Shown here: piece after piece, positions 1 to 55,673 of the stretch
Numbering within the stretch: position 1 is the first letter of the stretch
Layout: every line of letters starts with the position of its first letter
Origin: Vulcanimicrobiota bacterium
GTDB taxonomy: Bacteria > Vulcanimicrobiota > Xenobia > Xenobiales > JADMJV01
Direction of reading: 5' to 3'
Length of the DNA: 55,673 nt
NCBI GenBank assembly: GCA_050486105.1
Contig: JBJHCR010000004.1
Span: forward strand, 1 to 55,673
Translations under genes and position numbers: made by a program
The notes under the pieces: model-generated
The model's database searches: none
Seen by the model: only the letters and a program-made list of their open reading frames with translations
What the model was told of the DNA's origin: nothing

Positions 1-1130
1 GCTTCCATCCGAGAGAACCGACTTTCGTCGACTTGAAGTTCCTTTAGGGCCGGATTGTTGCCCACGCCAGGGAGCATCTTGACCAAATCTTGCAACGGGC
101 CAAGTTTGCGAATTTGCTGCATCTGCCCGAGGAAGTCGTCCAAGTCGAAATTGTTCTCAAGGATCTTTTGCTCGAGGGCCGCGGCCTCTTCTTCGTCCAT
201 GGTCTGTTCGGCTTTTTCGATCAGCCCCAGGACATCACCCATACCGAGGATACGGGAGGCTAGACGATCCGGATGGAAGACTTCCAGTGCTTGGAGACGC
301 TCTCCTAGACCGATGAACTTTATCGGCTGCCCGGTCACCTCGCGAATAGACAGCGCCGCTCCACCTCGGGCGTCCCCGTCGAGCTTGGTCATAATAACGC
401 CGGTGGTCTGGATCTCTTTAGCGAACTGCTCGGCGATGTTCACGGCGTCTTGGCCGGTCATGGCGTCGACCACCAGCAGCACTTCGTCGGGAGACAGAGC
501 TTTTCTGGTTTCTTTGAGCTCCGCCATGAGTTCGTTGTCGACGTGAAGTCGACCAGCGGTGTCCACGATGACCACGTCGAATTCTTCTTTTTTCGCGTGG
601 GCTACAGCCGCTTTGGCGATATCGATAGGGCTGTTCTTGTCTCCCATTTGAAAGACGGGACAGCCGATCTGTTCACCCAGAACCTCAAGTTGCTTGATTG
701 CTGCTGGCCGATAGACATCGGTGGCAGCTAGAAGGACTTTTTTCTTGTCTTGCTCTTTTAGGCGCAAGGCCAATTTGCCGGAAGAAGTGGTTTTACCGGA
801 ACCGTTGAGCCCCACCATCATAATGACCGTAGGGGGGGTGCTGCTCAAATTGAGTGGGGCGGCTTCCCCTCCCATGAGGGCGATAAGTTCATCGCGGACA
901 TACTTGACCACTAACTGTCCTGGAGTCAGGCTTTTCCAAAGCTCTTCGCCGATGGCTCGCTCTTTAACCTTGGCGATAAAAGTCTTGACAACCGAAAGGG
1001 AAACATCGGCCTCAAGTAAGGCCCGACGCACTTCCCGCAGAGTCTCTTTGACATCTTGCTCGGTGAGCTTGCCTCGGCCGCGCAGTTTGTCGATGACTCC
1101 GCTTATTCTTTCAGACAGTGACTCGAACAT
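1..1130 (-). CDS. ffh: Signal recognition particle protein Ffh (3' end cut by window edge)
   Basis: Not in the ORF track because there is no stop in the window. My translation from ATG 1130 gives MFESLSERISGVIDKLRGRGKLTEQDV...VRRALLEADV...GLNGSGKTT...DVYRPAA...DTAGR...TKLDGDARGGAALS...RILGMGDV, the SRP GTPase motifs. Confidence 0.97.
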   Translation of the reverse strand, partial: MFESLSERISGVIDKLRGRGKLTEQDVKETLREVRRALLEADVSLSVVKTFIAKVKERAIGEELWKSLTPGQLVVKYVRDELIALMGGEAAPLNLSSTPPTVIMMVGLNGSGKTTSSGKLALRLKEQDKKKVLLAATDVYRPAAIKQLEVLGEQIGCPVFQMGDKNSPIDIAKAAVAHAKKEEFDVVIVDTAGRLHVDNELMAELKETRKALSPDEVLLVVDAMTGQDAVNIAEQFAKEIQTTGVIMTKLDGDARGGAALSIREVTGQPIKFIGLGERLQALEVFHPDRLASRILGMGDVLGLIEKAEQTMDEEEAAALEQKILENNFDLDDFLGQMQQIRKLGPLQDLVKMLPGVGNNPALKELQVDESRFSRME

Positions 1131-1140
1131 AATTCGACGT

Positions 1141-1170
1141 AGTATACGAGGGTCCGTTCGGCTCTGTCAA
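1141..1170 (-). promoter_or_regulatory. sigma70-type promoter of ffh (TTGACA-N18-TATACT), near-leaderless
   Basis: Minus strand reads TTGACA (1170-1165), 18 nt, TATACT (1146-1141), then 10 nt to the ATG; no SD sequence. Confidence 0.7.
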
Positions 1171-1198
1171 CGGATTTTTGGCGGAATGTAACTTTTGG

Positions 1199-2173
1199 CT
1201 AGCGTTCGCTGTAGTGGCTAAACAGCTCGTTGGCCAGATTAGACCAGGTCTTTCTGGCAGCTTCTCTATCGGTGATATCGTCGCCGAGCATCACGATGAC
1301 GAAGGCCCCTTGGGGGGCATAGACGATGCCGGCGTCGTGCAGGAGCCCGGTCAGTTCCCCGGTCTTATGGGCCAACTTGGTGTCCTCAGGAAACCCATCT
1401 CCGATCATGTCATGGCGTTTTTGACCTTCGAGAATCTCGTGCATGTGGTTCGAGCCTGGCAACTGGTTATGAGCCAACATTTGCAGCAACAGGGCCATGT
1501 CCTTGGCACTGGTCAGGTTGTCCTGTCCGCGATCTATGGCGGAAAAGTCGTAAACGTCTCTCTGAAAAGTGGTGTGCTCCAGTCCCAGATTCTTGGCGCT
1601 CTGATGGACGAGATCTCGACCTAAGTGGTCCGTGAGCATCTGGGTGGCGGTGTTGTCGCTCTCGGTGATCATCAACTCGGCGAGCTCTTCGAGGGTGTAC
1701 TTGCTTCCTTCCTTGGCTTGTTGCAGAGAGCCGGAGCCACCGACCTTTTGCCGACTTTCGAGGGTCAGCAGGTCGTCGGGAGAGTGGAGGCCCTCTTGGA
1801 ACTGTCGATACAGTTCGACTAAGATGACCAGTTTGACCAGGGAGGCTGATTCGAACGGCTCTTCAGGGCGGAGTTCGACGGTTTGGGCAGAGTCGAGGTC
1901 TATGAAAACAATGGAGCATTTCCCCGGGAAGGCCTTTCCGGACTCTTCAATGGCAAGTTTTGCGGCCTCAAGGTTCCTGGCGGGGGTAGGGTGTGGGGTG
2001 GCAGAGGTATCGGCCGCTCCGGTTTCTACCAAATTGGGAGAGGGAGACGCCACAGAGTCGCTAGGAGCGATTGGGACCGAGTTTTGACATCCGCAAAGCG
2101 ACAGGAGCAGGAGCGCTTGGCAGGCGAACGCATTGAAGTTCTTCAGCCCCCTTACAGGTCTCCTGGTTCTCAT
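1199..2173 (-). CDS. Class A beta-lactamase-fold serine hydrolase, probable lipoprotein (PBP-like)
   Basis: SxxK (SLVK), SDN and HKTG motifs; lipobox-like LLLLSLCGC; Pro/Ala/Ser/Thr linker. Start trimmed to ATG 2173. Confidence 0.85.
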   Translation of the reverse strand: MRTRRPVRGLKNFNAFACQALLLLSLCGCQNSVPIAPSDSVASPSPNLVETGAADTSATPHPTPARNLEAAKLAIEESGKAFPGKCSIVFIDLDSAQTVELRPEEPFESASLVKLVILVELYRQFQEGLHSPDDLLTLESRQKVGGSGSLQQAKEGSKYTLEELAELMITESDNTATQMLTDHLGRDLVHQSAKNLGLEHTTFQRDVYDFSAIDRGQDNLTSAKDMALLLQMLAHNQLPGSNHMHEILEGQKRHDMIGDGFPEDTKLAHKTGELTGLLHDAGIVYAPQGAFVIVMLGDDITDREAARKTWSNLANELFSHYSER

Positions 2174-2267
2174 CCAAAGCGCCACTTCTCGAACAAACCA
2201 ATCTTTCCCCCTGGTGGAGTTCAGATTTGCCAGGAACTCAAGCTTTAGGGGAGAAACTTCGCGGCCT

Positions 2268-3944
2268 ATGTTCAAAGAGATCCTTATCACCAGAGACGAA
2301 CGCGAAGGCCGAGCAGCAGTACTCGAGGACGGTGTTCTGTCAGAATTTCTCATAGCTCGCGAAGAACGTCAGGTCGGCTCTATCTATAAGGGGCGAGTAG
2401 CCAACGTGCTGCCGGGGATGAACGCGGCCTTTGTCGATCTTGGGCTTGAGCGCAACGGCTTTCTATGCGCTGATGATGCTGCGGCGCACCTAGGGGAAGA
2501 GGCCTCGGCAAGTCTGCGACGAGCCAACATCAGCGACATGATCAGGGTGGACCAAGAGGTTTTGGTGCAGGTGGTCAAGGAGGCCGTGGGCACTAAAGGG
2601 GCCAGAATAACGACCTACGTTACCATGCCAGGCCGCTACCTAGTGCTGATTCCTGCGGCCAATTACACCGGGGTGTCCCGCCGAGTGGAAGACGAAGAGG
2701 AAAGGAATCGACTGAGGCTCATCGCCGAAAAGATCAAGCCCGAAGGAATGGGGATCATCGTTCGAACCTCGGCCAGCGGTCGCACTCTCGAAGAGTTGGA
2801 GCGAGAGATGAAGTTCTTGGTCCGCTCTTGGAATCGGGTCCACAAGACCGCGAAACGACGCCGAGCTCCGGCCATAGTTCATCAAGAATTAGCGCTCATC
2901 GACAAGATTGTCAGGGACATTCTTCACGCAGATGTGAATCGCCTGATCATCGACAACGCGGAAGAGTATGCCAAGGTCACCGAGCGACTCGAAGCGACGG
3001 CCCCTCGCATGTTGGATCGGGTTTTCCTCTATAATCACTCCGTACCGTTATTCGAGTTCCACGGGATCGATCAAGAGATCGAGCAGGCGCTCAATAGGAA
3101 AGTGTGGCTGGAGTCCGGGGGCTACCTCATCATTGACCGCACCGAAGCGCTCTGGGCTATAGATGTGAACACCGGCAAATACACCGGCAAGACGGCATCT
3201 CTAGCTGACACCATCCTAAAGACCAACCTGGAGGCTGTAGGTGAGATTTGCCGACAGTTGCGATTGCGCGACATCGGTGGGATTATCATCGTTGATTTTA
3301 TCGATATGGAGTCCCCCAGCGACCGACGGAGGCTGCTCTCGGCTTTAGTAGAGGAACTCAAGAAAGACCGCACCCGGACTCACCTTGTCGGCATGACAGA
3401 ATTGGGCTTGGTGCAGTTGACTCGAAAGCGAGAAGGCAAGGACCTTGACCTAGTGCTTCGCGAAGAGTGTAGTTACTGTGGTGGAAAGGGTCGGCTGTTG
3501 TCACCCAAGACCATCGCTCTTCGAATTCGACGAGAAATTCTCCGAAGGCTGTCTACCAGTAAGGAAGAGGCTGTCTTCGTGGAGCTTCATCCACGCGTGG
3601 GTGTCGAGTTTCTGGGTGCTGACGGGGAAGAACTGGAGGCTCTGGAACAGCAGATCGGGCGAACTGTCTTCGTCCGGGCTGAAGAGGACATTCATCAACT
3701 CGACTACCAAGTGACACTGGGCAGCCGCAAAGAAATGGCTCGCCGCATCGATAAGTTGACCCAAGGGCAGAAAGCTCAAGCCTATCTCGACGAGGCCTTC
3801 GGAGCTTCTAATCGGAACGCAGTCACGGTGATCCACGGAAATCTGGTCGAAGTCCTCAATCTGGGAGATCGGGTTGGGAAAGTGGTTGAGGTTCGGGTCA
3901 CTGATCCCAAGGCTCCCATGCCCAAGGCTGAACTCGTTCGCTAG
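2268..3944 (+). CDS. rng: Rne/Rng family ribonuclease (RNase G-like) with C-terminal TRAM-like domain
   Basis: GSIYKGRVANVLPGMNAAFVDLG S1 domain, IDVNTG, LRDIGGIIIVDFIDM, CSYC Zn link; purine-rich SD upstream of ATG 2268. Confidence 0.93.
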   Translation: MFKEILITRDEREGRAAVLEDGVLSEFLIAREERQVGSIYKGRVANVLPGMNAAFVDLGLERNGFLCADDAAAHLGEEASASLRRANISDMIRVDQEVLVQVVKEAVGTKGARITTYVTMPGRYLVLIPAANYTGVSRRVEDEEERNRLRLIAEKIKPEGMGIIVRTSASGRTLEELEREMKFLVRSWNRVHKTAKRRRAPAIVHQELALIDKIVRDILHADVNRLIIDNAEEYAKVTERLEATAPRMLDRVFLYNHSVPLFEFHGIDQEIEQALNRKVWLESGGYLIIDRTEALWAIDVNTGKYTGKTASLADTILKTNLEAVGEICRQLRLRDIGGIIIVDFIDMESPSDRRRLLSALVEELKKDRTRTHLVGMTELGLVQLTRKREGKDLDLVLREECSYCGGKGRLLSPKTIALRIRREILRRLSTSKEEAVFVELHPRVGVEFLGADGEELEALEQQIGRTVFVRAEEDIHQLDYQVTLGSRKEMARRIDKLTQGQKAQAYLDEAFGASNRNAVTVIHGNLVEVLNLGDRVGKVVEVRVTDPKAPMPKAELVR

Positions 3945-5276
3945 GTGGGGTCTAGAGAACTTTTCTCTGCCTGGTCTCGATTGCTCGAGAGGTTGTTCCC
4001 GGACGCCTTCACTCTAGCTCTAGTCTTGACCCTGGTGGCCGGTGGAGCGGCCATTGTGCTTACTCCGTACTCCGGATTCCAGGTCCTAGGATTCTGGGCC
4101 GGGGGTTTTTGGGAATTTCTGACTTTCGCCATGCAGATGGTGCTGATTCTGGTCACTGGTCAAGCGTTGGCGCTCGCTCCTTCGGTCGCTCGCCTTATCG
4201 ATCGCCTGGTGGAGGTTCCAAAGAGTCAGAAAGTTGGCGTGGTCTTGGTCTGCTTGGGAGCCATGGTTGGTGGATGGCTGAACTGGGGGTTCGGCCTGGT
4301 GGTGGGTGCTATCCTGGCTCGCAAAGTGAGTGACCGCTTGGGTGCACTTCTAGGAGAGGATCACATCAATCGAGGCCTTATCGGAGCCGCAGGATACACC
4401 GGAATGGCCTTTTGGCATGGAGGGCTATCAGGTTCGGCGCCGTTAACGGTGGCCACCCCAGGACACTTTCTCGATCATATGGTGGGCGTCTTACCGTTGT
4501 CGGAGACGGTGTTCTCCGTGGACAACTTTTCGTTCACTCTATTGATGCTGGTGGCGGTTCCGGCATTTCTTTGGTATCTCGCTGGAGTTATTCCCATTGG
4601 AACTCCTCTAGCTGAAACCTCCGCAGAGCGGGCCAAGAGCGAAGAGGCTCACGGGCCTATTACCCCGGGACAGCGGCTCTTGGCTTACACCGTGGCTGCG
4701 GTGGCTGCGGTCTGGTGGTTCGGCTTCCGGGAAGGCTTGGGGCTTGATTCGCTTAATTTCTTTTTCCTTTTCTTGGGTTTGCTCTTGCATGGCTCGCCCG
4801 TGCGCTACGCTAAGGCTCTGGACCAAGGCATGTCCGGAGTTTCTGGAATCATCTTGCAGTTTCCGTTTTATGCCGGCATCGTTGGTCTCAGCAGCGGGTC
4901 CGGACTCATCGGACAGATCTCCGAGATCTTCGTGGACCTAAGTCGATGGAGTCAAGAAAGCCTCGGTTTTCAGCCTTTTCTGATCTTCGTTTTTCTTTCT
5001 GCGGGCCTGGTCAATCTTTTCGTTCCTTCGGGTGGTGGTCAGTGGATGATTCAAGGGCCTATCGTATTGCAGGCCGCTGAGCAACTGGCGATCCCTGGTT
5101 CTGAGGCGGTCATGGCCGTGGCCTACGGCGATCAGTGGACCAACCTACTGCAGCCCTTTTGGGCACTTCCCTTGCTGGCCATTACAGGGCTGAAGCCTGC
5201 ACAACTGTTGAGTGTGAGCAGCCTGCTGCTGCTCTGGATGGGAGCACTCACCTGCCTTGCACTGATGTTTTTCTGA
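3945..5276 (+). CDS. atoE: Short-chain fatty acid transporter (AtoE family)
   Basis: Polytopic membrane protein with FAMQM, WHGGLSGSAPL, QFPFYAGI, VPSGGGQW and QPFWALPLL motifs. Confidence 0.9.
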   Translation: MGSRELFSAWSRLLERLFPDAFTLALVLTLVAGGAAIVLTPYSGFQVLGFWAGGFWEFLTFAMQMVLILVTGQALALAPSVARLIDRLVEVPKSQKVGVVLVCLGAMVGGWLNWGFGLVVGAILARKVSDRLGALLGEDHINRGLIGAAGYTGMAFWHGGLSGSAPLTVATPGHFLDHMVGVLPLSETVFSVDNFSFTLLMLVAVPAFLWYLAGVIPIGTPLAETSAERAKSEEAHGPITPGQRLLAYTVAAVAAVWWFGFREGLGLDSLNFFFLFLGLLLHGSPVRYAKALDQGMSGVSGIILQFPFYAGIVGLSSGSGLIGQISEIFVDLSRWSQESLGFQPFLIFVFLSAGLVNLFVPSGGGQWMIQGPIVLQAAEQLAIPGSEAVMAVAYGDQWTNLLQPFWALPLLAITGLKPAQLLSVSSLLLLWMGALTCLALMFF

Positions 5277-5338
5277 AGAAATTAACAAGATCTTGACCTG
5301 TTGTTCCGGGGTAGGGAGCAGGGCGGTGAGAAGTTTCA

Positions 5339-6289
5339 GTGATGAGACGATCCTGGATTCGAGCTTGGGGTGCCCTGGCCGGTCTTCTTGTGCTGTTCTT
5401 AGTGGGGTTTTGTCCTCTTCCATATTCTCCAAGCTCATCAGCCGATTCTTCATTACCCGAGCCATCGGAGTTGATTGGGGGAGTTCACGCAGTGCTGGGC
5501 TCCTGGAACCTGTGGAACCTATTCGACACGGTGGACGATGCCTATAACGACGATGTCTTAACTGAGCCGGAGTACACCAGCAAGCTTCGCATCCTTAGCC
5601 AAGTTATCGATGGACTTGCGGTGGACGTGTTGGGGGTACAAGAGGTCGAGACCCTAGAGTGTTTGCAAGACCTAAACAGGAGCTTGTCACGACCTTTCCA
5701 AGAAGTGGTTTTGGTACCAGGCAACGATAGGTATCGAGGCATTCAAGTTGGCCTCTTGAGCCGCTTTCCGGTGTTGAAGGTGAAGAGTCACGCCTCCACG
5801 CCCCTTCACCTTCAGACTGCTTCCAGCCGCACCACCCGATTTTCTCGGGATTGCTTAGAGGTCCATTTGGACACCGAGCCACGGCTCATCGTGTTGACCA
5901 ATCATTTCAAGAGTCAGGTGGGCTCGAAGAAGGAGTCGGCTCAGATTCGCAGAGCTCAGGCTCAAGGAGTGATGAGAATCGTGGTTGAGTTGAAGGAGCG
6001 CCATGGGGCTGAGGCCTTGGTGGTGGTGTTGGGAGACTTCAATGACCAGCCTCACAGTTGGGCCCTCGAACCCCTAATGAGCGGTCTGCTCGATCCGCTC
6101 GAAGGCCTGCCGGCTTCCTGGCGAGCGACACACCGATACGGGAATTTTGAGTCTCAACTCGATTATGTGCTAGTTGACCCAGATGCTCGGGAGAGAGTTG
6201 TTCAAGCTTGGGTGGCTGAGGATGTGAAAATGGCCAGCGACCACCGTCCGGTGCTCCTTCAGCTAAGGCTAGACCGAGCTCCCCAATAG
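5339..6289 (+). CDS. Exported endonuclease/exonuclease/phosphatase (EEP) family protein
   Basis: SWNLWN, DVLGVQE, NHFKS, GDFND, LDYV and SDH motifs; N-terminal hydrophobic signal/anchor. Confidence 0.88.
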   Translation: MMRRSWIRAWGALAGLLVLFLVGFCPLPYSPSSSADSSLPEPSELIGGVHAVLGSWNLWNLFDTVDDAYNDDVLTEPEYTSKLRILSQVIDGLAVDVLGVQEVETLECLQDLNRSLSRPFQEVVLVPGNDRYRGIQVGLLSRFPVLKVKSHASTPLHLQTASSRTTRFSRDCLEVHLDTEPRLIVLTNHFKSQVGSKKESAQIRRAQAQGVMRIVVELKERHGAEALVVVLGDFNDQPHSWALEPLMSGLLDPLEGLPASWRATHRYGNFESQLDYVLVDPDARERVVQAWVAEDVKMASDHRPVLLQLRLDRAPQ

Positions 6290-6307
6290 CGGGAGCACTG
6301 GTCGACT

Positions 6308-7567
6308 TCAGGGGCGGGGACTGAGCTGTTCCGCTTGTCGAAAGATCTCTTGGAAATCTTGGAAGCGGGCAAAGCCTTCACCGAGAAGTTGAAGACCCTG
6401 GTCCAGGAGTCCAGCCTGCAATCCTGGAGCACCCGTCTCCAAGAGTTGTAGCCCCTCTTCGAGCACCTCCAAGGCTTCTCGAAAGGCTTGATGGCCGCGC
6501 TTTAGAAGTTGGACATGCTCGGCAGGCAGGCTTGGGGGAGGCGATTCGAGCCGCTGCCAGCGCCCGCGGGTTTTTTCGAGTTTGCTGCGAAAAGCGGCGA
6601 CAGCCTGGCTCAGCGAAATGGACTGTCCGCTGGCTAGGGAGTCCTCTACGGCCCCTTGGAGTTTCAGGAGCTCTTCGGGAATGCTCGAGTCGTCGGAATC
6701 GAAGCTTTCAGCGTTTTCCTTGAATTCCACAGTAGAACGGCTCACCACCTCGGCTCTCGGGAGCACTGCACTGCATCCTCCGCATAAGCGGGATTCGGGG
6801 CTGTTGTCCGTACCGCAGCGGAAGCAAGCGATGGTGACCGGAGTTTGGTCCGCTTCTTTGAGCTCGAAGTACACAGAGTGAAGTATGTCGGCTGCTTCAA
6901 TCAAGGTGTCTAGAGCCGTCCTGAGTCTGTCGTCATCGGCTAATTCCAGAGCCAAGTCCAGTTCTTCGATCCCTTCGATCTGCAGCCCTAAAGCTGTGCT
7001 GAGATCGTCCTGGGCCGACTCGAAGGCGGCTTGTTCAAGTTGAGAGGGAATCATGTGCTCGACCGTCAGTTCGAGTTGCTCATGGTAATGACAAAACGCA
7101 TCCAAGCGCTCCACAAGGGCTGTCTTGGGGAGCCGTCCCTCCAAATAGAGATGAGCCACTCTAAGCAATTCCTGGGTGAAAGGGACCTCGGAATATCGAG
7201 TGCCCTCCAAGGTTTGACTTTTCATCTGGGCAAATTTGCCAAAGAGCCGCCCCACTTGGCTTTTGAGAGCCAGAGCTACCTCTCTAGCGGAAACCTTGCT
7301 TTTCCGTTCCAAGTGATGAGTCAGCTCAGCCACGAGTTTTCGAACCTCTCGAAACTCTGCTGGTATCTCGTTGGCCGCCTTGTTTTGGGGTTCACCTGCC
7401 GCTAGGAATTGGAGTTCCGAAAGGTAGACGCCGTAGAGAATCCCAAGGACTTCGTCGAAGCTTTGGAACACAGCAAAGATCTCGGGGAAATCAGCGTCCT
7501 CTTCGAGCAAGGAGATCAGATGATCGAGTTGCGAAATTTCGCTGGGGGCCTGGTGTTCTTTGAACAT
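6308..7567 (-). CDS. Hypothetical helical protein with zinc ribbon (CFRC...CGGC)
   Basis: Long Leu/Glu-rich ORF with two CxxC pairs. Real start is probably ATG 7567 or 7579; the ORF-track extension to 8026 is antisense to the neighbouring gene. Confidence 0.65.
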   Translation of the reverse strand: MFKEHQAPSEISQLDHLISLLEEDADFPEIFAVFQSFDEVLGILYGVYLSELQFLAAGEPQNKAANEIPAEFREVRKLVAELTHHLERKSKVSAREVALALKSQVGRLFGKFAQMKSQTLEGTRYSEVPFTQELLRVAHLYLEGRLPKTALVERLDAFCHYHEQLELTVEHMIPSQLEQAAFESAQDDLSTALGLQIEGIEELDLALELADDDRLRTALDTLIEAADILHSVYFELKEADQTPVTIACFRCGTDNSPESRLCGGCSAVLPRAEVVSRSTVEFKENAESFDSDDSSIPEELLKLQGAVEDSLASGQSISLSQAVAAFRSKLEKTRGRWQRLESPPPSLPAEHVQLLKRGHQAFREALEVLEEGLQLLETGAPGLQAGLLDQGLQLLGEGFARFQDFQEIFRQAEQLSPRP

Positions 7568-7673
7568 TGATGTTAACATTTTTCGTAGGGTCTTGACCTT
7601 ACCCCTTGTCCGCGTGAGACTCCTGGTAATAATAGGTGAAGAAGTCGTTTTGAGAATCTTGAGGAGATAATCT

Positions 7674-8363
7674 ATGGCGTTTGCAATGAATCCTTTGATG
7701 GGAGCCCAAATGATGGGCGGCATGAACATGATGAGCAGCATGTTCATGATGATGCAGATGATGCAGATGATGCAAATGATGCAGATGATGATGGGCCAGA
7801 TGTCCCAGGGACAGCAAGGAATGCAGGGACCGGGCTGTGGCTGCAATTTCGATATGGGCCAGTCCATGGGGATGCCCGGAATGCCCATGCCCTTCCCTAT
7901 GCCCATGCCTTTCCCTATGCCGATGCCTTCGCAGGGCTCGTTTCCTCCATTCTCCTCGGCTCCGCCCCTCGACATTGGCTCCCATCGCGGCAATGGGCCG
8001 ATCTCGAATACCCTGATGCAGAGCATCAGCAGAAATCCTACGGTGGCCAGCCCAGGTTATTGTTATCGTGGAGTGAAGCACCATATGCGCCAGGTAGGGG
8101 TGAATCTGCAAGGCGGATCCGCCTATCAAGCGGCCGGCCAACTGGCCAATAATCCGAAGTTTCGCGAAGTTCGCGTCAGCCGTGACCAACTGAGAAGCCT
8201 GCCTCCCGGTGCCGTAGTGGTTTGGGACCGCAACCAGGGTGCAGGTAAGCCTCACGGTCATATCTCGATTTCCATGGGTAACGGACGGGAAGCCTCGGAC
8301 CGAGTTCGGCCTCAGATTGTCAATTATCCCTCGTCCTTTCGGGTCTTCGTCCCCAACGAGTAA
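7674..8363 (+). CDS. Met/Gln/Gly/Pro-rich protein with C-terminal Cys-His (NlpC/P60/CHAP-like) putative peptidoglycan amidase domain
   Basis: Strong SD GAGGAG at 7661-7666; C-terminus GYCYRGV...PPGAVVVW...HGHISISMGNGREASD has papain-fold Cys/His spacing. Confidence 0.7.
   Translation: MAFAMNPLMGAQMMGGMNMMSSMFMMMQMMQMMQMMQMMMGQMSQGQQGMQGPGCGCNFDMGQSMGMPGMPMPFPMPMPFPMPMPSQGSFPPFSSAPPLDIGSHRGNGPISNTLMQSISRNPTVASPGYCYRGVKHHMRQVGVNLQGGSAYQAAGQLANNPKFREVRVSRDQLRSLPPGAVVVWDRNQGAGKPHGHISISMGNGREASDRVRPQIVNYPSSFRVFVPNE
7749..7784 (+). repeat. In-frame 9-nt tandem repeat (ATGATGCAR)x4 encoding (MMQ)4
   Basis: Read directly from the sequence. Confidence 0.9.
7881..7928 (+). repeat. In-frame 18-nt tandem repeat (~2.7 copies) encoding (MPMPFP)n
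   Basis: ATGCCCATGCCYTTCCCT twice plus a partial third copy. Confidence 0.85.
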
Positions 8364-8368
8364 AGCCT

Positions 8369-8806
8369 ATGTCTGAATCTTTCTCCTACCTTAACCCAGA
8401 ACAACGGGAGAGCCTTAAGGCTCTCCCTTTTCCCGTACTCTTGCCCAATCAACTGCCCGAAAGTTGGTCGGTGAAGAGCTTGAATCTCAGTGAGGACGAG
8501 GAGAATGTGGACTTCGAACTCACTCTCACTGGTCCGTCTGGATCGAGTTTTGACCTGCTGGCCACCAATGGAGGAGTGGGAGACGCCCTCCCCGGCGACA
8601 AATCTTCCACGCTCGAGCATCCCTTGTTGGAAACCCTGTATATAGAGCACTACCTGGAAGAACCTGAGCCGAAGTGGTTTCAGGCCCAGTGGATCGAGCT
8701 TCTGGAGAATTTTTCCTATGCAGGATTTCGAGGTCGTTCGCTGTCGGACGAAGAGGCTTCAGCCCTGATCAATTCGCTAGAAGTCTACGAGCCAGCGGCC
8801 TCCTAA
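8369..8806 (+). CDS. Small acidic hypothetical protein (DUF4367-like pattern)
   Basis: Starts 5 nt after the previous stop; FPVLLPxxLP...LSDEEASALINSL pattern. Confidence 0.6.
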   Translation: MSESFSYLNPEQRESLKALPFPVLLPNQLPESWSVKSLNLSEDEENVDFELTLTGPSGSSFDLLATNGGVGDALPGDKSSTLEHPLLETLYIEHYLEEPEPKWFQAQWIELLENFSYAGFRGRSLSDEEASALINSLEVYEPAAS

Positions 8807-10119
8807 GACTTGGCCTCTCGAGCCTTTTTTCTGACGACTAACATCAGAGTGAGTCCGTAGGTGAACGCTCCCACCACTTGCAAGAACAGGGCTGTGGCTG
8901 CGGTGGCCACCACTCCACCCAAAGGGATCGTGAGAGGGTAGATCAGTAAGCCCAGCAGCACTTGCCCGGTGGCTATGCAACCCAGAGTGATAGGCTGATC
9001 CAGGCTCAGCAGCACGGTGCTCCAAATGGTGGAGGGAATGGTGAACAGAGTGACCGCCACCATGAGGTAGAAAGTGGTGATGACTTTAGGCTCAGTGAAC
9101 GCTTCACCAAAGAGAGCCAAGAAGGGGCTGGCAGCAAACATCCAAACCAAGGCGCAAGCGAACAGGGCAAGAAAGTAGCGGGCGCTTTTCTTGACCAGTT
9201 GCTTGATCTCTTCAATGGTCTTGATCTGATTGACCTTGGGTAGCAAAACCATCTGTAGCGATTCGCTAACAAGGAGAAGCGCAAAAGCCAAGCCTTTAGC
9301 TGCTTCGAAGAGTCCTACCTGCTCCAATTCCCCGTAGCGGGCAAGCATGAGAGAATCCAGAAAGAGCAACACCATGGACGCCGAGCGGTAAAAGAACACA
9401 CCCCGAGAAAACCGGATGAGCCTTTGAATTTCTTCTTGGCCCGAAGTCCAGCGAGCTTGGCCGGGCTCATTGGTGAACAGGCTGCGCAGCATGACCGCAC
9501 CCACCGCAAGGGCAGCCAGCGGAGTCGCGAAATACAACCACATGAAGCGGTCCAAGGTGAGATAGGCGCCATCGGCATAACCCCATAGAGCGGCAAATGC
9601 CAGCAGTCGAAGAAGTTCCAGAATGATACGGCAGCCGGCGCCCCAGGAAAACTTTTGTCGCACATGCAGGGCTCCTTCGAGGGCATCCCACAGAGCCCAG
9701 AGACAGACTCCTACTGCGGTGATCTGCAAAAAAGGAGCTAAGTGAGGCTTCATCAGAAGGACGCTGGCGATTCCAGGGGCCGCGAACCAGCCCACCACGG
9801 CTACCACCATCCCCCCTGCCAACTTGAGTATCAGCCCTCCCAAGACAAGCCGCCGTGCCTTTTCGGGGTCGTTGTCCACCTCTCTCGAGGCCAAGTTGAC
9901 CAGGCTGTACCTTACACCTAGGTCAGCTAACACCGAAACGATCGTCAGAAAGGCATAACAGATGCCAAAGATTCCTAACTGACCTGGACCCAGCAGGCGA
10001 CCGAGAAGCACCTTCAAGAGAAAGCCGGTGCCTGTGGCAAAGGCTGTGCCTCCCAAGACGAGTGCAAAATCAAAAAAGTGAGCAAGCTTGGGTGGCAGAA
10101 ATCTGGTGAAGACTTGCAT
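8803..10119 (-). CDS. Oligosaccharide flippase (Wzx/MOP superfamily)
   Basis: About 12 TM segments; LGRLLGPGQLGIF, LADLGV, LDSLMLARYG...VGLF, VLLPKV patterns. Start trimmed to ATG 10119. Confidence 0.85.
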   Translation of the reverse strand: MQVFTRFLPPKLAHFFDFALVLGGTAFATGTGFLLKVLLGRLLGPGQLGIFGICYAFLTIVSVLADLGVRYSLVNLASREVDNDPEKARRLVLGGLILKLAGGMVVAVVGWFAAPGIASVLLMKPHLAPFLQITAVGVCLWALWDALEGALHVRQKFSWGAGCRIILELLRLLAFAALWGYADGAYLTLDRFMWLYFATPLAALAVGAVMLRSLFTNEPGQARWTSGQEEIQRLIRFSRGVFFYRSASMVLLFLDSLMLARYGELEQVGLFEAAKGLAFALLLVSESLQMVLLPKVNQIKTIEEIKQLVKKSARYFLALFACALVWMFAASPFLALFGEAFTEPKVITTFYLMVAVTLFTIPSTIWSTVLLSLDQPITLGCIATGQVLLGLLIYPLTIPLGGVVATAATALFLQVVGAFTYGLTLMLVVRKKAREAKS

Positions 10120-10177
10120 TGGGGCGGCGGTTCTGTCGATGGGCGGAGCTTCCCTTGCTGTGAACCATAATCGGCGA

Positions 10178-12184
10178 CTACTCGGGTTCCACCCAGGTTC
10201 CCACCGGTGGTAGCCTTCTCCAGGTTCTGATTCGTTCCGAGGATTCAAGCTCTAAGGAAACTTTTCTTCCGGTCACGCTCAATCCCCATGCCTGCAGCCC
10301 AAACAAACCTTCTGGCTCAGGAGTTATCAAGGTCATTTCGAGGTGGATCTCTTCTCCGGGAAAAAGAATAAAATCTTCTCCTAGCGGCTCCCAGAAGCTG
10401 GAGAAAGTCAGAGATTGATCGGTCTCCAAACGGAATCCTTTCCACTGCTCAGCGGTGATCGGGTTGAGGCCTTCGTTGCCTAAGACGACGGTCATGGGAA
10501 CTACGCTTCTGCTGGGAAGCAAGGTGGAATCGAGCATCAAACTCAATTCAAGTTTCTCGGGAAAGAGCTTGAACTCTCGGACTTGATTGGGGTCGGCAAG
10601 GGAGACCAGGCGGTAACTGCCAGGCCAGTCTGGAAGAATCACTTCCCCTTCAGATGAAGGGAAGACCACATTGAAGTGGTCTCGAGCATCAAACCAGCGA
10701 TATCCCCTGGGGCGCTCTTCGTCCTGGTCACTGGGCCCGAGACTTTGCTTTCTTATCGGGGTCGCTAGGATCCGCTGAAAGTCCACTGAGGCAAATTGCT
10801 CAGGCTGGTTCAGACTCGGTTCGGGAGGAGCTTCCTGGAGTTCGCTTTTCGGACCGTCTCGAAAAACTAAGGTTGGGCCTCCGGCCAAGATGTTCTCTTG
10901 TCGTCGCTTGCAAACCAACATGGGTCCACTCAGGACTTGTCCCTCTACCCATCCCACGAGGTTTTTTTGGCTTGCCAATGCATAGACGAGGCTCAGTGTC
11001 CGGTCCTCTCCCAGGTGGTCGACGGTGAGAACGGCGAACTTGCTTGACGGTGCCTGAGAGAGTTCTCTGATGATCGCCACGTCGGCTTCCGAGAGTTGTG
11101 GAAACGGCACATTTTTTCGCCATGCTTGCTGTTCGAATTTCACCAAATGCTGCTCTAATGAGAACGGCCAAAGAAGCTGTTCGAAGCCAAGTTTTGCCTT
11201 CTGAGCCGGGATCAGGACCTGACGATTGAGCCTTTGCTCGCCGGGAAGGACCGATAGGACAAAAACTGCCAGCGCCGCCCACGCCCACAACCGTCCTAGG
11301 GAGAACCTCATCCACCGGGAGACCCCGGGAGGGAGATTCTCGTCCCGGGGTACTCCATCCCATTGAGGCTCGAACTGCTGCCAGAGGTATCCTAGCATCA
11401 AGGCGCTGCCCCACTCAGCTGAATTCGTAAGCATCGACCCCAACAGCAGACTTGCCACCAGGATTCTGGGCCAGGAGTCTCCGGTTCGCTTGGGCGCAAA
11501 GAGCCAGATTGCGGAGAGAAGGCTCCAGGCATTCAGGACCCCCAGGCTAGGCTCGATGGTCACTTTGGTCAGCCAAGGAAGGGCAAGCAAGGTTGTTAAG
11601 GTGGACAGCCCAAGACATCTCGGCGCTTGCTCTTGGGTGGCGTCCAGATGCCAGGCCAAGGCTGTAAGCACAATCAACAGACATAGGGCCCAGGCCGGTT
11701 GGATCAGGGCCAGAACCCAGGCTGCGCCGGCTAGGACTAGGAGACGTTTGTTCACGGCGGCCAAGAGTCCCAGGGCAAGGACGGGGAGAGCCAGAAATTC
11801 GGGCAGCAATTCGGTCCGACTCCAGCCCACGGCGCCGGAATAGGCCAAGTATCCCGCCGTTAGGGTTGCCGGAACCACACCCTTCCAGCACTTGGTCAAT
11901 CCGACCAGCATCAGGACCACGGCTGTCGTGGAAAGGATGGCTCCGAAGAGGCCGGTCCAAAACAGGGGATCGCCGGGCAGCATGCTGAGCCATCGGCCCA
12001 GGGTGGCCTCCAGGTTGGGGGCAGACGGTGGTGACGAGGTTGTCAGGTTGCGGGAGCGGGCCAAGGTCTCCAAGAGGTCTAGACGGAGTGGTTCAACCAG
12101 ACTGCGCCCAGTTTGGAACACCCAGGTGGCCGTGACCAGCAAGAACCCAAGGGCCAGCCATAAACTCTGAGCTCCTCGATTCAT
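10178..12184 (-). CDS. Polytopic membrane protein (divergent GT-C-like) with C-terminal Ig-like domain
   Basis: Multi-TM N-terminal half, soluble C-terminal half containing TPEPEGLF (same TPxxEGxY/F pattern as the large paralogs); ATGA overlap with the upstream gene. Confidence 0.6.
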   Translation of the reverse strand: MNRGAQSLWLALGFLLVTATWVFQTGRSLVEPLRLDLLETLARSRNLTTSSPPSAPNLEATLGRWLSMLPGDPLFWTGLFGAILSTTAVVLMLVGLTKCWKGVVPATLTAGYLAYSGAVGWSRTELLPEFLALPVLALGLLAAVNKRLLVLAGAAWVLALIQPAWALCLLIVLTALAWHLDATQEQAPRCLGLSTLTTLLALPWLTKVTIEPSLGVLNAWSLLSAIWLFAPKRTGDSWPRILVASLLLGSMLTNSAEWGSALMLGYLWQQFEPQWDGVPRDENLPPGVSRWMRFSLGRLWAWAALAVFVLSVLPGEQRLNRQVLIPAQKAKLGFEQLLWPFSLEQHLVKFEQQAWRKNVPFPQLSEADVAIIRELSQAPSSKFAVLTVDHLGEDRTLSLVYALASQKNLVGWVEGQVLSGPMLVCKRRQENILAGGPTLVFRDGPKSELQEAPPEPSLNQPEQFASVDFQRILATPIRKQSLGPSDQDEERPRGYRWFDARDHFNVVFPSSEGEVILPDWPGSYRLVSLADPNQVREFKLFPEKLELSLMLDSTLLPSRSVVPMTVVLGNEGLNPITAEQWKGFRLETDQSLTFSSFWEPLGEDFILFPGEEIHLEMTLITPEPEGLFGLQAWGLSVTGRKVSLELESSERIRTWRRLPPVGTWVEPE

Positions 12185-15009
12185 TGGGCCGCCCCCGAGT
12201 TCGTTTCTGTTACGATCTCCACTTGGCCGGCCGGAATGCGGGTCAATTGACCCTGGTCGGCAGAGAGATACAGGGCCAGTCGATAGAGGCCGGGACGCTC
12301 GGGAGTGAGGAGTGCCGGACCAACGATCTCCTCACCCAACTCGAAACGCATCAGGTTGACCCCGGGAAGGAGGTCGAACTGTTCTCGTTCAAGATCGTAG
12401 AAAGCCCAGCACCCCAGGACCTCTCGAGGTCTAGGGAGATCGTCAGGAAGTTCTAGTCTCAGTCGAGTTTCAAGCAAGGTGCGAGGGCTGAGCTTCCGAC
12501 CAGCCGTGGTCTGAATCTCAAGATCGGCAAGGGTTATTTCTTCGAGAAGGCTGGCGAAAGCGCATTCGAAGCGGAAGGGCTCCAGGGTAAGGACTTCGTC
12601 GTCACCGCTGCCAATCCAATCTGCCTGCAGCACATAGGTGCCCTCGTCATACGGAGGGACGAATGGGATTTCTAGTTCCAAGGGTACGCCGGATGGAGTG
12701 TCTTCGTCTAGGACCAGGCTCAAGACTTCGCTTTCTGGGCTTTGGAGGCCGTCTTTCTCTCTGGTGGTTGCCAAGCGAAGTGTCCCCTCTACCCGGGGGC
12801 TTGAGGGTTCATCGATGGTCAGAAGGAGAGTCTGCAGATGCCCACCTCGCAAGCGCGGCGCGCTTTGTTGTTGAGCGCCGCCAACAACCCGGGTACCAAG
12901 CCGAAATCCCTCAGCCCGCTTCCGAGACTCTCCGTCTTCGGCTGCTTCAATGGTGACCGGTTGAACCAAGCGGCTTTGGTCGATGCGATAGAGTAATCGC
13001 TTCTTGCGTCCCTGTTCGAACCGACGCGCCAGGGAGGTGCCCGGAAATGCACCGGGCTCCTCTCCGGTATCGGTGCGGAACAGCAGCCAGTCGGCCTGCA
13101 GTTGGGCCAGGGGTTCTGGCCTTTGGGTTTCCCAAAACAGCACGGCGGCTGGGGAGCGACGAAACGGAGTGGTGCCAATTTTTTCGTCGTCCAGAGGCAG
13201 GGCGTGACCCACGGACCTGGCTCCTGAAACTCCGGTGAAGGTCGACTCGTAGAGGATCGAAAAATTGTTTTCGGCGGGAAAATTGCTGAGCAGCCTATCG
13301 CCAGGTTGCACCTGCTTGCTCAGCCACTCTGCGGCCTTCCAGTCGAGTTCTTCAAAGTCCAGTACCGGGTGGCTGCGGACCCAGGTTTCCGTCGAAGGAA
13401 ATAGGAGCCAAGCGGACGGAGATTTGCCCAAAGCTTGACCGAGGCGGGCACTAACAAAGTGCAAGCAGGCGTAGCTGTTCAGCAGGGTCAGGAGCAAAAC
13501 CAAGAGGGCTCTAGCTCCGGCCTTGGTGAGATACAGACTTGATCCAGATCGAAATCCCAGATCTTTCCACTTGGAGATTCCGGTGAAGGCGTAGCTACCC
13601 AAAGCAAGCCCCAGGGCTCCGGCAAATCCGAGGGAGGCGGCAAACTGCCAACGGTAGTATTCAGATTCGTAGATGGGACCAAAGTTGACCAGAGCCGGAG
13701 TGAGAAAAGCGATGACTCCGAAGGCCCCTACGAAAAAACCGGCTAGGCTCGCCTGTCGCCAGAGGACCAGAAAAGAAAACGGGAATAAGTATAGGGGCAG
13801 GAAATGGATCTTGAGCACATCCCAGGACCAGATGTAAGCGTACCCACGCTCGGTAGAAGGTTGATAGAGCACCTTGAGAGGGGTATCTAAGGTATAGATG
13901 TGCGAGGTCCGTTGGTATTCCCCCGTTTCTAGGAGGATTTGGAAGAGTTCCTGCTTAGGGACGGTGAGCTTGACCACTTGGGCCTGGTTTTGCATTCCCT
14001 TAGACAAGTTTTCGGCTTGGCTGTGCTCTATTCCGTGAAGCTTGCGCTGCACCAGGTCGGTGAAGGGCCCTCCTTGGGTGAAAGCCAAGGGAAGAGATAG
14101 GCCCAGAGCGGCAAAGGCATAGAGCGCCTTTCTTCGGCAGAGTATTCCCCGTCCCCAAAGGATGGGAGTGACCCCTAGTACCGTGAGAAACACCAGCCCA
14201 AAATGGGTTTCATAGACGATAGCATAGGAACCTAGAGTCAATCCGGCCAGCAAACAGGTGACTCGGTCCCCGCGTTTCCAGAGATCAACGAATAGGTAGA
14301 GCAGCAGCGCGAGATACAGATGGACGAAAGGATTATTGTTTTGCAGAGTGTCGATTAGTCCGCCGCGCCCCCCGGCGTTGATGCCGAAGGCCATAAACCA
14401 AGTGGCGAGGAAGGAGATTGCGGGGACTCCACTGGACTTCAAAAAAGCAGCGAACAGCAAACAGAAAGTCACTGCCTGGAGGCCGCTGGTGAGAAGATGT
14501 TGAGAGAGGAAGACATCGGCCCCGCTCAAGACCGAGAAGGTAACGATGCTCAGATTGCGGCCGTAGTGGCCGTTCATGGGGATGTCCGAGAAGAAAGGAT
14601 TGAATGGCGGGAAATTGCCGTGTCGCATCAGTCCCTGAAGGGGAGCGTGGATCCAGTAGTCGTCATCGGGTTCGGCGATCTGCTGAGCGTTGGTGTAGAA
14701 GATGGTGAGCAGGCAGAGCGCTACTAAGGACCAATCAACGGCCTTTGGCAGGGCCACAAGTTTTGGAGCCTTCCAAGGTTGGTGGGTCAGCCAGAGAATT
14801 GCGAGAATCGTCAGGATTTGGAGCCCCAAGGTCAATCCCACCGCGACTTGCAGCGAGCTGGACCGATAGAAGAGATTCACCCCAACCAGGGTGGTCACCA
14901 CAGCAAGACCGCACGTAGCACCGAAGAGACCTGGCCAGGTCTCCACCTTGAGCAGGCGGCGGCTCAACAGCCAGCCCAGGAGCAAAGGTATGGCGAGCGT
15001 GGGCAGCAT
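12181..15009 (-). CDS. Large polytopic GT-C/DUF2298-like membrane protein, paralog A
   Basis: DDDYWIHAPL...FPPFNPFF...NGHYGR, YETHFGL, FGPIYESEYYRWQFAA; GGAAGGA SD upstream of ATG 15009. Confidence 0.7.
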   Translation of the reverse strand: MLPTLAIPLLLGWLLSRRLLKVETWPGLFGATCGLAVVTTLVGVNLFYRSSSLQVAVGLTLGLQILTILAILWLTHQPWKAPKLVALPKAVDWSLVALCLLTIFYTNAQQIAEPDDDYWIHAPLQGLMRHGNFPPFNPFFSDIPMNGHYGRNLSIVTFSVLSGADVFLSQHLLTSGLQAVTFCLLFAAFLKSSGVPAISFLATWFMAFGINAGGRGGLIDTLQNNNPFVHLYLALLLYLFVDLWKRGDRVTCLLAGLTLGSYAIVYETHFGLVFLTVLGVTPILWGRGILCRRKALYAFAALGLSLPLAFTQGGPFTDLVQRKLHGIEHSQAENLSKGMQNQAQVVKLTVPKQELFQILLETGEYQRTSHIYTLDTPLKVLYQPSTERGYAYIWSWDVLKIHFLPLYLFPFSFLVLWRQASLAGFFVGAFGVIAFLTPALVNFGPIYESEYYRWQFAASLGFAGALGLALGSYAFTGISKWKDLGFRSGSSLYLTKAGARALLVLLLTLLNSYACLHFVSARLGQALGKSPSAWLLFPSTETWVRSHPVLDFEELDWKAAEWLSKQVQPGDRLLSNFPAENNFSILYESTFTGVSGARSVGHALPLDDEKIGTTPFRRSPAAVLFWETQRPEPLAQLQADWLLFRTDTGEEPGAFPGTSLARRFEQGRKKRLLYRIDQSRLVQPVTIEAAEDGESRKRAEGFRLGTRVVGGAQQQSAPRLRGGHLQTLLLTIDEPSSPRVEGTLRLATTREKDGLQSPESEVLSLVLDEDTPSGVPLELEIPFVPPYDEGTYVLQADWIGSGDDEVLTLEPFRFECAFASLLEEITLADLEIQTTAGRKLSPRTLLETRLRLELPDDLPRPREVLGCWAFYDLEREQFDLLPGVNLMRFELGEEIVGPALLTPERPGLYRLALYLSADQGQLTRIPAGQVEIVTETNSGAAQ

Positions 15010-15112
15010 CGGCAGGGTCCTTCCAGGCCTTCCCTCGGTCTCCTCGCCTGGAGTCAAAAACTCGCAGTCATCGTTTCAGGTTTTTTTCCGACTTTGGAGG
15101 CATAATCGGTCT

Positions 15113-16315
15113 ATGCTCATTCATAGTTCCAAAGCCTTCCCAAATTCGTCGCTCTCAGTAGGAAATCGAGGACAGGTTTCCCGCCGGGACCGCTATCGCT
15201 CGGAGTTTAAGATTTCCGAGCAGGATCGCCAGGATCATCTGGACATCAAGTGGGACCCGACGCAAACACCTTCAACCTTGCTGCGCAAGGACGGGGATCG
15301 CTACACCCTAAGCAATTTTCGCTGGGGGTTCCAAGAGGTTGGTGAATCCTCCAAATGGGCTCCGAACTTCAGTGACACCACCATCGACACCTCAAAAGTG
15401 AAGAACGTTTATCTGGCCTTGGAGCCGTTCAAGCCCGAAGTGGTGGCCGCTCATGGTCTTCTGGTTTTCGAAATGGAAGATGATGCTGCGGTGGCCGGTG
15501 CCGATGGGCAGAAAGACTTCGGATTCGCCTTATCGGTGGAAGCTCGGCGTCCGGAAGGCCAGACCTACGGACTGATCAAAGGCATGAAGAAGAGCTTCGG
15601 CATGATCTATCAGTTGGGCTCGCTCTCGGATCAGCTTCAGAAAGTCTCTCGCCAACGAGGGCACAAGCTAGTTCTCCACCCCATGGCTCTGACTGATGAG
15701 CAAAAGAAATCCATGGTTCAACAGGGCCTGGAGGCAGCCTCTCAAGATCGATTGGGTGAGTGGTACCATACCCTGACGAACTCATGCTTTACGGCCAGCG
15801 TCGACCTGATCAACAACGTGGTGCCAGAGTCCCAAAAGATGGCACGCTGGTCAAAGCACTTCAAAATGGCCAGACCCGCCACTTATATGCCGGCCTTCGT
15901 GGGGCCCACCGCCCGAAGACAAGGTTTGCTGAACTCAGAGCCCACTTTGGAGTTGCAGCCCAATAAAGACTTGCACCCCGGTCGCCAAGCGAATACGTCT
16001 GCTGTCCGGCAGCGGGTCGGAGAAATGTCTCGATCTGGTCTTTGGAATCCCGCTTTCCGATTGGCTGGGGCTGGGACCGGAGGCGCTCTGGGTTACGCCA
16101 TCGGTTCAAGTTTTGGAGGGTTTGCTCCAGTCCTTGGGACAGCATTGGGTGCCTTGACAGGAGTCTATGTTGGGGACCGCACTGCGGACCTGGTAGCAAT
16201 CAAGACCGACGTTCAGGTTCGAGATGCCCAAAAGTGGTATGCCGATCGCTCGGGCCTCACCCTAGAGCAAGCCGAAGCCCGCCTGAGCGACCCCAACGGC
16301 TCTCTGGAGCGCTGA
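15113..16315 (+). CDS. DUF4105 (Lnb N-terminal-like) domain protein with C-terminal glycine zipper
   Basis: NFRW, AAHGLLVF, LSVEARR and WYHTLTNSC motifs (His and Cys retained); GAGTGGALG...GALTG zipper. Confidence 0.75.
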   Translation: MLIHSSKAFPNSSLSVGNRGQVSRRDRYRSEFKISEQDRQDHLDIKWDPTQTPSTLLRKDGDRYTLSNFRWGFQEVGESSKWAPNFSDTTIDTSKVKNVYLALEPFKPEVVAAHGLLVFEMEDDAAVAGADGQKDFGFALSVEARRPEGQTYGLIKGMKKSFGMIYQLGSLSDQLQKVSRQRGHKLVLHPMALTDEQKKSMVQQGLEAASQDRLGEWYHTLTNSCFTASVDLINNVVPESQKMARWSKHFKMARPATYMPAFVGPTARRQGLLNSEPTLELQPNKDLHPGRQANTSAVRQRVGEMSRSGLWNPAFRLAGAGTGGALGYAIGSSFGGFAPVLGTALGALTGVYVGDRTADLVAIKTDVQVRDAQKWYADRSGLTLEQAEARLSDPNGSLER

Positions 16316-16441
16316 AACTCTGCTTGGGCAGGGATCCCGATCGACACGGTGTAACGGCCCTGGCATGCAGAGGTCGCTTACAGGGTCTGAAGCGCGACAT
16401 CCGAGCAGCCTTGCGCTCCGAATCTCGTCGGAGGCAATCTG

Positions 16442-19156
16442 ATGGCTACTGTTCTCCTTTGGATGTGGTTGGGCATACTTGGCTTCCTGTTGAGCCGAGC
16501 CTTGCTGAGGAGTCCGAGCCCCTGGCTTAATGTCGGGGCCGCTCTTCCCCTTTCTATGACGGTGCTGTTGGGAACGGCCTATCCGCTGGCCTTGATGGCC
16601 GGTCATCCCCAAGGCTGGATTCTTGCCACTCTACTTCTTTTTGTCGGCACCGTGGTGCTCTACGTCAAAAGAGAAGCTTTAGGCGCTCCGGAGATCCAGC
16701 CCTTCGGCTTGTCCCCTTGGCAATGGGGGGTGTTCATGACCCTTCTTAGCATGGCAAACTTTGTCATGCGGGTCAGGGAGGGTGTTGGGCCTGAAGACGA
16801 CTATTGGATCCATTTCCCTCTCATTGCCCTGCTCAATCGGGGCGAGTTTCCACCTCCGAACCCTTTCTTTTACGACCTGTCACTGCACGGTCATTTTGGT
16901 CGAGATTATCTGATCGCCGTTTTGGGTTGGTACGCCGGAGGCGGCGAATCTCTGCTCTCGGCCCAGTGGGTTTTCAATCATCTCCTGCTGATCAGCACTT
17001 TCTTCTTGTCCTTTGGGCTGGGGCATCGAGCTTATGGAGTGAGCGGCGGGTTCTTGACCAGTACGTTCCTGTTTTTCGGTATCTCGGTGGGCAGTCGCGT
17101 CGGGCTCATGGACACCTACGACAACAACAATCTGCTGGTCTATTGCCTCCTGTTGTTGTTTGTCGCCATCGAGACCAGGGTTCAGAGGCATTGGGCCTCC
17201 GACGTTTTTCTGGCCTTCGCTTTGGGAATCTACGGCATCATTTATGAGACCCATATGCTCCTGTTTCTGATGGTTCTCTGGTGCGGGCCCTTTCTCTGGG
17301 CTCGGGCCGAAGAGGGTTGGTCTTGGAGGGTTTTAATCCGGCCTTTGGCTCTTTCGCTGGGCAGCTTGGCTTTCTGCGCCTTGCTGGGTGGACCCATTCA
17401 AGACCTGACCTTGCGGGCTCTAGGAGTGCGTCAGGTGGAAGTCGATCACGCCGCTACCTACCAGGCTCAAAGAGTGGAGATCACCTTTCCCAAGCAGAAG
17501 CTCTTTCAGATCCTAGTGGGCCCGGAGTCGTATCGGCGCTTGTCCTACGTCTATCAAGGTCGGATGTTCGAGTCTCTTCACAGCAGGCCCTCGAACTCGG
17601 GAGAGGAGGCCAAATCAGACTTCCTCTACGTTTACATCTGGAGCAAAGATGTGTTGCTCATGCATTGGATGGCCTTGTATCTTGGGTTCCCCGCCGGGCT
17701 GTGGCTGCTTAGGAGAAGACAGCCCGAAGGCTCTTGCCTATGGCTCTTTGCCTTGTTTTCATTTCTTGTACCCGGACTGGTGGATTTTGGTCCGGTGCAC
17801 GAGCGCGAATACTTCCGCTGGGAGTTTGCCGCTGGTTTTGGCTTCGCCGGAGCCTTGGCCATCCTCTTAGCCGAACGCTGGCGAGAGGGTCAGAGTCGCT
17901 GGTGGAAGGTGGCGGTGGTGGTTTTGGCGATTCTGACGACCCTAGGCGGCGAGCGAAAGATCAATCGCACCTTCATCGAGATCGAGAAGATGAATCCGGC
18001 CCAACGTGAGCGGGCTACTTCGATCTGGTACCCTTCACCTCGAGACTGGTTTTTGGGGTCCCAGGAACTCGCCATGGATGCCGAGCTGTTGGAGGCCAGC
18101 TTGGCCTTAAGGAAACTGTCCCAACCCCAGGACCGGATGCTCACGGACCTCGATGCCCGGGGACATTGGGAGATATTTCAAGAGTCCACGGTCTGCGGTT
18201 TGGCGGGTTTGCGCTCGGTGGGTCACTCCTCACCTCCCCCGTGGATGCAAGATGGGATCGCCCCGTTCTTTCGCACCGCAGCCTGGAATGCTTTCTGGCA
18301 GACCGGGGATCCACGGATTCTGCCCAGTTTGAGAGCTCGCTGGATACTGTCACAGGATCCCAAGAATCGCGTGCTTCTGGATCGCTTGGCTGAAGAGGGG
18401 GTTTTGCAGTTGCTGCAAGAGTTCGGTGAGGTGTCGATTTGGCGCTATGGGGGAAAATTTGCCGTTTTTTCTCCTGATTCCGAGGCCTCGTCGTGGGTGC
18501 TGGAGGAAATAGAGCGTCCCTGGGATGCCAAGCTGCAAAGCGAGGTGGCCTCACCCTTGACTTTGGCCCTGAGAGTTCCCACTGAGGTAGAAGCCGACCG
18601 ACCGGTCTTGGTGACCGTAAGTTGGCTGCCAAAGGATGGAACGGAACCAGGTGGCCCGATCGAGCCTTTGAGCCTGCAAGTTGAGGACCTTGGTGAACCT
18701 GGCAGCGGGTGGCGATTCTCACACCATTTGGTACCCCCTTTGGTGGAAGGAGGGTACAACCTTGAGGTTCGGGTCGATGGGCGAGTGGTGAATACGAGCC
18801 TTGAGGCAGACAGTTCTCCTGTTGAGGTGGATTTCTCTTGGACCGAGGTGGCGAGTCTTGCTCAGGTGCGAGAACACCGGGAGCTAGAGGTGAAAATCGA
18901 TCCCGGCACCCCAGACCTAAGGCCCCCCCTGCGCCTCGGCCTGCGACTTTTTCGCACCGATGAGAACCGATACAGCAAGCCTTTCGGCTTTGAGGCCATG
19001 GGTTGGTGGGACGGGTCAGATGTGGTCCTCTTGGAGCCTCTAGACCAGGGTTTATCTTTCCCTCTGCCAGACCATTTGCGGGCCGATCTCTTTCTGGTTG
19101 ATCGCAGTGGACGTGAAGTGAAATTGGAAGCTTCGCCTGACAATTCCGAGCAGTAA
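16442..19156 (+). CDS. Large polytopic GT-C/DUF2298-like membrane protein, paralog B
   Basis: EDDYWIHFPL...FPPPNPFF...HGHFGR, YETHMLL, FGPVHEREYFRWEFAA; GGAGG SD. Confidence 0.7.
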   Translation: MATVLLWMWLGILGFLLSRALLRSPSPWLNVGAALPLSMTVLLGTAYPLALMAGHPQGWILATLLLFVGTVVLYVKREALGAPEIQPFGLSPWQWGVFMTLLSMANFVMRVREGVGPEDDYWIHFPLIALLNRGEFPPPNPFFYDLSLHGHFGRDYLIAVLGWYAGGGESLLSAQWVFNHLLLISTFFLSFGLGHRAYGVSGGFLTSTFLFFGISVGSRVGLMDTYDNNNLLVYCLLLLFVAIETRVQRHWASDVFLAFALGIYGIIYETHMLLFLMVLWCGPFLWARAEEGWSWRVLIRPLALSLGSLAFCALLGGPIQDLTLRALGVRQVEVDHAATYQAQRVEITFPKQKLFQILVGPESYRRLSYVYQGRMFESLHSRPSNSGEEAKSDFLYVYIWSKDVLLMHWMALYLGFPAGLWLLRRRQPEGSCLWLFALFSFLVPGLVDFGPVHEREYFRWEFAAGFGFAGALAILLAERWREGQSRWWKVAVVVLAILTTLGGERKINRTFIEIEKMNPAQRERATSIWYPSPRDWFLGSQELAMDAELLEASLALRKLSQPQDRMLTDLDARGHWEIFQESTVCGLAGLRSVGHSSPPPWMQDGIAPFFRTAAWNAFWQTGDPRILPSLRARWILSQDPKNRVLLDRLAEEGVLQLLQEFGEVSIWRYGGKFAVFSPDSEASSWVLEEIERPWDAKLQSEVASPLTLALRVPTEVEADRPVLVTVSWLPKDGTEPGGPIEPLSLQVEDLGEPGSGWRFSHHLVPPLVEGGYNLEVRVDGRVVNTSLEADSSPVEVDFSWTEVASLAQVREHRELEVKIDPGTPDLRPPLRLGLRLFRTDENRYSKPFGFEAMGWWDGSDVVLLEPLDQGLSFPLPDHLRADLFLVDRSGREVKLEASPDNSEQ

Positions 19157-19239
19157 CGGTTCTATAGAGGGCCCTGCGCTGGGGTTCGAGAAAGTCTCTC
19201 CAGGGTATCTGCAGAGCCCACGGGAGGAAGCGAACTCAC

Positions 19240-20139
19240 TTGAGTGACGAGGAAGACGGCGATAAGAAGAGATTCAAGAGAAAGCCGCTCACCCGTTCGA
19301 AGCGTTTAGGTTCGCGTCGTCGTCGAGGTCAGGAAGACGAAGAGGAGGAGTCGACTTCCGAGGCCGGAGGCGAGGACGCAGCAGACGAAGAACCCGCCGA
19401 CGAGCCGATCGCCACACAACCGGTCTCAGCTACTCGGATACCTCCGCCTCCAACGGCCTCAGGACAGCCCAACTTGGCCGAGGCTACCCCGCCTCCAGGT
19501 GAAGTGTGGGCCAAGACCGTGGGAGCTTCTCGCCGTTTTTTTTCCGAATTTTCCGGATTTGTTGCCGGTTTGGGACGCAGCGCTCAAGAGCAGGGTCAAG
19601 CTTTCGGCCGGGACGTGGTCAAGCCGTTTTCTCAAGCCCTGTTCGAGGCTGCCATCTGTTTATCTCTCTTGTTTGTCATGGCTTTGTTTGGGGGGTTCTT
19701 CGGCCGCTACCTCAAGACCGCCACCGCTCGGGTTGACAAGACCGTAACCTTCCACAATCAGGTGGTTCGGCCGGGCCAGAAAATAGACGAATCCCTGCTC
19801 TCCCAGGGGTTCAACACTGAAGAACTGCACCAGCAGGCGAGTCGCGTGCTGGAGCACCACTTTCGAGCGCTCCAGGAAGGTGAATTTTCCAGGGCCTATC
19901 AGTACCTGTCTCCAGAGTGGCAGAGCGAGTTGCCCATGGAGTCTTTCGAGAAGGGATATCGATCCACTCCCGTCACCGCCTTCAGGGTGGGTCGGGCCGA
20001 AACCATCGACGCACACAAGATCAGGATCAGGGCTCAAGTGCAGGTGGAAGAGTCCGGTCAAGAGCGCCAGTATCAGGCCATCTACCTCATGGTCCTGACT
20101 CGAGACGGCTGGAAGCTCGACGGCGGAGACTTTCGCTAG
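19240..20139 (+). CDS. Single-pass membrane protein, disordered N-terminus, NTF2-like C-terminal domain
   Basis: Charged/Pro-rich N-terminus, one TM, FRALQEGEFSRAYQYLS...DGWKLD pattern; GGGAGG SD with TTG start. Confidence 0.6.
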   Translation: MSDEEDGDKKRFKRKPLTRSKRLGSRRRRGQEDEEEESTSEAGGEDAADEEPADEPIATQPVSATRIPPPPTASGQPNLAEATPPPGEVWAKTVGASRRFFSEFSGFVAGLGRSAQEQGQAFGRDVVKPFSQALFEAAICLSLLFVMALFGGFFGRYLKTATARVDKTVTFHNQVVRPGQKIDESLLSQGFNTEELHQQASRVLEHHFRALQEGEFSRAYQYLSPEWQSELPMESFEKGYRSTPVTAFRVGRAETIDAHKIRIRAQVQVEESGQERQYQAIYLMVLTRDGWKLDGGDFR

Positions 20140-20394
20140 GAGTGAGCGTTAGTCGAACGCTGGGACATCGCGCGAGCCCTGGCTTGGGCTAGGAGCCCGA
20201 TGCCTTGCTCGATCTCGGACTTCGTAGTGCTGGCAAAGCCTAGGAGGCTGCTGAATTAATCTCCGCGTCGCGAGACTCGTCCATTATTGTCCATGCAAAA
20301 TCGTTTGACCCGTTGGGATGCCGATTTCGGAAGTCACGTTTTGCTCTTGAGGGGCGTTGATGCACTCATTGAGCCTTGGAAACAGGCAGGGAAG

Positions 20395-20432
20395 TTGCTC
20401 TGTATTTGACCGTGATGTACAATATACATCAC
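20395..20432 (+). promoter_or_regulatory. TA promoter (TTGCTC-N17-TACAAT) with overlapping 8-bp inverted-repeat operator
   Basis: GTGATGTA-caata-TACATCAC at 20412-20432 is a perfect inverted repeat that covers the -10 and abuts the antitoxin ATG. Confidence 0.7.
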
Positions 20433-20669
20433 ATGAAGAGGACGCAGATTTACCTGACTGAAGAACAATGGCGAGACCTGAAGGTCCGGAGTCGGCAAGA
20501 ATCGGTGTCCGTCGCTGAGTTGGTCCGGCAAGCGGTCGACGAGGTGTATCGTAAACCCGGCGCCAGCTTTGAGAGCGCTCTTAGGAGCGTGGCTGGATTG
20601 TGGGCTGATCGAGAAGATCTCGACACCGAGGAATACCTGCGAGAACTGCGCGAAAGCGACCGTGTCTGA
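20433..20669 (+). CDS. vapB: Ribbon-helix-helix (CopG-type) antitoxin
   Basis: MKRTQIYL...VSVAELVRQAVD RHH pattern; overlaps the downstream PIN gene. Confidence 0.85.
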   Translation: MKRTQIYLTEEQWRDLKVRSRQESVSVAELVRQAVDEVYRKPGASFESALRSVAGLWADREDLDTEEYLRELRESDRV

Positions 20670-21045
20670 TCGTCTTCTCGACTCCGACGTGATCATCGAG
20701 GTGCTCCGAGGTTCTGCCAAAGTGCATACTTATCTTGAGCACTCCCATCGTGCCGGGCGGGTCATCCATTACACCGCTGTGAACCTCGCCGAGATCTTTC
20801 ATGGGATCCGGCCTCGGGAGGAAGTTGCGGTCCGCGAATTCTTTGGGCAACTGCTCTGTTTACCTTTGACTCGAGCCGTCGGGGAGCGAGCCGGTAGGTA
20901 CCTGGCTACCTATCACGCAAGTCATGGCCTACGCCTTGGTGACGCCTTGCCCGCTGCCTGCGCGGTGGAGTACGACTGTGTTTTGGCAACACTCAATGTC
21001 CGTCACTACCCAATGACAGATCTTAAGCTCGAGCGACCAGAATAG
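20662..21045 (+). CDS. vapC: VapC PIN-domain toxin
   Basis: LLDSDVIIE, LAEI, LGDAL and ATLNVRHY PIN motifs; GTG start at 20662. Confidence 0.88.
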   Translation: MSDRLLDSDVIIEVLRGSAKVHTYLEHSHRAGRVIHYTAVNLAEIFHGIRPREEVAVREFFGQLLCLPLTRAVGERAGRYLATYHASHGLRLGDALPAACAVEYDCVLATLNVRHYPMTDLKLERPE

Positions 21046-21108
21046 AGCGAGCATCCTTGAGGGCGACAAGGACAAAAAATAGACAGAACGGGATTTCAAG
21101 TTGCCAAA

Positions 21109-21648
21109 TCAGCTGCTGAGGCTCTCCAACGCTTTAGCGTAAGCGCGCTCGTCCTTTTCAGAAAACGTCACTATTCTGATGAGATCGAAGGCTTTGGGGT
21201 GAACTCGGCAATAGTCGAGGATGGTGGTCCAAGCGATGGTGGCCGCCTTGTTTAGTGGAAATCGATAGGCTCCGGTGCTGATGGAGGGAAAGGCGATGCT
21301 GCGAAGCCCGTTTTCGGCGGCCACCTCGAGGCTGCTTTCATAGGCCGAGGCCAGTAGGTCTTCCTCTTTGGACTCTCCCCCACGCCAGACGGGCCCGACA
21401 GTGTGAATCACCCGTTTGGCCGGCAGCGCTCCGGCGGTGGTCGCCACGGCCTTGCCCGTCGGGCATCCACCTTTGATGGTGCGGCACTCGGCCTTGATCG
21501 CCGGACCTCCGGCCTTATGAATAGCGCCATCAACACCGCCACCTCCAGAAAGCGCAGCGTTGGCTGCGTTCACTATTCCATCCACCTGCTGGCGGGTGAT
21601 ATCACCTTGGACCACTTCCAGGGTCGTTTGTTCCAACTCATGTCTCAT
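21109..21648 (-). CDS. ymdB: Macrodomain O-acetyl-ADP-ribose deacetylase / ADP-ribosylhydrolase (MacroD/YmdB type)
   Basis: GDIT, IVNAAN, GGGGVDGAIH, AFPSISTGAY. Confidence 0.9.
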   Translation of the reverse strand: MRHELEQTTLEVVQGDITRQQVDGIVNAANAALSGGGGVDGAIHKAGGPAIKAECRTIKGGCPTGKAVATTAGALPAKRVIHTVGPVWRGGESKEEDLLASAYESSLEVAAENGLRSIAFPSISTGAYRFPLNKAATIAWTTILDYCRVHPKAFDLIRIVTFSEKDERAYAKALESLSS

Positions 21649-21680
21649 GAGAGGTTCTTGGAAGAAACTTGGGGGGATTC

Positions 21681-22145
21681 CTATTGCCAGTCCAGTGCTT
21701 TTTCCAACTCGAGCAAGCTCGACTTGGCCTCAAGTCCGTAGGCATAGCCGGTGAGTTGGCCTGAAGCACCGAGCACTCGATGACAGGGTATGATGATGGC
21801 AATGGGATTGGCTCCATTGGCTGCTCCCACGGCTCGAGCCGCTCCCGGGCTCCCCAGGTCCTTAGCCAGGCGTCCATATGTTGAGGTGCGACCAAACGGG
21901 ATGCTCCTCAAGGCCGACCAGACAGCTTGCTGAAAGGGCGTACCTTGCGGCTCCAAAGGCACCTCAAAGCTCCGCCTTTGGCCGAGGAAATACTCTTGCA
22001 ACTGCTGCACCACAGGTGAACTGAGCTTAGTTACCTCACGCCAAGCAGTGTCCGGTTTTTGGCCCAGAATCAAGTGGCGCAGCCTTCCCTGTTCTTCGGC
22101 TATGGTCAGCGGCCCCAGGGGGCTGTCCATGACAAGATAATCCAT
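21681..22145 (-). CDS. ogt: Methylated-DNA--protein-cysteine methyltransferase
   Basis: GTPFQQAVW, ARAVGAANGANP, PCHRV; GGAGG SD before ATG 22145. Confidence 0.93.
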   Translation of the reverse strand: MDYLVMDSPLGPLTIAEEQGRLRHLILGQKPDTAWREVTKLSSPVVQQLQEYFLGQRRSFEVPLEPQGTPFQQAVWSALRSIPFGRTSTYGRLAKDLGSPGAARAVGAANGANPIAIIIPCHRVLGASGQLTGYAYGLEAKSSLLELEKALDWQ

Positions 22146-23499
22146 TCTTACCTCCTCTCCATAGGGCCATGGCGGCATAAGCTCGCCAAGGACTCCATTC
22201 TAGGAAGCTTTTCTCAAGCTCTTTGTCTGAGGCCACTCCCAAAGCTTTTCGTAGGACCAGGTCTCCGTGGGGGAAAGCATCGGTCTGCCCACTCACCCGC
22301 ATGGCCAGATATCCGGCAGTCCATGGCCCGATCCCTAAAACGGACTGCAGTTCACCTGGATCTTGCAGACTCAAGGTTCCGTTTGTGATCCTCTCCGACA
22401 CATCTCGCAAGGTCTGGGCTCTGGTCCTGGGGATACCCAACTCTTCCAAAGGCGCACATTTCAGCTCCTCGGGTTTTGGGAAGTGCCCGGGCTTGCCGAA
22501 TCTGTCCATGAGCCGAGCGCAAAGGGTCGTGGCGGCGGCCACGCTGACGCGCTGTCCCAAGATGGTGCGCACCGTTGTTTCGAACGGATCCCAGCTTCCG
22601 GGCACCCGGAGACCCTGGAGGTGGGGACGCAATCTAGGGTCAGAGCCCAGGGTTTGTTCCATAGGCTGGGGATTGAGGTCCAAGTCGAAGAGACGGCGGA
22701 TTTTGCGGCCGATATCGAAGAGTTCAGCTATCTGAAAGTCACCCCGGAAGGTCACTTCTAGATAGTCCTCGAGACCAGGGCGGACTTCGACCTCAAGGTC
22801 TTTGTCTCGTCTTCGGTAGGCTCCCGGCTCCAAGAAGTCCAGGCCCGGTATGGCCCGTTCACCTAGGAAGGTGCAAAGGAAATTCCAATCCAAGGGAGCC
22901 TGATATCGCAAGCGCAAGGAAACCGCAGTGGCCTCGGAAAAATTCTGACGGCGCCACTGCCCAGGCGATATTCCGTGGACGCGGCGAAAAGTATCGTGGA
23001 GTTGGCGCAGGCTGGTGAACCCCGCCGCAAAAGCCACTTCGGTGATTTGGAGATTTGAGTCTTCCAATAAGGCTCTGGCTCGAGCTAGGCGTTGAGTTCT
23101 GAGCACCTGAGAGGGGCCGGCTCCCAAGCACTCCTGGAAGAGTCGGCGGAGATGGCGCTCGCTGGTCCCTAGGGCTTCGGACAAGGCGGAAAAGTTTTGT
23201 AAGTCCAGGAAGCCCTCATCGATTTTGTCTAGGGCCCGCTTCACCAAGCCCGACTGGTCTGACGGACTTCTATTCTGGCTCACCAGTTCCGGTCGGCACC
23301 GGCGGCAAGCTCGAAACCCCTTGGCTTGGGCCTCGGCGGCACTCTTCAAGAAAACCACATTCTTGCGAAGGGGAGTGCGCGCCGGGCAGACCGAACGGCA
23401 GTAGATTCCGGGGGTCTTCACTCCCGTGAAAAACAGGCCGTCGACTCTGGGGTCTCTGGCCTGAATCCAAGAGTAGCATTGCTCTGGGTCCAAGGTCAT
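22036..23499 (-). CDS. alkA: Ada-AlkA fusion (Ada Zn-binding domain, AraC HTH, 3-methyladenine DNA glycosylase)
   Basis: GIYCRSVC...FRACRRC Zn ligands, AraC HTH (ITEVAFAAGF), ILGQRVSV, GIGPWTA HhH, FPHGDL, PWRAYA. Start trimmed to ATG 23499. Confidence 0.92.
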   Translation of the reverse strand: MTLDPEQCYSWIQARDPRVDGLFFTGVKTPGIYCRSVCPARTPLRKNVVFLKSAAEAQAKGFRACRRCRPELVSQNRSPSDQSGLVKRALDKIDEGFLDLQNFSALSEALGTSERHLRRLFQECLGAGPSQVLRTQRLARARALLEDSNLQITEVAFAAGFTSLRQLHDTFRRVHGISPGQWRRQNFSEATAVSLRLRYQAPLDWNFLCTFLGERAIPGLDFLEPGAYRRRDKDLEVEVRPGLEDYLEVTFRGDFQIAELFDIGRKIRRLFDLDLNPQPMEQTLGSDPRLRPHLQGLRVPGSWDPFETTVRTILGQRVSVAAATTLCARLMDRFGKPGHFPKPEELKCAPLEELGIPRTRAQTLRDVSERITNGTLSLQDPGELQSVLGIGPWTAGYLAMRVSGQTDAFPHGDLVLRKALGVASDKELEKSFLEWSPWRAYAAMALWRGGKNGLSCHGQPPGAADHSRRTGKAAPLDSGPKTGHCLA

Positions 23500-23505
23500 G
23501 CTCTG

Positions 23506-23514
23506 ACTATAGCA
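23506..23514 (-). promoter_or_regulatory. Extended -10 (TGcTATAGT) giving a probable leaderless ada-alkA mRNA
   Basis: Minus strand TGC-TATAGT, then 6 nt to ATG 23499; no SD. Confidence 0.55.
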
Positions 23515-23671
23515 CCCGATCCCAGGCCAAGTCTGGCGAGAATCGGACATCAATGTTTTGATTGCTCGCCAAGCAACCGGCAGCCAGAATTTCCGAGAAC
23601 TCTCCCCGAGCGAAGGTGCGGAACCGAGGCTTACGAAGAAATTCTGTCATGCCCAAAGGACCTCGAGAACG

Positions 23672-24379
23672 ATGACCGACTTCGTACTGGTACACGGCGC
23701 CTGGCATGGCGGTTGGTGTTGGAGGCGAGTTTCCTCCAATCTCTTGGCAGCTGGTCACCGCACCTTCACCCCCAGCCTGACCGGCTCGGGAGACCGCTGT
23801 CAGGAGTTGGCTCCTGACAATAACCTCACCCTTCACGTCAACGATATTGTCAGCTTGATTCGCACCGAAGGACTCGACCGCTTCATCCTGTGCGGGCACT
23901 CTGACGGAGGAATGGTGGTCCGCCGGGTGGCCGAGATCGCGCCTCCGTCGGCCTTGGTCTATTTGGACGCCTATGTGCCTAAAGACGGGCAGAGCGGACT
24001 CGACCTACGTTCCCCGGAAGCCAACTCGAAGTTGCGGCAAAGCGTGCAGGAAGGCTGGAGAGTGCCGCCTCCCAAAGCCGCCGACTTTGGAGTGGAGGAC
24101 GAGGCGGACCTGAACTGGGTGGACTCGATGCTAAGCCCCATGTCCCTGGGCTGTTTCAAAGAAAGAATCGCCCTATCCGACTTGCCATTGTCGCTTCCGA
24201 CTTTCTATCTCAGAACAGCCTGGCCGAATGCTAGCTTGGATGGTTTCTATCAGCAAGGCCTAAGGGCCGGCTGGGAGGTCGAACAGTGGAGCGGTGGCCA
24301 CGAAATGATGATCGACAAAAGCCAAGAGACCTCCGCCTACCTTCTGAAGATCGCCCAGAGGGTACCGGGGGAGAGTTAG
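23672..24379 (+). CDS. Alpha/beta hydrolase (methylesterase-like)
   Basis: FVLVHGAWHGGWCW, GHSDGG nucleophile elbow, C-terminal GHEMM; start ATG 23672. Confidence 0.88.
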   Translation: MTDFVLVHGAWHGGWCWRRVSSNLLAAGHRTFTPSLTGSGDRCQELAPDNNLTLHVNDIVSLIRTEGLDRFILCGHSDGGMVVRRVAEIAPPSALVYLDAYVPKDGQSGLDLRSPEANSKLRQSVQEGWRVPPPKAADFGVEDEADLNWVDSMLSPMSLGCFKERIALSDLPLSLPTFYLRTAWPNASLDGFYQQGLRAGWEVEQWSGGHEMMIDKSQETSAYLLKIAQRVPGES

Positions 24380-24495
24380 AGAGTGAGTTCGGGCCAGCCT
24401 TTGACAGACCCTCTGCTCAAGTCAGGACTATGCTGGGAGAGGGAGGAGCTAATGGCTAAAGCTCATCACAGACCCAAGGACGCGGGCTCTCTGGG

Positions 24496-24524
24496 TGGAC
24501 AAAGTGGTCTCTTGAGACTACAAT
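24496..24524 (+). promoter_or_regulatory. TA promoter (TGGACA-N17-TACAAT) with inverted-repeat operator; leaderless
   Basis: -35 at 24496-24501, -10 at 24519-24524, 6 nt then ATG 24531; imperfect inverted repeat GTGGTCTC-TT-GAGACTAC at 24504-24521. Confidence 0.7.
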
Positions 24525-24530
24525 GTTTCC

Positions 24531-24827
24531 ATGGAGCAGGTAGGCATTCGAGAGCTAAAGAGTAACTTGAGCAGTTACATCCGAAGAGCGAGTGCTGGAG
24601 AAATTATCGTGGTCACGGACCGGGGCAAGGTGGTGGCACAACTCCGCGCTCCAGGTCCGCTGCCGGATGAAGGGGATTTGCCTCCGCTGTTATTGAAGGC
24701 CGCCGCCGAGGGTAAAGTCAAGCTGGGACGAGGGGCCGCTTCCATGGGATTGTTTTCGTCCCGCCCAGTATCGGCTCCGGAAGGAACCGCGCTCGGACTT
24801 CTCCACGAGACGCGTGGCGACAGGTGA
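24531..24827 (+). CDS. Phd/YefM family antitoxin
   Basis: VGIRELKSNLSSYIRRASAGEIIVVTDRGKVVAQL; GTGA overlap with the toxin gene. Confidence 0.88.
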   Translation: MEQVGIRELKSNLSSYIRRASAGEIIVVTDRGKVVAQLRAPGPLPDEGDLPPLLLKAAAEGKVKLGRGAASMGLFSSRPVSAPEGTALGLLHETRGDR

Positions 24828-25249
24828 GATTGTTGGTGGAGTCCAGCGCCGTTCTCACCTGGCTGCTGGACGAAGTTCGAGCAGCCGAGATCAATTCGTT
24901 GCTGCTGAAAGCGGAATTCGTATTGACTTCAAACCTCACCTGGATTGAATGTGACCGCGTTCTCCATCGCTATGCCGCTTTAAGGCATTGCTCGGACATC
25001 AATATACCGCAAATTCGAGCACGCTTTGAAGAGATCCAGTCGCTTTGGAGTTCCGTCGAACTGACTATCGAATGTCAACAGCGTGCTCGCAGACCCTTTC
25101 CGGTGGAGCCGGTCAGGACACTCGACGCCCTTCACCTCTCCACCGCTCTTATCGCTGCGGAGTGGGTGCCAAACCTACGCATCCTGAGTCTTGACACCCG
25201 CCTGCGGGACAATGCCTCAGCGCTCGGTCTGCAGGTGTTGCCTGGTTGA
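24824..25249 (+). CDS. vapC: VapC PIN-domain toxin
   Basis: LVESSAVL, TWIE, RTLDALHLSTAL, LSLDTRL. Confidence 0.85.
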   Translation: MRLLVESSAVLTWLLDEVRAAEINSLLLKAEFVLTSNLTWIECDRVLHRYAALRHCSDINIPQIRARFEEIQSLWSSVELTIECQQRARRPFPVEPVRTLDALHLSTALIAAEWVPNLRILSLDTRLRDNASALGLQVLPG

Positions 25250-25324
25250 GGGATTTCAAGCGTGGACCTGATCGTGTTCCGAAGGAATCGTTGGTTATTC
25301 CCGAGTGATTGGGCTGGGGGCTTT

Positions 25325-26215
25325 CTAAATCTTCCGCGCCAACAAGCGGTAAGACCCAGGAACCGGCAGACAAAGAGGAAGGGTGGCCAATTTGGTTCGG
25401 GTGATAGGGGCAAGCCATCGGTGGCCGGTGTGGTGGGCTACCGTCGAAATGTTCATCCAGTGGCGTTCGGTGACCAATTCCAGGCGTTCGAGCCCGTTTT
25501 CTCTGACCAGAGTATCGAGGTGGCTGGCATTGAGAAAATACAAGGCGTTGGGAGTCATCTTGAAGCGGCCTTTCAAATGGCGGGCCCAATGGTCGTACTG
25601 GTGAAAGTTTAAGGCCAGCAAGCCACCAGGTTGCAGCCAATTGGCAAGCTTGTGAAAAGTCTGGGCTGGGTCGTGGAAGTTGCTGTCGCAGCCCCAAGCG
25701 GCGATTCCGTTGAAGCTCTGAGGCTTGTAGTCGCTGTCTTCCACCGACCCGCGAGTGACCTTCAGGCTCGGTGAGCGAAGTTGGGCACTGTGGGTGACCA
25801 TTTGCTTGGAGAGTTCCAGGCCTTCAGCTTGCACTCCGTCTTTGGCCAAGGCTTCCAAAAAGTAACCGGCAGCAGACCCGACCTCCAGGGCGCGCAAAGG
25901 ATGAGAAGGGAACTCCTGGCGAAGTTTTTTGACAAACCAATGCGCTCTTTGGTCTGCTTGGCGTTTTCTCCAGGACTTCTCTGCCAAGTAGTCCTGGTAC
26001 CCTTCTTCTCCGCACCAATAGTCCTTGGAGTCGTAAAGCAGCGACAGGGCGAGAACGCTGGGACGAGGATCCAGATAGACCAGGGAGCAGCTGGCACAGC
26101 GCACCCAGCGGAGGTATAACTCTCCTTCTCCTAGGCCGACCTCTCGCTCCACTGTCCGTTCACGATGGTGGCAAAGGTAGCAAGACTTTTGGTCTACGAA
26201 TTGGGCTCCGTTCAA
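25325..26215 (-). CDS. Class I SAM-dependent methyltransferase with N-terminal Zn ribbon
   Basis: CYLC...CASC; ALEVGSAAGYFL motif I; LQPGGLL; TTGA overlap with the upstream GT-C-like gene. Confidence 0.85.
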   Translation of the reverse strand: MNGAQFVDQKSCYLCHHRERTVEREVGLGEGELYLRWVRCASCSLVYLDPRPSVLALSLLYDSKDYWCGEEGYQDYLAEKSWRKRQADQRAHWFVKKLRQEFPSHPLRALEVGSAAGYFLEALAKDGVQAEGLELSKQMVTHSAQLRSPSLKVTRGSVEDSDYKPQSFNGIAAWGCDSNFHDPAQTFHKLANWLQPGGLLALNFHQYDHWARHLKGRFKMTPNALYFLNASHLDTLVRENGLERLELVTERHWMNISTVAHHTGHRWLAPITRTKLATLPLCLPVPGSYRLLARKI

Positions 26216-29073
26216 GAACTAATCACAATGAGCTTCGATACAGGGACCGTTAAAGGGGTGCGCGATCCGGTTCTCTTATCGAGAATCTCAAACTCCAATT
26301 CATAGATTCCCTCCTCCCAAGGCGCCAACACTTTCCACTCAAGTGTTTCGGTCCCTCCTTCGGGAAGGTCAAGGTTCAAAGGGTTGGATAGCCGGTCCAG
26401 TTCCCAAACGTAGTCTCCTCCAGGGTGCCGATACCTCGTCAACAGCTCCAATTCTCCCCAGCTGACCAAGGGAGATGGGCTATGAAGGTCAAGTTTCAGG
26501 TCTACCATGCTCTTTGGCTTAACTGCGTCCGGCACTTCCAGGTTGCCCTCCAAGGCAGAGAGCCTAGCAACTAGAGAGATCTCTATGGGGAATCGGAACA
26601 ACTCTTGGGGTCCGTCTTCGGTTAGGAGCTCACCAACATAGTCGTACAGACCCTCTTCCAGGGGGGTCACGAATGCTATGCTCTGGATGTCTCCGGCTTC
26701 GGGTGAGAGGAACCCCTCGCCCAGGAGATAGTGCAAAGGCTCTTGATGGACTACCCCGCGGGGGTCTTCTAGTCGAAGTCGCAGCCAACCTAATCGAGCT
26801 TCCTGCTCTTGAGGATTGGCTACGGTCAACTGCAGCGGGTAAGCCGTTCCGGATCGCCACTCGCCTGGTGAACTGTCTGCGACTGAAGCTGGCCCGTTGT
26901 CGGTGACATGGACTAGGCGATGACGGAAAGGGGGAGTGGCGGGAAGCAAATCTGGACCGAGGGCTGGTGGAACCCTGAGATACCAAAGTTGTCGATGGTC
27001 TTCGTCAGAATTGGCCTCGAGCACCAGTCGAGCTTGGGGAGAACCCTTGAGGAGTTCCGGCAGTTCCGACTTGTTGGGGTCGAAGAAAAGCCAATCGGTC
27101 TTGGACAACCAGAGTAGGTCGAGTCGTTCGCTCAACTCCAGGGCCTTGAAGATCGCCGAGCGGTGATAGTTGGGGTGGGCGTGAACTCTTCGGTCTACGG
27201 GTGGTCGCGCTCTACCCGAAATGCGGGCCCCGGTCAGTGTTGCTACTCCACAGTCTGGCCAGAGTCCAAAAGGAGTTTCGTCGCCGAGATTGGTCATGAC
27301 CGTTTCCCCAGGGAGAATCAAGCTGGCCAGAGCACGGGAAGCCTCGATGTCTACAGGTCTCAGCCCCAATTCGCTGCGCTCGATTCGCCAGGTCGAAGGA
27401 GAAATCGGCCCTGGGGCTCCGTTCTTCTGTAGGTCGATGATAGCCCGATTGACCAGCTTTTGGCCAGGCAATAGCCCTGCCACCAGAAGTAAGAGGCCGA
27501 AAAAAACTGGGAAATGCCGGAAATCGAAACGCAGCCGGAGCATTTCGTCGCGGTCTAAGGCCCATACAGGTGGGGCACCTTTCGGTGGCTCCAGCAAGCT
27601 TGCTATCCAGAGTCCGAGGGGAACGGCGAAGCCGAATCCTGCGGCGAACTCCCAGCGAAAATACTCCCACTCGTAGACCGGGCCAAAATCGAAAAGGCCA
27701 GGGACCAGATAGGCCCAGGCGCCGAAGACCCAAAAGGCTAGGGCTGGATAGTGGCGCCGTCTCAAACACCAGGCTAGTGTGAACGGGGATAGGAACAGAG
27801 GCAGCCAATGGGTGATCAAAAACTGGACCGAGAAAATAGAGAGAAATCCCTCTCCACGGACCGGCGGGGCCAGATTGGTGAATGGCTTGGTGGTGAAGGC
27901 CACCGACAGACGCTGGTAAAGCGCTGTGGTCGCTCGAACCTTGAAGAGTTCTTCCTTAGGAAAGGCGATTGAAACGTGTTGTCCCACGTTGAGATCACTT
28001 ACGAGATCGTCAGCGGTTCCTTTTGGGGCAGCCGCTCCGAGACGATGGGAGTTGACGAGGTCGGTTATCGGGCCGCCCTCCACTGCCGCCAAGCCCACCC
28101 CCAGCACGGCAGTTATCAGGGTGCCCAAGAGCAAGTTTCGGCGAGGTTTCTGGGTCCCCCAGGCAACGGGGAACATGATTGCGGCGGTCAAGAGCATGAG
28201 TCCAAAGTGGGTCTCATAGATCAGTTGATAGACTCCCAAGACGATGCCTGCAGTCAGCCAAAGTCCGATTGGAGGACGAGTCGATGCGGTCTTCAGTATT
28301 TCCAAGACCCTAAGCATCAGCCAGAACAGCAAAATCAATACAGCGTAGGCCACTCCATTGTTGCCGTCAGCGCTGTCGGCAAGTCCGACCCTGAAACCGA
28401 CGCACATACCAAAGAAAGCGAAGAGCGTCGCCAGCATGGCTGCCCCTGGCCGGTCACCCCAGCGAATGAAAATGGCGTAGAGCAATCCGGCGGAGGCAAC
28501 CGCAAGGAGAGGATTGAGGAACCAGACCACCTGCAAGGGATCATTGCCATGAGGAAGGAGGGTCCCGATCAAGAGATCCCGACCGTAGTGACCGTTCATA
28601 GAAATTTCTGGGAAAAAAGGGTGAACCGGGGGGAACTGACTCAGGGCGTAGCCGGCAATGAGAGGTTCGTGGATCCAGTTGTCACTGTCGAGAAACCGAA
28701 ATTGGGCATAGAGAACGTAGAATCCGATCAGGCTCAATACCGGCAAGGCTGTGAAAAATAGGGCTCGGCGACTAGGAAGTGGGTTGCTCGCTCTCGGGTC
28801 ATGGGTGTCCGGACAGTTTTCACTCACGGATGGGTGGGGAGGTTCTCCCTTCGTAACTAACCAAATCAGAATCGCCAGGATCGCGAATGCCCCCAGCATA
28901 GACAGGCGTCCGTGAACAGGACCGAGAAAATTGGCTCCCAGGATCAGCAAGCAGGCCCCCAGATTGGGTGCGATGCACAGAGATTCCAGGGGGTGACGCG
29001 TTCCCAGGATGCGCTCGGCGAGGCTAAAGGCTAAGAGGAGTGAGGCCAGTGCCAAGAGGATGGTGACGCCCAT
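26212..29073 (-). CDS. Large polytopic GT-C/DUF2298-like membrane protein, paralog C
   Basis: DSDNWIHEPL...FPPVHPFF...NGHYGR, YETHFGL, FGPVYEWEYFRWEFAA; two C-terminal Ig-like segments (TPLEEGLY, APWEEGIY). Confidence 0.7.
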   Translation of the reverse strand: MGVTILLALASLLLAFSLAERILGTRHPLESLCIAPNLGACLLILGANFLGPVHGRLSMLGAFAILAILIWLVTKGEPPHPSVSENCPDTHDPRASNPLPSRRALFFTALPVLSLIGFYVLYAQFRFLDSDNWIHEPLIAGYALSQFPPVHPFFPEISMNGHYGRDLLIGTLLPHGNDPLQVVWFLNPLLAVASAGLLYAIFIRWGDRPGAAMLATLFAFFGMCVGFRVGLADSADGNNGVAYAVLILLFWLMLRVLEILKTASTRPPIGLWLTAGIVLGVYQLIYETHFGLMLLTAAIMFPVAWGTQKPRRNLLLGTLITAVLGVGLAAVEGGPITDLVNSHRLGAAAPKGTADDLVSDLNVGQHVSIAFPKEELFKVRATTALYQRLSVAFTTKPFTNLAPPVRGEGFLSIFSVQFLITHWLPLFLSPFTLAWCLRRRHYPALAFWVFGAWAYLVPGLFDFGPVYEWEYFRWEFAAGFGFAVPLGLWIASLLEPPKGAPPVWALDRDEMLRLRFDFRHFPVFFGLLLLVAGLLPGQKLVNRAIIDLQKNGAPGPISPSTWRIERSELGLRPVDIEASRALASLILPGETVMTNLGDETPFGLWPDCGVATLTGARISGRARPPVDRRVHAHPNYHRSAIFKALELSERLDLLWLSKTDWLFFDPNKSELPELLKGSPQARLVLEANSDEDHRQLWYLRVPPALGPDLLPATPPFRHRLVHVTDNGPASVADSSPGEWRSGTAYPLQLTVANPQEQEARLGWLRLRLEDPRGVVHQEPLHYLLGEGFLSPEAGDIQSIAFVTPLEEGLYDYVGELLTEDGPQELFRFPIEISLVARLSALEGNLEVPDAVKPKSMVDLKLDLHSPSPLVSWGELELLTRYRHPGGDYVWELDRLSNPLNLDLPEGGTETLEWKVLAPWEEGIYELEFEILDKRTGSRTPLTVPVSKLIVISS

Positions 29074-29171
29074 GACGGAAGGCGGTTCTTGGTCTCTTCC
29101 GGTTCCCCTTTCCCGAGCAGAGCCACACTTTTCAAGAAGTCCCCTAGTAAAACTCTCCTGTTGCTAGGAAG

Positions 29172-30377
29172 GTGACTCCGGATGCAGAAGATGGTCAGGT
29201 GGATAACTATCAGCTAAGGAAGGCTCGGGAAAAAGCGCGACAAGAGCGCTTCCAGAAGCGTCAAACGGCTGATACTCCGATGGACGAGCTGAAAGAGCAG
29301 ATCCAAGGATTGTTCGGTCGAGGGGAACGCCGGTACAGAGTCCCCGGTGAAGACCTCACGATTTTCACCCGTCAGTTGTCCACCATGCTGGGTTCTGGGA
29401 TTCCGCTGCATCAGGCCCTGCTCTACTACGGAGAGAATAGTGAAGGCGACCTTCCCTTCATTATCAGGAAAGTTGCCACCGACGTTTCCAGCGGATTCAC
29501 CTTTTCAGCAGCCATGCGAGCCTATCCCACCGTTTTCAATACGGTCTATATCTCGCTGGCAGAGATGGGTGAGCAATCAGGACAGTTGACCACCGCTTTT
29601 AAGCGCTTGGCCGACCTCATGGAAAGACAAACCAACATGCGCAAGCGGGTGGTCTCGGCCCTCACTTACCCGTGTGTCCTTATGGTTGTTTCTTGCTTGG
29701 CTATCGCAGGGTTCATCTACTACGTTTTACCGATGATGGAGCCCATGTTCACCGGGACCGGGATGCCGCTTCCACTTCCCACCAAGATTCTGTTGTCCTT
29801 AAGGACGGTGGTTCCTTTGGGAACTCTTCTGGCAATTTTAGCGGTCATCGGTTTGTGGTTAGGGCAACCCTGGGTCAAAAGGCATTTCGCCAATCATCCA
29901 GAGCAAGAGCGTAGGCTCCACCAGATACCTCTGCATATTCCCGTGGTCTCTGGAATCTTCGGCAAGTTGGCTACAGCCCGCGTCCTCTATTCCATGTCCA
30001 CCATGCTCGATGCGGGTATGACCATGACTGCGACTATAAAAAAATCCGCTGCTGCTGCCGGCAACGCTTTTATATCCTATAAGCTGATTCGAGCTAACGA
30101 GCGAATTATGGAAGGGGCTTCGCTCGGCGAAGCTTTGGCTTTATTCGAGGTGTTCCCACCAGGAGCCATTCAGATGTTGGCAGTAGGTGAAGAGTCGGCC
30201 AATCTCTCCGACATGGTTGCTCATGTAGCCATACTTTATGACTCCGAAGTGGAATTGGCGCTCAACGACATCGCTTCGGTCCTAGAGCCCATCATAATGG
30301 TGGTCATGGGAGGGGTGGTTGGATTTATTGTTTTGGCCGCCATCTTGCCGACGGTTCAACTCATCCAGAATCTCTAG
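29172..30377 (+). CDS. pilC: Type IV pilus / T2SS inner-membrane platform protein (PilC/GspF)
   Basis: FTRQLSTMLGSGIPL, GEQSGQL, SALTYP, VGEES, LEP motifs; two T2SSF repeats. Confidence 0.92.
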   Translation: MTPDAEDGQVDNYQLRKAREKARQERFQKRQTADTPMDELKEQIQGLFGRGERRYRVPGEDLTIFTRQLSTMLGSGIPLHQALLYYGENSEGDLPFIIRKVATDVSSGFTFSAAMRAYPTVFNTVYISLAEMGEQSGQLTTAFKRLADLMERQTNMRKRVVSALTYPCVLMVVSCLAIAGFIYYVLPMMEPMFTGTGMPLPLPTKILLSLRTVVPLGTLLAILAVIGLWLGQPWVKRHFANHPEQERRLHQIPLHIPVVSGIFGKLATARVLYSMSTMLDAGMTMTATIKKSAAAAGNAFISYKLIRANERIMEGASLGEALALFEVFPPGAIQMLAVGEESANLSDMVAHVAILYDSEVELALNDIASVLEPIIMVVMGGVVGFIVLAAILPTVQLIQNL

Positions 30378-30390
30378 TGGTCCGAACCTC

Positions 30391-30999
30391 TCACCCTTCG
30401 GAGCTGTTCTTGACCCGGGGCCTTTTTCCGCCCAAGATTGAGGGCACCGCGACCTCGATGGAGTAGAGACTGTGCGCGATCATTTCCACCGATTCCTCGA
30501 AAATTTCTTCTGAATCTTCGGTGATCTCGGCTTCTCGTTCGAGGATGGCCCGGGCACGAGACAGATACGGAGCAAAGTCCACCACCTTTGGCCCGGGAGT
30601 TGAGCCTGAGGTCGCCGCTCGCAAACCTTCCTGAGATTTGTTCTCGATCTTCTTGAGTTTGGCTTCGAGCACTTGGCTGAATTCGGTCTCTACGGCATCG
30701 AGGTACAGTCTGGCTCGAGCGAGGTTTGCAATGGCGGTCTCGGCGTTCTCGATAGTCAGTTCTCCAGGTTGTTCTCCGAAAAACCACCAGACAGGTCGAC
30801 CGACAATGCGAGCGAACCGCCTCAATTCACTCACGGTCATCTCCTTTTGGCCTTTGAGGTGTTCCTGGAGCACCTTGGGCCCGTCCAGGCCGATCTCCTC
30901 AGCCACTTCCTCGGCGCTCTTTTCCGACTCCAAGAAACTAGAGCGGAGTTTCGCCCTGAAGGTGGCGAGAAAAGGAGCCGAGTCAATAAAGTTTTCCAT
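30391..30999 (-). CDS. Putative XRE-family HTH regulator
   Basis: SAEEVAEEIGL...LKGQKEMTVSELRRFARIVGRPVWWFFGE followed by a coiled region. Confidence 0.6.
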   Translation of the reverse strand: MENFIDSAPFLATFRAKLRSSFLESEKSAEEVAEEIGLDGPKVLQEHLKGQKEMTVSELRRFARIVGRPVWWFFGEQPGELTIENAETAIANLARARLYLDAVETEFSQVLEAKLKKIENKSQEGLRAATSGSTPGPKVVDFAPYLSRARAILEREAEITEDSEEIFEESVEMIAHSLYSIEVAVPSILGGKRPRVKNSSEG

Positions 31000-31231
31000 A
31001 AGCCCAGTATTGGCTTAAAGTTGGGTGATCCTCTGCCCGTAACGGCAATTATTGAAGTTGAATGTCAACGGCCCCCTAGAAGTTAACATGATTTGCCCCA
31101 GGTCTAAGGAACTCCTAAGCACCATCTCTTAATCTGAGCTTGTGAGGCGTCGCCCTAGAAAGATCGGAAAACGCCAAGTAGTTATTTTAGGTAATTTTCA
31201 GGCAAGCCAGGTAGGCTAGGCTTAAGGAACG

Positions 31232-31549
31232 ATGACCATGACTTCAAGCATAAACCTCAGACAATTCAATCCCAAGAGACCTCGTCTGCAATACATTGCA
31301 TCCACGAGATTGCATTGCCCAATCTTAGAGTTCAAGAGAGTCGAGACCGCCTTCGGGACCATTTATTGGGACCAAACCAAGGCGCTCCCCGGTTTTCTGA
31401 GCGGGCTGTTTGGTGGGATGTTCGGATTTCTCGCTGGAGCAGTGGCCGGCTTTCAGGCCTTTGGCGGATTCGGGGGATTTGTCTTCGGACTCTTGGGGTG
31501 TGCTCTCGGCTCCGTTGCTTCCGCGTTGGCTGTGGTGCGAGTAAAGTAG
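31232..31549 (+). CDS. Small glycine-zipper membrane protein
   Basis: AAGGA SD; C-terminal GxxxG-rich hydrophobic hairpin. Confidence 0.55.
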   Translation: MTMTSSINLRQFNPKRPRLQYIASTRLHCPILEFKRVETAFGTIYWDQTKALPGFLSGLFGGMFGFLAGAVAGFQAFGGFGGFVFGLLGCALGSVASALAVVRVK

Positions 31550-31627
31550 TAACTCATCAGAGCCAGAAGGTTTCCCGCTATCCCAGAGTCGAATCCTGGG
31601 GGTAGTCTGATCGCGTCTGGAGCCGCC

Positions 31628-32998
31628 TTGCCCCCCTATCTGACTTTAGCTGACACCGCCTGGCTACACCTTGAGCAGCCGCACAATCTTATGATGATCA
31701 GCGGTCTCCTGATGTTGGATCGCAATCCCGACCGCGAGCGCTTAGAAATCATCCTGACCGAGAGACTTCTTTGCTTCGACCGTTTTCGTATGCTGGTGGT
31801 AGAGCCCCATCTCGGAGTAGGGCTGCCGCACTGGGAGTTCGATCCGCAGTTTCAACTTGCTCGACATTTGGGAGTAGAATCACTAGACGCTGGAGACGAA
31901 GGTACGCTGATGCTTAGGGTTGGAGAGCTCATGAGTGAGCCCTTGCCTCGGGACCGGCCACTCTGGGATCTGAGAGTCTTTGAGGACCTTGAGAATGGGG
32001 CCGCAGTGCTGGTTCGCCTTCATCACGCCATCGCCGATGGCATCGCCCTCGTTAGAGTTTTGCTGAACTTAGCCTGTCCACATCCGGAACACGAAATCGA
32101 ACCGAGTGTCCCTGAAGTGACTCCAGGGGGCCGTGGGACTGAGCCTTCGACCTTGGGCAAGAACTGGAAAAGGACCACCAAGGCAGCGAATCAACTCCTG
32201 AAGGCCGGTCACCAACTGCTTTTCCATCCTAGCGAAGCAGTCGCTCTGCTTTCTGGGAGTGTGCAGGCTGGCAAGGCTTTAGGTCGAGTCCTGACTCTTC
32301 CCGAAGATCGCCCCAATGTCCTAAGAGGAAGTCTCTCGGTCAAAAAGGTTGCAGCGGTTTCGCAACCCTTGTCGGTAGAAGCTCTGAAGGTAAAGGGGAA
32401 GAGACTGGGGTGCACGGTTAACGACCTCCTCATGGCGGTCCTAGCTGGTGCTTTCGGGAGACACCTGGCTCGCTCACAGGCCGTGGAACCAGACTTAGAG
32501 ATACGGGCCGTGGTTCCGGTGGATCTTAGAGGCGGTCAGGTGAAGGAGTTGGGGAATAAGTTTGGCCTTGTTTTCTTGCCTCTCCCAGTGGGTGAGCCAG
32601 ACCCACTAAGGCGCCTGGATAGGGTCCATCAGGCCATGCAGAATCTCAAGAACTCGGCAGAGGCTTTCATCACTTTTGAGTTGCTCAGTGCAGCGGGAAT
32701 TTTACCCGTTCAGCTCGAGCAAACTCTCATCGAATGGTTTGGCAACAAGGCGACAGCAGTTGTGACGAATCTTCACGGCCCAGACCAACCTATTTACCTT
32801 GGGGCAGCCAAGCTTACGGGCTTGATGTTTTGGGTTCCCCAGTCAGGTCAACTCGGAGTGGGAGTCAGCATGATAAGTTATGCGGGTGAGCTTCGAGTTG
32901 GAGTGGCGAGCGACTCAGGTCTGATGCCGGAACCTGGCCTATTTGTTGCGGATTTTCAACAGGCCTATGATGAGTTGTTGGATGGGCAGGATAGATGA
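31628..32998 (+). CDS. Wax ester synthase / diacylglycerol acyltransferase (WS/DGAT)
   Basis: HHAIADG catalytic motif, RDRPLW, TVNDLLMA, LGNKFG, TNLHGP, SYAG; TTG start with GGAG SD. Confidence 0.92.
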   Translation: MPPYLTLADTAWLHLEQPHNLMMISGLLMLDRNPDRERLEIILTERLLCFDRFRMLVVEPHLGVGLPHWEFDPQFQLARHLGVESLDAGDEGTLMLRVGELMSEPLPRDRPLWDLRVFEDLENGAAVLVRLHHAIADGIALVRVLLNLACPHPEHEIEPSVPEVTPGGRGTEPSTLGKNWKRTTKAANQLLKAGHQLLFHPSEAVALLSGSVQAGKALGRVLTLPEDRPNVLRGSLSVKKVAAVSQPLSVEALKVKGKRLGCTVNDLLMAVLAGAFGRHLARSQAVEPDLEIRAVVPVDLRGGQVKELGNKFGLVFLPLPVGEPDPLRRLDRVHQAMQNLKNSAEAFITFELLSAAGILPVQLEQTLIEWFGNKATAVVTNLHGPDQPIYLGAAKLTGLMFWVPQSGQLGVGVSMISYAGELRVGVASDSGLMPEPGLFVADFQQAYDELLDGQDR

Positions 32999-34542
32999 AA
33001 TTTGTTCCCAGCATGATTCTTCGGAGACTTTATCAACGCCAAAGTCTTCACAACGGGCCATCGGGAGCGACGTTCTCGATCAAGAATAGGCTCAAAGAAA
33101 CGAACTTGACTCGAGTGCTCTCCCTGGAGATTGATGGGGTGGCTGTGGACTTGGAAGGCGTTCTGTGCCGAACCGCAGAGGGAGAACGTCGCGCTAAGGA
33201 CCTCACAGAGGATTGCCCTCTGGACCTTCCGCTAGGTGCCACCGTTGAGCTCTGTGTTTCTTCATTGAGTCTTGAGCCTGGGAACCATCGCCTCAGATTG
33301 ACGTTTCAGGCCCCTCCCTTCGGGGTTCTAACCCTTGATGTCGAGGACCAATTGCGCCTCGAAGAGCGCGAGCAGACGGCCATCCCTCGCCACCCCAGGG
33401 ATGATTACTCCCAGGAGGCAATCGAGAGCAGGCTGGAGTTCTTGCATCATCATTGCGAGGGTCACTTGCACCACACCACTAAGCAAAGTTTCGATCCTCA
33501 TCTCACCCAAGGGAACATCGAGAACTTTGTCGGTGTGGCCCAGGTTCCCGTGGGACTGGCCGGACCACTGTTGATGAACGGAGAGCACGCCCAAGGAGAA
33601 TTCTACATTCCCTTGGCCACTACCGAAGGAACTTTGGTGGCTTCTTACAGTCGAGGTATGAAGCTCGTCAAGCGATGCGGAGGGGTGACTTGTACGGTCG
33701 TAGGAGATCAGATGCAGCGGGCTCCGGTTTTTGTCTTCTCGAGCGCCCGAGGTGGGCGGCGGTTTGTCGATTGGGTCGTCAGCAAGTTGTCGGAAATACG
33801 GGAAGTGGCTGAGGCCACGTCTACCGTGGCTCGACTGAAGCATATCGACTACTATCTCAGCAATCGATTTGCTTACTTGCGTTTTAATTTCACCACCGGA
33901 GACGCAGCAGGGCAGAACATGGTGGGTCGAGCCACCTTTGCTGCCTGCAATTGGATTTTGGAGAATTACAGACCAAACGAGATTCAAAGATTTTTCTTGG
34001 AATCGAATTTTGCCACTGACAAGAAGGCTTCCATGATCAACATTATGAGGACTCGAGGCAAGAGAGTCACCGCAGAGGTGACGGTTCCCCAGCAGGTTCT
34101 CATGGAGGTCATGGGGGTCGACACCGAAGTGCTGGCTTACCACCACGGGGTGGCCAATGTGGGGTCCTTCTTGGCTGGAGTCAACAATAACGGCTTGCAT
34201 TCCGCCAACGCTATTACAGCTCTGTTCATCGCTACCGGCCAGGATGTGGCCAACGTTTCGGAGGCCTCAGCGGCCATCATCTACACCGAGTTGCTGGAGA
34301 ACCGAGATTTATATTTCTCCATCACACTGCCGTCCCTTATAGTGGCAACTTACGGCGGTGGGACGGGCCTTGCTACCCAGAGAGAGTGCTTGGAAATGAT
34401 GGGCTGCTACGGCACCGGGAAGGTTCTCAAGTTTGCCGAATTGGTAGCTGGAACAGTGCTGGCCGGAGAACTTTCCTTGGCTTCAGCGATTTCATCTCTC
34501 GATTGGGTGTCGTCCCACGAGGCCTTAGGGCGCAATCGCTGA
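32995..34542 (+). CDS. Class I HMG-CoA-reductase-like oxidoreductase with ~120-aa N-terminal extra domain
   Basis: IENFVG, ATTEG, GDAAGQNM, TDKK, TGQD, GGGT and C-terminal His (SSHEAL); ATGA overlap with WS/DGAT. Confidence 0.88.
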   Translation: MKFVPSMILRRLYQRQSLHNGPSGATFSIKNRLKETNLTRVLSLEIDGVAVDLEGVLCRTAEGERRAKDLTEDCPLDLPLGATVELCVSSLSLEPGNHRLRLTFQAPPFGVLTLDVEDQLRLEEREQTAIPRHPRDDYSQEAIESRLEFLHHHCEGHLHHTTKQSFDPHLTQGNIENFVGVAQVPVGLAGPLLMNGEHAQGEFYIPLATTEGTLVASYSRGMKLVKRCGGVTCTVVGDQMQRAPVFVFSSARGGRRFVDWVVSKLSEIREVAEATSTVARLKHIDYYLSNRFAYLRFNFTTGDAAGQNMVGRATFAACNWILENYRPNEIQRFFLESNFATDKKASMINIMRTRGKRVTAEVTVPQQVLMEVMGVDTEVLAYHHGVANVGSFLAGVNNNGLHSANAITALFIATGQDVANVSEASAAIIYTELLENRDLYFSITLPSLIVATYGGGTGLATQRECLEMMGCYGTGKVLKFAELVAGTVLAGELSLASAISSLDWVSSHEALGRNR

Positions 34543-34849
34543 GCCCTTCCTTCTTCTGATGGAACGGGACTCACCCGTCGCTTGGGTCGACAGGAAAAAA
34601 AGCTTCCGCCTTGGCAATAAACTCGCGTTTCCTCACGTTATAAGTCTGCAGATGAAGGCTCCAGATGTTTTGGGGTTGGATCCCCCCGCTGGTTTGGCCG
34701 TTTCTTGGAATTGACGGTCTCCCGACAGTTGAGCGGTTCGAGCGGGTTTCTGACTAGGTCTCTCGGGTATACCTTTCCTTCGAGGCCATGGGACTGCACC
34801 TTTTGTGCGGCAGTCGAGTTGCATAGCGTATTGGGAGTTCGATAGGGTA

Positions 34850-36508
34850 ATGAAAGTTTTGAACAAGGGGATGAACCTCTTCTGGAATGGGTCCGACACC
34901 GACCTTCACTTCGGCGAGGAAGGGCTAAAAACGGCCCTCGACCGGCTAGAGGAGAGTTTTTGGGTTCTGCGGGACCAAGGCGGTGAGTTCGCTTACGCGC
35001 CAGCGGCCGGTGAGGGCCTTAATCCGGACCCTTCGGGTTCAGGTTGGGCCTTTCACGGGTTTTTGCCTCGCCTGACTCCCCGTGAATTAGGTGACCGCTC
35101 TTTCTGTGAAGCTCATAATGTCACCTATCCCTACGTGGTTGGCGCCATGGCTAACGGGATCACCAGTGCGGAGTTGGTTGAGGCTGCGGCCAGCACTGGG
35201 GCACTCGGCGTGTTTGGAGCCGCTGGTTTGACCTTGGACCGGGTCGAGGCCGCCATCGACCGCCTAGAGGCGAGCTTGGGACTGGATGGCTTCGGCTCCA
35301 ATTTGATTCATTCGCCTAATGAGCCGGACCTTGAAGAAGGTGTGGTGGACCTCTATCTTCGGCGAGGTATACGCAGGGTGAGCGCTTCAGCCTATCTGGG
35401 GCTAACTTTGCCTCTCCTCAAATACCGTTACCACGGCATCAGGCGAGATAGCGATGGAACAGTGGTCACCGACCAGCAAGTCTTGGGCAAGATCTCTCGA
35501 GTGGAAGTGGCAGAAAAACTGTTCTCTCCCCCGCCGGAGAAGATGCTTAGGGCCCTGGTGGAAAGTGGAGTTTTGACCTCTGAGCAAGCAGAACTCGCCG
35601 CTCTAGTTCCCGTCGCCGAAGACCTAACGGCAGAGGCGGATTCGGGTGGGCACACCGACAATCGGCCGGCCTTAGCCTTGCTTCCTACCATTATCGCTCT
35701 CAGGGATGAGAAGCAGAAGCTTTATCAGGGGTTACCCATCAATTTGCGGGTTGGAGCGGCCGGAGGGATATCGACTCCGGCATCGGCCTGCGCTGCCTTT
35801 GCGATGGGGGCGGCCTATATCGTGACGGGCAGTGTGAATCAGTCTTGCCGGGAGTCCGGGAGTTCGGACATTGTTCGAGAGATGCTGTGCAAGGCAGGGC
35901 AGGCGGACGTGGCCATGGCTCCGGCCGCCGACATGTTCGAAATGGGGGTCCAAGTGCAAGTGCTCAAATGGGGAACCATGTTTCCCGTTCGGGCCAAGAA
36001 ACTCTATCAATTGTATAGGGATTTTTCCTCGTTAGATGACCTCCCAGCGGCTGAGCGGGGGATTCTGGAAAAGAGTTTCTTCAAGCAGCCTCTGGAACAG
36101 GTTTGGGCTGACACCAAGGCCTTTTTTAAGGTTCGAGACCCCAGGCAGGTGGACCGAGCAGAGAAAGATCCCAAGCATCTGATGGCCTTGGTTTTTCGTT
36201 CTTACCTGGGGCGGGCGTCCGGGTGGGCCAACGCAGGGATCCCCGACCGCAAAGTGGATTATCAAGTTTGGTGTGGGCCTGCTATGGGGGCCTTCAATCA
36301 GTGGGTCGAAGGCACGTTCTTGGCTGAGCCCAAGGCTCGCAGAGCTGCAGTGGTAGCGAGAAATATCCTGGCCGGCTCTGCCTATTTGAGTAGGGTGAAC
36401 ATGCTGCGCCAACAGCAGGTTCCTCTCTCTCATGCGGTGGTGAAATTTTCGCCAAAGAGTCCAGAAGAGCTCGAAGCTCTGTTCGGCTCCCAGGGTAGAC
36501 AAGATTAA
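34850..36508 (+). CDS. pfaD: PUFA synthase enoyl reductase PfaD (FabK-like)
   Basis: GAMANGI, NLIHSP, EADSGGHTDNRP, GAAGGI, MAPAADMFEMG, YQVWCGPAMG. Start is ATG 34850 or 34871. Confidence 0.95.
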   Translation: MKVLNKGMNLFWNGSDTDLHFGEEGLKTALDRLEESFWVLRDQGGEFAYAPAAGEGLNPDPSGSGWAFHGFLPRLTPRELGDRSFCEAHNVTYPYVVGAMANGITSAELVEAAASTGALGVFGAAGLTLDRVEAAIDRLEASLGLDGFGSNLIHSPNEPDLEEGVVDLYLRRGIRRVSASAYLGLTLPLLKYRYHGIRRDSDGTVVTDQQVLGKISRVEVAEKLFSPPPEKMLRALVESGVLTSEQAELAALVPVAEDLTAEADSGGHTDNRPALALLPTIIALRDEKQKLYQGLPINLRVGAAGGISTPASACAAFAMGAAYIVTGSVNQSCRESGSSDIVREMLCKAGQADVAMAPAADMFEMGVQVQVLKWGTMFPVRAKKLYQLYRDFSSLDDLPAAERGILEKSFFKQPLEQVWADTKAFFKVRDPRQVDRAEKDPKHLMALVFRSYLGRASGWANAGIPDRKVDYQVWCGPAMGAFNQWVEGTFLAEPKARRAAVVARNILAGSAYLSRVNMLRQQQVPLSHAVVKFSPKSPEELEALFGSQGRQD

Positions 36509-36527
36509 GGTGAGGTAGATAGAGAAG

Positions 36528-39500
36528 ATGACGACGAAAACCGAGCAGGGAGTCCTACGCAACGGAGAGTTTGCCATCGTTGGGATGTCAGCGCTCTTTC
36601 CTAAGGCAGCGAACCTGAAAGCCTTCTGGAAGGTTCTGCGCCTTGGGGTCGACACCATTGGAGACATACCTTCGACTCACTGGAAGCCCGAGGATTACTT
36701 CGATGCGGATCAGAAGGCGCCCGATAAGACCTACTGTCGTCGCGGCGGTTTTCTCGATCCCTACCCTTTTGATCCCACGGAATTTTCCATGCCCCCTACG
36801 GTTCTTGAAGCCACCGACACTTCTCAACTCTTGGGCTTAGTGGCAGCCAAGGCTGCTCTCGAGGATGCCGGCTACACCAGTGAGCGGGAATTCGATCGTG
36901 AGATGACCAGCATCATCCTGGGCGTCACCGGGACCTTGGAGTTGGTGGTCCCTCTGGGGGCGCGCCTCGGGCACCCCTACTGGCGTAAGGCCCTGCAAGA
37001 ATCAGGCCTCAGCGATGACTTGGTGGAAGAGGTCATGACCCGCATCTCCGCAGACTATGTCCCTTGGCAGGAGAACTCTTTCCCTGGACTTTTGGGAAAT
37101 GTTGTCGCCGGTCGGATCGCCAATCGCTTGGACCTCCACGGGACGAACTGCGTGGTCGATGCAGCCTGTGCCAGCACCCTATCAGCGGCTCATTTGGCTT
37201 TGTTGGAACTGGAAACAGGTCAAGCCGATATGGTGATCACCGGAGGGGTCGACACCTTCAACGACATCTTTATGTACATGTGCTTCTCCAAGACTCCGGC
37301 TCTCAGCGCCTCAGGCCAGATTCGACCCTTTGACGCTCAAGGCGACGGTACCCTCATTGGAGAGGGTATTGGGATGGTGGTCCTCAAGCGCTTGGCCGAT
37401 GCCCAGCGAGACAAAGACCGCATTTATGCCGTGATTCGAGGGGTGGGCACCTCCAGCGACGGCAAAGAGAAGGCAGTTTATGCTCCGTTCTCTCCCGGAC
37501 AAGCCCGAGCTTTGCGCCGGGCCTACGAGAATGCCGGAGTGTCTCCCCGCACTATCGAATTGGTAGAGGCTCACGGGACCGGGACGAAAGTAGGAGATGT
37601 GGTGGAGTTCGAGGCCCTGAAAGGGGTCTACGCCGAAGCCAGTCCCGACCAGGGATGGTGCGCTTTAGGGAGCGTTAAGTCCCAGATCGGACACACCAAG
37701 GCAGCAGCGGGTTCGGCAGGTATGATCAAGGCAGCCTTGGCCCTGCATCATAAGGTTTTGCCGCCCACCATCAACATCAGTCGGCCAAATCCCAAGCTCG
37801 GGGTCGAGGAGAGCGCCTTCTACCTCAACACCCTCAGTCGGCCGTGGATCTCGCATCCGGAGCACCCGCGTCGGGCAGCTTTGTCGTCATTCGGCTTCGG
37901 TGGGAGCAACTTTCATATCGTTTTGGAAGAATACGGGGCGGCTCGGACCGAAGTGGCTTGGGATGGCAGCGTTGAGATCGCGGCCTTTTCGGGCTCGAGT
38001 CAAGTTGAGATCGCAAGAGCCGTGAAGAATCTGCTCGAAGGGCCGGGAGATTTGTCTCACGGTCTGTATCAGAACCGGAAAACCTTCGAGCCCAAGGCAC
38101 CTCATCGTCTGATTGTGCCGGCCCAGGCTTCGCAGATGAAGGAAGCCTTGACTGAAGCTCTCCAGGCTTTGGAGGGTGGGCAGCGCCCGAACTTCTATGG
38201 AGAAGGCCCGGTCCAAGGCAAGCTTGCCTTTCTCTTCCCCGGGCAGGGCTCACAGTACGTGAACATGGGTCGGGATTTGGCTTGTCTGTTCCCGGAAATG
38301 TTAGAATCTCTGGACTCCGTCGGTCGTGAGGTGGGCCAGGCTATCTACCCTCCGCCGACTCAAGATTCTCAACTGGAAAAGGCCCAGCAAGACTATTTGA
38401 CCTCCACCGACCGAGCTCAGCCCGCTCTAGGGGTCATCGAGCGAGGATATTTTCACCTATTGCAGCGTTTCGGTTTGACTCCCGAGGGGACGGCCGGTCA
38501 CTCCTATGGAGAATTGGTGGCGCTGTATGCTGCCGGTGTGCTCGACGGCCAAGGCTTAGCGGAGTTGTCTGCCGAGAGGGGTCGGTTGATGGCTCAGCAG
38601 GGCGAAGACCTAGGAACCATGATGGCGGTGAAAGGCTCTCTGGAGAAAGTTGAAAAAGTTCTCAAGGAGTCTGGCACCTCGGTAGTTCTGGCTAACCGCA
38701 ATTCTCCCGAGCAATGCGTGCTGTCAGGTTCCGAAAAGGACCTCAAGGCCCTCGCCCCGGAACTCAAGAAGGCTGGCTTGAAGGGCGTGCCTTTGAAGGT
38801 CGGGGCCGCTTTCCATAGCCCATTCGTGGCCGGCGCCCGAGACCCGTTCCACCAGGTGGCCTCAAAGGTTAAGTTCCATAAGTCTGAGATCCCGGTCTAC
38901 GCTAACAAGACTGCCAGCCCTTATCCGAAGTCGGGCAAGGCGGCCCGGGCGCTGCTGGCTGATCAGTTGGTCCATCAGGTCAATTTCGTGGAACTCATTG
39001 AAACCATGGCCTCCGATGGGTTCACCACTTTTGTTGAGGTTGGTCCCAAGACGGTCCTCGGCGGTCTGGTGAAGGCTATCCTGGCCGAATCTCAAGCAGC
39101 TCAGGTGGTTTCCTTGGATGCCTCAGCCGGGCGCTCAGATGCCCTCCTCGATCTGTCGAAAGCCCTGGCCCAGTTGGCTGCTTGGGGATGGTCGGTGGAC
39201 CTCGGCGCTTGGGAAACCGAGCCGGTGGTCAAGGCAAAGCAGCGGATGACGGTGGAGATATCGGGAGCGAATTACCGCAGCAAGACCCCGGTGAAACCGC
39301 CGATCAGGATCCAGGGTTCCGTGGGCACGCGAGACAAGGGTGCCGCGTTACCAACTCAGAGTTCGCATCTCTCGGCCAAAGTCACCGAAAGAGTTTCCGC
39401 CCCGACTCAAGCAGCAGCACCCCAGCCACCGAGTGCCCCCATCGCCGAACCAGGGCCTAGCTCTCGTTCCATGGTGAATGCAGCAGCACCGCAAGGTGGT

Positions 39501-42500
39501 ACCCACGCGGATAGTCGGACTTCAGCAAACGTCGGCCAGCCCTCCCTGGGAGCCCTATTGCCTCACTTTGAGGCTCTGCAGGAGCTCTCGAGACAGACGG
39601 CTCAAGTTCACCAACAATTTCTGAAAAGCCAGGAAGCGGCCCAGCGCACCCTCGGTCAGCTCTTGAGCGGAGCAGGGGAACGGCCCTCGCTCTCCCTTCG
39701 AGAAGCGGCGCCGCAACCCGTTCGCTCGGTACCGCAGAGCTGGCCTGTTTCCACCTCGAGGCCTTTGGTGCCGGTGAGCCAGGCGCCATCACCTCCGCCG
39801 AGACCAATGCCTATTCCGGCGGTGGCCGTGGTCGCCGAGGAGGTCAAACCTGCGGTTCGGGCAACAACCCAAGCGCCACCTAAGTCTGAGACCGCACCCG
39901 CGAGATCGGCCAGTCCCGAAGTTTCTCAGGCGTTGCTGAAAGTGGTAGCGGAGAAGACCGGGTATCCCGTCGAAATGCTGACCCTGGATATGGACTTGGA
40001 AGGAGACCTGGGGATCGACAGCATCAAGCGGGTGGAGATCCTGGCAGCGGTGGAAGAGGCCATACCCAATTTGCCTAAGGTGGATTCGGACCGTCTCGGC
40101 AGTTTGCGGACCTTGTCCGAGATTGTTGCCGCTCTGGGGAGCGCGGCGCCTTCGACTTTGAAAGCCACGGGAATCACGGTCGCTCCGATGGCCCAAGGTA
40201 ACCCAGAAGACGCTCGCGTGTCCCAGGCATTACTCGAGGTGGTGGCCGAAAAGACCGGTTACCCGGTTGAGATGCTGACCTTGGAGATGGACCTCGAAGG
40301 AGACCTCGGGATCGACAGCATCAAGCGAGTGGAGATTCTAGCTGCGGTGGAAGAGGCCATCCCTGGTTTGCCCAAGGTGGATTCAGACCGTTTAGGAAGT
40401 TTGCGGTCTCTGGGTGAGATCGTGGGTGCTCTCGCCCCTGCAGGAGCTGTGAGTCCATCCGCTCTAACGCCGACTCAGGAATCGAGTTCCGACTCTGGAG
40501 CCACCGCTCAAGCACTGATGCACGTGGTGGCTGACAAGACGGGTTACCCAGCGGAGATGCTGACCTTGGAAATGGATCTAGAGTCGGACCTGGGGATCGA
40601 CAGCATCAAGAGGGTGGAGATCCTAGCTGCGGTGGAAGAGGCCGTTCCCGGCTTGCCCAAGATCGATTCGGAAAGACTTGGAAGCCTGCGGACTCTTGGG
40701 GAGATCGTTTCCGCCCTGGGGAGTGGGACCCCCACTCCTGTGGCCGCTTCAGCGCCTCCAAGTCTCCTCGTCTCCAAGGGAGGTCAAGGAGGGGAAGCCG
40801 CCTCTTCAGCGCTGCTCAAAGTGGTGGCCGAGAAGACCGGCTATCCGGCCGAGATGTTGACCCTTGAGATGGACTTGGAGTCTGACCTGGGGATCGACAG
40901 TATCAAGAGGGTAGAGATCCTCGCTGCGGTGGAAGAGGCCGTGCCGGGGATGCCCAAAATCGACTCTGAGGTGCTGGGAAGCTTGAGAACCCTGGCCGAG
41001 ATCGTCGCTGCCCTCGGCTCAACCGGGGCAACTCCTTCTAGGGAAGAGTATGCCCCTTCCGTGAGCAACGCATCCGGAGGTGCGGTCTCAGAGGCTTTAC
41101 TCGAGGTGGTATCCGAAAAGACCGGATATCCTCTGGAAATGCTGACTTTAGATATGGATCTCGAAGGAGATCTCGGTATCGACAGCATCAAGAGGGTGGA
41201 GATCCTGGCTGCGGTGGAAGAGGCTGTGCCCAACCTTCCCAAACTGGACTCGGATCGTATGGGAAGCCTGCGGACCCTAGGGGAAATCGTTGAGGCCCTG
41301 TCGCTCGGTTCGGGCCCTGTGGTTGGACCCAGCCTGGCTTCTAGTGCTCACGCTGGGGTGACCCCTGCGGCCAAGATCAGTCGCCAAGCCTTACAGTTGG
41401 TGGATGTGGGTCCAGGGGATACGGTAGGCCTTCCGGTCGCCGAAGGTCGGCGTTTGGTGGTGATCGAGGACACTCCTGGTTTAGGACAAACCCTGGTTGA
41501 GGTGCTGGAATCTCGGGGTGTCTATTGCTCACTTTGGGGAGCCGAGGAGCCGCTTCCAGAGGATTTGGGAACCTTGGTCCTGGTCGGCAACGGGGGGCAA
41601 GGCGAGCGCTCGAGAGAGTTCCTGTTTCGAGCTTTCCAGAGAGTACGGGAGGCTTCTCAGTCGCTCCGAACTCACGCCGGAGGGCTCTTCACGGTGACCA
41701 CCTTGGATGGGAGTTTCGGTCTGAAGGGCAAGACTTTCGACCCCTTTATCGGAGGGCTCGCCGGTATTCCCAAGACGGTGGCTCACGAGTGGCCGGAAGT
41801 GGTCACCCGAGCCATCGATAGACACCCCGATCTGATGGTGGATGAGGTGGCTGAAGAACTGTTTAAGGATGGCCCGGTTGAAGTGGCCCTCACTCCTGGC
41901 CGCCGTGAGACTCTGGTGACCATGGTTAGTGACTCCACCGAAGGGACCCCTTATCTCGGAGCTGATGACGTGGTCTTGGTCACCGGTGGGGCTCGCGGAG
42001 TGACCGCTGCCTGTGCTTTGGCCGTAGCAGCTCAGCATCGATGCAAATTCGCCCTTTTGGGCCGCACCAAGCTCGAGGGACCCAGCTTCAGTCTGTATCC
42101 TGATTGCCCTGACGAAGCGTCCTTGAAGCGGACCATTCTGGCCCAACAGTTCTCTGGAAAAGCTAAACCCAAGGAACTCGAAGAAGCGGCTCGCAAAGTC
42201 CTCGGGCAACGGGAGATCCGTCAGAGCCTGGATGGCCTGAAGGCTCTGGGAGTTCAAGCCGAGTACTTGGCTTGCGATGTGCGCGACAAAGAGCAGTTAT
42301 CTCAGGCTATCAAGGAGATCACCGCGAGCCTGGGTCGGCCCACAGGCCTGATCCACGGTGCAGGGGTTCTGGCGGACCGCAAGATTGAGGACAAGACAGA
42401 TCAGCAGTTCCAGCAGGTTTTCGAAACCAAGGTTAAGAGCCTAGTGGCCCTCACCGAACTCTTGCCGGATCTCAAAGCCCTGGTTCTGTTCTCTTCGGTC

Positions 42501-43697
42501 ACCGCTCGATTTGGGCGCCCGGGTCAGATCGATTACTGCATGGCTAACGAGGTCTTGAATAAATACGCTCAGTTCGAGTCGCGCCGTAGACCGCGCTGCA
42601 AGGTGGTGGCCATGGGTTGGGGTCCATGGGCCGGGGGAATGGTCACCCCGGCTTTGGCCCGGGAATTCGAGAGGATCGGGGTGGGATTGATTCCCATCGA
42701 ACTCGGGGCGAAAGCGGTGGCCGACGAATTGGCCCAACAAGGAGGTTCGGCTCACGCTGAAGTCCTCTTTGGAGACGGTTTCCCTGAACCGGCGCCGACG
42801 GTCCGCCGGACTAAGGACCACAGCGATGGAAGCGGAAAGCTGCTGTTGCAGAAGACCCTTTCCGTCAAAACCCTACCTTTTCTCGATTCCCACCGTTTGG
42901 GTGGGGACCCGGTCTTGCCTATGGCCATGATGCAGGAGTGGTTCGTCCAAGGAGCCCTCCATGGCGGAACCGGCCTTCGCTTGATCGGCATCGATGACCT
43001 CAGAGTCTTTCGCGGTGCGGTGATCCGAGATGGCGTGGAACCGACCTTGGTGGTGACGGCCCAAGAGGGTCAAATGACCAGCCAAACCGGGAATTATCGC
43101 TGGACTCTGGAGCTTCGAGACATCAGTCGCAACATTCTCCACGCCCGGGCCACCGTGGTTCTCGGTGATGCCTTACCCGAGCAGCCTGAGGCCCGAGAGT
43201 TGAATGGGATAGCCTCCAACGCTTACGGCCATGACAGCGAATCGATATACAGCAACCTTTTGTTCCACGGAACGGACTTCCACGCCGTGAGCGAGGTGTC
43301 AGGGATCTCGGATCGAGGGCTGGCCGCTCTGCTCAAGGTGGCGAAGGCTCCAGCTCACTGGGAAGCTGAGCCCTTGCGCTCCGACTGGGTGACCGAGCCT
43401 CTGGTGGTCGATGGAGTGCTGCAATTAGGGATTCTCTGGTCTTGGGAGAACCTAGGGAAGCCTTCCCTGCCGAATGGCTTTGCCCGCTATCGTCAGTACG
43501 TCAGGAGATTCCCGAAGAAGCCGGTGACCGCAATTCTGAGAGTGACCTCCTCCAGTGAACGCAGTGTGGTCGCTGACTGCGAGTTGCGCGATGAAAAAGG
43601 CAGGGTCCTGGCAACCTTCGAGAAGCTCGACTGGACGGCCGATGAGGGCCTGAAGGCGGCCTTCGGTCTGCCGAGCGCTCTAGCGTCCCGGAGCTAG
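36528..43697 (+). CDS. pfaA: PUFA synthase PfaA: KS-MAT-(ACP)5-KR-DH
   Basis: KS DAACAS/EAHGTGT/IGHTK; MAT GHSYG/AFHS; five LGIDSIKRVEIL ACPs; KR GGARGVT...DYCMANE; DH HRLGGDPVLP. Confidence 0.96.
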   Translation: MTTKTEQGVLRNGEFAIVGMSALFPKAANLKAFWKVLRLGVDTIGDIPSTHWKPEDYFDADQKAPDKTYCRRGGFLDPYPFDPTEFSMPPTVLEATDTSQLLGLVAAKAALEDAGYTSEREFDREMTSIILGVTGTLELVVPLGARLGHPYWRKALQESGLSDDLVEEVMTRISADYVPWQENSFPGLLGNVVAGRIANRLDLHGTNCVVDAACASTLSAAHLALLELETGQADMVITGGVDTFNDIFMYMCFSKTPALSASGQIRPFDAQGDGTLIGEGIGMVVLKRLADAQRDKDRIYAVIRGVGTSSDGKEKAVYAPFSPGQARALRRAYENAGVSPRTIELVEAHGTGTKVGDVVEFEALKGVYAEASPDQGWCALGSVKSQIGHTKAAAGSAGMIKAALALHHKVLPPTINISRPNPKLGVEESAFYLNTLSRPWISHPEHPRRAALSSFGFGGSNFHIVLEEYGAARTEVAWDGSVEIAAFSGSSQVEIARAVKNLLEGPGDLSHGLYQNRKTFEPKAPHRLIVPAQASQMKEALTEALQALEGGQRPNFYGEGPVQGKLAFLFPGQGSQYVNMGRDLACLFPEMLESLDSVGREVGQAIYPPPTQDSQLEKAQQDYLTSTDRAQPALGVIERGYFHLLQRFGLTPEGTAGHSYGELVALYAAGVLDGQGLAELSAERGRLMAQQGEDLGTMMAVKGSLEKVEKVLKESGTSVVLANRNSPEQCVLSGSEKDLKALAPELKKAGLKGVPLKVGAAFHSPFVAGARDPFHQVASKVKFHKSEIPVYANKTASPYPKSGKAARALLADQLVHQVNFVELIETMASDGFTTFVEVGPKTVLGGLVKAILAESQAAQVVSLDASAGRSDALLDLSKALAQLAAWGWSVDLGAWETEPVVKAKQRMTVEISGANYRSKTPVKPPIRIQGSVGTRDKGAALPTQSSHLSAKVTERVSAPTQAAAPQPPSAPIAEPGPSSRSMVNAAAPQGGTHADSRTSANVGQPSLGALLPHFEALQELSRQTAQVHQQFLKSQEAAQRTLGQLLSGAGERPSLSLREAAPQPVRSVPQSWPVSTSRPLVPVSQAPSPPPRPMPIPAVAVVAEEVKPAVRATTQAPPKSETAPARSASPEVSQALLKVVAEKTGYPVEMLTLDMDLEGDLGIDSIKRVEILAAVEEAIPNLPKVDSDRLGSLRTLSEIVAALGSAAPSTLKATGITVAPMAQGNPEDARVSQALLEVVAEKTGYPVEMLTLEMDLEGDLGIDSIKRVEILAAVEEAIPGLPKVDSDRLGSLRSLGEIVGALAPAGAVSPSALTPTQESSSDSGATAQALMHVVADKTGYPAEMLTLEMDLESDLGIDSIKRVEILAAVEEAVPGLPKIDSERLGSLRTLGEIVSALGSGTPTPVAASAPPSLLVSKGGQGGEAASSALLKVVAEKTGYPAEMLTLEMDLESDLGIDSIKRVEILAAVEEAVPGMPKIDSEVLGSLRTLAEIVAALGSTGATPSREEYAPSVSNASGGAVSEALLEVVSEKTGYPLEMLTLDMDLEGDLGIDSIKRVEILAAVEEAVPNLPKLDSDRMGSLRTLGEIVEALSLGSGPVVGPSLASSAHAGVTPAAKISRQALQLVDVGPGDTVGLPVAEGRRLVVIEDTPGLGQTLVEVLESRGVYCSLWGAEEPLPEDLGTLVLVGNGGQGERSREFLFRAFQRVREASQSLRTHAGGLFTVTTLDGSFGLKGKTFDPFIGGLAGIPKTVAHEWPEVVTRAIDRHPDLMVDEVAEELFKDGPVEVALTPGRRETLVTMVSDSTEGTPYLGADDVVLVTGGARGVTAACALAVAAQHRCKFALLGRTKLEGPSFSLYPDCPDEASLKRTILAQQFSGKAKPKELEEAARKVLGQREIRQSLDGLKALGVQAEYLACDVRDKEQLSQAIKEITASLGRPTGLIHGAGVLADRKIEDKTDQQFQQVFETKVKSLVALTELLPDLKALVLFSSVTARFGRPGQIDYCMANEVLNKYAQFESRRRPRCKVVAMGWGPWAGGMVTPALAREFERIGVGLIPIELGAKAVADELAQQGGSAHAEVLFGDGFPEPAPTVRRTKDHSDGSGKLLLQKTLSVKTLPFLDSHRLGGDPVLPMAMMQEWFVQGALHGGTGLRLIGIDDLRVFRGAVIRDGVEPTLVVTAQEGQMTSQTGNYRWTLELRDISRNILHARATVVLGDALPEQPEARELNGIASNAYGHDSESIYSNLLFHGTDFHAVSEVSGISDRGLAALLKVAKAPAHWEAEPLRSDWVTEPLVVDGVLQLGILWSWENLGKPSLPNGFARYRQYVRRFPKKPVTAILRVTSSSERSVVADCELRDEKGRVLATFEKLDWTADEGLKAAFGLPSALASRS
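39921..41300 (+). repeat. Five tandem ACP domain repeats within pfaA
   Basis: Five copies of VVxxKTGYPxEMLTLxMDLExDLGIDSIKRVEILAAVEEA separated by Ala/Ser/Pro linkers. Confidence 0.95.
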
Positions 43698-43711
43698 AAA
43701 GGCCAATAAAC

Positions 43712-46700
43712 TTGAATCAACGGTATTCTGTCGCCGTAGTGGGTCTCGGTGGAGTATTTCCGGCAGCCCCCAACGTCGACGCTTATTGGGAGAATATCCT
43801 CGGACGTCGTGACGCTTGCCGAGAGATCGGAGAGGGGCGCTGGCCCGATCGTCCGGATTGGTATTCCGCTCGAGGCTCTGCCGATCGAGTGGCCTCCCTT
43901 CGGGCATGTTTGCTGGAGGCTGTCCCTGAGCCGAAGAGCGGTGATCCTCAGGGACTGAAACTCGACGATCTGAGTAAGCTTTCTCTGGTGGCAGCCGAGA
44001 TGGCCCTCGAGGACGCCAGTGCTCCGATTCGCTCCAAGGAACGGGTCGCTACCATCATGGCCTCCATAGCTCTTCCAACCGCCGAATCATCTCGCCTTTC
44101 TGAAGAGATCTTCTTGGGGCAGTTGGCAGCGGGCCTGACTCCCCGCCCCGAGTCCCCTTCTTTGACGGTGGATCCGTCTTGGAGGGAGGTCACCGGAAGA
44201 GCCGCTCAAGTGATCGCTCGAAGCTTGGGCTTCGGAGGGTTCACGCTGACCTTGGATGCCGCCTGCGCCTCTTCGCTCTATGCTGTGAAGTTGGCTTGCG
44301 ACGCCCTCGTTGATGGGCGGGTCGATGCGGTCCTAGCGGGAGGAGTGAACCGAGCCGACAGCCTTTACACCCAGGCCGGATTCACAGCCTTGGGCGCTCT
44401 GAGCCCAACCGGTCGCTGCTCTCCATTCGACGCCCGAGGCACCGGTCTGGTGGTGGGGGAAGGAGCCGGCGTCTTGCTGCTCAAGCGTTTTTCCGACGCC
44501 GTTCAGGATGGGGACCGAATCTATGCCGTGATTCAGGGAATCGGGCTGTCCAATGACATTGGAGGAAGTCTGCTCGCTCCCGACTCTGAAGGGCAGCTTC
44601 GAGCTCTGCAACTGGCTTACGCTCAGGCTGGGTGGAGCCCTGAAGAGGTGCGCTTGGTTGAGTGCCATGGAACCGGCACCCCCATGGGTGACAAGACTGA
44701 GTTTCGCTCGTTGACCGATTTCTGGCCTGCAGAGGTTCCACAGAGGACGGTGCTGGGCTCGGTGAAATCGCAAATAGGACATCTTCTGACCGGTGCTGGG
44801 GCGGCGGGCTTGATTAAGGTGATCAAGGCTATTCACCATGGAATTCTTCCGCCGATGATCAATTTTGAGTCTCCAGCTCCGGGAATCGATCTCCAGAAGA
44901 GTGCTTTCGAGATTCTGGATCAACCCAGAGAATGGACCGGGGATACAGTTCGCAGAGGGGGAGTGTCGGCATTCGGCTTTGGCGGCATCAATGGTCATGT
45001 CTTGCTGGAAGCTCCTCATAAGCCAACCTCGCTGACCCCTTCGCCCTCGAAACCCCGGGTCAATCCCGAAGAGGTGGTGGTCACGGGACTGGCCGTGCAT
45101 TTGGGACAAGAGCACGACCTCGAGCGGATCATGGTAGACCTTTTTTGGGATCACAGTTCCGTCGGGCCCCGGCCCCAAGGACGTTGGCCGAACGAACTGG
45201 CCGGCGAGAGCGGGCCTCTCCAAGAGTTGTCAGAAATCTGGGGTCTCTTTTTGAGTGAGTTAGAAGTGGAGGTCGGTCAGTTCAGGGTGCCTCCCCGGGA
45301 CCTTCCAGAGATTTTGCTGCAGCAGTCTTTATTGCTGGCGGTAGCAGGCCGAGCAGTTGGCATGAGCTCCCTCGGAGATAAGGCGCGGTGTCGCCGAAGC
45401 GGGGCTCTCATCGGCGTAAATTTGGATCTGGAGACCACCAACTACCATCTGCGATGGGCCTTGAATCGTATGCTGGGCAAGCTCGGTGTCGACCCCGAGG
45501 CTTTCGATGAACCGACTCGAGAGCGCCTCAGAGATTCCCTGTCGAGGGTTCTGGACTCAACTCGGACTTTGGGAGCCTTGGGGAGTATCGTCGCCAGTCG
45601 AGCGGCTCGAGAGTTTTCCTTGGGAGGGCCCTCCTACGCCATTTCTTGCGGAGAACTATCCGGTGTTAGAGCCTTCGAGGTCGCTTACCGGGCCATCTCC
45701 CATGGGGAGATGGACAGTTGTCTGGTGGGGGCTATCGATCTGGCGGGAGACCCTCGCGCGGTTTGGTCTGAAGATGGACAAACTCCCTTCATCAGGGGGA
45801 CTTGCGCTCGCCCGTTCGATCAGGACGGGGTTGGTCCTACGATTTCAGAAGGCGCGGTGGTCTTGATCCTCAAGAGTCGTTCAGCAGCTGAGGCAGACGG
45901 GGACAAGATCCTGGCCGTCGTGGAGGACCTCCAGGCAGCCGGGGGCGTCGGTGGACTGAGGTCGGTGCTGCAGGGCAGCGCCCAAGCTATGGCTGACCGC
46001 GGCGAAGGCCAGGATCGGATCGGCTATGTGGAAATCCTGTCCCGGGGTGAGGAAGTCTCCGACAGTCGTTTCCTCAAGCTTTGGGACGAAATCTTCCCCG
46101 GAGCCCAGGACCGGCATTTCCCTCATGTAGCCCTCGGCAGCGCCGTGGGTTCTTTGGGCTTTCCCGGTGCGGCCTCAGGCCTGTTGGCCGTGACTCGTGC
46201 GGTGGTGGCCTTGTCAGGGAAGGTGATCCCGGCCCTCACTGGTTGCCGGACTCCGCTACCAACCTCCGAGCACCTGTATTTCCCCCGGGAACCTCATTTT
46301 TGGTGGAATGACCGAGAAGCTGGACCGAGACGAGCCCTGGCTGTTGGGGAAGGACGCGGTGGCGACGCATTCTCCTTGAAGTTGCGTGAAGCAGCCAAGA
46401 ATTTCTCTGTTGAGCCAGGAGACTTGGCTCCTCCTCGATGGAAGCTACTCGAGGCCCAATTATTCCTGGTGCATAAGGGCCAAGAAGGCAGACTTTCGGA
46501 GCTTGCGGCCGAGGGCCACGAGCTGCCCGAGTTGGCCAGGCAGTGGTGGCAAGTTCAACGCCATTCCAAGGATGCTCAGGGCGATACTCGGGGAGCTCTG
46601 GTCTGCCGCAGCGTTGAGGAGTTGCGGAAAGGCCTCGAGATCCTAAAGGAGCGATTTCGGACCGGGGGGCAACCCCTGGATGGCCCAGCTGGAGTATTTT

Positions 46701-49700
46701 TCCGAGCACAGCCGGTGTCGGGGAGGGTGGCATGGGTCTTCCCCGGGTCGGGAAATCACTATCTGGGCATGGGCCGTCAACTTTCCCTGCTCTTTCCCGA
46801 AGTGGCCGAAGAGATCTGCTCCGAGGCCGAGCTCAGCTATCAGCACTACACTCCTTGGCTCCATTACCCGTGTCATACCGACCGAAGTGAGGGTTGGGAG
46901 CAGAGGGCGTTAGCCCGCATAGACAACGATCCCTTGGCCCCCATCTTCGGTCAAGTGACCTTTGGCATCTTGGCAGGACGAATTTTGCAGCGATTTTTGT
47001 CTAAGCCTCAAGCAGCGATTGGCTACTCTCTAGGGGAAACCTCAGCTCTCTTCACTCTGGGAGCTTGGACCGAACGAGATGAGATGTTTCAGCGGACCCA
47101 TGCTTCTCCGCTTTTTCATCAGCAGCTTAGAGGCTCGTTTCAGACGGCGCGAGCCGTCTTGGGTCTCGATGCTCAACAGCCGTTCGTCTGGCGGGTGGCA
47201 GTTCTCAATCGGTCCCAGTCCGAAGTGGAATCCAAGATTCGAGAGTTGGGGCAAGCGGATCTCTTCTTGCTCATTGTCAACACTCCAACGGAGTGTGTGG
47301 TTGGCGGGGGAGCGGCGGCGGTCCAAGATTTGGCTCAGGCCTTGGGTTGCGAAGCTTTCCTCCTAGACGGAGTCCCCACGGTCCATTGCCCGCTCATGCA
47401 TCCCGTCATCGAGAGCTACCGCGACCTCCATCGTTTAACCACCACCCCCCCGGAAGGGATAGATTTCTACAACGGGCATCGAGCTTGCATGTATCGGCCG
47501 GACAAGGAGTCTGCCGCTGAATCGATCACCGAAAATGCTCGCTTCGGCTTCGATTTTTCCAGGGTGATAGAAGCGGCCTACAATGACGGAGTCCGCACCT
47601 TTGTGGAGGTCGGTCCGGGGGGGTCTTGTGCTCGAATGGTGCGGAGTACCCTTGGTGACCGAGAGCATTGGGCTCGGTCGCTTTCCCTACCCAAAGAAGG
47701 TAGTGAGGCTCTCAACCTTCTCAAGTTCTTGGCCGGGGCATACGTAGCGGGTCTTGAGGTTGATCTTCAATGCCTCTACCGTGGAGACAGAGCAGACGCA
47801 AGTCATGGACGAACTCGGTTGACTGTGCAAACTGGAGTCACTCTACCGCGACGACTGAGCCCTCCGGTACCATGGCTGTCCGCTTCCCCTGGGCCGCTGA
47901 CCCCACCGGCCCAGAGACCTCCAGCAGAGATTCGAGAGACTTCGAAGGTCGAGGCTCGGGTTCTAGATAGCCCTTCGTCGAAGGCTCCCGCTCCCACCAA
48001 TCTTCGCTATCCCAGAGCCTTGGTCTGGCAGCCTAAGACCGCTGCCTCAACTTCATCTTTAACCAGAAACGGACGGAAATCCATGTCTTCACAGCAACCC
48101 ATCTACAGCGAACTGACTCCGGTGATCGGGCTGCACCCCGATTATCAAGGCGACCCGAGTGCACATCTGGCGGCCTCCATCGTTGAGAGTTCAAGGCAGA
48201 CGGCTCAGGCTCACGAGGCCTATCTGGCTTTGATGGAGAGCACTCGTCTCCAGATGGAGCGATTGCTGCAATTCGGTGTTGGGGACGAGTCCCTCCCCCT
48301 TGCCGAGCCTTGGCCTTGGGCCAGGATCGATCCCACCTCGGCAAATCCCCTGATGCGGGGAGAGCGACCTGCTAGAGCGGCTTTAGCCTTCGACCGAGAC
48401 CAATGCATGGAGTTTGCCGTCGGCTCCATCGCTAAGGTTCTTGGCCCTAAGTTTGCAACCGTTGATGGTCATTCGGTGAGAGTGCGCTTGCCTGACGAAC
48501 CCCTCATGCTTTGCGATCGAATTCTTTCCATTGAAGGAGAACCCGGTTCCTTAGGGGCCGGGAGACTAGTCACCGAGCATGACGTCTTCCCGGAGGCCTG
48601 GTACCTCGACCACGACCGCGCTCCTGTCTGCATTTCGGTGGAGGCCGGCCAGGCCGATCTCTTCTTGTGTTCCTATCTGGGAATAGATTTGGCCACAGGA
48701 GGAGACCGGGCTTATCGTCTGCTGGATGCCACCGTCACTTTCCATAGAGGTCTGCCCCAGCCCGGTGAAGTGATCGTCTACGACATTCGAATCAGCCGGT
48801 TTGTCAATCAGGGTGAAGTCTTTCTGTTTTTCTTTGAGTTCGACGGGACCATCGATGGGAAACCTTTGATCACCATGAGGAATGGCTGTGCGGGTTTTCA
48901 TACCTATGAGGAGATCGCCGCCTCAGGAGGCATCGTTTTAACCAAGATGGAGAAAACCCCGGCTCCCGGCAGATGCCCGCAAGGCTGGGTGCCGCTTTCG
49001 CCCTTCCCCTCCGGGTTGAATGTCGATGAGTCCTACAACGACCAGCAGGTGCAGGCTTTCCGAGATCGCGATCTGGTGGGCTGTTTTGGACGGGGGTTTG
49101 CCGGTCTCCCGCTGACTCGACCTTACGGCTTGCCTTCAGGGCGTATGAAACTTTTCGATCGGGTGCTGAGCTTGCAGCCTGCGGGAGGACGTTTTGGACT
49201 GGGTCGGGTCGAGGCCGAGGCGGACATTCATCCCGATGATTGGTTCTTGACCTGCCATTTCAAGGACGACATGGTCATGCCTGGAACCTTGATGTACGAA
49301 TGTTGCGCTCATAGCTTGAGATTTCTCTTAGCTCGCTTGGGTTGGATGACCGAAGAGTCTGAGGTGGCTTTCGAACCTCGCTTGGGGGTACCGGCGGAGT
49401 TGAAGTGCCGGGGGCCGGTGGACGTCCACACCAAGAAGGTCTTGTATCAGGTGGATATCAAAGAGATCGGTTACGATCCCGAACCTTACGTCATTGCTGA
49501 TGCCTTAATGTATGGGGATGGAAAAGCCATCGTGAGGTTCGTCAATATGTCCTTGCGCCTCACCGGAGTCACTCAGCAGCGCTTGGAGGAGATCTGGCAG
49601 GCACAAGAGCCAGGTGGAACAGAGGTCGAGATGATGAACACTCAGGCTCAGTCACCAGTTCAGGTCCTCTACGACAAGGAGAGCATCATGCAGTTCTCCA

Positions 49701-50806
49701 ACGGTCGACCATCCCTGGCGTTCGGTCCAGAGTACGAAGTGTTCGATTCTCAGCGAAAGATCGCTCGCTTGCCCGGTCCTCCGTACCAGTTTATGGACCG
49801 GATTGTAGAAGTGAATCAACCGAAATTTGTACTCCAGGCGGGGGATTGGATCGAGGCTCAATATGACGTGCCACCGGATGCCTGGTACTTCGGAGCCAAC
49901 CGCCAGGATTCCATGGCCTACTGTATATTGCTCGAGGCTGCCCTTCAGCCTTGTGGCTGGTTGGCCGCCTATTGCGGCTCGGCCTTGCGTTCAAGTTCTG
50001 ATCTGAAATTCCGAAATCTCGGGGGAACGGCGACCTTATATAGAGATCTCTTTCCCGACATTGGCACTATCAGGATGCGAGTTCGGATGACCGAAGTGTC
50101 TGAAGCCGGTGGTATGATCATTGAGAACTTTGATATGGAAGTCTACGCGGGTGAGGATTTGCTCTATCGCGGCACCACCTACTTTGGCTTCTTCTCAGCT
50201 GCAGCCTTGGCAAAGCAAGTCGGGGTCAGGGACGCTTCTCAGCGGACCTATCATTTGACCGAAGATGAGAAACGACGGGTGGGGAGTCCCATCCTGCTCG
50301 AGCGAGTTCATCCGCTGTCACCAGAAGACCCCGCTATCACGACCAGCCTTCCTGGAAATATGCCAGGAAAGGCGCTCCTGATGATGGATCAGGTGGACAT
50401 CTATCTTCCTAAGAGCGGAAGCCAGGGTTTGGGGTTTATCCAGGGCAGTAAGACTGTAGACCCTGACGAGTGGTTCTTCAAGGCGCATTTTTATGAAGAC
50501 CCGGTCTGGCCGGGCTCGCTCGGTCTGGAGGCCTTCTTGCAACTCCTGCGCTATGCTATGCTGCAGACTTGGCCTGAGCTTGCTGAAACTCACCGTTTCG
50601 AGCCCATAGCCTTGGGTGAGGAGCACACCTGGGCTTATCGGGGACAGGTGATCCCGACCAATAGACACGTGGTGGTGGATGTCGATGTCACTAGGCGTGA
50701 GGATGGAGATCGTCCCTTGCTCCAGGGGAGAGGTTTCCTAAGAGTCGATAGTACACCAATCTATGAGATGACCGATTTCGCCCTGAGGATGGTACCAGTG
50801 GGGTAG
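43712..50806 (+). CDS. pfaBC: PUFA synthase PfaB/C fusion: KS-CLF-AT-(pseudoDH-DH)x2
   Basis: KS DAACASS/ECHGTGT/IGHLL; second KS-like domain without the catalytic Cys motif (SCGELS); AT GYSLG; FabA-type DH motifs CHFKDDMVMPG and AHFYEDPVWPG; TTG start. Confidence 0.93.
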   Translation: MNQRYSVAVVGLGGVFPAAPNVDAYWENILGRRDACREIGEGRWPDRPDWYSARGSADRVASLRACLLEAVPEPKSGDPQGLKLDDLSKLSLVAAEMALEDASAPIRSKERVATIMASIALPTAESSRLSEEIFLGQLAAGLTPRPESPSLTVDPSWREVTGRAAQVIARSLGFGGFTLTLDAACASSLYAVKLACDALVDGRVDAVLAGGVNRADSLYTQAGFTALGALSPTGRCSPFDARGTGLVVGEGAGVLLLKRFSDAVQDGDRIYAVIQGIGLSNDIGGSLLAPDSEGQLRALQLAYAQAGWSPEEVRLVECHGTGTPMGDKTEFRSLTDFWPAEVPQRTVLGSVKSQIGHLLTGAGAAGLIKVIKAIHHGILPPMINFESPAPGIDLQKSAFEILDQPREWTGDTVRRGGVSAFGFGGINGHVLLEAPHKPTSLTPSPSKPRVNPEEVVVTGLAVHLGQEHDLERIMVDLFWDHSSVGPRPQGRWPNELAGESGPLQELSEIWGLFLSELEVEVGQFRVPPRDLPEILLQQSLLLAVAGRAVGMSSLGDKARCRRSGALIGVNLDLETTNYHLRWALNRMLGKLGVDPEAFDEPTRERLRDSLSRVLDSTRTLGALGSIVASRAAREFSLGGPSYAISCGELSGVRAFEVAYRAISHGEMDSCLVGAIDLAGDPRAVWSEDGQTPFIRGTCARPFDQDGVGPTISEGAVVLILKSRSAAEADGDKILAVVEDLQAAGGVGGLRSVLQGSAQAMADRGEGQDRIGYVEILSRGEEVSDSRFLKLWDEIFPGAQDRHFPHVALGSAVGSLGFPGAASGLLAVTRAVVALSGKVIPALTGCRTPLPTSEHLYFPREPHFWWNDREAGPRRALAVGEGRGGDAFSLKLREAAKNFSVEPGDLAPPRWKLLEAQLFLVHKGQEGRLSELAAEGHELPELARQWWQVQRHSKDAQGDTRGALVCRSVEELRKGLEILKERFRTGGQPLDGPAGVFFRAQPVSGRVAWVFPGSGNHYLGMGRQLSLLFPEVAEEICSEAELSYQHYTPWLHYPCHTDRSEGWEQRALARIDNDPLAPIFGQVTFGILAGRILQRFLSKPQAAIGYSLGETSALFTLGAWTERDEMFQRTHASPLFHQQLRGSFQTARAVLGLDAQQPFVWRVAVLNRSQSEVESKIRELGQADLFLLIVNTPTECVVGGGAAAVQDLAQALGCEAFLLDGVPTVHCPLMHPVIESYRDLHRLTTTPPEGIDFYNGHRACMYRPDKESAAESITENARFGFDFSRVIEAAYNDGVRTFVEVGPGGSCARMVRSTLGDREHWARSLSLPKEGSEALNLLKFLAGAYVAGLEVDLQCLYRGDRADASHGRTRLTVQTGVTLPRRLSPPVPWLSASPGPLTPPAQRPPAEIRETSKVEARVLDSPSSKAPAPTNLRYPRALVWQPKTAASTSSLTRNGRKSMSSQQPIYSELTPVIGLHPDYQGDPSAHLAASIVESSRQTAQAHEAYLALMESTRLQMERLLQFGVGDESLPLAEPWPWARIDPTSANPLMRGERPARAALAFDRDQCMEFAVGSIAKVLGPKFATVDGHSVRVRLPDEPLMLCDRILSIEGEPGSLGAGRLVTEHDVFPEAWYLDHDRAPVCISVEAGQADLFLCSYLGIDLATGGDRAYRLLDATVTFHRGLPQPGEVIVYDIRISRFVNQGEVFLFFFEFDGTIDGKPLITMRNGCAGFHTYEEIAASGGIVLTKMEKTPAPGRCPQGWVPLSPFPSGLNVDESYNDQQVQAFRDRDLVGCFGRGFAGLPLTRPYGLPSGRMKLFDRVLSLQPAGGRFGLGRVEAEADIHPDDWFLTCHFKDDMVMPGTLMYECCAHSLRFLLARLGWMTEESEVAFEPRLGVPAELKCRGPVDVHTKKVLYQVDIKEIGYDPEPYVIADALMYGDGKAIVRFVNMSLRLTGVTQQRLEEIWQAQEPGGTEVEMMNTQAQSPVQVLYDKESIMQFSNGRPSLAFGPEYEVFDSQRKIARLPGPPYQFMDRIVEVNQPKFVLQAGDWIEAQYDVPPDAWYFGANRQDSMAYCILLEAALQPCGWLAAYCGSALRSSSDLKFRNLGGTATLYRDLFPDIGTIRMRVRMTEVSEAGGMIIENFDMEVYAGEDLLYRGTTYFGFFSAAALAKQVGVRDASQRTYHLTEDEKRRVGSPILLERVHPLSPEDPAITTSLPGNMPGKALLMMDQVDIYLPKSGSQGLGFIQGSKTVDPDEWFFKAHFYEDPVWPGSLGLEAFLQLLRYAMLQTWPELAETHRFEPIALGEEHTWAYRGQVIPTNRHVVVDVDVTRREDGDRPLLQGRGFLRVDSTPIYEMTDFALRMVPVG

Positions 50807-50981
50807 CCTCCAAGCCGAAACCCAGGGATTTCTCCTCTACGGAGAGAACGGGCAAGCTATCCTAAAGGAGTTGCACGTGGAGACTTGAGGGAGATTTGTA
50901 CCTTTTGAAGTCAAGCATGCTGGGATGGTGTGAGGAGTTAATCAGTATTTTGATTTTGGGCTGTCTTGAAGGGGAAGAGCG

Positions 50982-53900
50982 TTGTCTGCAACCGAAACCT
51001 TAACCGCGAAAGAGCTTGGAGTGCCAAACCTTCCCACTGGCGCTCCTTCTCATCTTGAGCATCTCTTGGATGAGCTGAACGAGTCTCTAGAACTCGATGC
51101 TCCCGGCACTTCCCTGAGGGTTCTACGCAGGACTTTCAATTTTCTGGCCTCCTACTTCGCCGACTTGGTGGAGGGTGTGAGTTCGGTATTCGGTGAACTC
51201 AACTTCCAGTTCACGAGACCCGGTGACGCCGATGAAGCTGTGATCGTCATTCAGAAAGGCTTGGCCTTTCTGCAATCGGACGCGCCCCAAGAGTTGCCGG
51301 AGGTTCGGGCCCTAGTCGATACCTTTTATGAGAATGGCAGTCCCAAGAAGTTTGCACGCATCGTTGGGGTGGGCGGTAAACCGCGTCGTGGGACTATGCC
51401 TCTCGAGAAGTTCGTTTCCGCTCCAATACCGGTTCGCAAGAAATGTGTTCTTGAGGTCAAGGCCCACATTCCCTACTTGAGAGAGTGGCTCGAGGCTGCT
51501 TCGAGCCTCTTCGCTAACGCAGGTATTGTTTCAGAACGAACTTCCCTGGAAGGGAAGCAGATCATCAAGGTGCAGATCGGCAACCAATTGGTCGAAGCAG
51601 GCAAGAGAATCGAAGTCAGCGCCTGTCCTCTTTGCATTCCTGAAAAGGAGATAGACGTCCCGCTTTCCCTATACGACCGCTCTGTGTTTTTCTTTGTCCC
51701 TCAGAAGGCGCCTAGGTTTCTGACGGAGATTCTCGATCGCCTCGGCGAGGCCATGGAAAAAGCGGATCCTGTCGCCGGGTGTCTGGAATTGCGAAATGCT
51801 CTGGAGTTCTTGATTCGATACTTCGCTGGCGTTTCGTCTAAAGTATGCGACGAACTCGATAGCCTTCCTGAGTCGGCAGAGGCTTTGTTGGAGCAGAGCC
51901 AGTCTATCACGGCTTCTGAGCAATTGCTCAATAACTGCCTCGAGATACTGCAAAAGAAGCCAGACTTTCTGGCCGCCAAGACCATCACCTCAATCTTTTT
52001 TCGCAGGAATGAGCTTTTCGAATATGTCCCTCGATGGCACACCGAGATCCTTTCCTTGAACGGACAGCTTTCCGCCTGGTGTCAACTTGAGCCTGGGTAT
52101 GGCGAACTCGAAGACCCGGAAGTGTGCAAAGTTGAATTCGAAAAACATGTAACCACTCTTCGAGAATGGTTGGTGGCCCTTGGCAGTTATCTTCAGAGCA
52201 CCGAACACTTCTTTCAAGAAGTCAAACGAGACGGGAAAGTCGAGTTCAGTTTGAGGATCGGTGACAGGTTCCTCGAAGTCACCGAACCGGGGTATGTCCT
52301 TTGGGTCAATAATCCGCGCCCGGAAGGGGAAGTCGTCCATTCGGAGGCGGGAAGCGAGACGAAGCCTCTCATTCGAGAGTCGGTGGACATCCCCAAAGGT
52401 ACTCCAGTGGTCTTGAGCCGGATATTGACCAGGATGGATCTTTATCTGAGACTAGGGGATCCCATCGAGTCGTGCGTCTCGCTTCGCGATGCTTTGGATT
52501 ACCTCACCAGATATTTTGCGGGCCTTGCCGCTGCTGCTTTTCGACAGTTGGGCTCCCTGCCAGTTGAAGCCGAACAGTTAGCCCAGCAGAGTTTGTCTAT
52601 TCATGATTGCGAGAGACTTCTCATACTTTCCCTGCGTTCCATCGGCCATGAGTCGGACGAGAAACTCGGACTGGCCGTGCGCAACGTGTTCTACTATGTC
52701 GATGAGTTTTCAAAGCAGGAGAAGCCGACGGGGTCTCACGCTCGGCTGCTGGCTTTCGATGCCGACCCCACCAGCAAGATGCAGAATCTAGCCGATTTCT
52801 GTGCCTTGAAGCCAGGCGAAGGGGCTCTGTCTCATCCGGCTCGCTCAAAGCGGGAATTGGAACGATTTCTTCCTACTCTTCGGGATTGGTTGGCTATGGC
52901 TGAACCATTCTTCAGAGACGCCACTCATCACGAAGAGCCTCCCGATGAAGAGGGCAAAACTGAGCTCGTGGTCGAGTACGGAGACTACTATCTGGAGTTG
53001 GTCGAACCCGACTATGTTTTCTATATTCGACCCGGGGCCGACGAGATTCCGGATGTTGAGGCTCCAGAACTTCCCTCTCCTGATTCGCTGCTAGACGAGG
53101 ATCTGGTCGATGAACCGGTCCATAGAAAGAGTCCCGAGGAAGCTGCTCGAGAGCGTCCGTTTCTGGTGCACCGCGTGGACCTGATAGGAGAACGTCAGAA
53201 CTCTCGAGGGGTCAAGTGTCAGGCGGGCTATATCATCTTAACCAACGCGGGAGGAGGGACCCTTTCAGGGAACGCCGTCACTACCGACGACTCTCTCGAG
53301 GTGGAACCTGCGCGCTTTCGAGGCAACAAAGTTCAACTCTCCTACTGGGTTGACACCGAATCTTTGCCCGACAACTTCGAAGTTTTCATTCTCCTGAAGA
53401 CAGCCCAAGAAGAGCGCTCCATCTCGGTCTACGAGATGATCGGGCAGGCTAAGGCTTCACCCATCACTCCCGGTTTTGCCATGTTCAAGATGGTGGCTTC
53501 TGTCGTTTTTTGGATAGGCGCCTTTATTTCCGTTTTCCACGGGGTGACCGCCTATGTGGACGGTCGTATGCTCGAAACTGTCGGACGCGGCTACCATACC
53601 CTAAAACTTTTCCAGGACGCTCCAGAGGCCATCAGCGCGGTCATGTATTGGACTCTGTCAGTGGGCTATTTTTATCTTTTTCTGGCTGGCATAGTTCCGG
53701 TGATCATCGCCAGAATGTTCAGGAAGTTTCCGCCCAATATCCAAGCCCTCTTGGAAGGGCGTCGGCGTCTGTTGATGGTCAGCCCTTGTTGGGTGATCAT
53801 ACCCCTCATTTTTACCCCGGTTCTCAGCAATCAGTTGACCGCGGCCTCGTCGCAGTTCTTGGGTTTTGACCTTTACGGAATGTTGATCTACTTTATCGGA

Positions 53901-54047
53901 CTCAACCTCCTGTCGACCCTGTATCAGGAATTGTCGATCACCGAACGCCTCGACGATTGGATTCTCGACCCCGCGGTACGAACGGGTGTCAGTTGGGTTG
54001 CCTGGTTTGTTTTTCTGACGACAGTGCTTTTGGGGGTCTCAACGTGA
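50982..54047 (+). CDS. Hypothetical membrane protein: three ~225-aa internal repeats, BACON-like domain, C-terminal TM helices
   Basis: Repeated LRxxxxxLxxYFA and LRxWL motifs; ILTNAGGGTLSG...VEPARFRGN...VDT; hydrophobic C-terminus; GTGA overlap with oleB. Confidence 0.75.
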   Translation: MSATETLTAKELGVPNLPTGAPSHLEHLLDELNESLELDAPGTSLRVLRRTFNFLASYFADLVEGVSSVFGELNFQFTRPGDADEAVIVIQKGLAFLQSDAPQELPEVRALVDTFYENGSPKKFARIVGVGGKPRRGTMPLEKFVSAPIPVRKKCVLEVKAHIPYLREWLEAASSLFANAGIVSERTSLEGKQIIKVQIGNQLVEAGKRIEVSACPLCIPEKEIDVPLSLYDRSVFFFVPQKAPRFLTEILDRLGEAMEKADPVAGCLELRNALEFLIRYFAGVSSKVCDELDSLPESAEALLEQSQSITASEQLLNNCLEILQKKPDFLAAKTITSIFFRRNELFEYVPRWHTEILSLNGQLSAWCQLEPGYGELEDPEVCKVEFEKHVTTLREWLVALGSYLQSTEHFFQEVKRDGKVEFSLRIGDRFLEVTEPGYVLWVNNPRPEGEVVHSEAGSETKPLIRESVDIPKGTPVVLSRILTRMDLYLRLGDPIESCVSLRDALDYLTRYFAGLAAAAFRQLGSLPVEAEQLAQQSLSIHDCERLLILSLRSIGHESDEKLGLAVRNVFYYVDEFSKQEKPTGSHARLLAFDADPTSKMQNLADFCALKPGEGALSHPARSKRELERFLPTLRDWLAMAEPFFRDATHHEEPPDEEGKTELVVEYGDYYLELVEPDYVFYIRPGADEIPDVEAPELPSPDSLLDEDLVDEPVHRKSPEEAARERPFLVHRVDLIGERQNSRGVKCQAGYIILTNAGGGTLSGNAVTTDDSLEVEPARFRGNKVQLSYWVDTESLPDNFEVFILLKTAQEERSISVYEMIGQAKASPITPGFAMFKMVASVVFWIGAFISVFHGVTAYVDGRMLETVGRGYHTLKLFQDAPEAISAVMYWTLSVGYFYLFLAGIVPVIIARMFRKFPPNIQALLEGRRRLLMVSPCWVIIPLIFTPVLSNQLTAASSQFLGFDLYGMLIYFIGLNLLSTLYQELSITERLDDWILDPAVRTGVSWVAWFVFLTTVLLGVST

Positions 54048-54928
54048 ACACAAACCTGTCCTTGCCTCCAAAGCTTCAGGACGAGTTTCCGTTCCAGTCG
54101 CGTTTTTTTAGGACCTCGTCGGGTTTTTCTATGCATTACGTGGACGAGGGAAGCGGCGACCCCTTCCTTTTTGTTCACGGCAACCCGACTTGGTCATTCA
54201 CTTTTCGAGCTCTCATCGGTCACTTTCGCTCCGGAATGAGAACGGTGGCCTGCGACCACATCGGCTGTGGGCTTTCCGATAAGCCCCAGGATTTCGAGTA
54301 TCGCCTGGAACAGCACATCGCTCACTTGGAGGAACTGGTCCTTGACCTCGACCTCCAGGGGATACGTCTGCTGGTTCACGACTGGGGAGGGGCCATAGGA
54401 TTGGGAGTGGCCGGTCGGCACCCCGAACGTTTCAAGCAACTCATCATGACCAACACGGCGGCTTTTCGGTCCAGCCACATGCCTTGGCTGCTTCGGGTAG
54501 CCAAGACGCCTCATCTCGGCCAGCTCATGATTCGTGGATTCAACGCGTTTGCCGGGTTGACTCCGGTTCTCGGAGCCGCTGAGCCGAAACGTCTGAGCGA
54601 AGTTGCCCGAATGGGTTTGATTTTTCCTTATGATTCCTGGTCCTCAAGAATTGCCACCTATCGGTTCGTTGCCGATATCCCGACCTTGGAGACCCACCCG
54701 AGCTTTTCTACCTTGCAAGGGGTGGAAGACGGTCTCTCACGGCTGACGTCGCTTCCGACTTTGCTTCTCTGGGGGGAGCAGGATTGGGTTTTTACCCCCC
54801 ACTTCTTGCGTCGTTTTCTCGACTTTTTCCCTGGCGCCGAGGCGCGCAGCTACCCAGATTGCGGGCATTTGCTGATGGAAGAGGCGCCAGAGAGAATGAT
54901 CGCCGAGATCGAGGCCGTATTCTCTTGA
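54044..54928 (+). CDS. oleB: OleB beta-lactone decarboxylase (haloalkane-dehalogenase-like alpha/beta hydrolase)
   Basis: MHYVDEG, VHGNPTWSF, DHIGCGLSDKP, VHDWGGAIG, NTAAF, RFVADIP; directly overlaps oleC. Confidence 0.87.
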   Translation: MNTNLSLPPKLQDEFPFQSRFFRTSSGFSMHYVDEGSGDPFLFVHGNPTWSFTFRALIGHFRSGMRTVACDHIGCGLSDKPQDFEYRLEQHIAHLEELVLDLDLQGIRLLVHDWGGAIGLGVAGRHPERFKQLIMTNTAAFRSSHMPWLLRVAKTPHLGQLMIRGFNAFAGLTPVLGAAEPKRLSEVARMGLIFPYDSWSSRIATYRFVADIPTLETHPSFSTLQGVEDGLSRLTSLPTLLLWGEQDWVFTPHFLRRFLDFFPGAEARSYPDCGHLLMEEAPERMIAEIEAVFS

Positions 54929-55673
54929 ATATTGTTGAGCGCTTCGAAGAAGTGGCGAGAGCTGAACCAACGCGTTTGGCTATCGTTGACAAGACGAGGC
55001 GATTCAGTTTAGCGCGGCTACTTTGGGAGGTAGATCGTCAGGCCCTTAGACTCAAAGAGATCGGCTTTGATTTCGGGGACACATCTCTGATTCTTCTCAA
55101 GAATTCTGCTGAGTTCGTAGCAAATATCTTCGCCCTTTTTAAGCTCGGGGTGAAACCCGTGTTAGTCGACCCAGGGATGGGTTTGGGCCGTTTCCTTAAA
55201 GTCATTGAGGAGGTCGAACCCACGGCTCTCATCGGTATTCCCAGGGCCTTAGCTCTCAAGAAGCTTTCTCCGAAGTCTTTCCGCAAGGTCAAGAAAGTGG
55301 CTTGTTGGGGCCATTTCCCAGAGGTGCCGGATCTCAGGCGAGGTGGAAGGTGTCAGACCCTGGAGCCTTTCCAAGCCACAGACCAAGATGTGGCAGCTAT
55401 TCTCTTCACTTCTGGTAGCACTGGTCCAGCCAAGGGAGTGGTCTACACTCACGGGATCTTCAGCCAGCAACTCGATGTTTTGCGCACCGTCTATGGGTTC
55501 GGCCCGAAGGATATCGATCTTCCTGGATTTCCGCTGTTCGGATTATTTAGTACTGCTTTAGGCGTGACTTGTGTCATTCCTAGACTGGATCCGAGCAGAC
55601 CTGCTCAGTGCGAACCCCTGCAGTTGATTCGTCAGATTCATGAGTTTGGAGTCAATTCTTTGCAAGGCTCTCC
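54925..55673 (+). CDS. oleC: OleC olefin beta-lactone synthetase (AMP-binding), 3' end cut by window edge
   Basis: Not in the ORF track. TTG start overlapping the oleB stop gives MNIVERFEEVARAEPTRLAI...FALFKLG...VDPGMG...AAILFTSGSTGPAKGVVYTHG...DLPGFPLFGLF...DPSRPA. Confidence 0.88.
   Translation, partial: MNIVERFEEVARAEPTRLAIVDKTRRFSLARLLWEVDRQALRLKEIGFDFGDTSLILLKNSAEFVANIFALFKLGVKPVLVDPGMGLGRFLKVIEEVEPTALIGIPRALALKKLSPKSFRKVKKVACWGHFPEVPDLRRGGRCQTLEPFQATDQDVAAILFTSGSTGPAKGVVYTHGIFSQQLDVLRTVYGFGPKDIDLPGFPLFGLFSTALGVTCVIPRLDPSRPAQCEPLQLIRQIHEFGVNSLQGS

What the first reader, a model, noticed from the sequence alone, without database searches (positions are those of the whole stretch)
31628..34542. 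WS/DGAT coupled to an HMG-CoA-reductase-like enzyme with a remodelled HMG pocket: possible new route to wax-ester alcohols
Seen: ATGA overlap, and no other mevalonate-pathway gene in the window. By-eye alignment to human class I HMGR keeps the catalytic E559 (ATTEG), K691 (DKK), D767 (GQD) and H866 equivalents. The carboxylate-binding K735 (NKNLVGS) is replaced (GVANVGS, no Lys), S684 (SGNY) reads ESNF, and DAMGMN reads DAAGQN. Known: HMGR does a 4-electron reduction of a CoA thioester to a primary alcohol, and WS/DGAT needs an alcohol acceptor. Inference: this enzyme may reduce a non-HMG acyl- or 3-hydroxyacyl-CoA to an alcohol or diol that WS/DGAT esterifies, i.e. an HMGR-fold acyl-CoA reductase.
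Basis: partly seen in the sequence, partly recalled or inferred. Interest (0 to 1): 0.78.

Follow-up and report, generated by a model that had tools for sequence, protein, structure and literature searches.

The report
Wax-ester gene pair using FcrA reductase

Summary
WS/DGAT (31628-32998) and an HMGR-like gene (32995-34542) overlap by ATGA. The catalytic Glu, Lys, Asp and His are kept, while positions 684, 735 and 862 (human numbering) read Glu, Val and Trp.

The interpretation, an HMGR-fold acyl-CoA reductase feeding a wax synthase, is supported but not new. Grossi et al. (ISME J 2025) named this family FcrA and showed one member reduces C14-C18 acyl-CoA, but not HMG-CoA, to alcohol. They give the same signature (Ser684 to Glu, the carboxylate-binding Lys lost, Leu862 to Trp) and an N-terminal 10-strand "Lad" domain. 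The window protein has all of these. Its genome has this single HMGR homologue and no match to HMG-CoA synthase, mevalonate kinase or the decarboxylase, but does have DXR, IspG and IspH.

- The pair is a small movable cassette. The same 4-nt overlap occurs in 4 of 4 nearest relatives, each with different flanking genes.
- Here the cassette sits directly upstream of a lineage-wide pfaD-pfaA-pfaC operon. None of six congeners has it at that site.
- pfaD keeps its own conserved upstream motif.

Coupling to the Pfa synthase is therefore possible but unsupported. Verdict: a new member of a known kind, of low to moderate interest.

The parts
31628..32998 (+). WS/DGAT wax-ester/triacylglycerol synthase, 456 aa, with the HHAIADG active-site motif (H132, H133, D137, G138)
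   Evidence: TIGR02946 scores 328.6 bits against a cut-off of 309.95. PF03007 and PF06974 both match. H132, H133, D137 and G138 are invariant in 46 homologues. The public gene call uses the same start (P0245).
32995..32998 (+). ATGA stop/start overlap, implying translational coupling of WS/DGAT and fcrA
   Evidence: Sequence. The same 4-nt overlap occurs in 4 of 4 nearest paired relatives: ORF coordinates for L103, L107 and L144, and GTGA in L102.
32995..34542 (+). fcrA: HMGR-derived fatty acyl-CoA reductase, 515 aa
   Evidence: PF00368 scores 411 bits and PF25653 scores 90 bits. It falls below the canonical-HMGR equivalog cut-off: TIGR00533 scores 355.5 against 441.8. The family is described in PMC11948995.
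33016..33354 (+). N-terminal Lad-type beta domain (residues 8-120), followed by an unstructured linker (residues 121-139)
   Evidence: PF25653 matches residues 8-120. The AF2 model shows ten strands between residues 19 and 120, then a coil to residue 139; block-mean pLDDT is 86-93 over residues 11-120. This matches the paper's description of 10 beta strands plus a linker.
33418..34533 (+). Class-I HMGR-fold catalytic domain (residues 142-513). Catalytic E211, K343, D417 and H508 are present. Pocket residues are E336 (34000-34002), V386 (34150-34152) and W504 (34504-34506).
   Evidence: Foldseek top hits are 6hr7 (E 3e-38, TM 0.87 on the target) and human HMGR.
31000..34590 (.). Approximate extent of DNA absent from the same site in congeners. 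It holds orf105, WS/DGAT and fcrA, between the unknown 202-aa gene (30391-30999, minus strand) and the conserved pfaD upstream region.
   Evidence: In 6 of 6 same-genus genomes the 202-aa gene is followed by pfaD, with no WS/DGAT or FcrA match in the stretch. No flanking repeats were found. Composition is not distinct.
31232..31549 (+). orf105: a small Gly-rich hydrophobic ORF inside the extra DNA. Whether it is a real gene is unknown.
   Evidence: Translation. No Pfam match. No homologue in the congener or cassette loci.
34614..34641 (+). GCAATAAA-N14-CGTTAT, a conserved element upstream of pfaD (probably a promoter or operator), kept downstream of fcrA
   Evidence: Both halves are invariant in 6 of 6 aligned pfaD upstream regions. 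It occurs once in the window, against 0.07 expected by chance.
34850..55671 (+). Neighbouring, lineage-conserved pfa-type cluster: pfaD 34850-36508; pfaA 36528-43697 (KS-AT-5xACP-KR-DH); pfaC-like 43712-50806; unknown 1021 aa 50982-54047; alpha/beta hydrolase 53957-54928; AMP-binding ligase 54784-55671 (3' open). This is context, not shown to belong to the wax-ester module.
   Evidence: PfaD is present in 39 of 44 genomes of the class. The same six genes in the same order occur in G015 and G013, which have no FcrA match.

Best explanation
The two genes form a translationally coupled wax-ester module.

1. FcrA is a class-I HMGR descendant. Its HMG pocket has been rebuilt into a long hydrophobic channel: Glu replaces Ser684, Val/Ala replaces the carboxylate-binding Lys735, and Trp replaces Leu862. 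It also carries an N-terminal 10-strand alkyl-binding 'Lad' domain.
2. FcrA uses 2 NADPH to reduce a long-chain (about C14-C18) fatty acyl-CoA to the primary fatty alcohol, using the unchanged HMGR catalytic Glu, Lys, Asp and His.
3. The WS/DGAT encoded just upstream then esterifies that alcohol with a second acyl-CoA to give a wax ester.

What is shown here: gene anatomy, residue signature, domain architecture, fold, absence of the mevalonate pathway, and conservation of the overlapping pair. What is inferred from the published biochemistry of a homologue: substrate, cofactor and product. The pair behaves as a movable two-gene accessory cassette. In this genome it landed upstream of the pfa operon, which most likely keeps its own regulation.
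For: Family and signature
- PF00368 plus PF25653 match.
- The protein scores below the canonical HMGR equivalog cut-off.
- Catalytic residues are identical to human HMGR, while 684, 735 and 862 read E, V and W (by index arithmetic).
- Across 266 homologues (not de-duplicated), the Glu559, Lys691, Asn755 and Asp767 columns are invariant in 266 and His866 in 265. The 862 column is W in 252 and F in 12. The 684 column is E in 199 and S in 50. The 8 commonest residues listed at each of the two columns that pair with Lys735 in the human and 6hr7 alignments include no Lys. The window protein belongs to the largest class (E, W, N-domain present), 165 of 266.

Structure
- The AF2 model (mean pLDDT 85) has a ten-strand N-domain and a linker.
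- Its top fold matches are class-I HMGRs.

Pathway context in the own genome
- One HMGR homologue only.
- No HMG-CoA synthase match above the cut-off.
- No mevalonate kinase and no diphosphomevalonate decarboxylase.
- DXR, IspG and two IspH are present.

Pairing with WS/DGAT
- The WS/DGAT is bona fide.
- The 4-nt overlap recurs in 4 of 4 nearest relatives. Together with the window these form an exclusive 4-row clade, SH-like support 94.
- At least 15 of the top FcrA homologues share a contig length with a top WS/DGAT homologue.
- Within the class, 9 of 10 FcrA-positive genomes also have WS/DGAT.

Published function
- PMC11948995, abstract and sections 18-20.
Against: - No enzyme from this clade was assayed. 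The characterised enzyme comes from a Chloroflexi-type bacterium, and I did not have its sequence to align or place in a tree.
- The paper itself notes that fcrA often occurs without WS/DGAT and may serve ether-lipid synthesis.
- The genome also has a second WS/DGAT and 18 NAD_binding_4 matches, some of which could be other acyl-CoA reductases.
- DXS was not found above its cut-off, so the MEP pathway is not seen complete in this 93%-complete assembly.
- Two His (H383, H384) sit just before the 735 position, and I could not inspect their geometry.
Confidence: 0.85

Rival explanations
1. Pfa-coupled variant. In this genome the cassette is read together with, or fed by, the downstream Pfa synthase. 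The alpha/beta hydrolase frees the Pfa product, the AMP-binding ligase makes its CoA ester, FcrA reduces it, and WS/DGAT builds wax esters with Pfa-derived chains (polyunsaturated or unusually long).
For: All eight genes lie on one strand from 31628 to the window end, and together they supply every step needed. The fcrA-pfaD gap is only 307 nt. The one terminator-like hairpin in it is weak, and the count of such sites is not above chance (7 found against 4.5 +/- 2.3 expected). One unrelated MAG locus (L015) has fcrA 2.1 kb upstream of a pfa-like KS-AT-KS-ACP gene within a FadL/GDSL-lipase/acyl-CoA-dehydrogenase neighbourhood.
Against: - The adjacency is not conserved. None of 6 congeners has the cassette at this site.
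- In the 4 relatives that have both genes on known contigs, fcrA and pfaD lie on different contigs.
- PfaD lies within about 10 kb of fcrA in 0 of 147 other loci, and a PfaA-like KS in 1 of 147. Many of those loci are shorter than the 10-kb flank requested.
- The six-gene pfa cluster is intact in G015 and G013, which have no FcrA match.
- PfaD is present in 39 of 44 genomes of the class against 10 of 44 for FcrA.
- The conserved pfaD upstream motif is retained between fcrA and pfaD.
Confidence: 0.1
2. FcrA supplies fatty alcohol mainly for something other than wax esters, such as alkyl ether lipids, while the WS/DGAT acts chiefly as a diacylglycerol acyltransferase making triacylglycerol.
For: Section 20 of the paper says fcrA co-occurs with WS/DGAT less than acrB does, and is sometimes next to PlsC-like or AGPS genes. 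WS/DGAT enzymes are bifunctional as a family, as the family names indicate. WS/DGAT lies within about 10 kb of fcrA in only 7 of 80 and 5 of 67 wider loci.
Against: In this subclade the two genes overlap by 4 nt in the window and in 4 of 4 relatives, while every other flanking gene differs. That argues the two products work together. No PlsC or AGPS gene was seen beside the cassette in the window, though I did not search the genome for AGPS.
Confidence: 0.08
3. A genuine HMG-CoA reductase making mevalonate for isoprenoids.
For: The Pfam HMG-CoA_red match is strong (411 bits) and all four catalytic residues are present. Public records annotate relatives as HMG-CoA reductase. DXS was not found above its cut-off.
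Against: - It scores below the NCBIfam equivalog cut-off.
- Residues 684, 735 and 862 are replaced as in FcrA, which is inactive on HMG-CoA.
- No HMG-CoA synthase, mevalonate kinase or decarboxylase was found.
- DXR, IspG and IspH are present.
- The gene overlaps a wax synthase.
Confidence: 0.02

Closest known systems
FcrA, the HMGR-derived fatty acyl-CoA reductase (Grossi et al., ISME J 2025, PMC11948995; tested enzyme Pb-FcrA from 'Ca. Promineifilum breve'; modelled enzyme from Natronomonas pharaonis)
   Same: The class-I HMGR catalytic domain keeps its Glu, Lys, Asp and His. It has Glu at 684, a small non-basic residue at 735 and Trp at 862. It has the N-terminal 10-strand Lad domain plus linker. 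The genome lacks the mevalonate pathway. WS/DGAT is present.
   Different: No assay exists for this protein. Here fcrA is fused into an overlapping operon with WS/DGAT, whereas the paper mentions adjacency in only two Halovenus genomes and one Holophagaceae contig. At 735 it has Val/Ala rather than the Gly of N. pharaonis. It lies next to a pfa cluster; a term search of the paper's main text for 'pfa', 'polyketide' and 'polyunsaturated' found 0 occurrences. The supplements could not be seen.
Class-I HMG-CoA reductase (human, PDB 1DQ8/1DQA; Methanothermococcus thermolithotrophicus, PDB 6HR7)
   Same: Same fold: Foldseek E 3e-38, TM 0.8-0.88 on the target, 34-41% identity. Same catalytic residues and the same C-terminal helix carrying the His. 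Same four-electron thioester-to-alcohol chemistry, by inference.
   Different: The residues that bind the HMG carboxylate are replaced. It has an extra N-terminal domain. It scores below the equivalog cut-off. There is no mevalonate pathway around it.
[quoted passage not shown]
   Same: Same overall reaction and the same partner, WS/DGAT, in wax-ester synthesis (paper).
   Different: The fold is unrelated. According to the paper, FarA and AcrB also reduce the aldehyde, whereas FcrA does not.
WS/DGAT AtfA of Acinetobacter baylyi ADP1 (the family prototype used in the paper)
   Same: Both Pfam domains match, TIGR02946 scores above its cut-off, and the HHxxxDG motif is present.
   Different: The identity to AtfA was not measured here. 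This copy is translationally coupled to its reductase.
Pfa-type PUFA/secondary-lipid synthases (pfaABCD; Shulse and Allen 2011, PMC3098273, passages only)
   Same: The neighbouring genes have the PfaD, PfaA (KS-AT-ACP5-KR-DH) and PfaC (KS-CLF-AT-FabA DH) architecture.
   Different: They are not part of the finding's two genes, and their product in this lineage is unknown. That paper's text holds no 'wax', 'HMG' or 'alcohol' term.

Membership tests
FcrA (HMGR-derived fatty acyl-CoA reductase) | Class-I HMGR catalytic domain and fold | tested here: met
   PF00368 scores 411 bits over residues 142-513. Foldseek top hits are 6hr7 and human HMGR.
FcrA (HMGR-derived fatty acyl-CoA reductase) | Catalytic Glu559, Lys691, Asp767 and His866 conserved | tested here: met
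   E211, K343, D417 and H508 are identities in the alignment to 1dq8. The Glu, Lys and Asp columns are invariant in 266 of 266 homologues and the His in 265 of 266.
FcrA (HMGR-derived fatty acyl-CoA reductase) | Ser684 replaced by Glu | tested here: met
   E336 falls at index 263, which is residue 684. This column is E in 199 of 266 homologues.
FcrA (HMGR-derived fatty acyl-CoA reductase) | The carboxylate-binding Lys (735; printed as 795 in the paper) replaced by a small residue | tested here: met
   V386 falls at residue 735 and the loop reads HHGVANVGS. The 8 commonest residues listed at that column and the next include no Lys.
FcrA (HMGR-derived fatty acyl-CoA reductase) | Leu862 replaced by a bulky aromatic residue (Trp) | tested here: met
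   W504 falls at residue 862. This column is W in 252 and F in 12 of 266 homologues.
FcrA (HMGR-derived fatty acyl-CoA reductase) | N-terminal Lad domain of 10 beta strands joined by an unstructured linker (present in part of the family) | tested here: met
   PF25653 matches residues 8-120. The model has ten strands between residues 19 and 120 and a coil over 121-139. The hydrophobic pocket itself was not examined.
FcrA (HMGR-derived fatty acyl-CoA reductase) | Genome lacks the mevalonate pathway | tested here: met
   There is a single HMGR hit. HMG-CoA synthase, mevalonate kinase and the decarboxylase are absent, while DXR, IspG and IspH are present. The assembly is 92.9% complete and DXS was not found.
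FcrA (HMGR-derived fatty acyl-CoA reductase) | Branches inside the monophyletic FcrA clade with the characterised enzymes, apart from canonical HMGR | not tested
   I held no sequence of Pb-FcrA, N. pharaonis FcrA or a canonical HMGR. Indirect support only: 51-62% full-length identity, Lad domain included, to homologues in MAGs labelled Ardenticatenaceae and Thermoplasmata.
FcrA (HMGR-derived fatty acyl-CoA reductase) | NADPH-dependent reduction of C14 or longer acyl-CoA to alcohol; no activity on HMG-CoA; statin-insensitive | not testable with these tools
   This needs an enzyme assay.
Canonical HMG-CoA reductase (NADPH), TIGR00533 equivalog | Score at or above the curated cut-off | tested here: not met
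   355.5 bits against a cut-off of 441.8.
Canonical HMG-CoA reductase (NADPH), TIGR00533 equivalog | HMG-binding residues Ser684, Lys735 and Leu862 | tested here: not met
   These positions read E, V and W.
WS/DGAT (wax ester synthase / diacylglycerol acyltransferase) | Family model above its cut-off and an HHxxxDG catalytic motif | tested here: met
   TIGR02946 scores 328.6 against 309.95. The motif HHAIADG is present, and H132, H133, D137 and G138 are invariant in 46 sequences.
Pfa-synthase-linked tailoring genes | Conserved linkage of the pair to pfa genes across relatives | tested here: not met
   None of 6 congeners has the pair at this site. PfaD lies near fcrA in 0 of 147 wider loci.

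The most novel reading that the evidence does not exclude
The cassette's landing directly upstream of the pfa operon is functional. WS/DGAT and FcrA draw on CoA esters of the Pfa synthase product, released by the cluster's alpha/beta hydrolase and activated by its AMP-binding ligase. This bacterium would then store or export wax esters built from polyunsaturated or otherwise unusual Pfa-derived alcohols and acids. A link between a PUFA-type synthase and an HMGR-fold reductase was not found in the literature searches, nor by term search in the FcrA paper's main text.
Probability: 0.1. Interest if true: 0.55.

Novelty: new member of a known kind. Interest (0 to 1): 0.27.

Why it matters
The finding shows that 'HMG-CoA reductase' annotations in MEP-pathway bacteria can hide a wax-ester pathway. 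Every source-supplied name among the 120 best homologues listed calls them HMG-CoA reductase. The residue triad E/small/W at 684/735/862, together with PF25653, gives a quick way to re-label them.

The overlapping WS/DGAT-fcrA subclade is a compact, naturally coupled two-gene unit. It could be useful for engineering wax-ester or fatty-alcohol production. It is also a natural place to test whether the Lad domain hands alcohol to the synthase.

The position beside a pfa operon is a lead for unusual wax esters, but the evidence for it is weak.

Tried and rejected
- Canonical HMGR reading: rejected on pocket residues, the equivalog score and the missing pathway.
- Conserved pfa linkage: tested against 6 congeners, 5 further relatives and 147 wider loci, and not found, apart from one unrelated locus (L015).
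- Recent foreign origin of the cassette: GC (0.543-0.549 against 0.564 for the window) and GC3 are not distinctive. No flanking direct or inverted repeats mark an insertion. No remnant of the cassette lies in the closest congener's gap.
- Fold of the Lad domain alone: I folded it without an alignment. The model was poor (mean pLDDT 61), so I made no fold search on it.
- Complex prediction of FcrA with WS/DGAT: it returned no verdict (score 0.00, below the mark), which is no evidence either way.
- The protein-atlas search on the unknown 1021-aa protein: no usable hit.
- The look-up of sequencing runs, to look for transcripts spanning fcrA-pfaD: the machine was unreachable three times, so no read evidence was obtained.
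- Taxon: not named by any tool. The closest labelled FcrA fragments are labelled Thermoanaerobaculia. The closest labelled PfaD relatives are labelled Planctomycetota or Phycisphaerae, at about 59-65% identity.
- Supplementary files of the FcrA paper, which may list lineages, neighbourhoods and pocket models, could not be read.
Full report
**Observation**

- WS/DGAT runs 31628-32998 (456 aa). It starts at TTG with GGAG six bases upstream.
- The HMGR-like gene runs 32995-34542 (515 aa).
- They share ATGA at 32995-32998.

Pfam gives WS_DGAT_cat and WS_DGAT_C for the first gene. For the second it gives HMG-CoA_red (411 bits, residues 142-513) and HMG-CoA_red_N (PF25653, residues 8-120). NCBIfam puts the first above the WS/DGAT cut-off (328.6 against 309.95). 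It puts the second below the canonical HMGR equivalog cut-off (355.5 against 441.8).

**Residue mapping**

One search aligned the protein to human HMGR chains 1dq8 and 2q1l. The output prints the match line but not the chain's letters, so I mapped positions by index.
- An offset of 421 places E211, K343, D417 and H508 on residues 559, 691, 767 and 866. All four are identities.
- The same offset places E336, V386 and W504 on residues 684, 735 and 862. All three are dissimilar.

**What it is**

A literature search turned up Grossi et al., ISME J 2025 (PMC11948995). I read its abstract, sections 18-20 and several passages. The paper reports the following.
- It defines FcrA as a monophyletic offshoot of class-I HMGR, often with an N-terminal 10-strand 'Lad' domain.
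- Purified FcrA from 'Ca. Promineifilum breve' oxidises NADPH with C14-C18 acyl-CoA. It is inactive on HMG-CoA and on the C16:1 aldehyde, and 10 uM simvastatin does not inhibit it.
- With a WS/DGAT it makes wax esters in E. coli.
- The catalytic Glu559, Lys691, Asp767 and His866 are kept.
- Ser684 becomes Glu, the HMG-binding Lys becomes a small residue, and Leu862 becomes Trp. The Lys is printed as 'Lys795', but the spacing in N. pharaonis FcrA shows that 735 is meant.
- Bacteria that carry only this homologue lack the mevalonate pathway.

The window protein meets each sequence criterion.
- Among 266 homologues gathered here (120 database proteins plus translated loci, not de-duplicated), the four catalytic columns are invariant apart from one gap at His866.
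- The 862 column is W in 252 and F in 12. The 684 column is E in 199 and S in 50.
- The residue tallies listed for the two columns that pair with Lys735 show no Lys.
- The window protein belongs to the commonest class (E, W, N-domain present), 165 of 266.

An AlphaFold2 model built on 46 sequences (mean pLDDT 85) shows ten strands between residues 19 and 120, a coil to residue 139, and then the HMGR fold. Foldseek's best PDB matches are the M. thermolithotrophicus and human HMGRs, with E-values from 3e-38 to 1e-33.

**Pathway context in the genome**

The assembly is 6.78 Mb in 590 contigs and is 92.9% complete.
- It has one HMGR-family match, this one.
- No HMG-CoA synthase scores above the cut-off with either of two models.
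- There is no mevalonate kinase and no diphosphomevalonate decarboxylase.
- DXR, IspG and two IspH are present.
- DXS was not found above its cut-off. This gap is left open.
- The genome also has a second WS/DGAT and 18 NAD_binding_4 matches.

**Surroundings**

In order it contains:
- pfaD, 34850-36508 (TIGR02814, 598 bits);
- pfaA, with KS-AT-5xACP-KR-DH;
- a pfaC-like gene with KS, CLF, AT and FabA-type DH domains;
- an unknown 1021-aa protein;
- an alpha/beta hydrolase;
- an AMP-binding ligase.

All of these are on the same strand as the pair, which raised the idea that the Pfa product feeds FcrA and WS/DGAT. Comparative data argue against a conserved link.
- PfaD is in 39 of 44 genomes of the class, and in 24 of 24 high-quality ones. 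FcrA is in 10 of 44.
- In 6 of 6 same-genus genomes examined, the unknown 202-aa gene (window 30391-30999, minus strand) is followed by pfaD-pfaA. No WS/DGAT or FcrA match lies in that stretch.
- In G005, G006, G012 and G014, fcrA and pfaD lie on different contigs.
- G015 and G013 have the same six-gene pfa cluster and no FcrA match.
- An element GCAATAAA-N14-CGTTAT is invariant upstream of pfaD in all six aligned genomes. In the window it lies between fcrA and pfaD at 34614-34641. pfaD has therefore kept its own upstream region.
- Among 80 genome loci and 67 metagenome loci around FcrA homologues, PfaD was near in 0 and a PfaA-like KS in 1 (L015). Many of these loci are short.

About 3.5 kb (orf105, WS/DGAT and fcrA) is therefore extra DNA at this site in this genome alone. 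Its composition is unremarkable and no flanking repeats were found.

**The pair as a unit**

WS/DGAT sits immediately upstream of fcrA, on the same strand and with a 4-nt overlap, in four relatives: G012, G014 (GTGA), a G019 contig and metagenome locus L144. The genes flanking these pairs are unrelated from one genome to the next:
- TPR, CBS and patatin genes in G014;
- VIT/VWA, bPH and fructosamine kinase genes in G012;
- a GMC oxidoreductase gene in L144.

In a FastTree of 140 catalytic-domain rows, the window, G012, G014 and L144 form an exclusive 4-row clade with SH-like support 94. That tree used loci only, left out database proteins and gappy rows, dropped six duplicates, and was rooted at the midpoint. 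The clade's sister rows lack a nearby WS/DGAT.

Equal contig lengths tie at least 15 of the best FcrA database hits to the best WS/DGAT hits. In G005 the two genes are adjacent but convergent, and in G006 no WS/DGAT lies within the 19.9 kb examined.

Across the wider family, WS/DGAT lies within about 10 kb in 7 of 80 and 5 of 67 loci. Within the class, 9 of 10 FcrA-positive genomes also have WS/DGAT. Seven genomes have WS/DGAT without FcrA.

**Mechanism**

- *Inferred from the published enzyme:* FcrA uses 2 NADPH and the HMGR catalytic machinery to take a long-chain acyl-CoA through the thiohemiacetal and aldehyde to the alcohol. The chain sits in a pocket that is lengthened by loss of Lys735, closed by Trp at 862, and made hostile to a carboxylate by Glu at 684. 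WS/DGAT (HHAIADG motif) then transfers a second acyl group onto the alcohol.
- *Shown here:* the sequence, domain, fold, genomic and comparative features. No activity was measured.

**Comparison and novelty**

This is a new member of the FcrA family in a previously unremarked arrangement: a translationally coupled WS/DGAT-fcrA cassette. The paper mentions simple adjacency in only three genomes.

It is now published biochemistry.

The position next to a pfa operon is the only feature with real novelty potential, and I give functional coupling about 10%. Literature searches for pfa together with HMGR or wax synthase and for FcrA follow-ups found nothing on such a link. A term search of the FcrA paper's main text found no mention of pfa or polyketides. 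Its supplements were closed.

**Dead ends**

These are listed under Tried and rejected:
- a no-verdict complex prediction;
- a poor single-sequence Lad model;
- an unreachable sequencing-run index;
- the closed earlier-findings tool.

Noticed in passing
window 34850-55671: A six-gene pfa-type cluster: pfaD, pfaA with 5 ACPs, a pfaC-like gene, an unknown 1021-aa protein, an alpha/beta hydrolase and an AMP-binding ligase. The order is conserved in congeners G015 and G013, and PfaD is present in 39 of 44 genomes of the class. Its lipid product in this lineage is unknown.
   Followed up: partly
window 34614-34641: GCAATAAA-N14-CGTTAT is invariant upstream of pfaD in 6 of 6 aligned genomes of the genus. 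It occurs once in the window (0.07 expected by chance). It is likely a promoter or operator of the pfa operon. It was not matched by the sigma-70 scan.
   Followed up: partly
window 50982-54047: An unknown 1021-aa protein between pfaC and the hydrolase, with no Pfam match and no usable ESM Atlas hit. It is about 70% identical in congeners, and G013 carries a second, tandem copy.
   Followed up: partly
window 31232-31549: orf105 has a Gly-rich hydrophobic C-terminal half that looks like a glycine zipper. It lies in the extra DNA just upstream of WS/DGAT. It has no homologue in the congener or cassette loci, and may not be a real gene.
   Followed up: partly
L015 3650-18110: In an unrelated MAG, fcrA sits in a same-strand lipid neighbourhood: FadL, GDSL lipase, FcrA, acyl-CoA dehydrogenase, DinB, then a 2293-aa KS-AT-KS-ACP protein and a PKS dehydratase. 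This was the only other FcrA locus of 147 with a pfa-like gene nearby.
   Followed up: partly
L097-L099 (G021-G023), L193-L198, L202: A divergent group of HMGR-like proteins, 36-42% identical to the window's FcrA and mostly about 430-440 aa without the Lad domain. They have Glu at 684 but Phe instead of Trp at 862. Their function is open.
   Followed up: no
own genome G000 (whole assembly): DXS was not found above its cut-off (best 66.6 bits against 465.95), although DXR, IspG and two IspH are present. Either it lies in the missing about 7% of the genome, or there is an alternative entry to the MEP pathway.
   Followed up: no
L106 and L107 (two contigs of G019): Two FcrA fragments in one congener differ sharply in identity to the window protein. 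The C-terminal 215 aa are 82% identical. The N-terminal 304 aa, which are preceded by WS/DGAT, are 57% identical. There may be two fcrA genes or a mixed bin.
   Followed up: no
window 10178-19156 and 26212-29073: Several large ORFs (668, 958, 904 and 953 aa) have no Pfam match. The 953-aa one has multiple paralogous matches near the T2SS-F gene in congeners.
   Followed up: no
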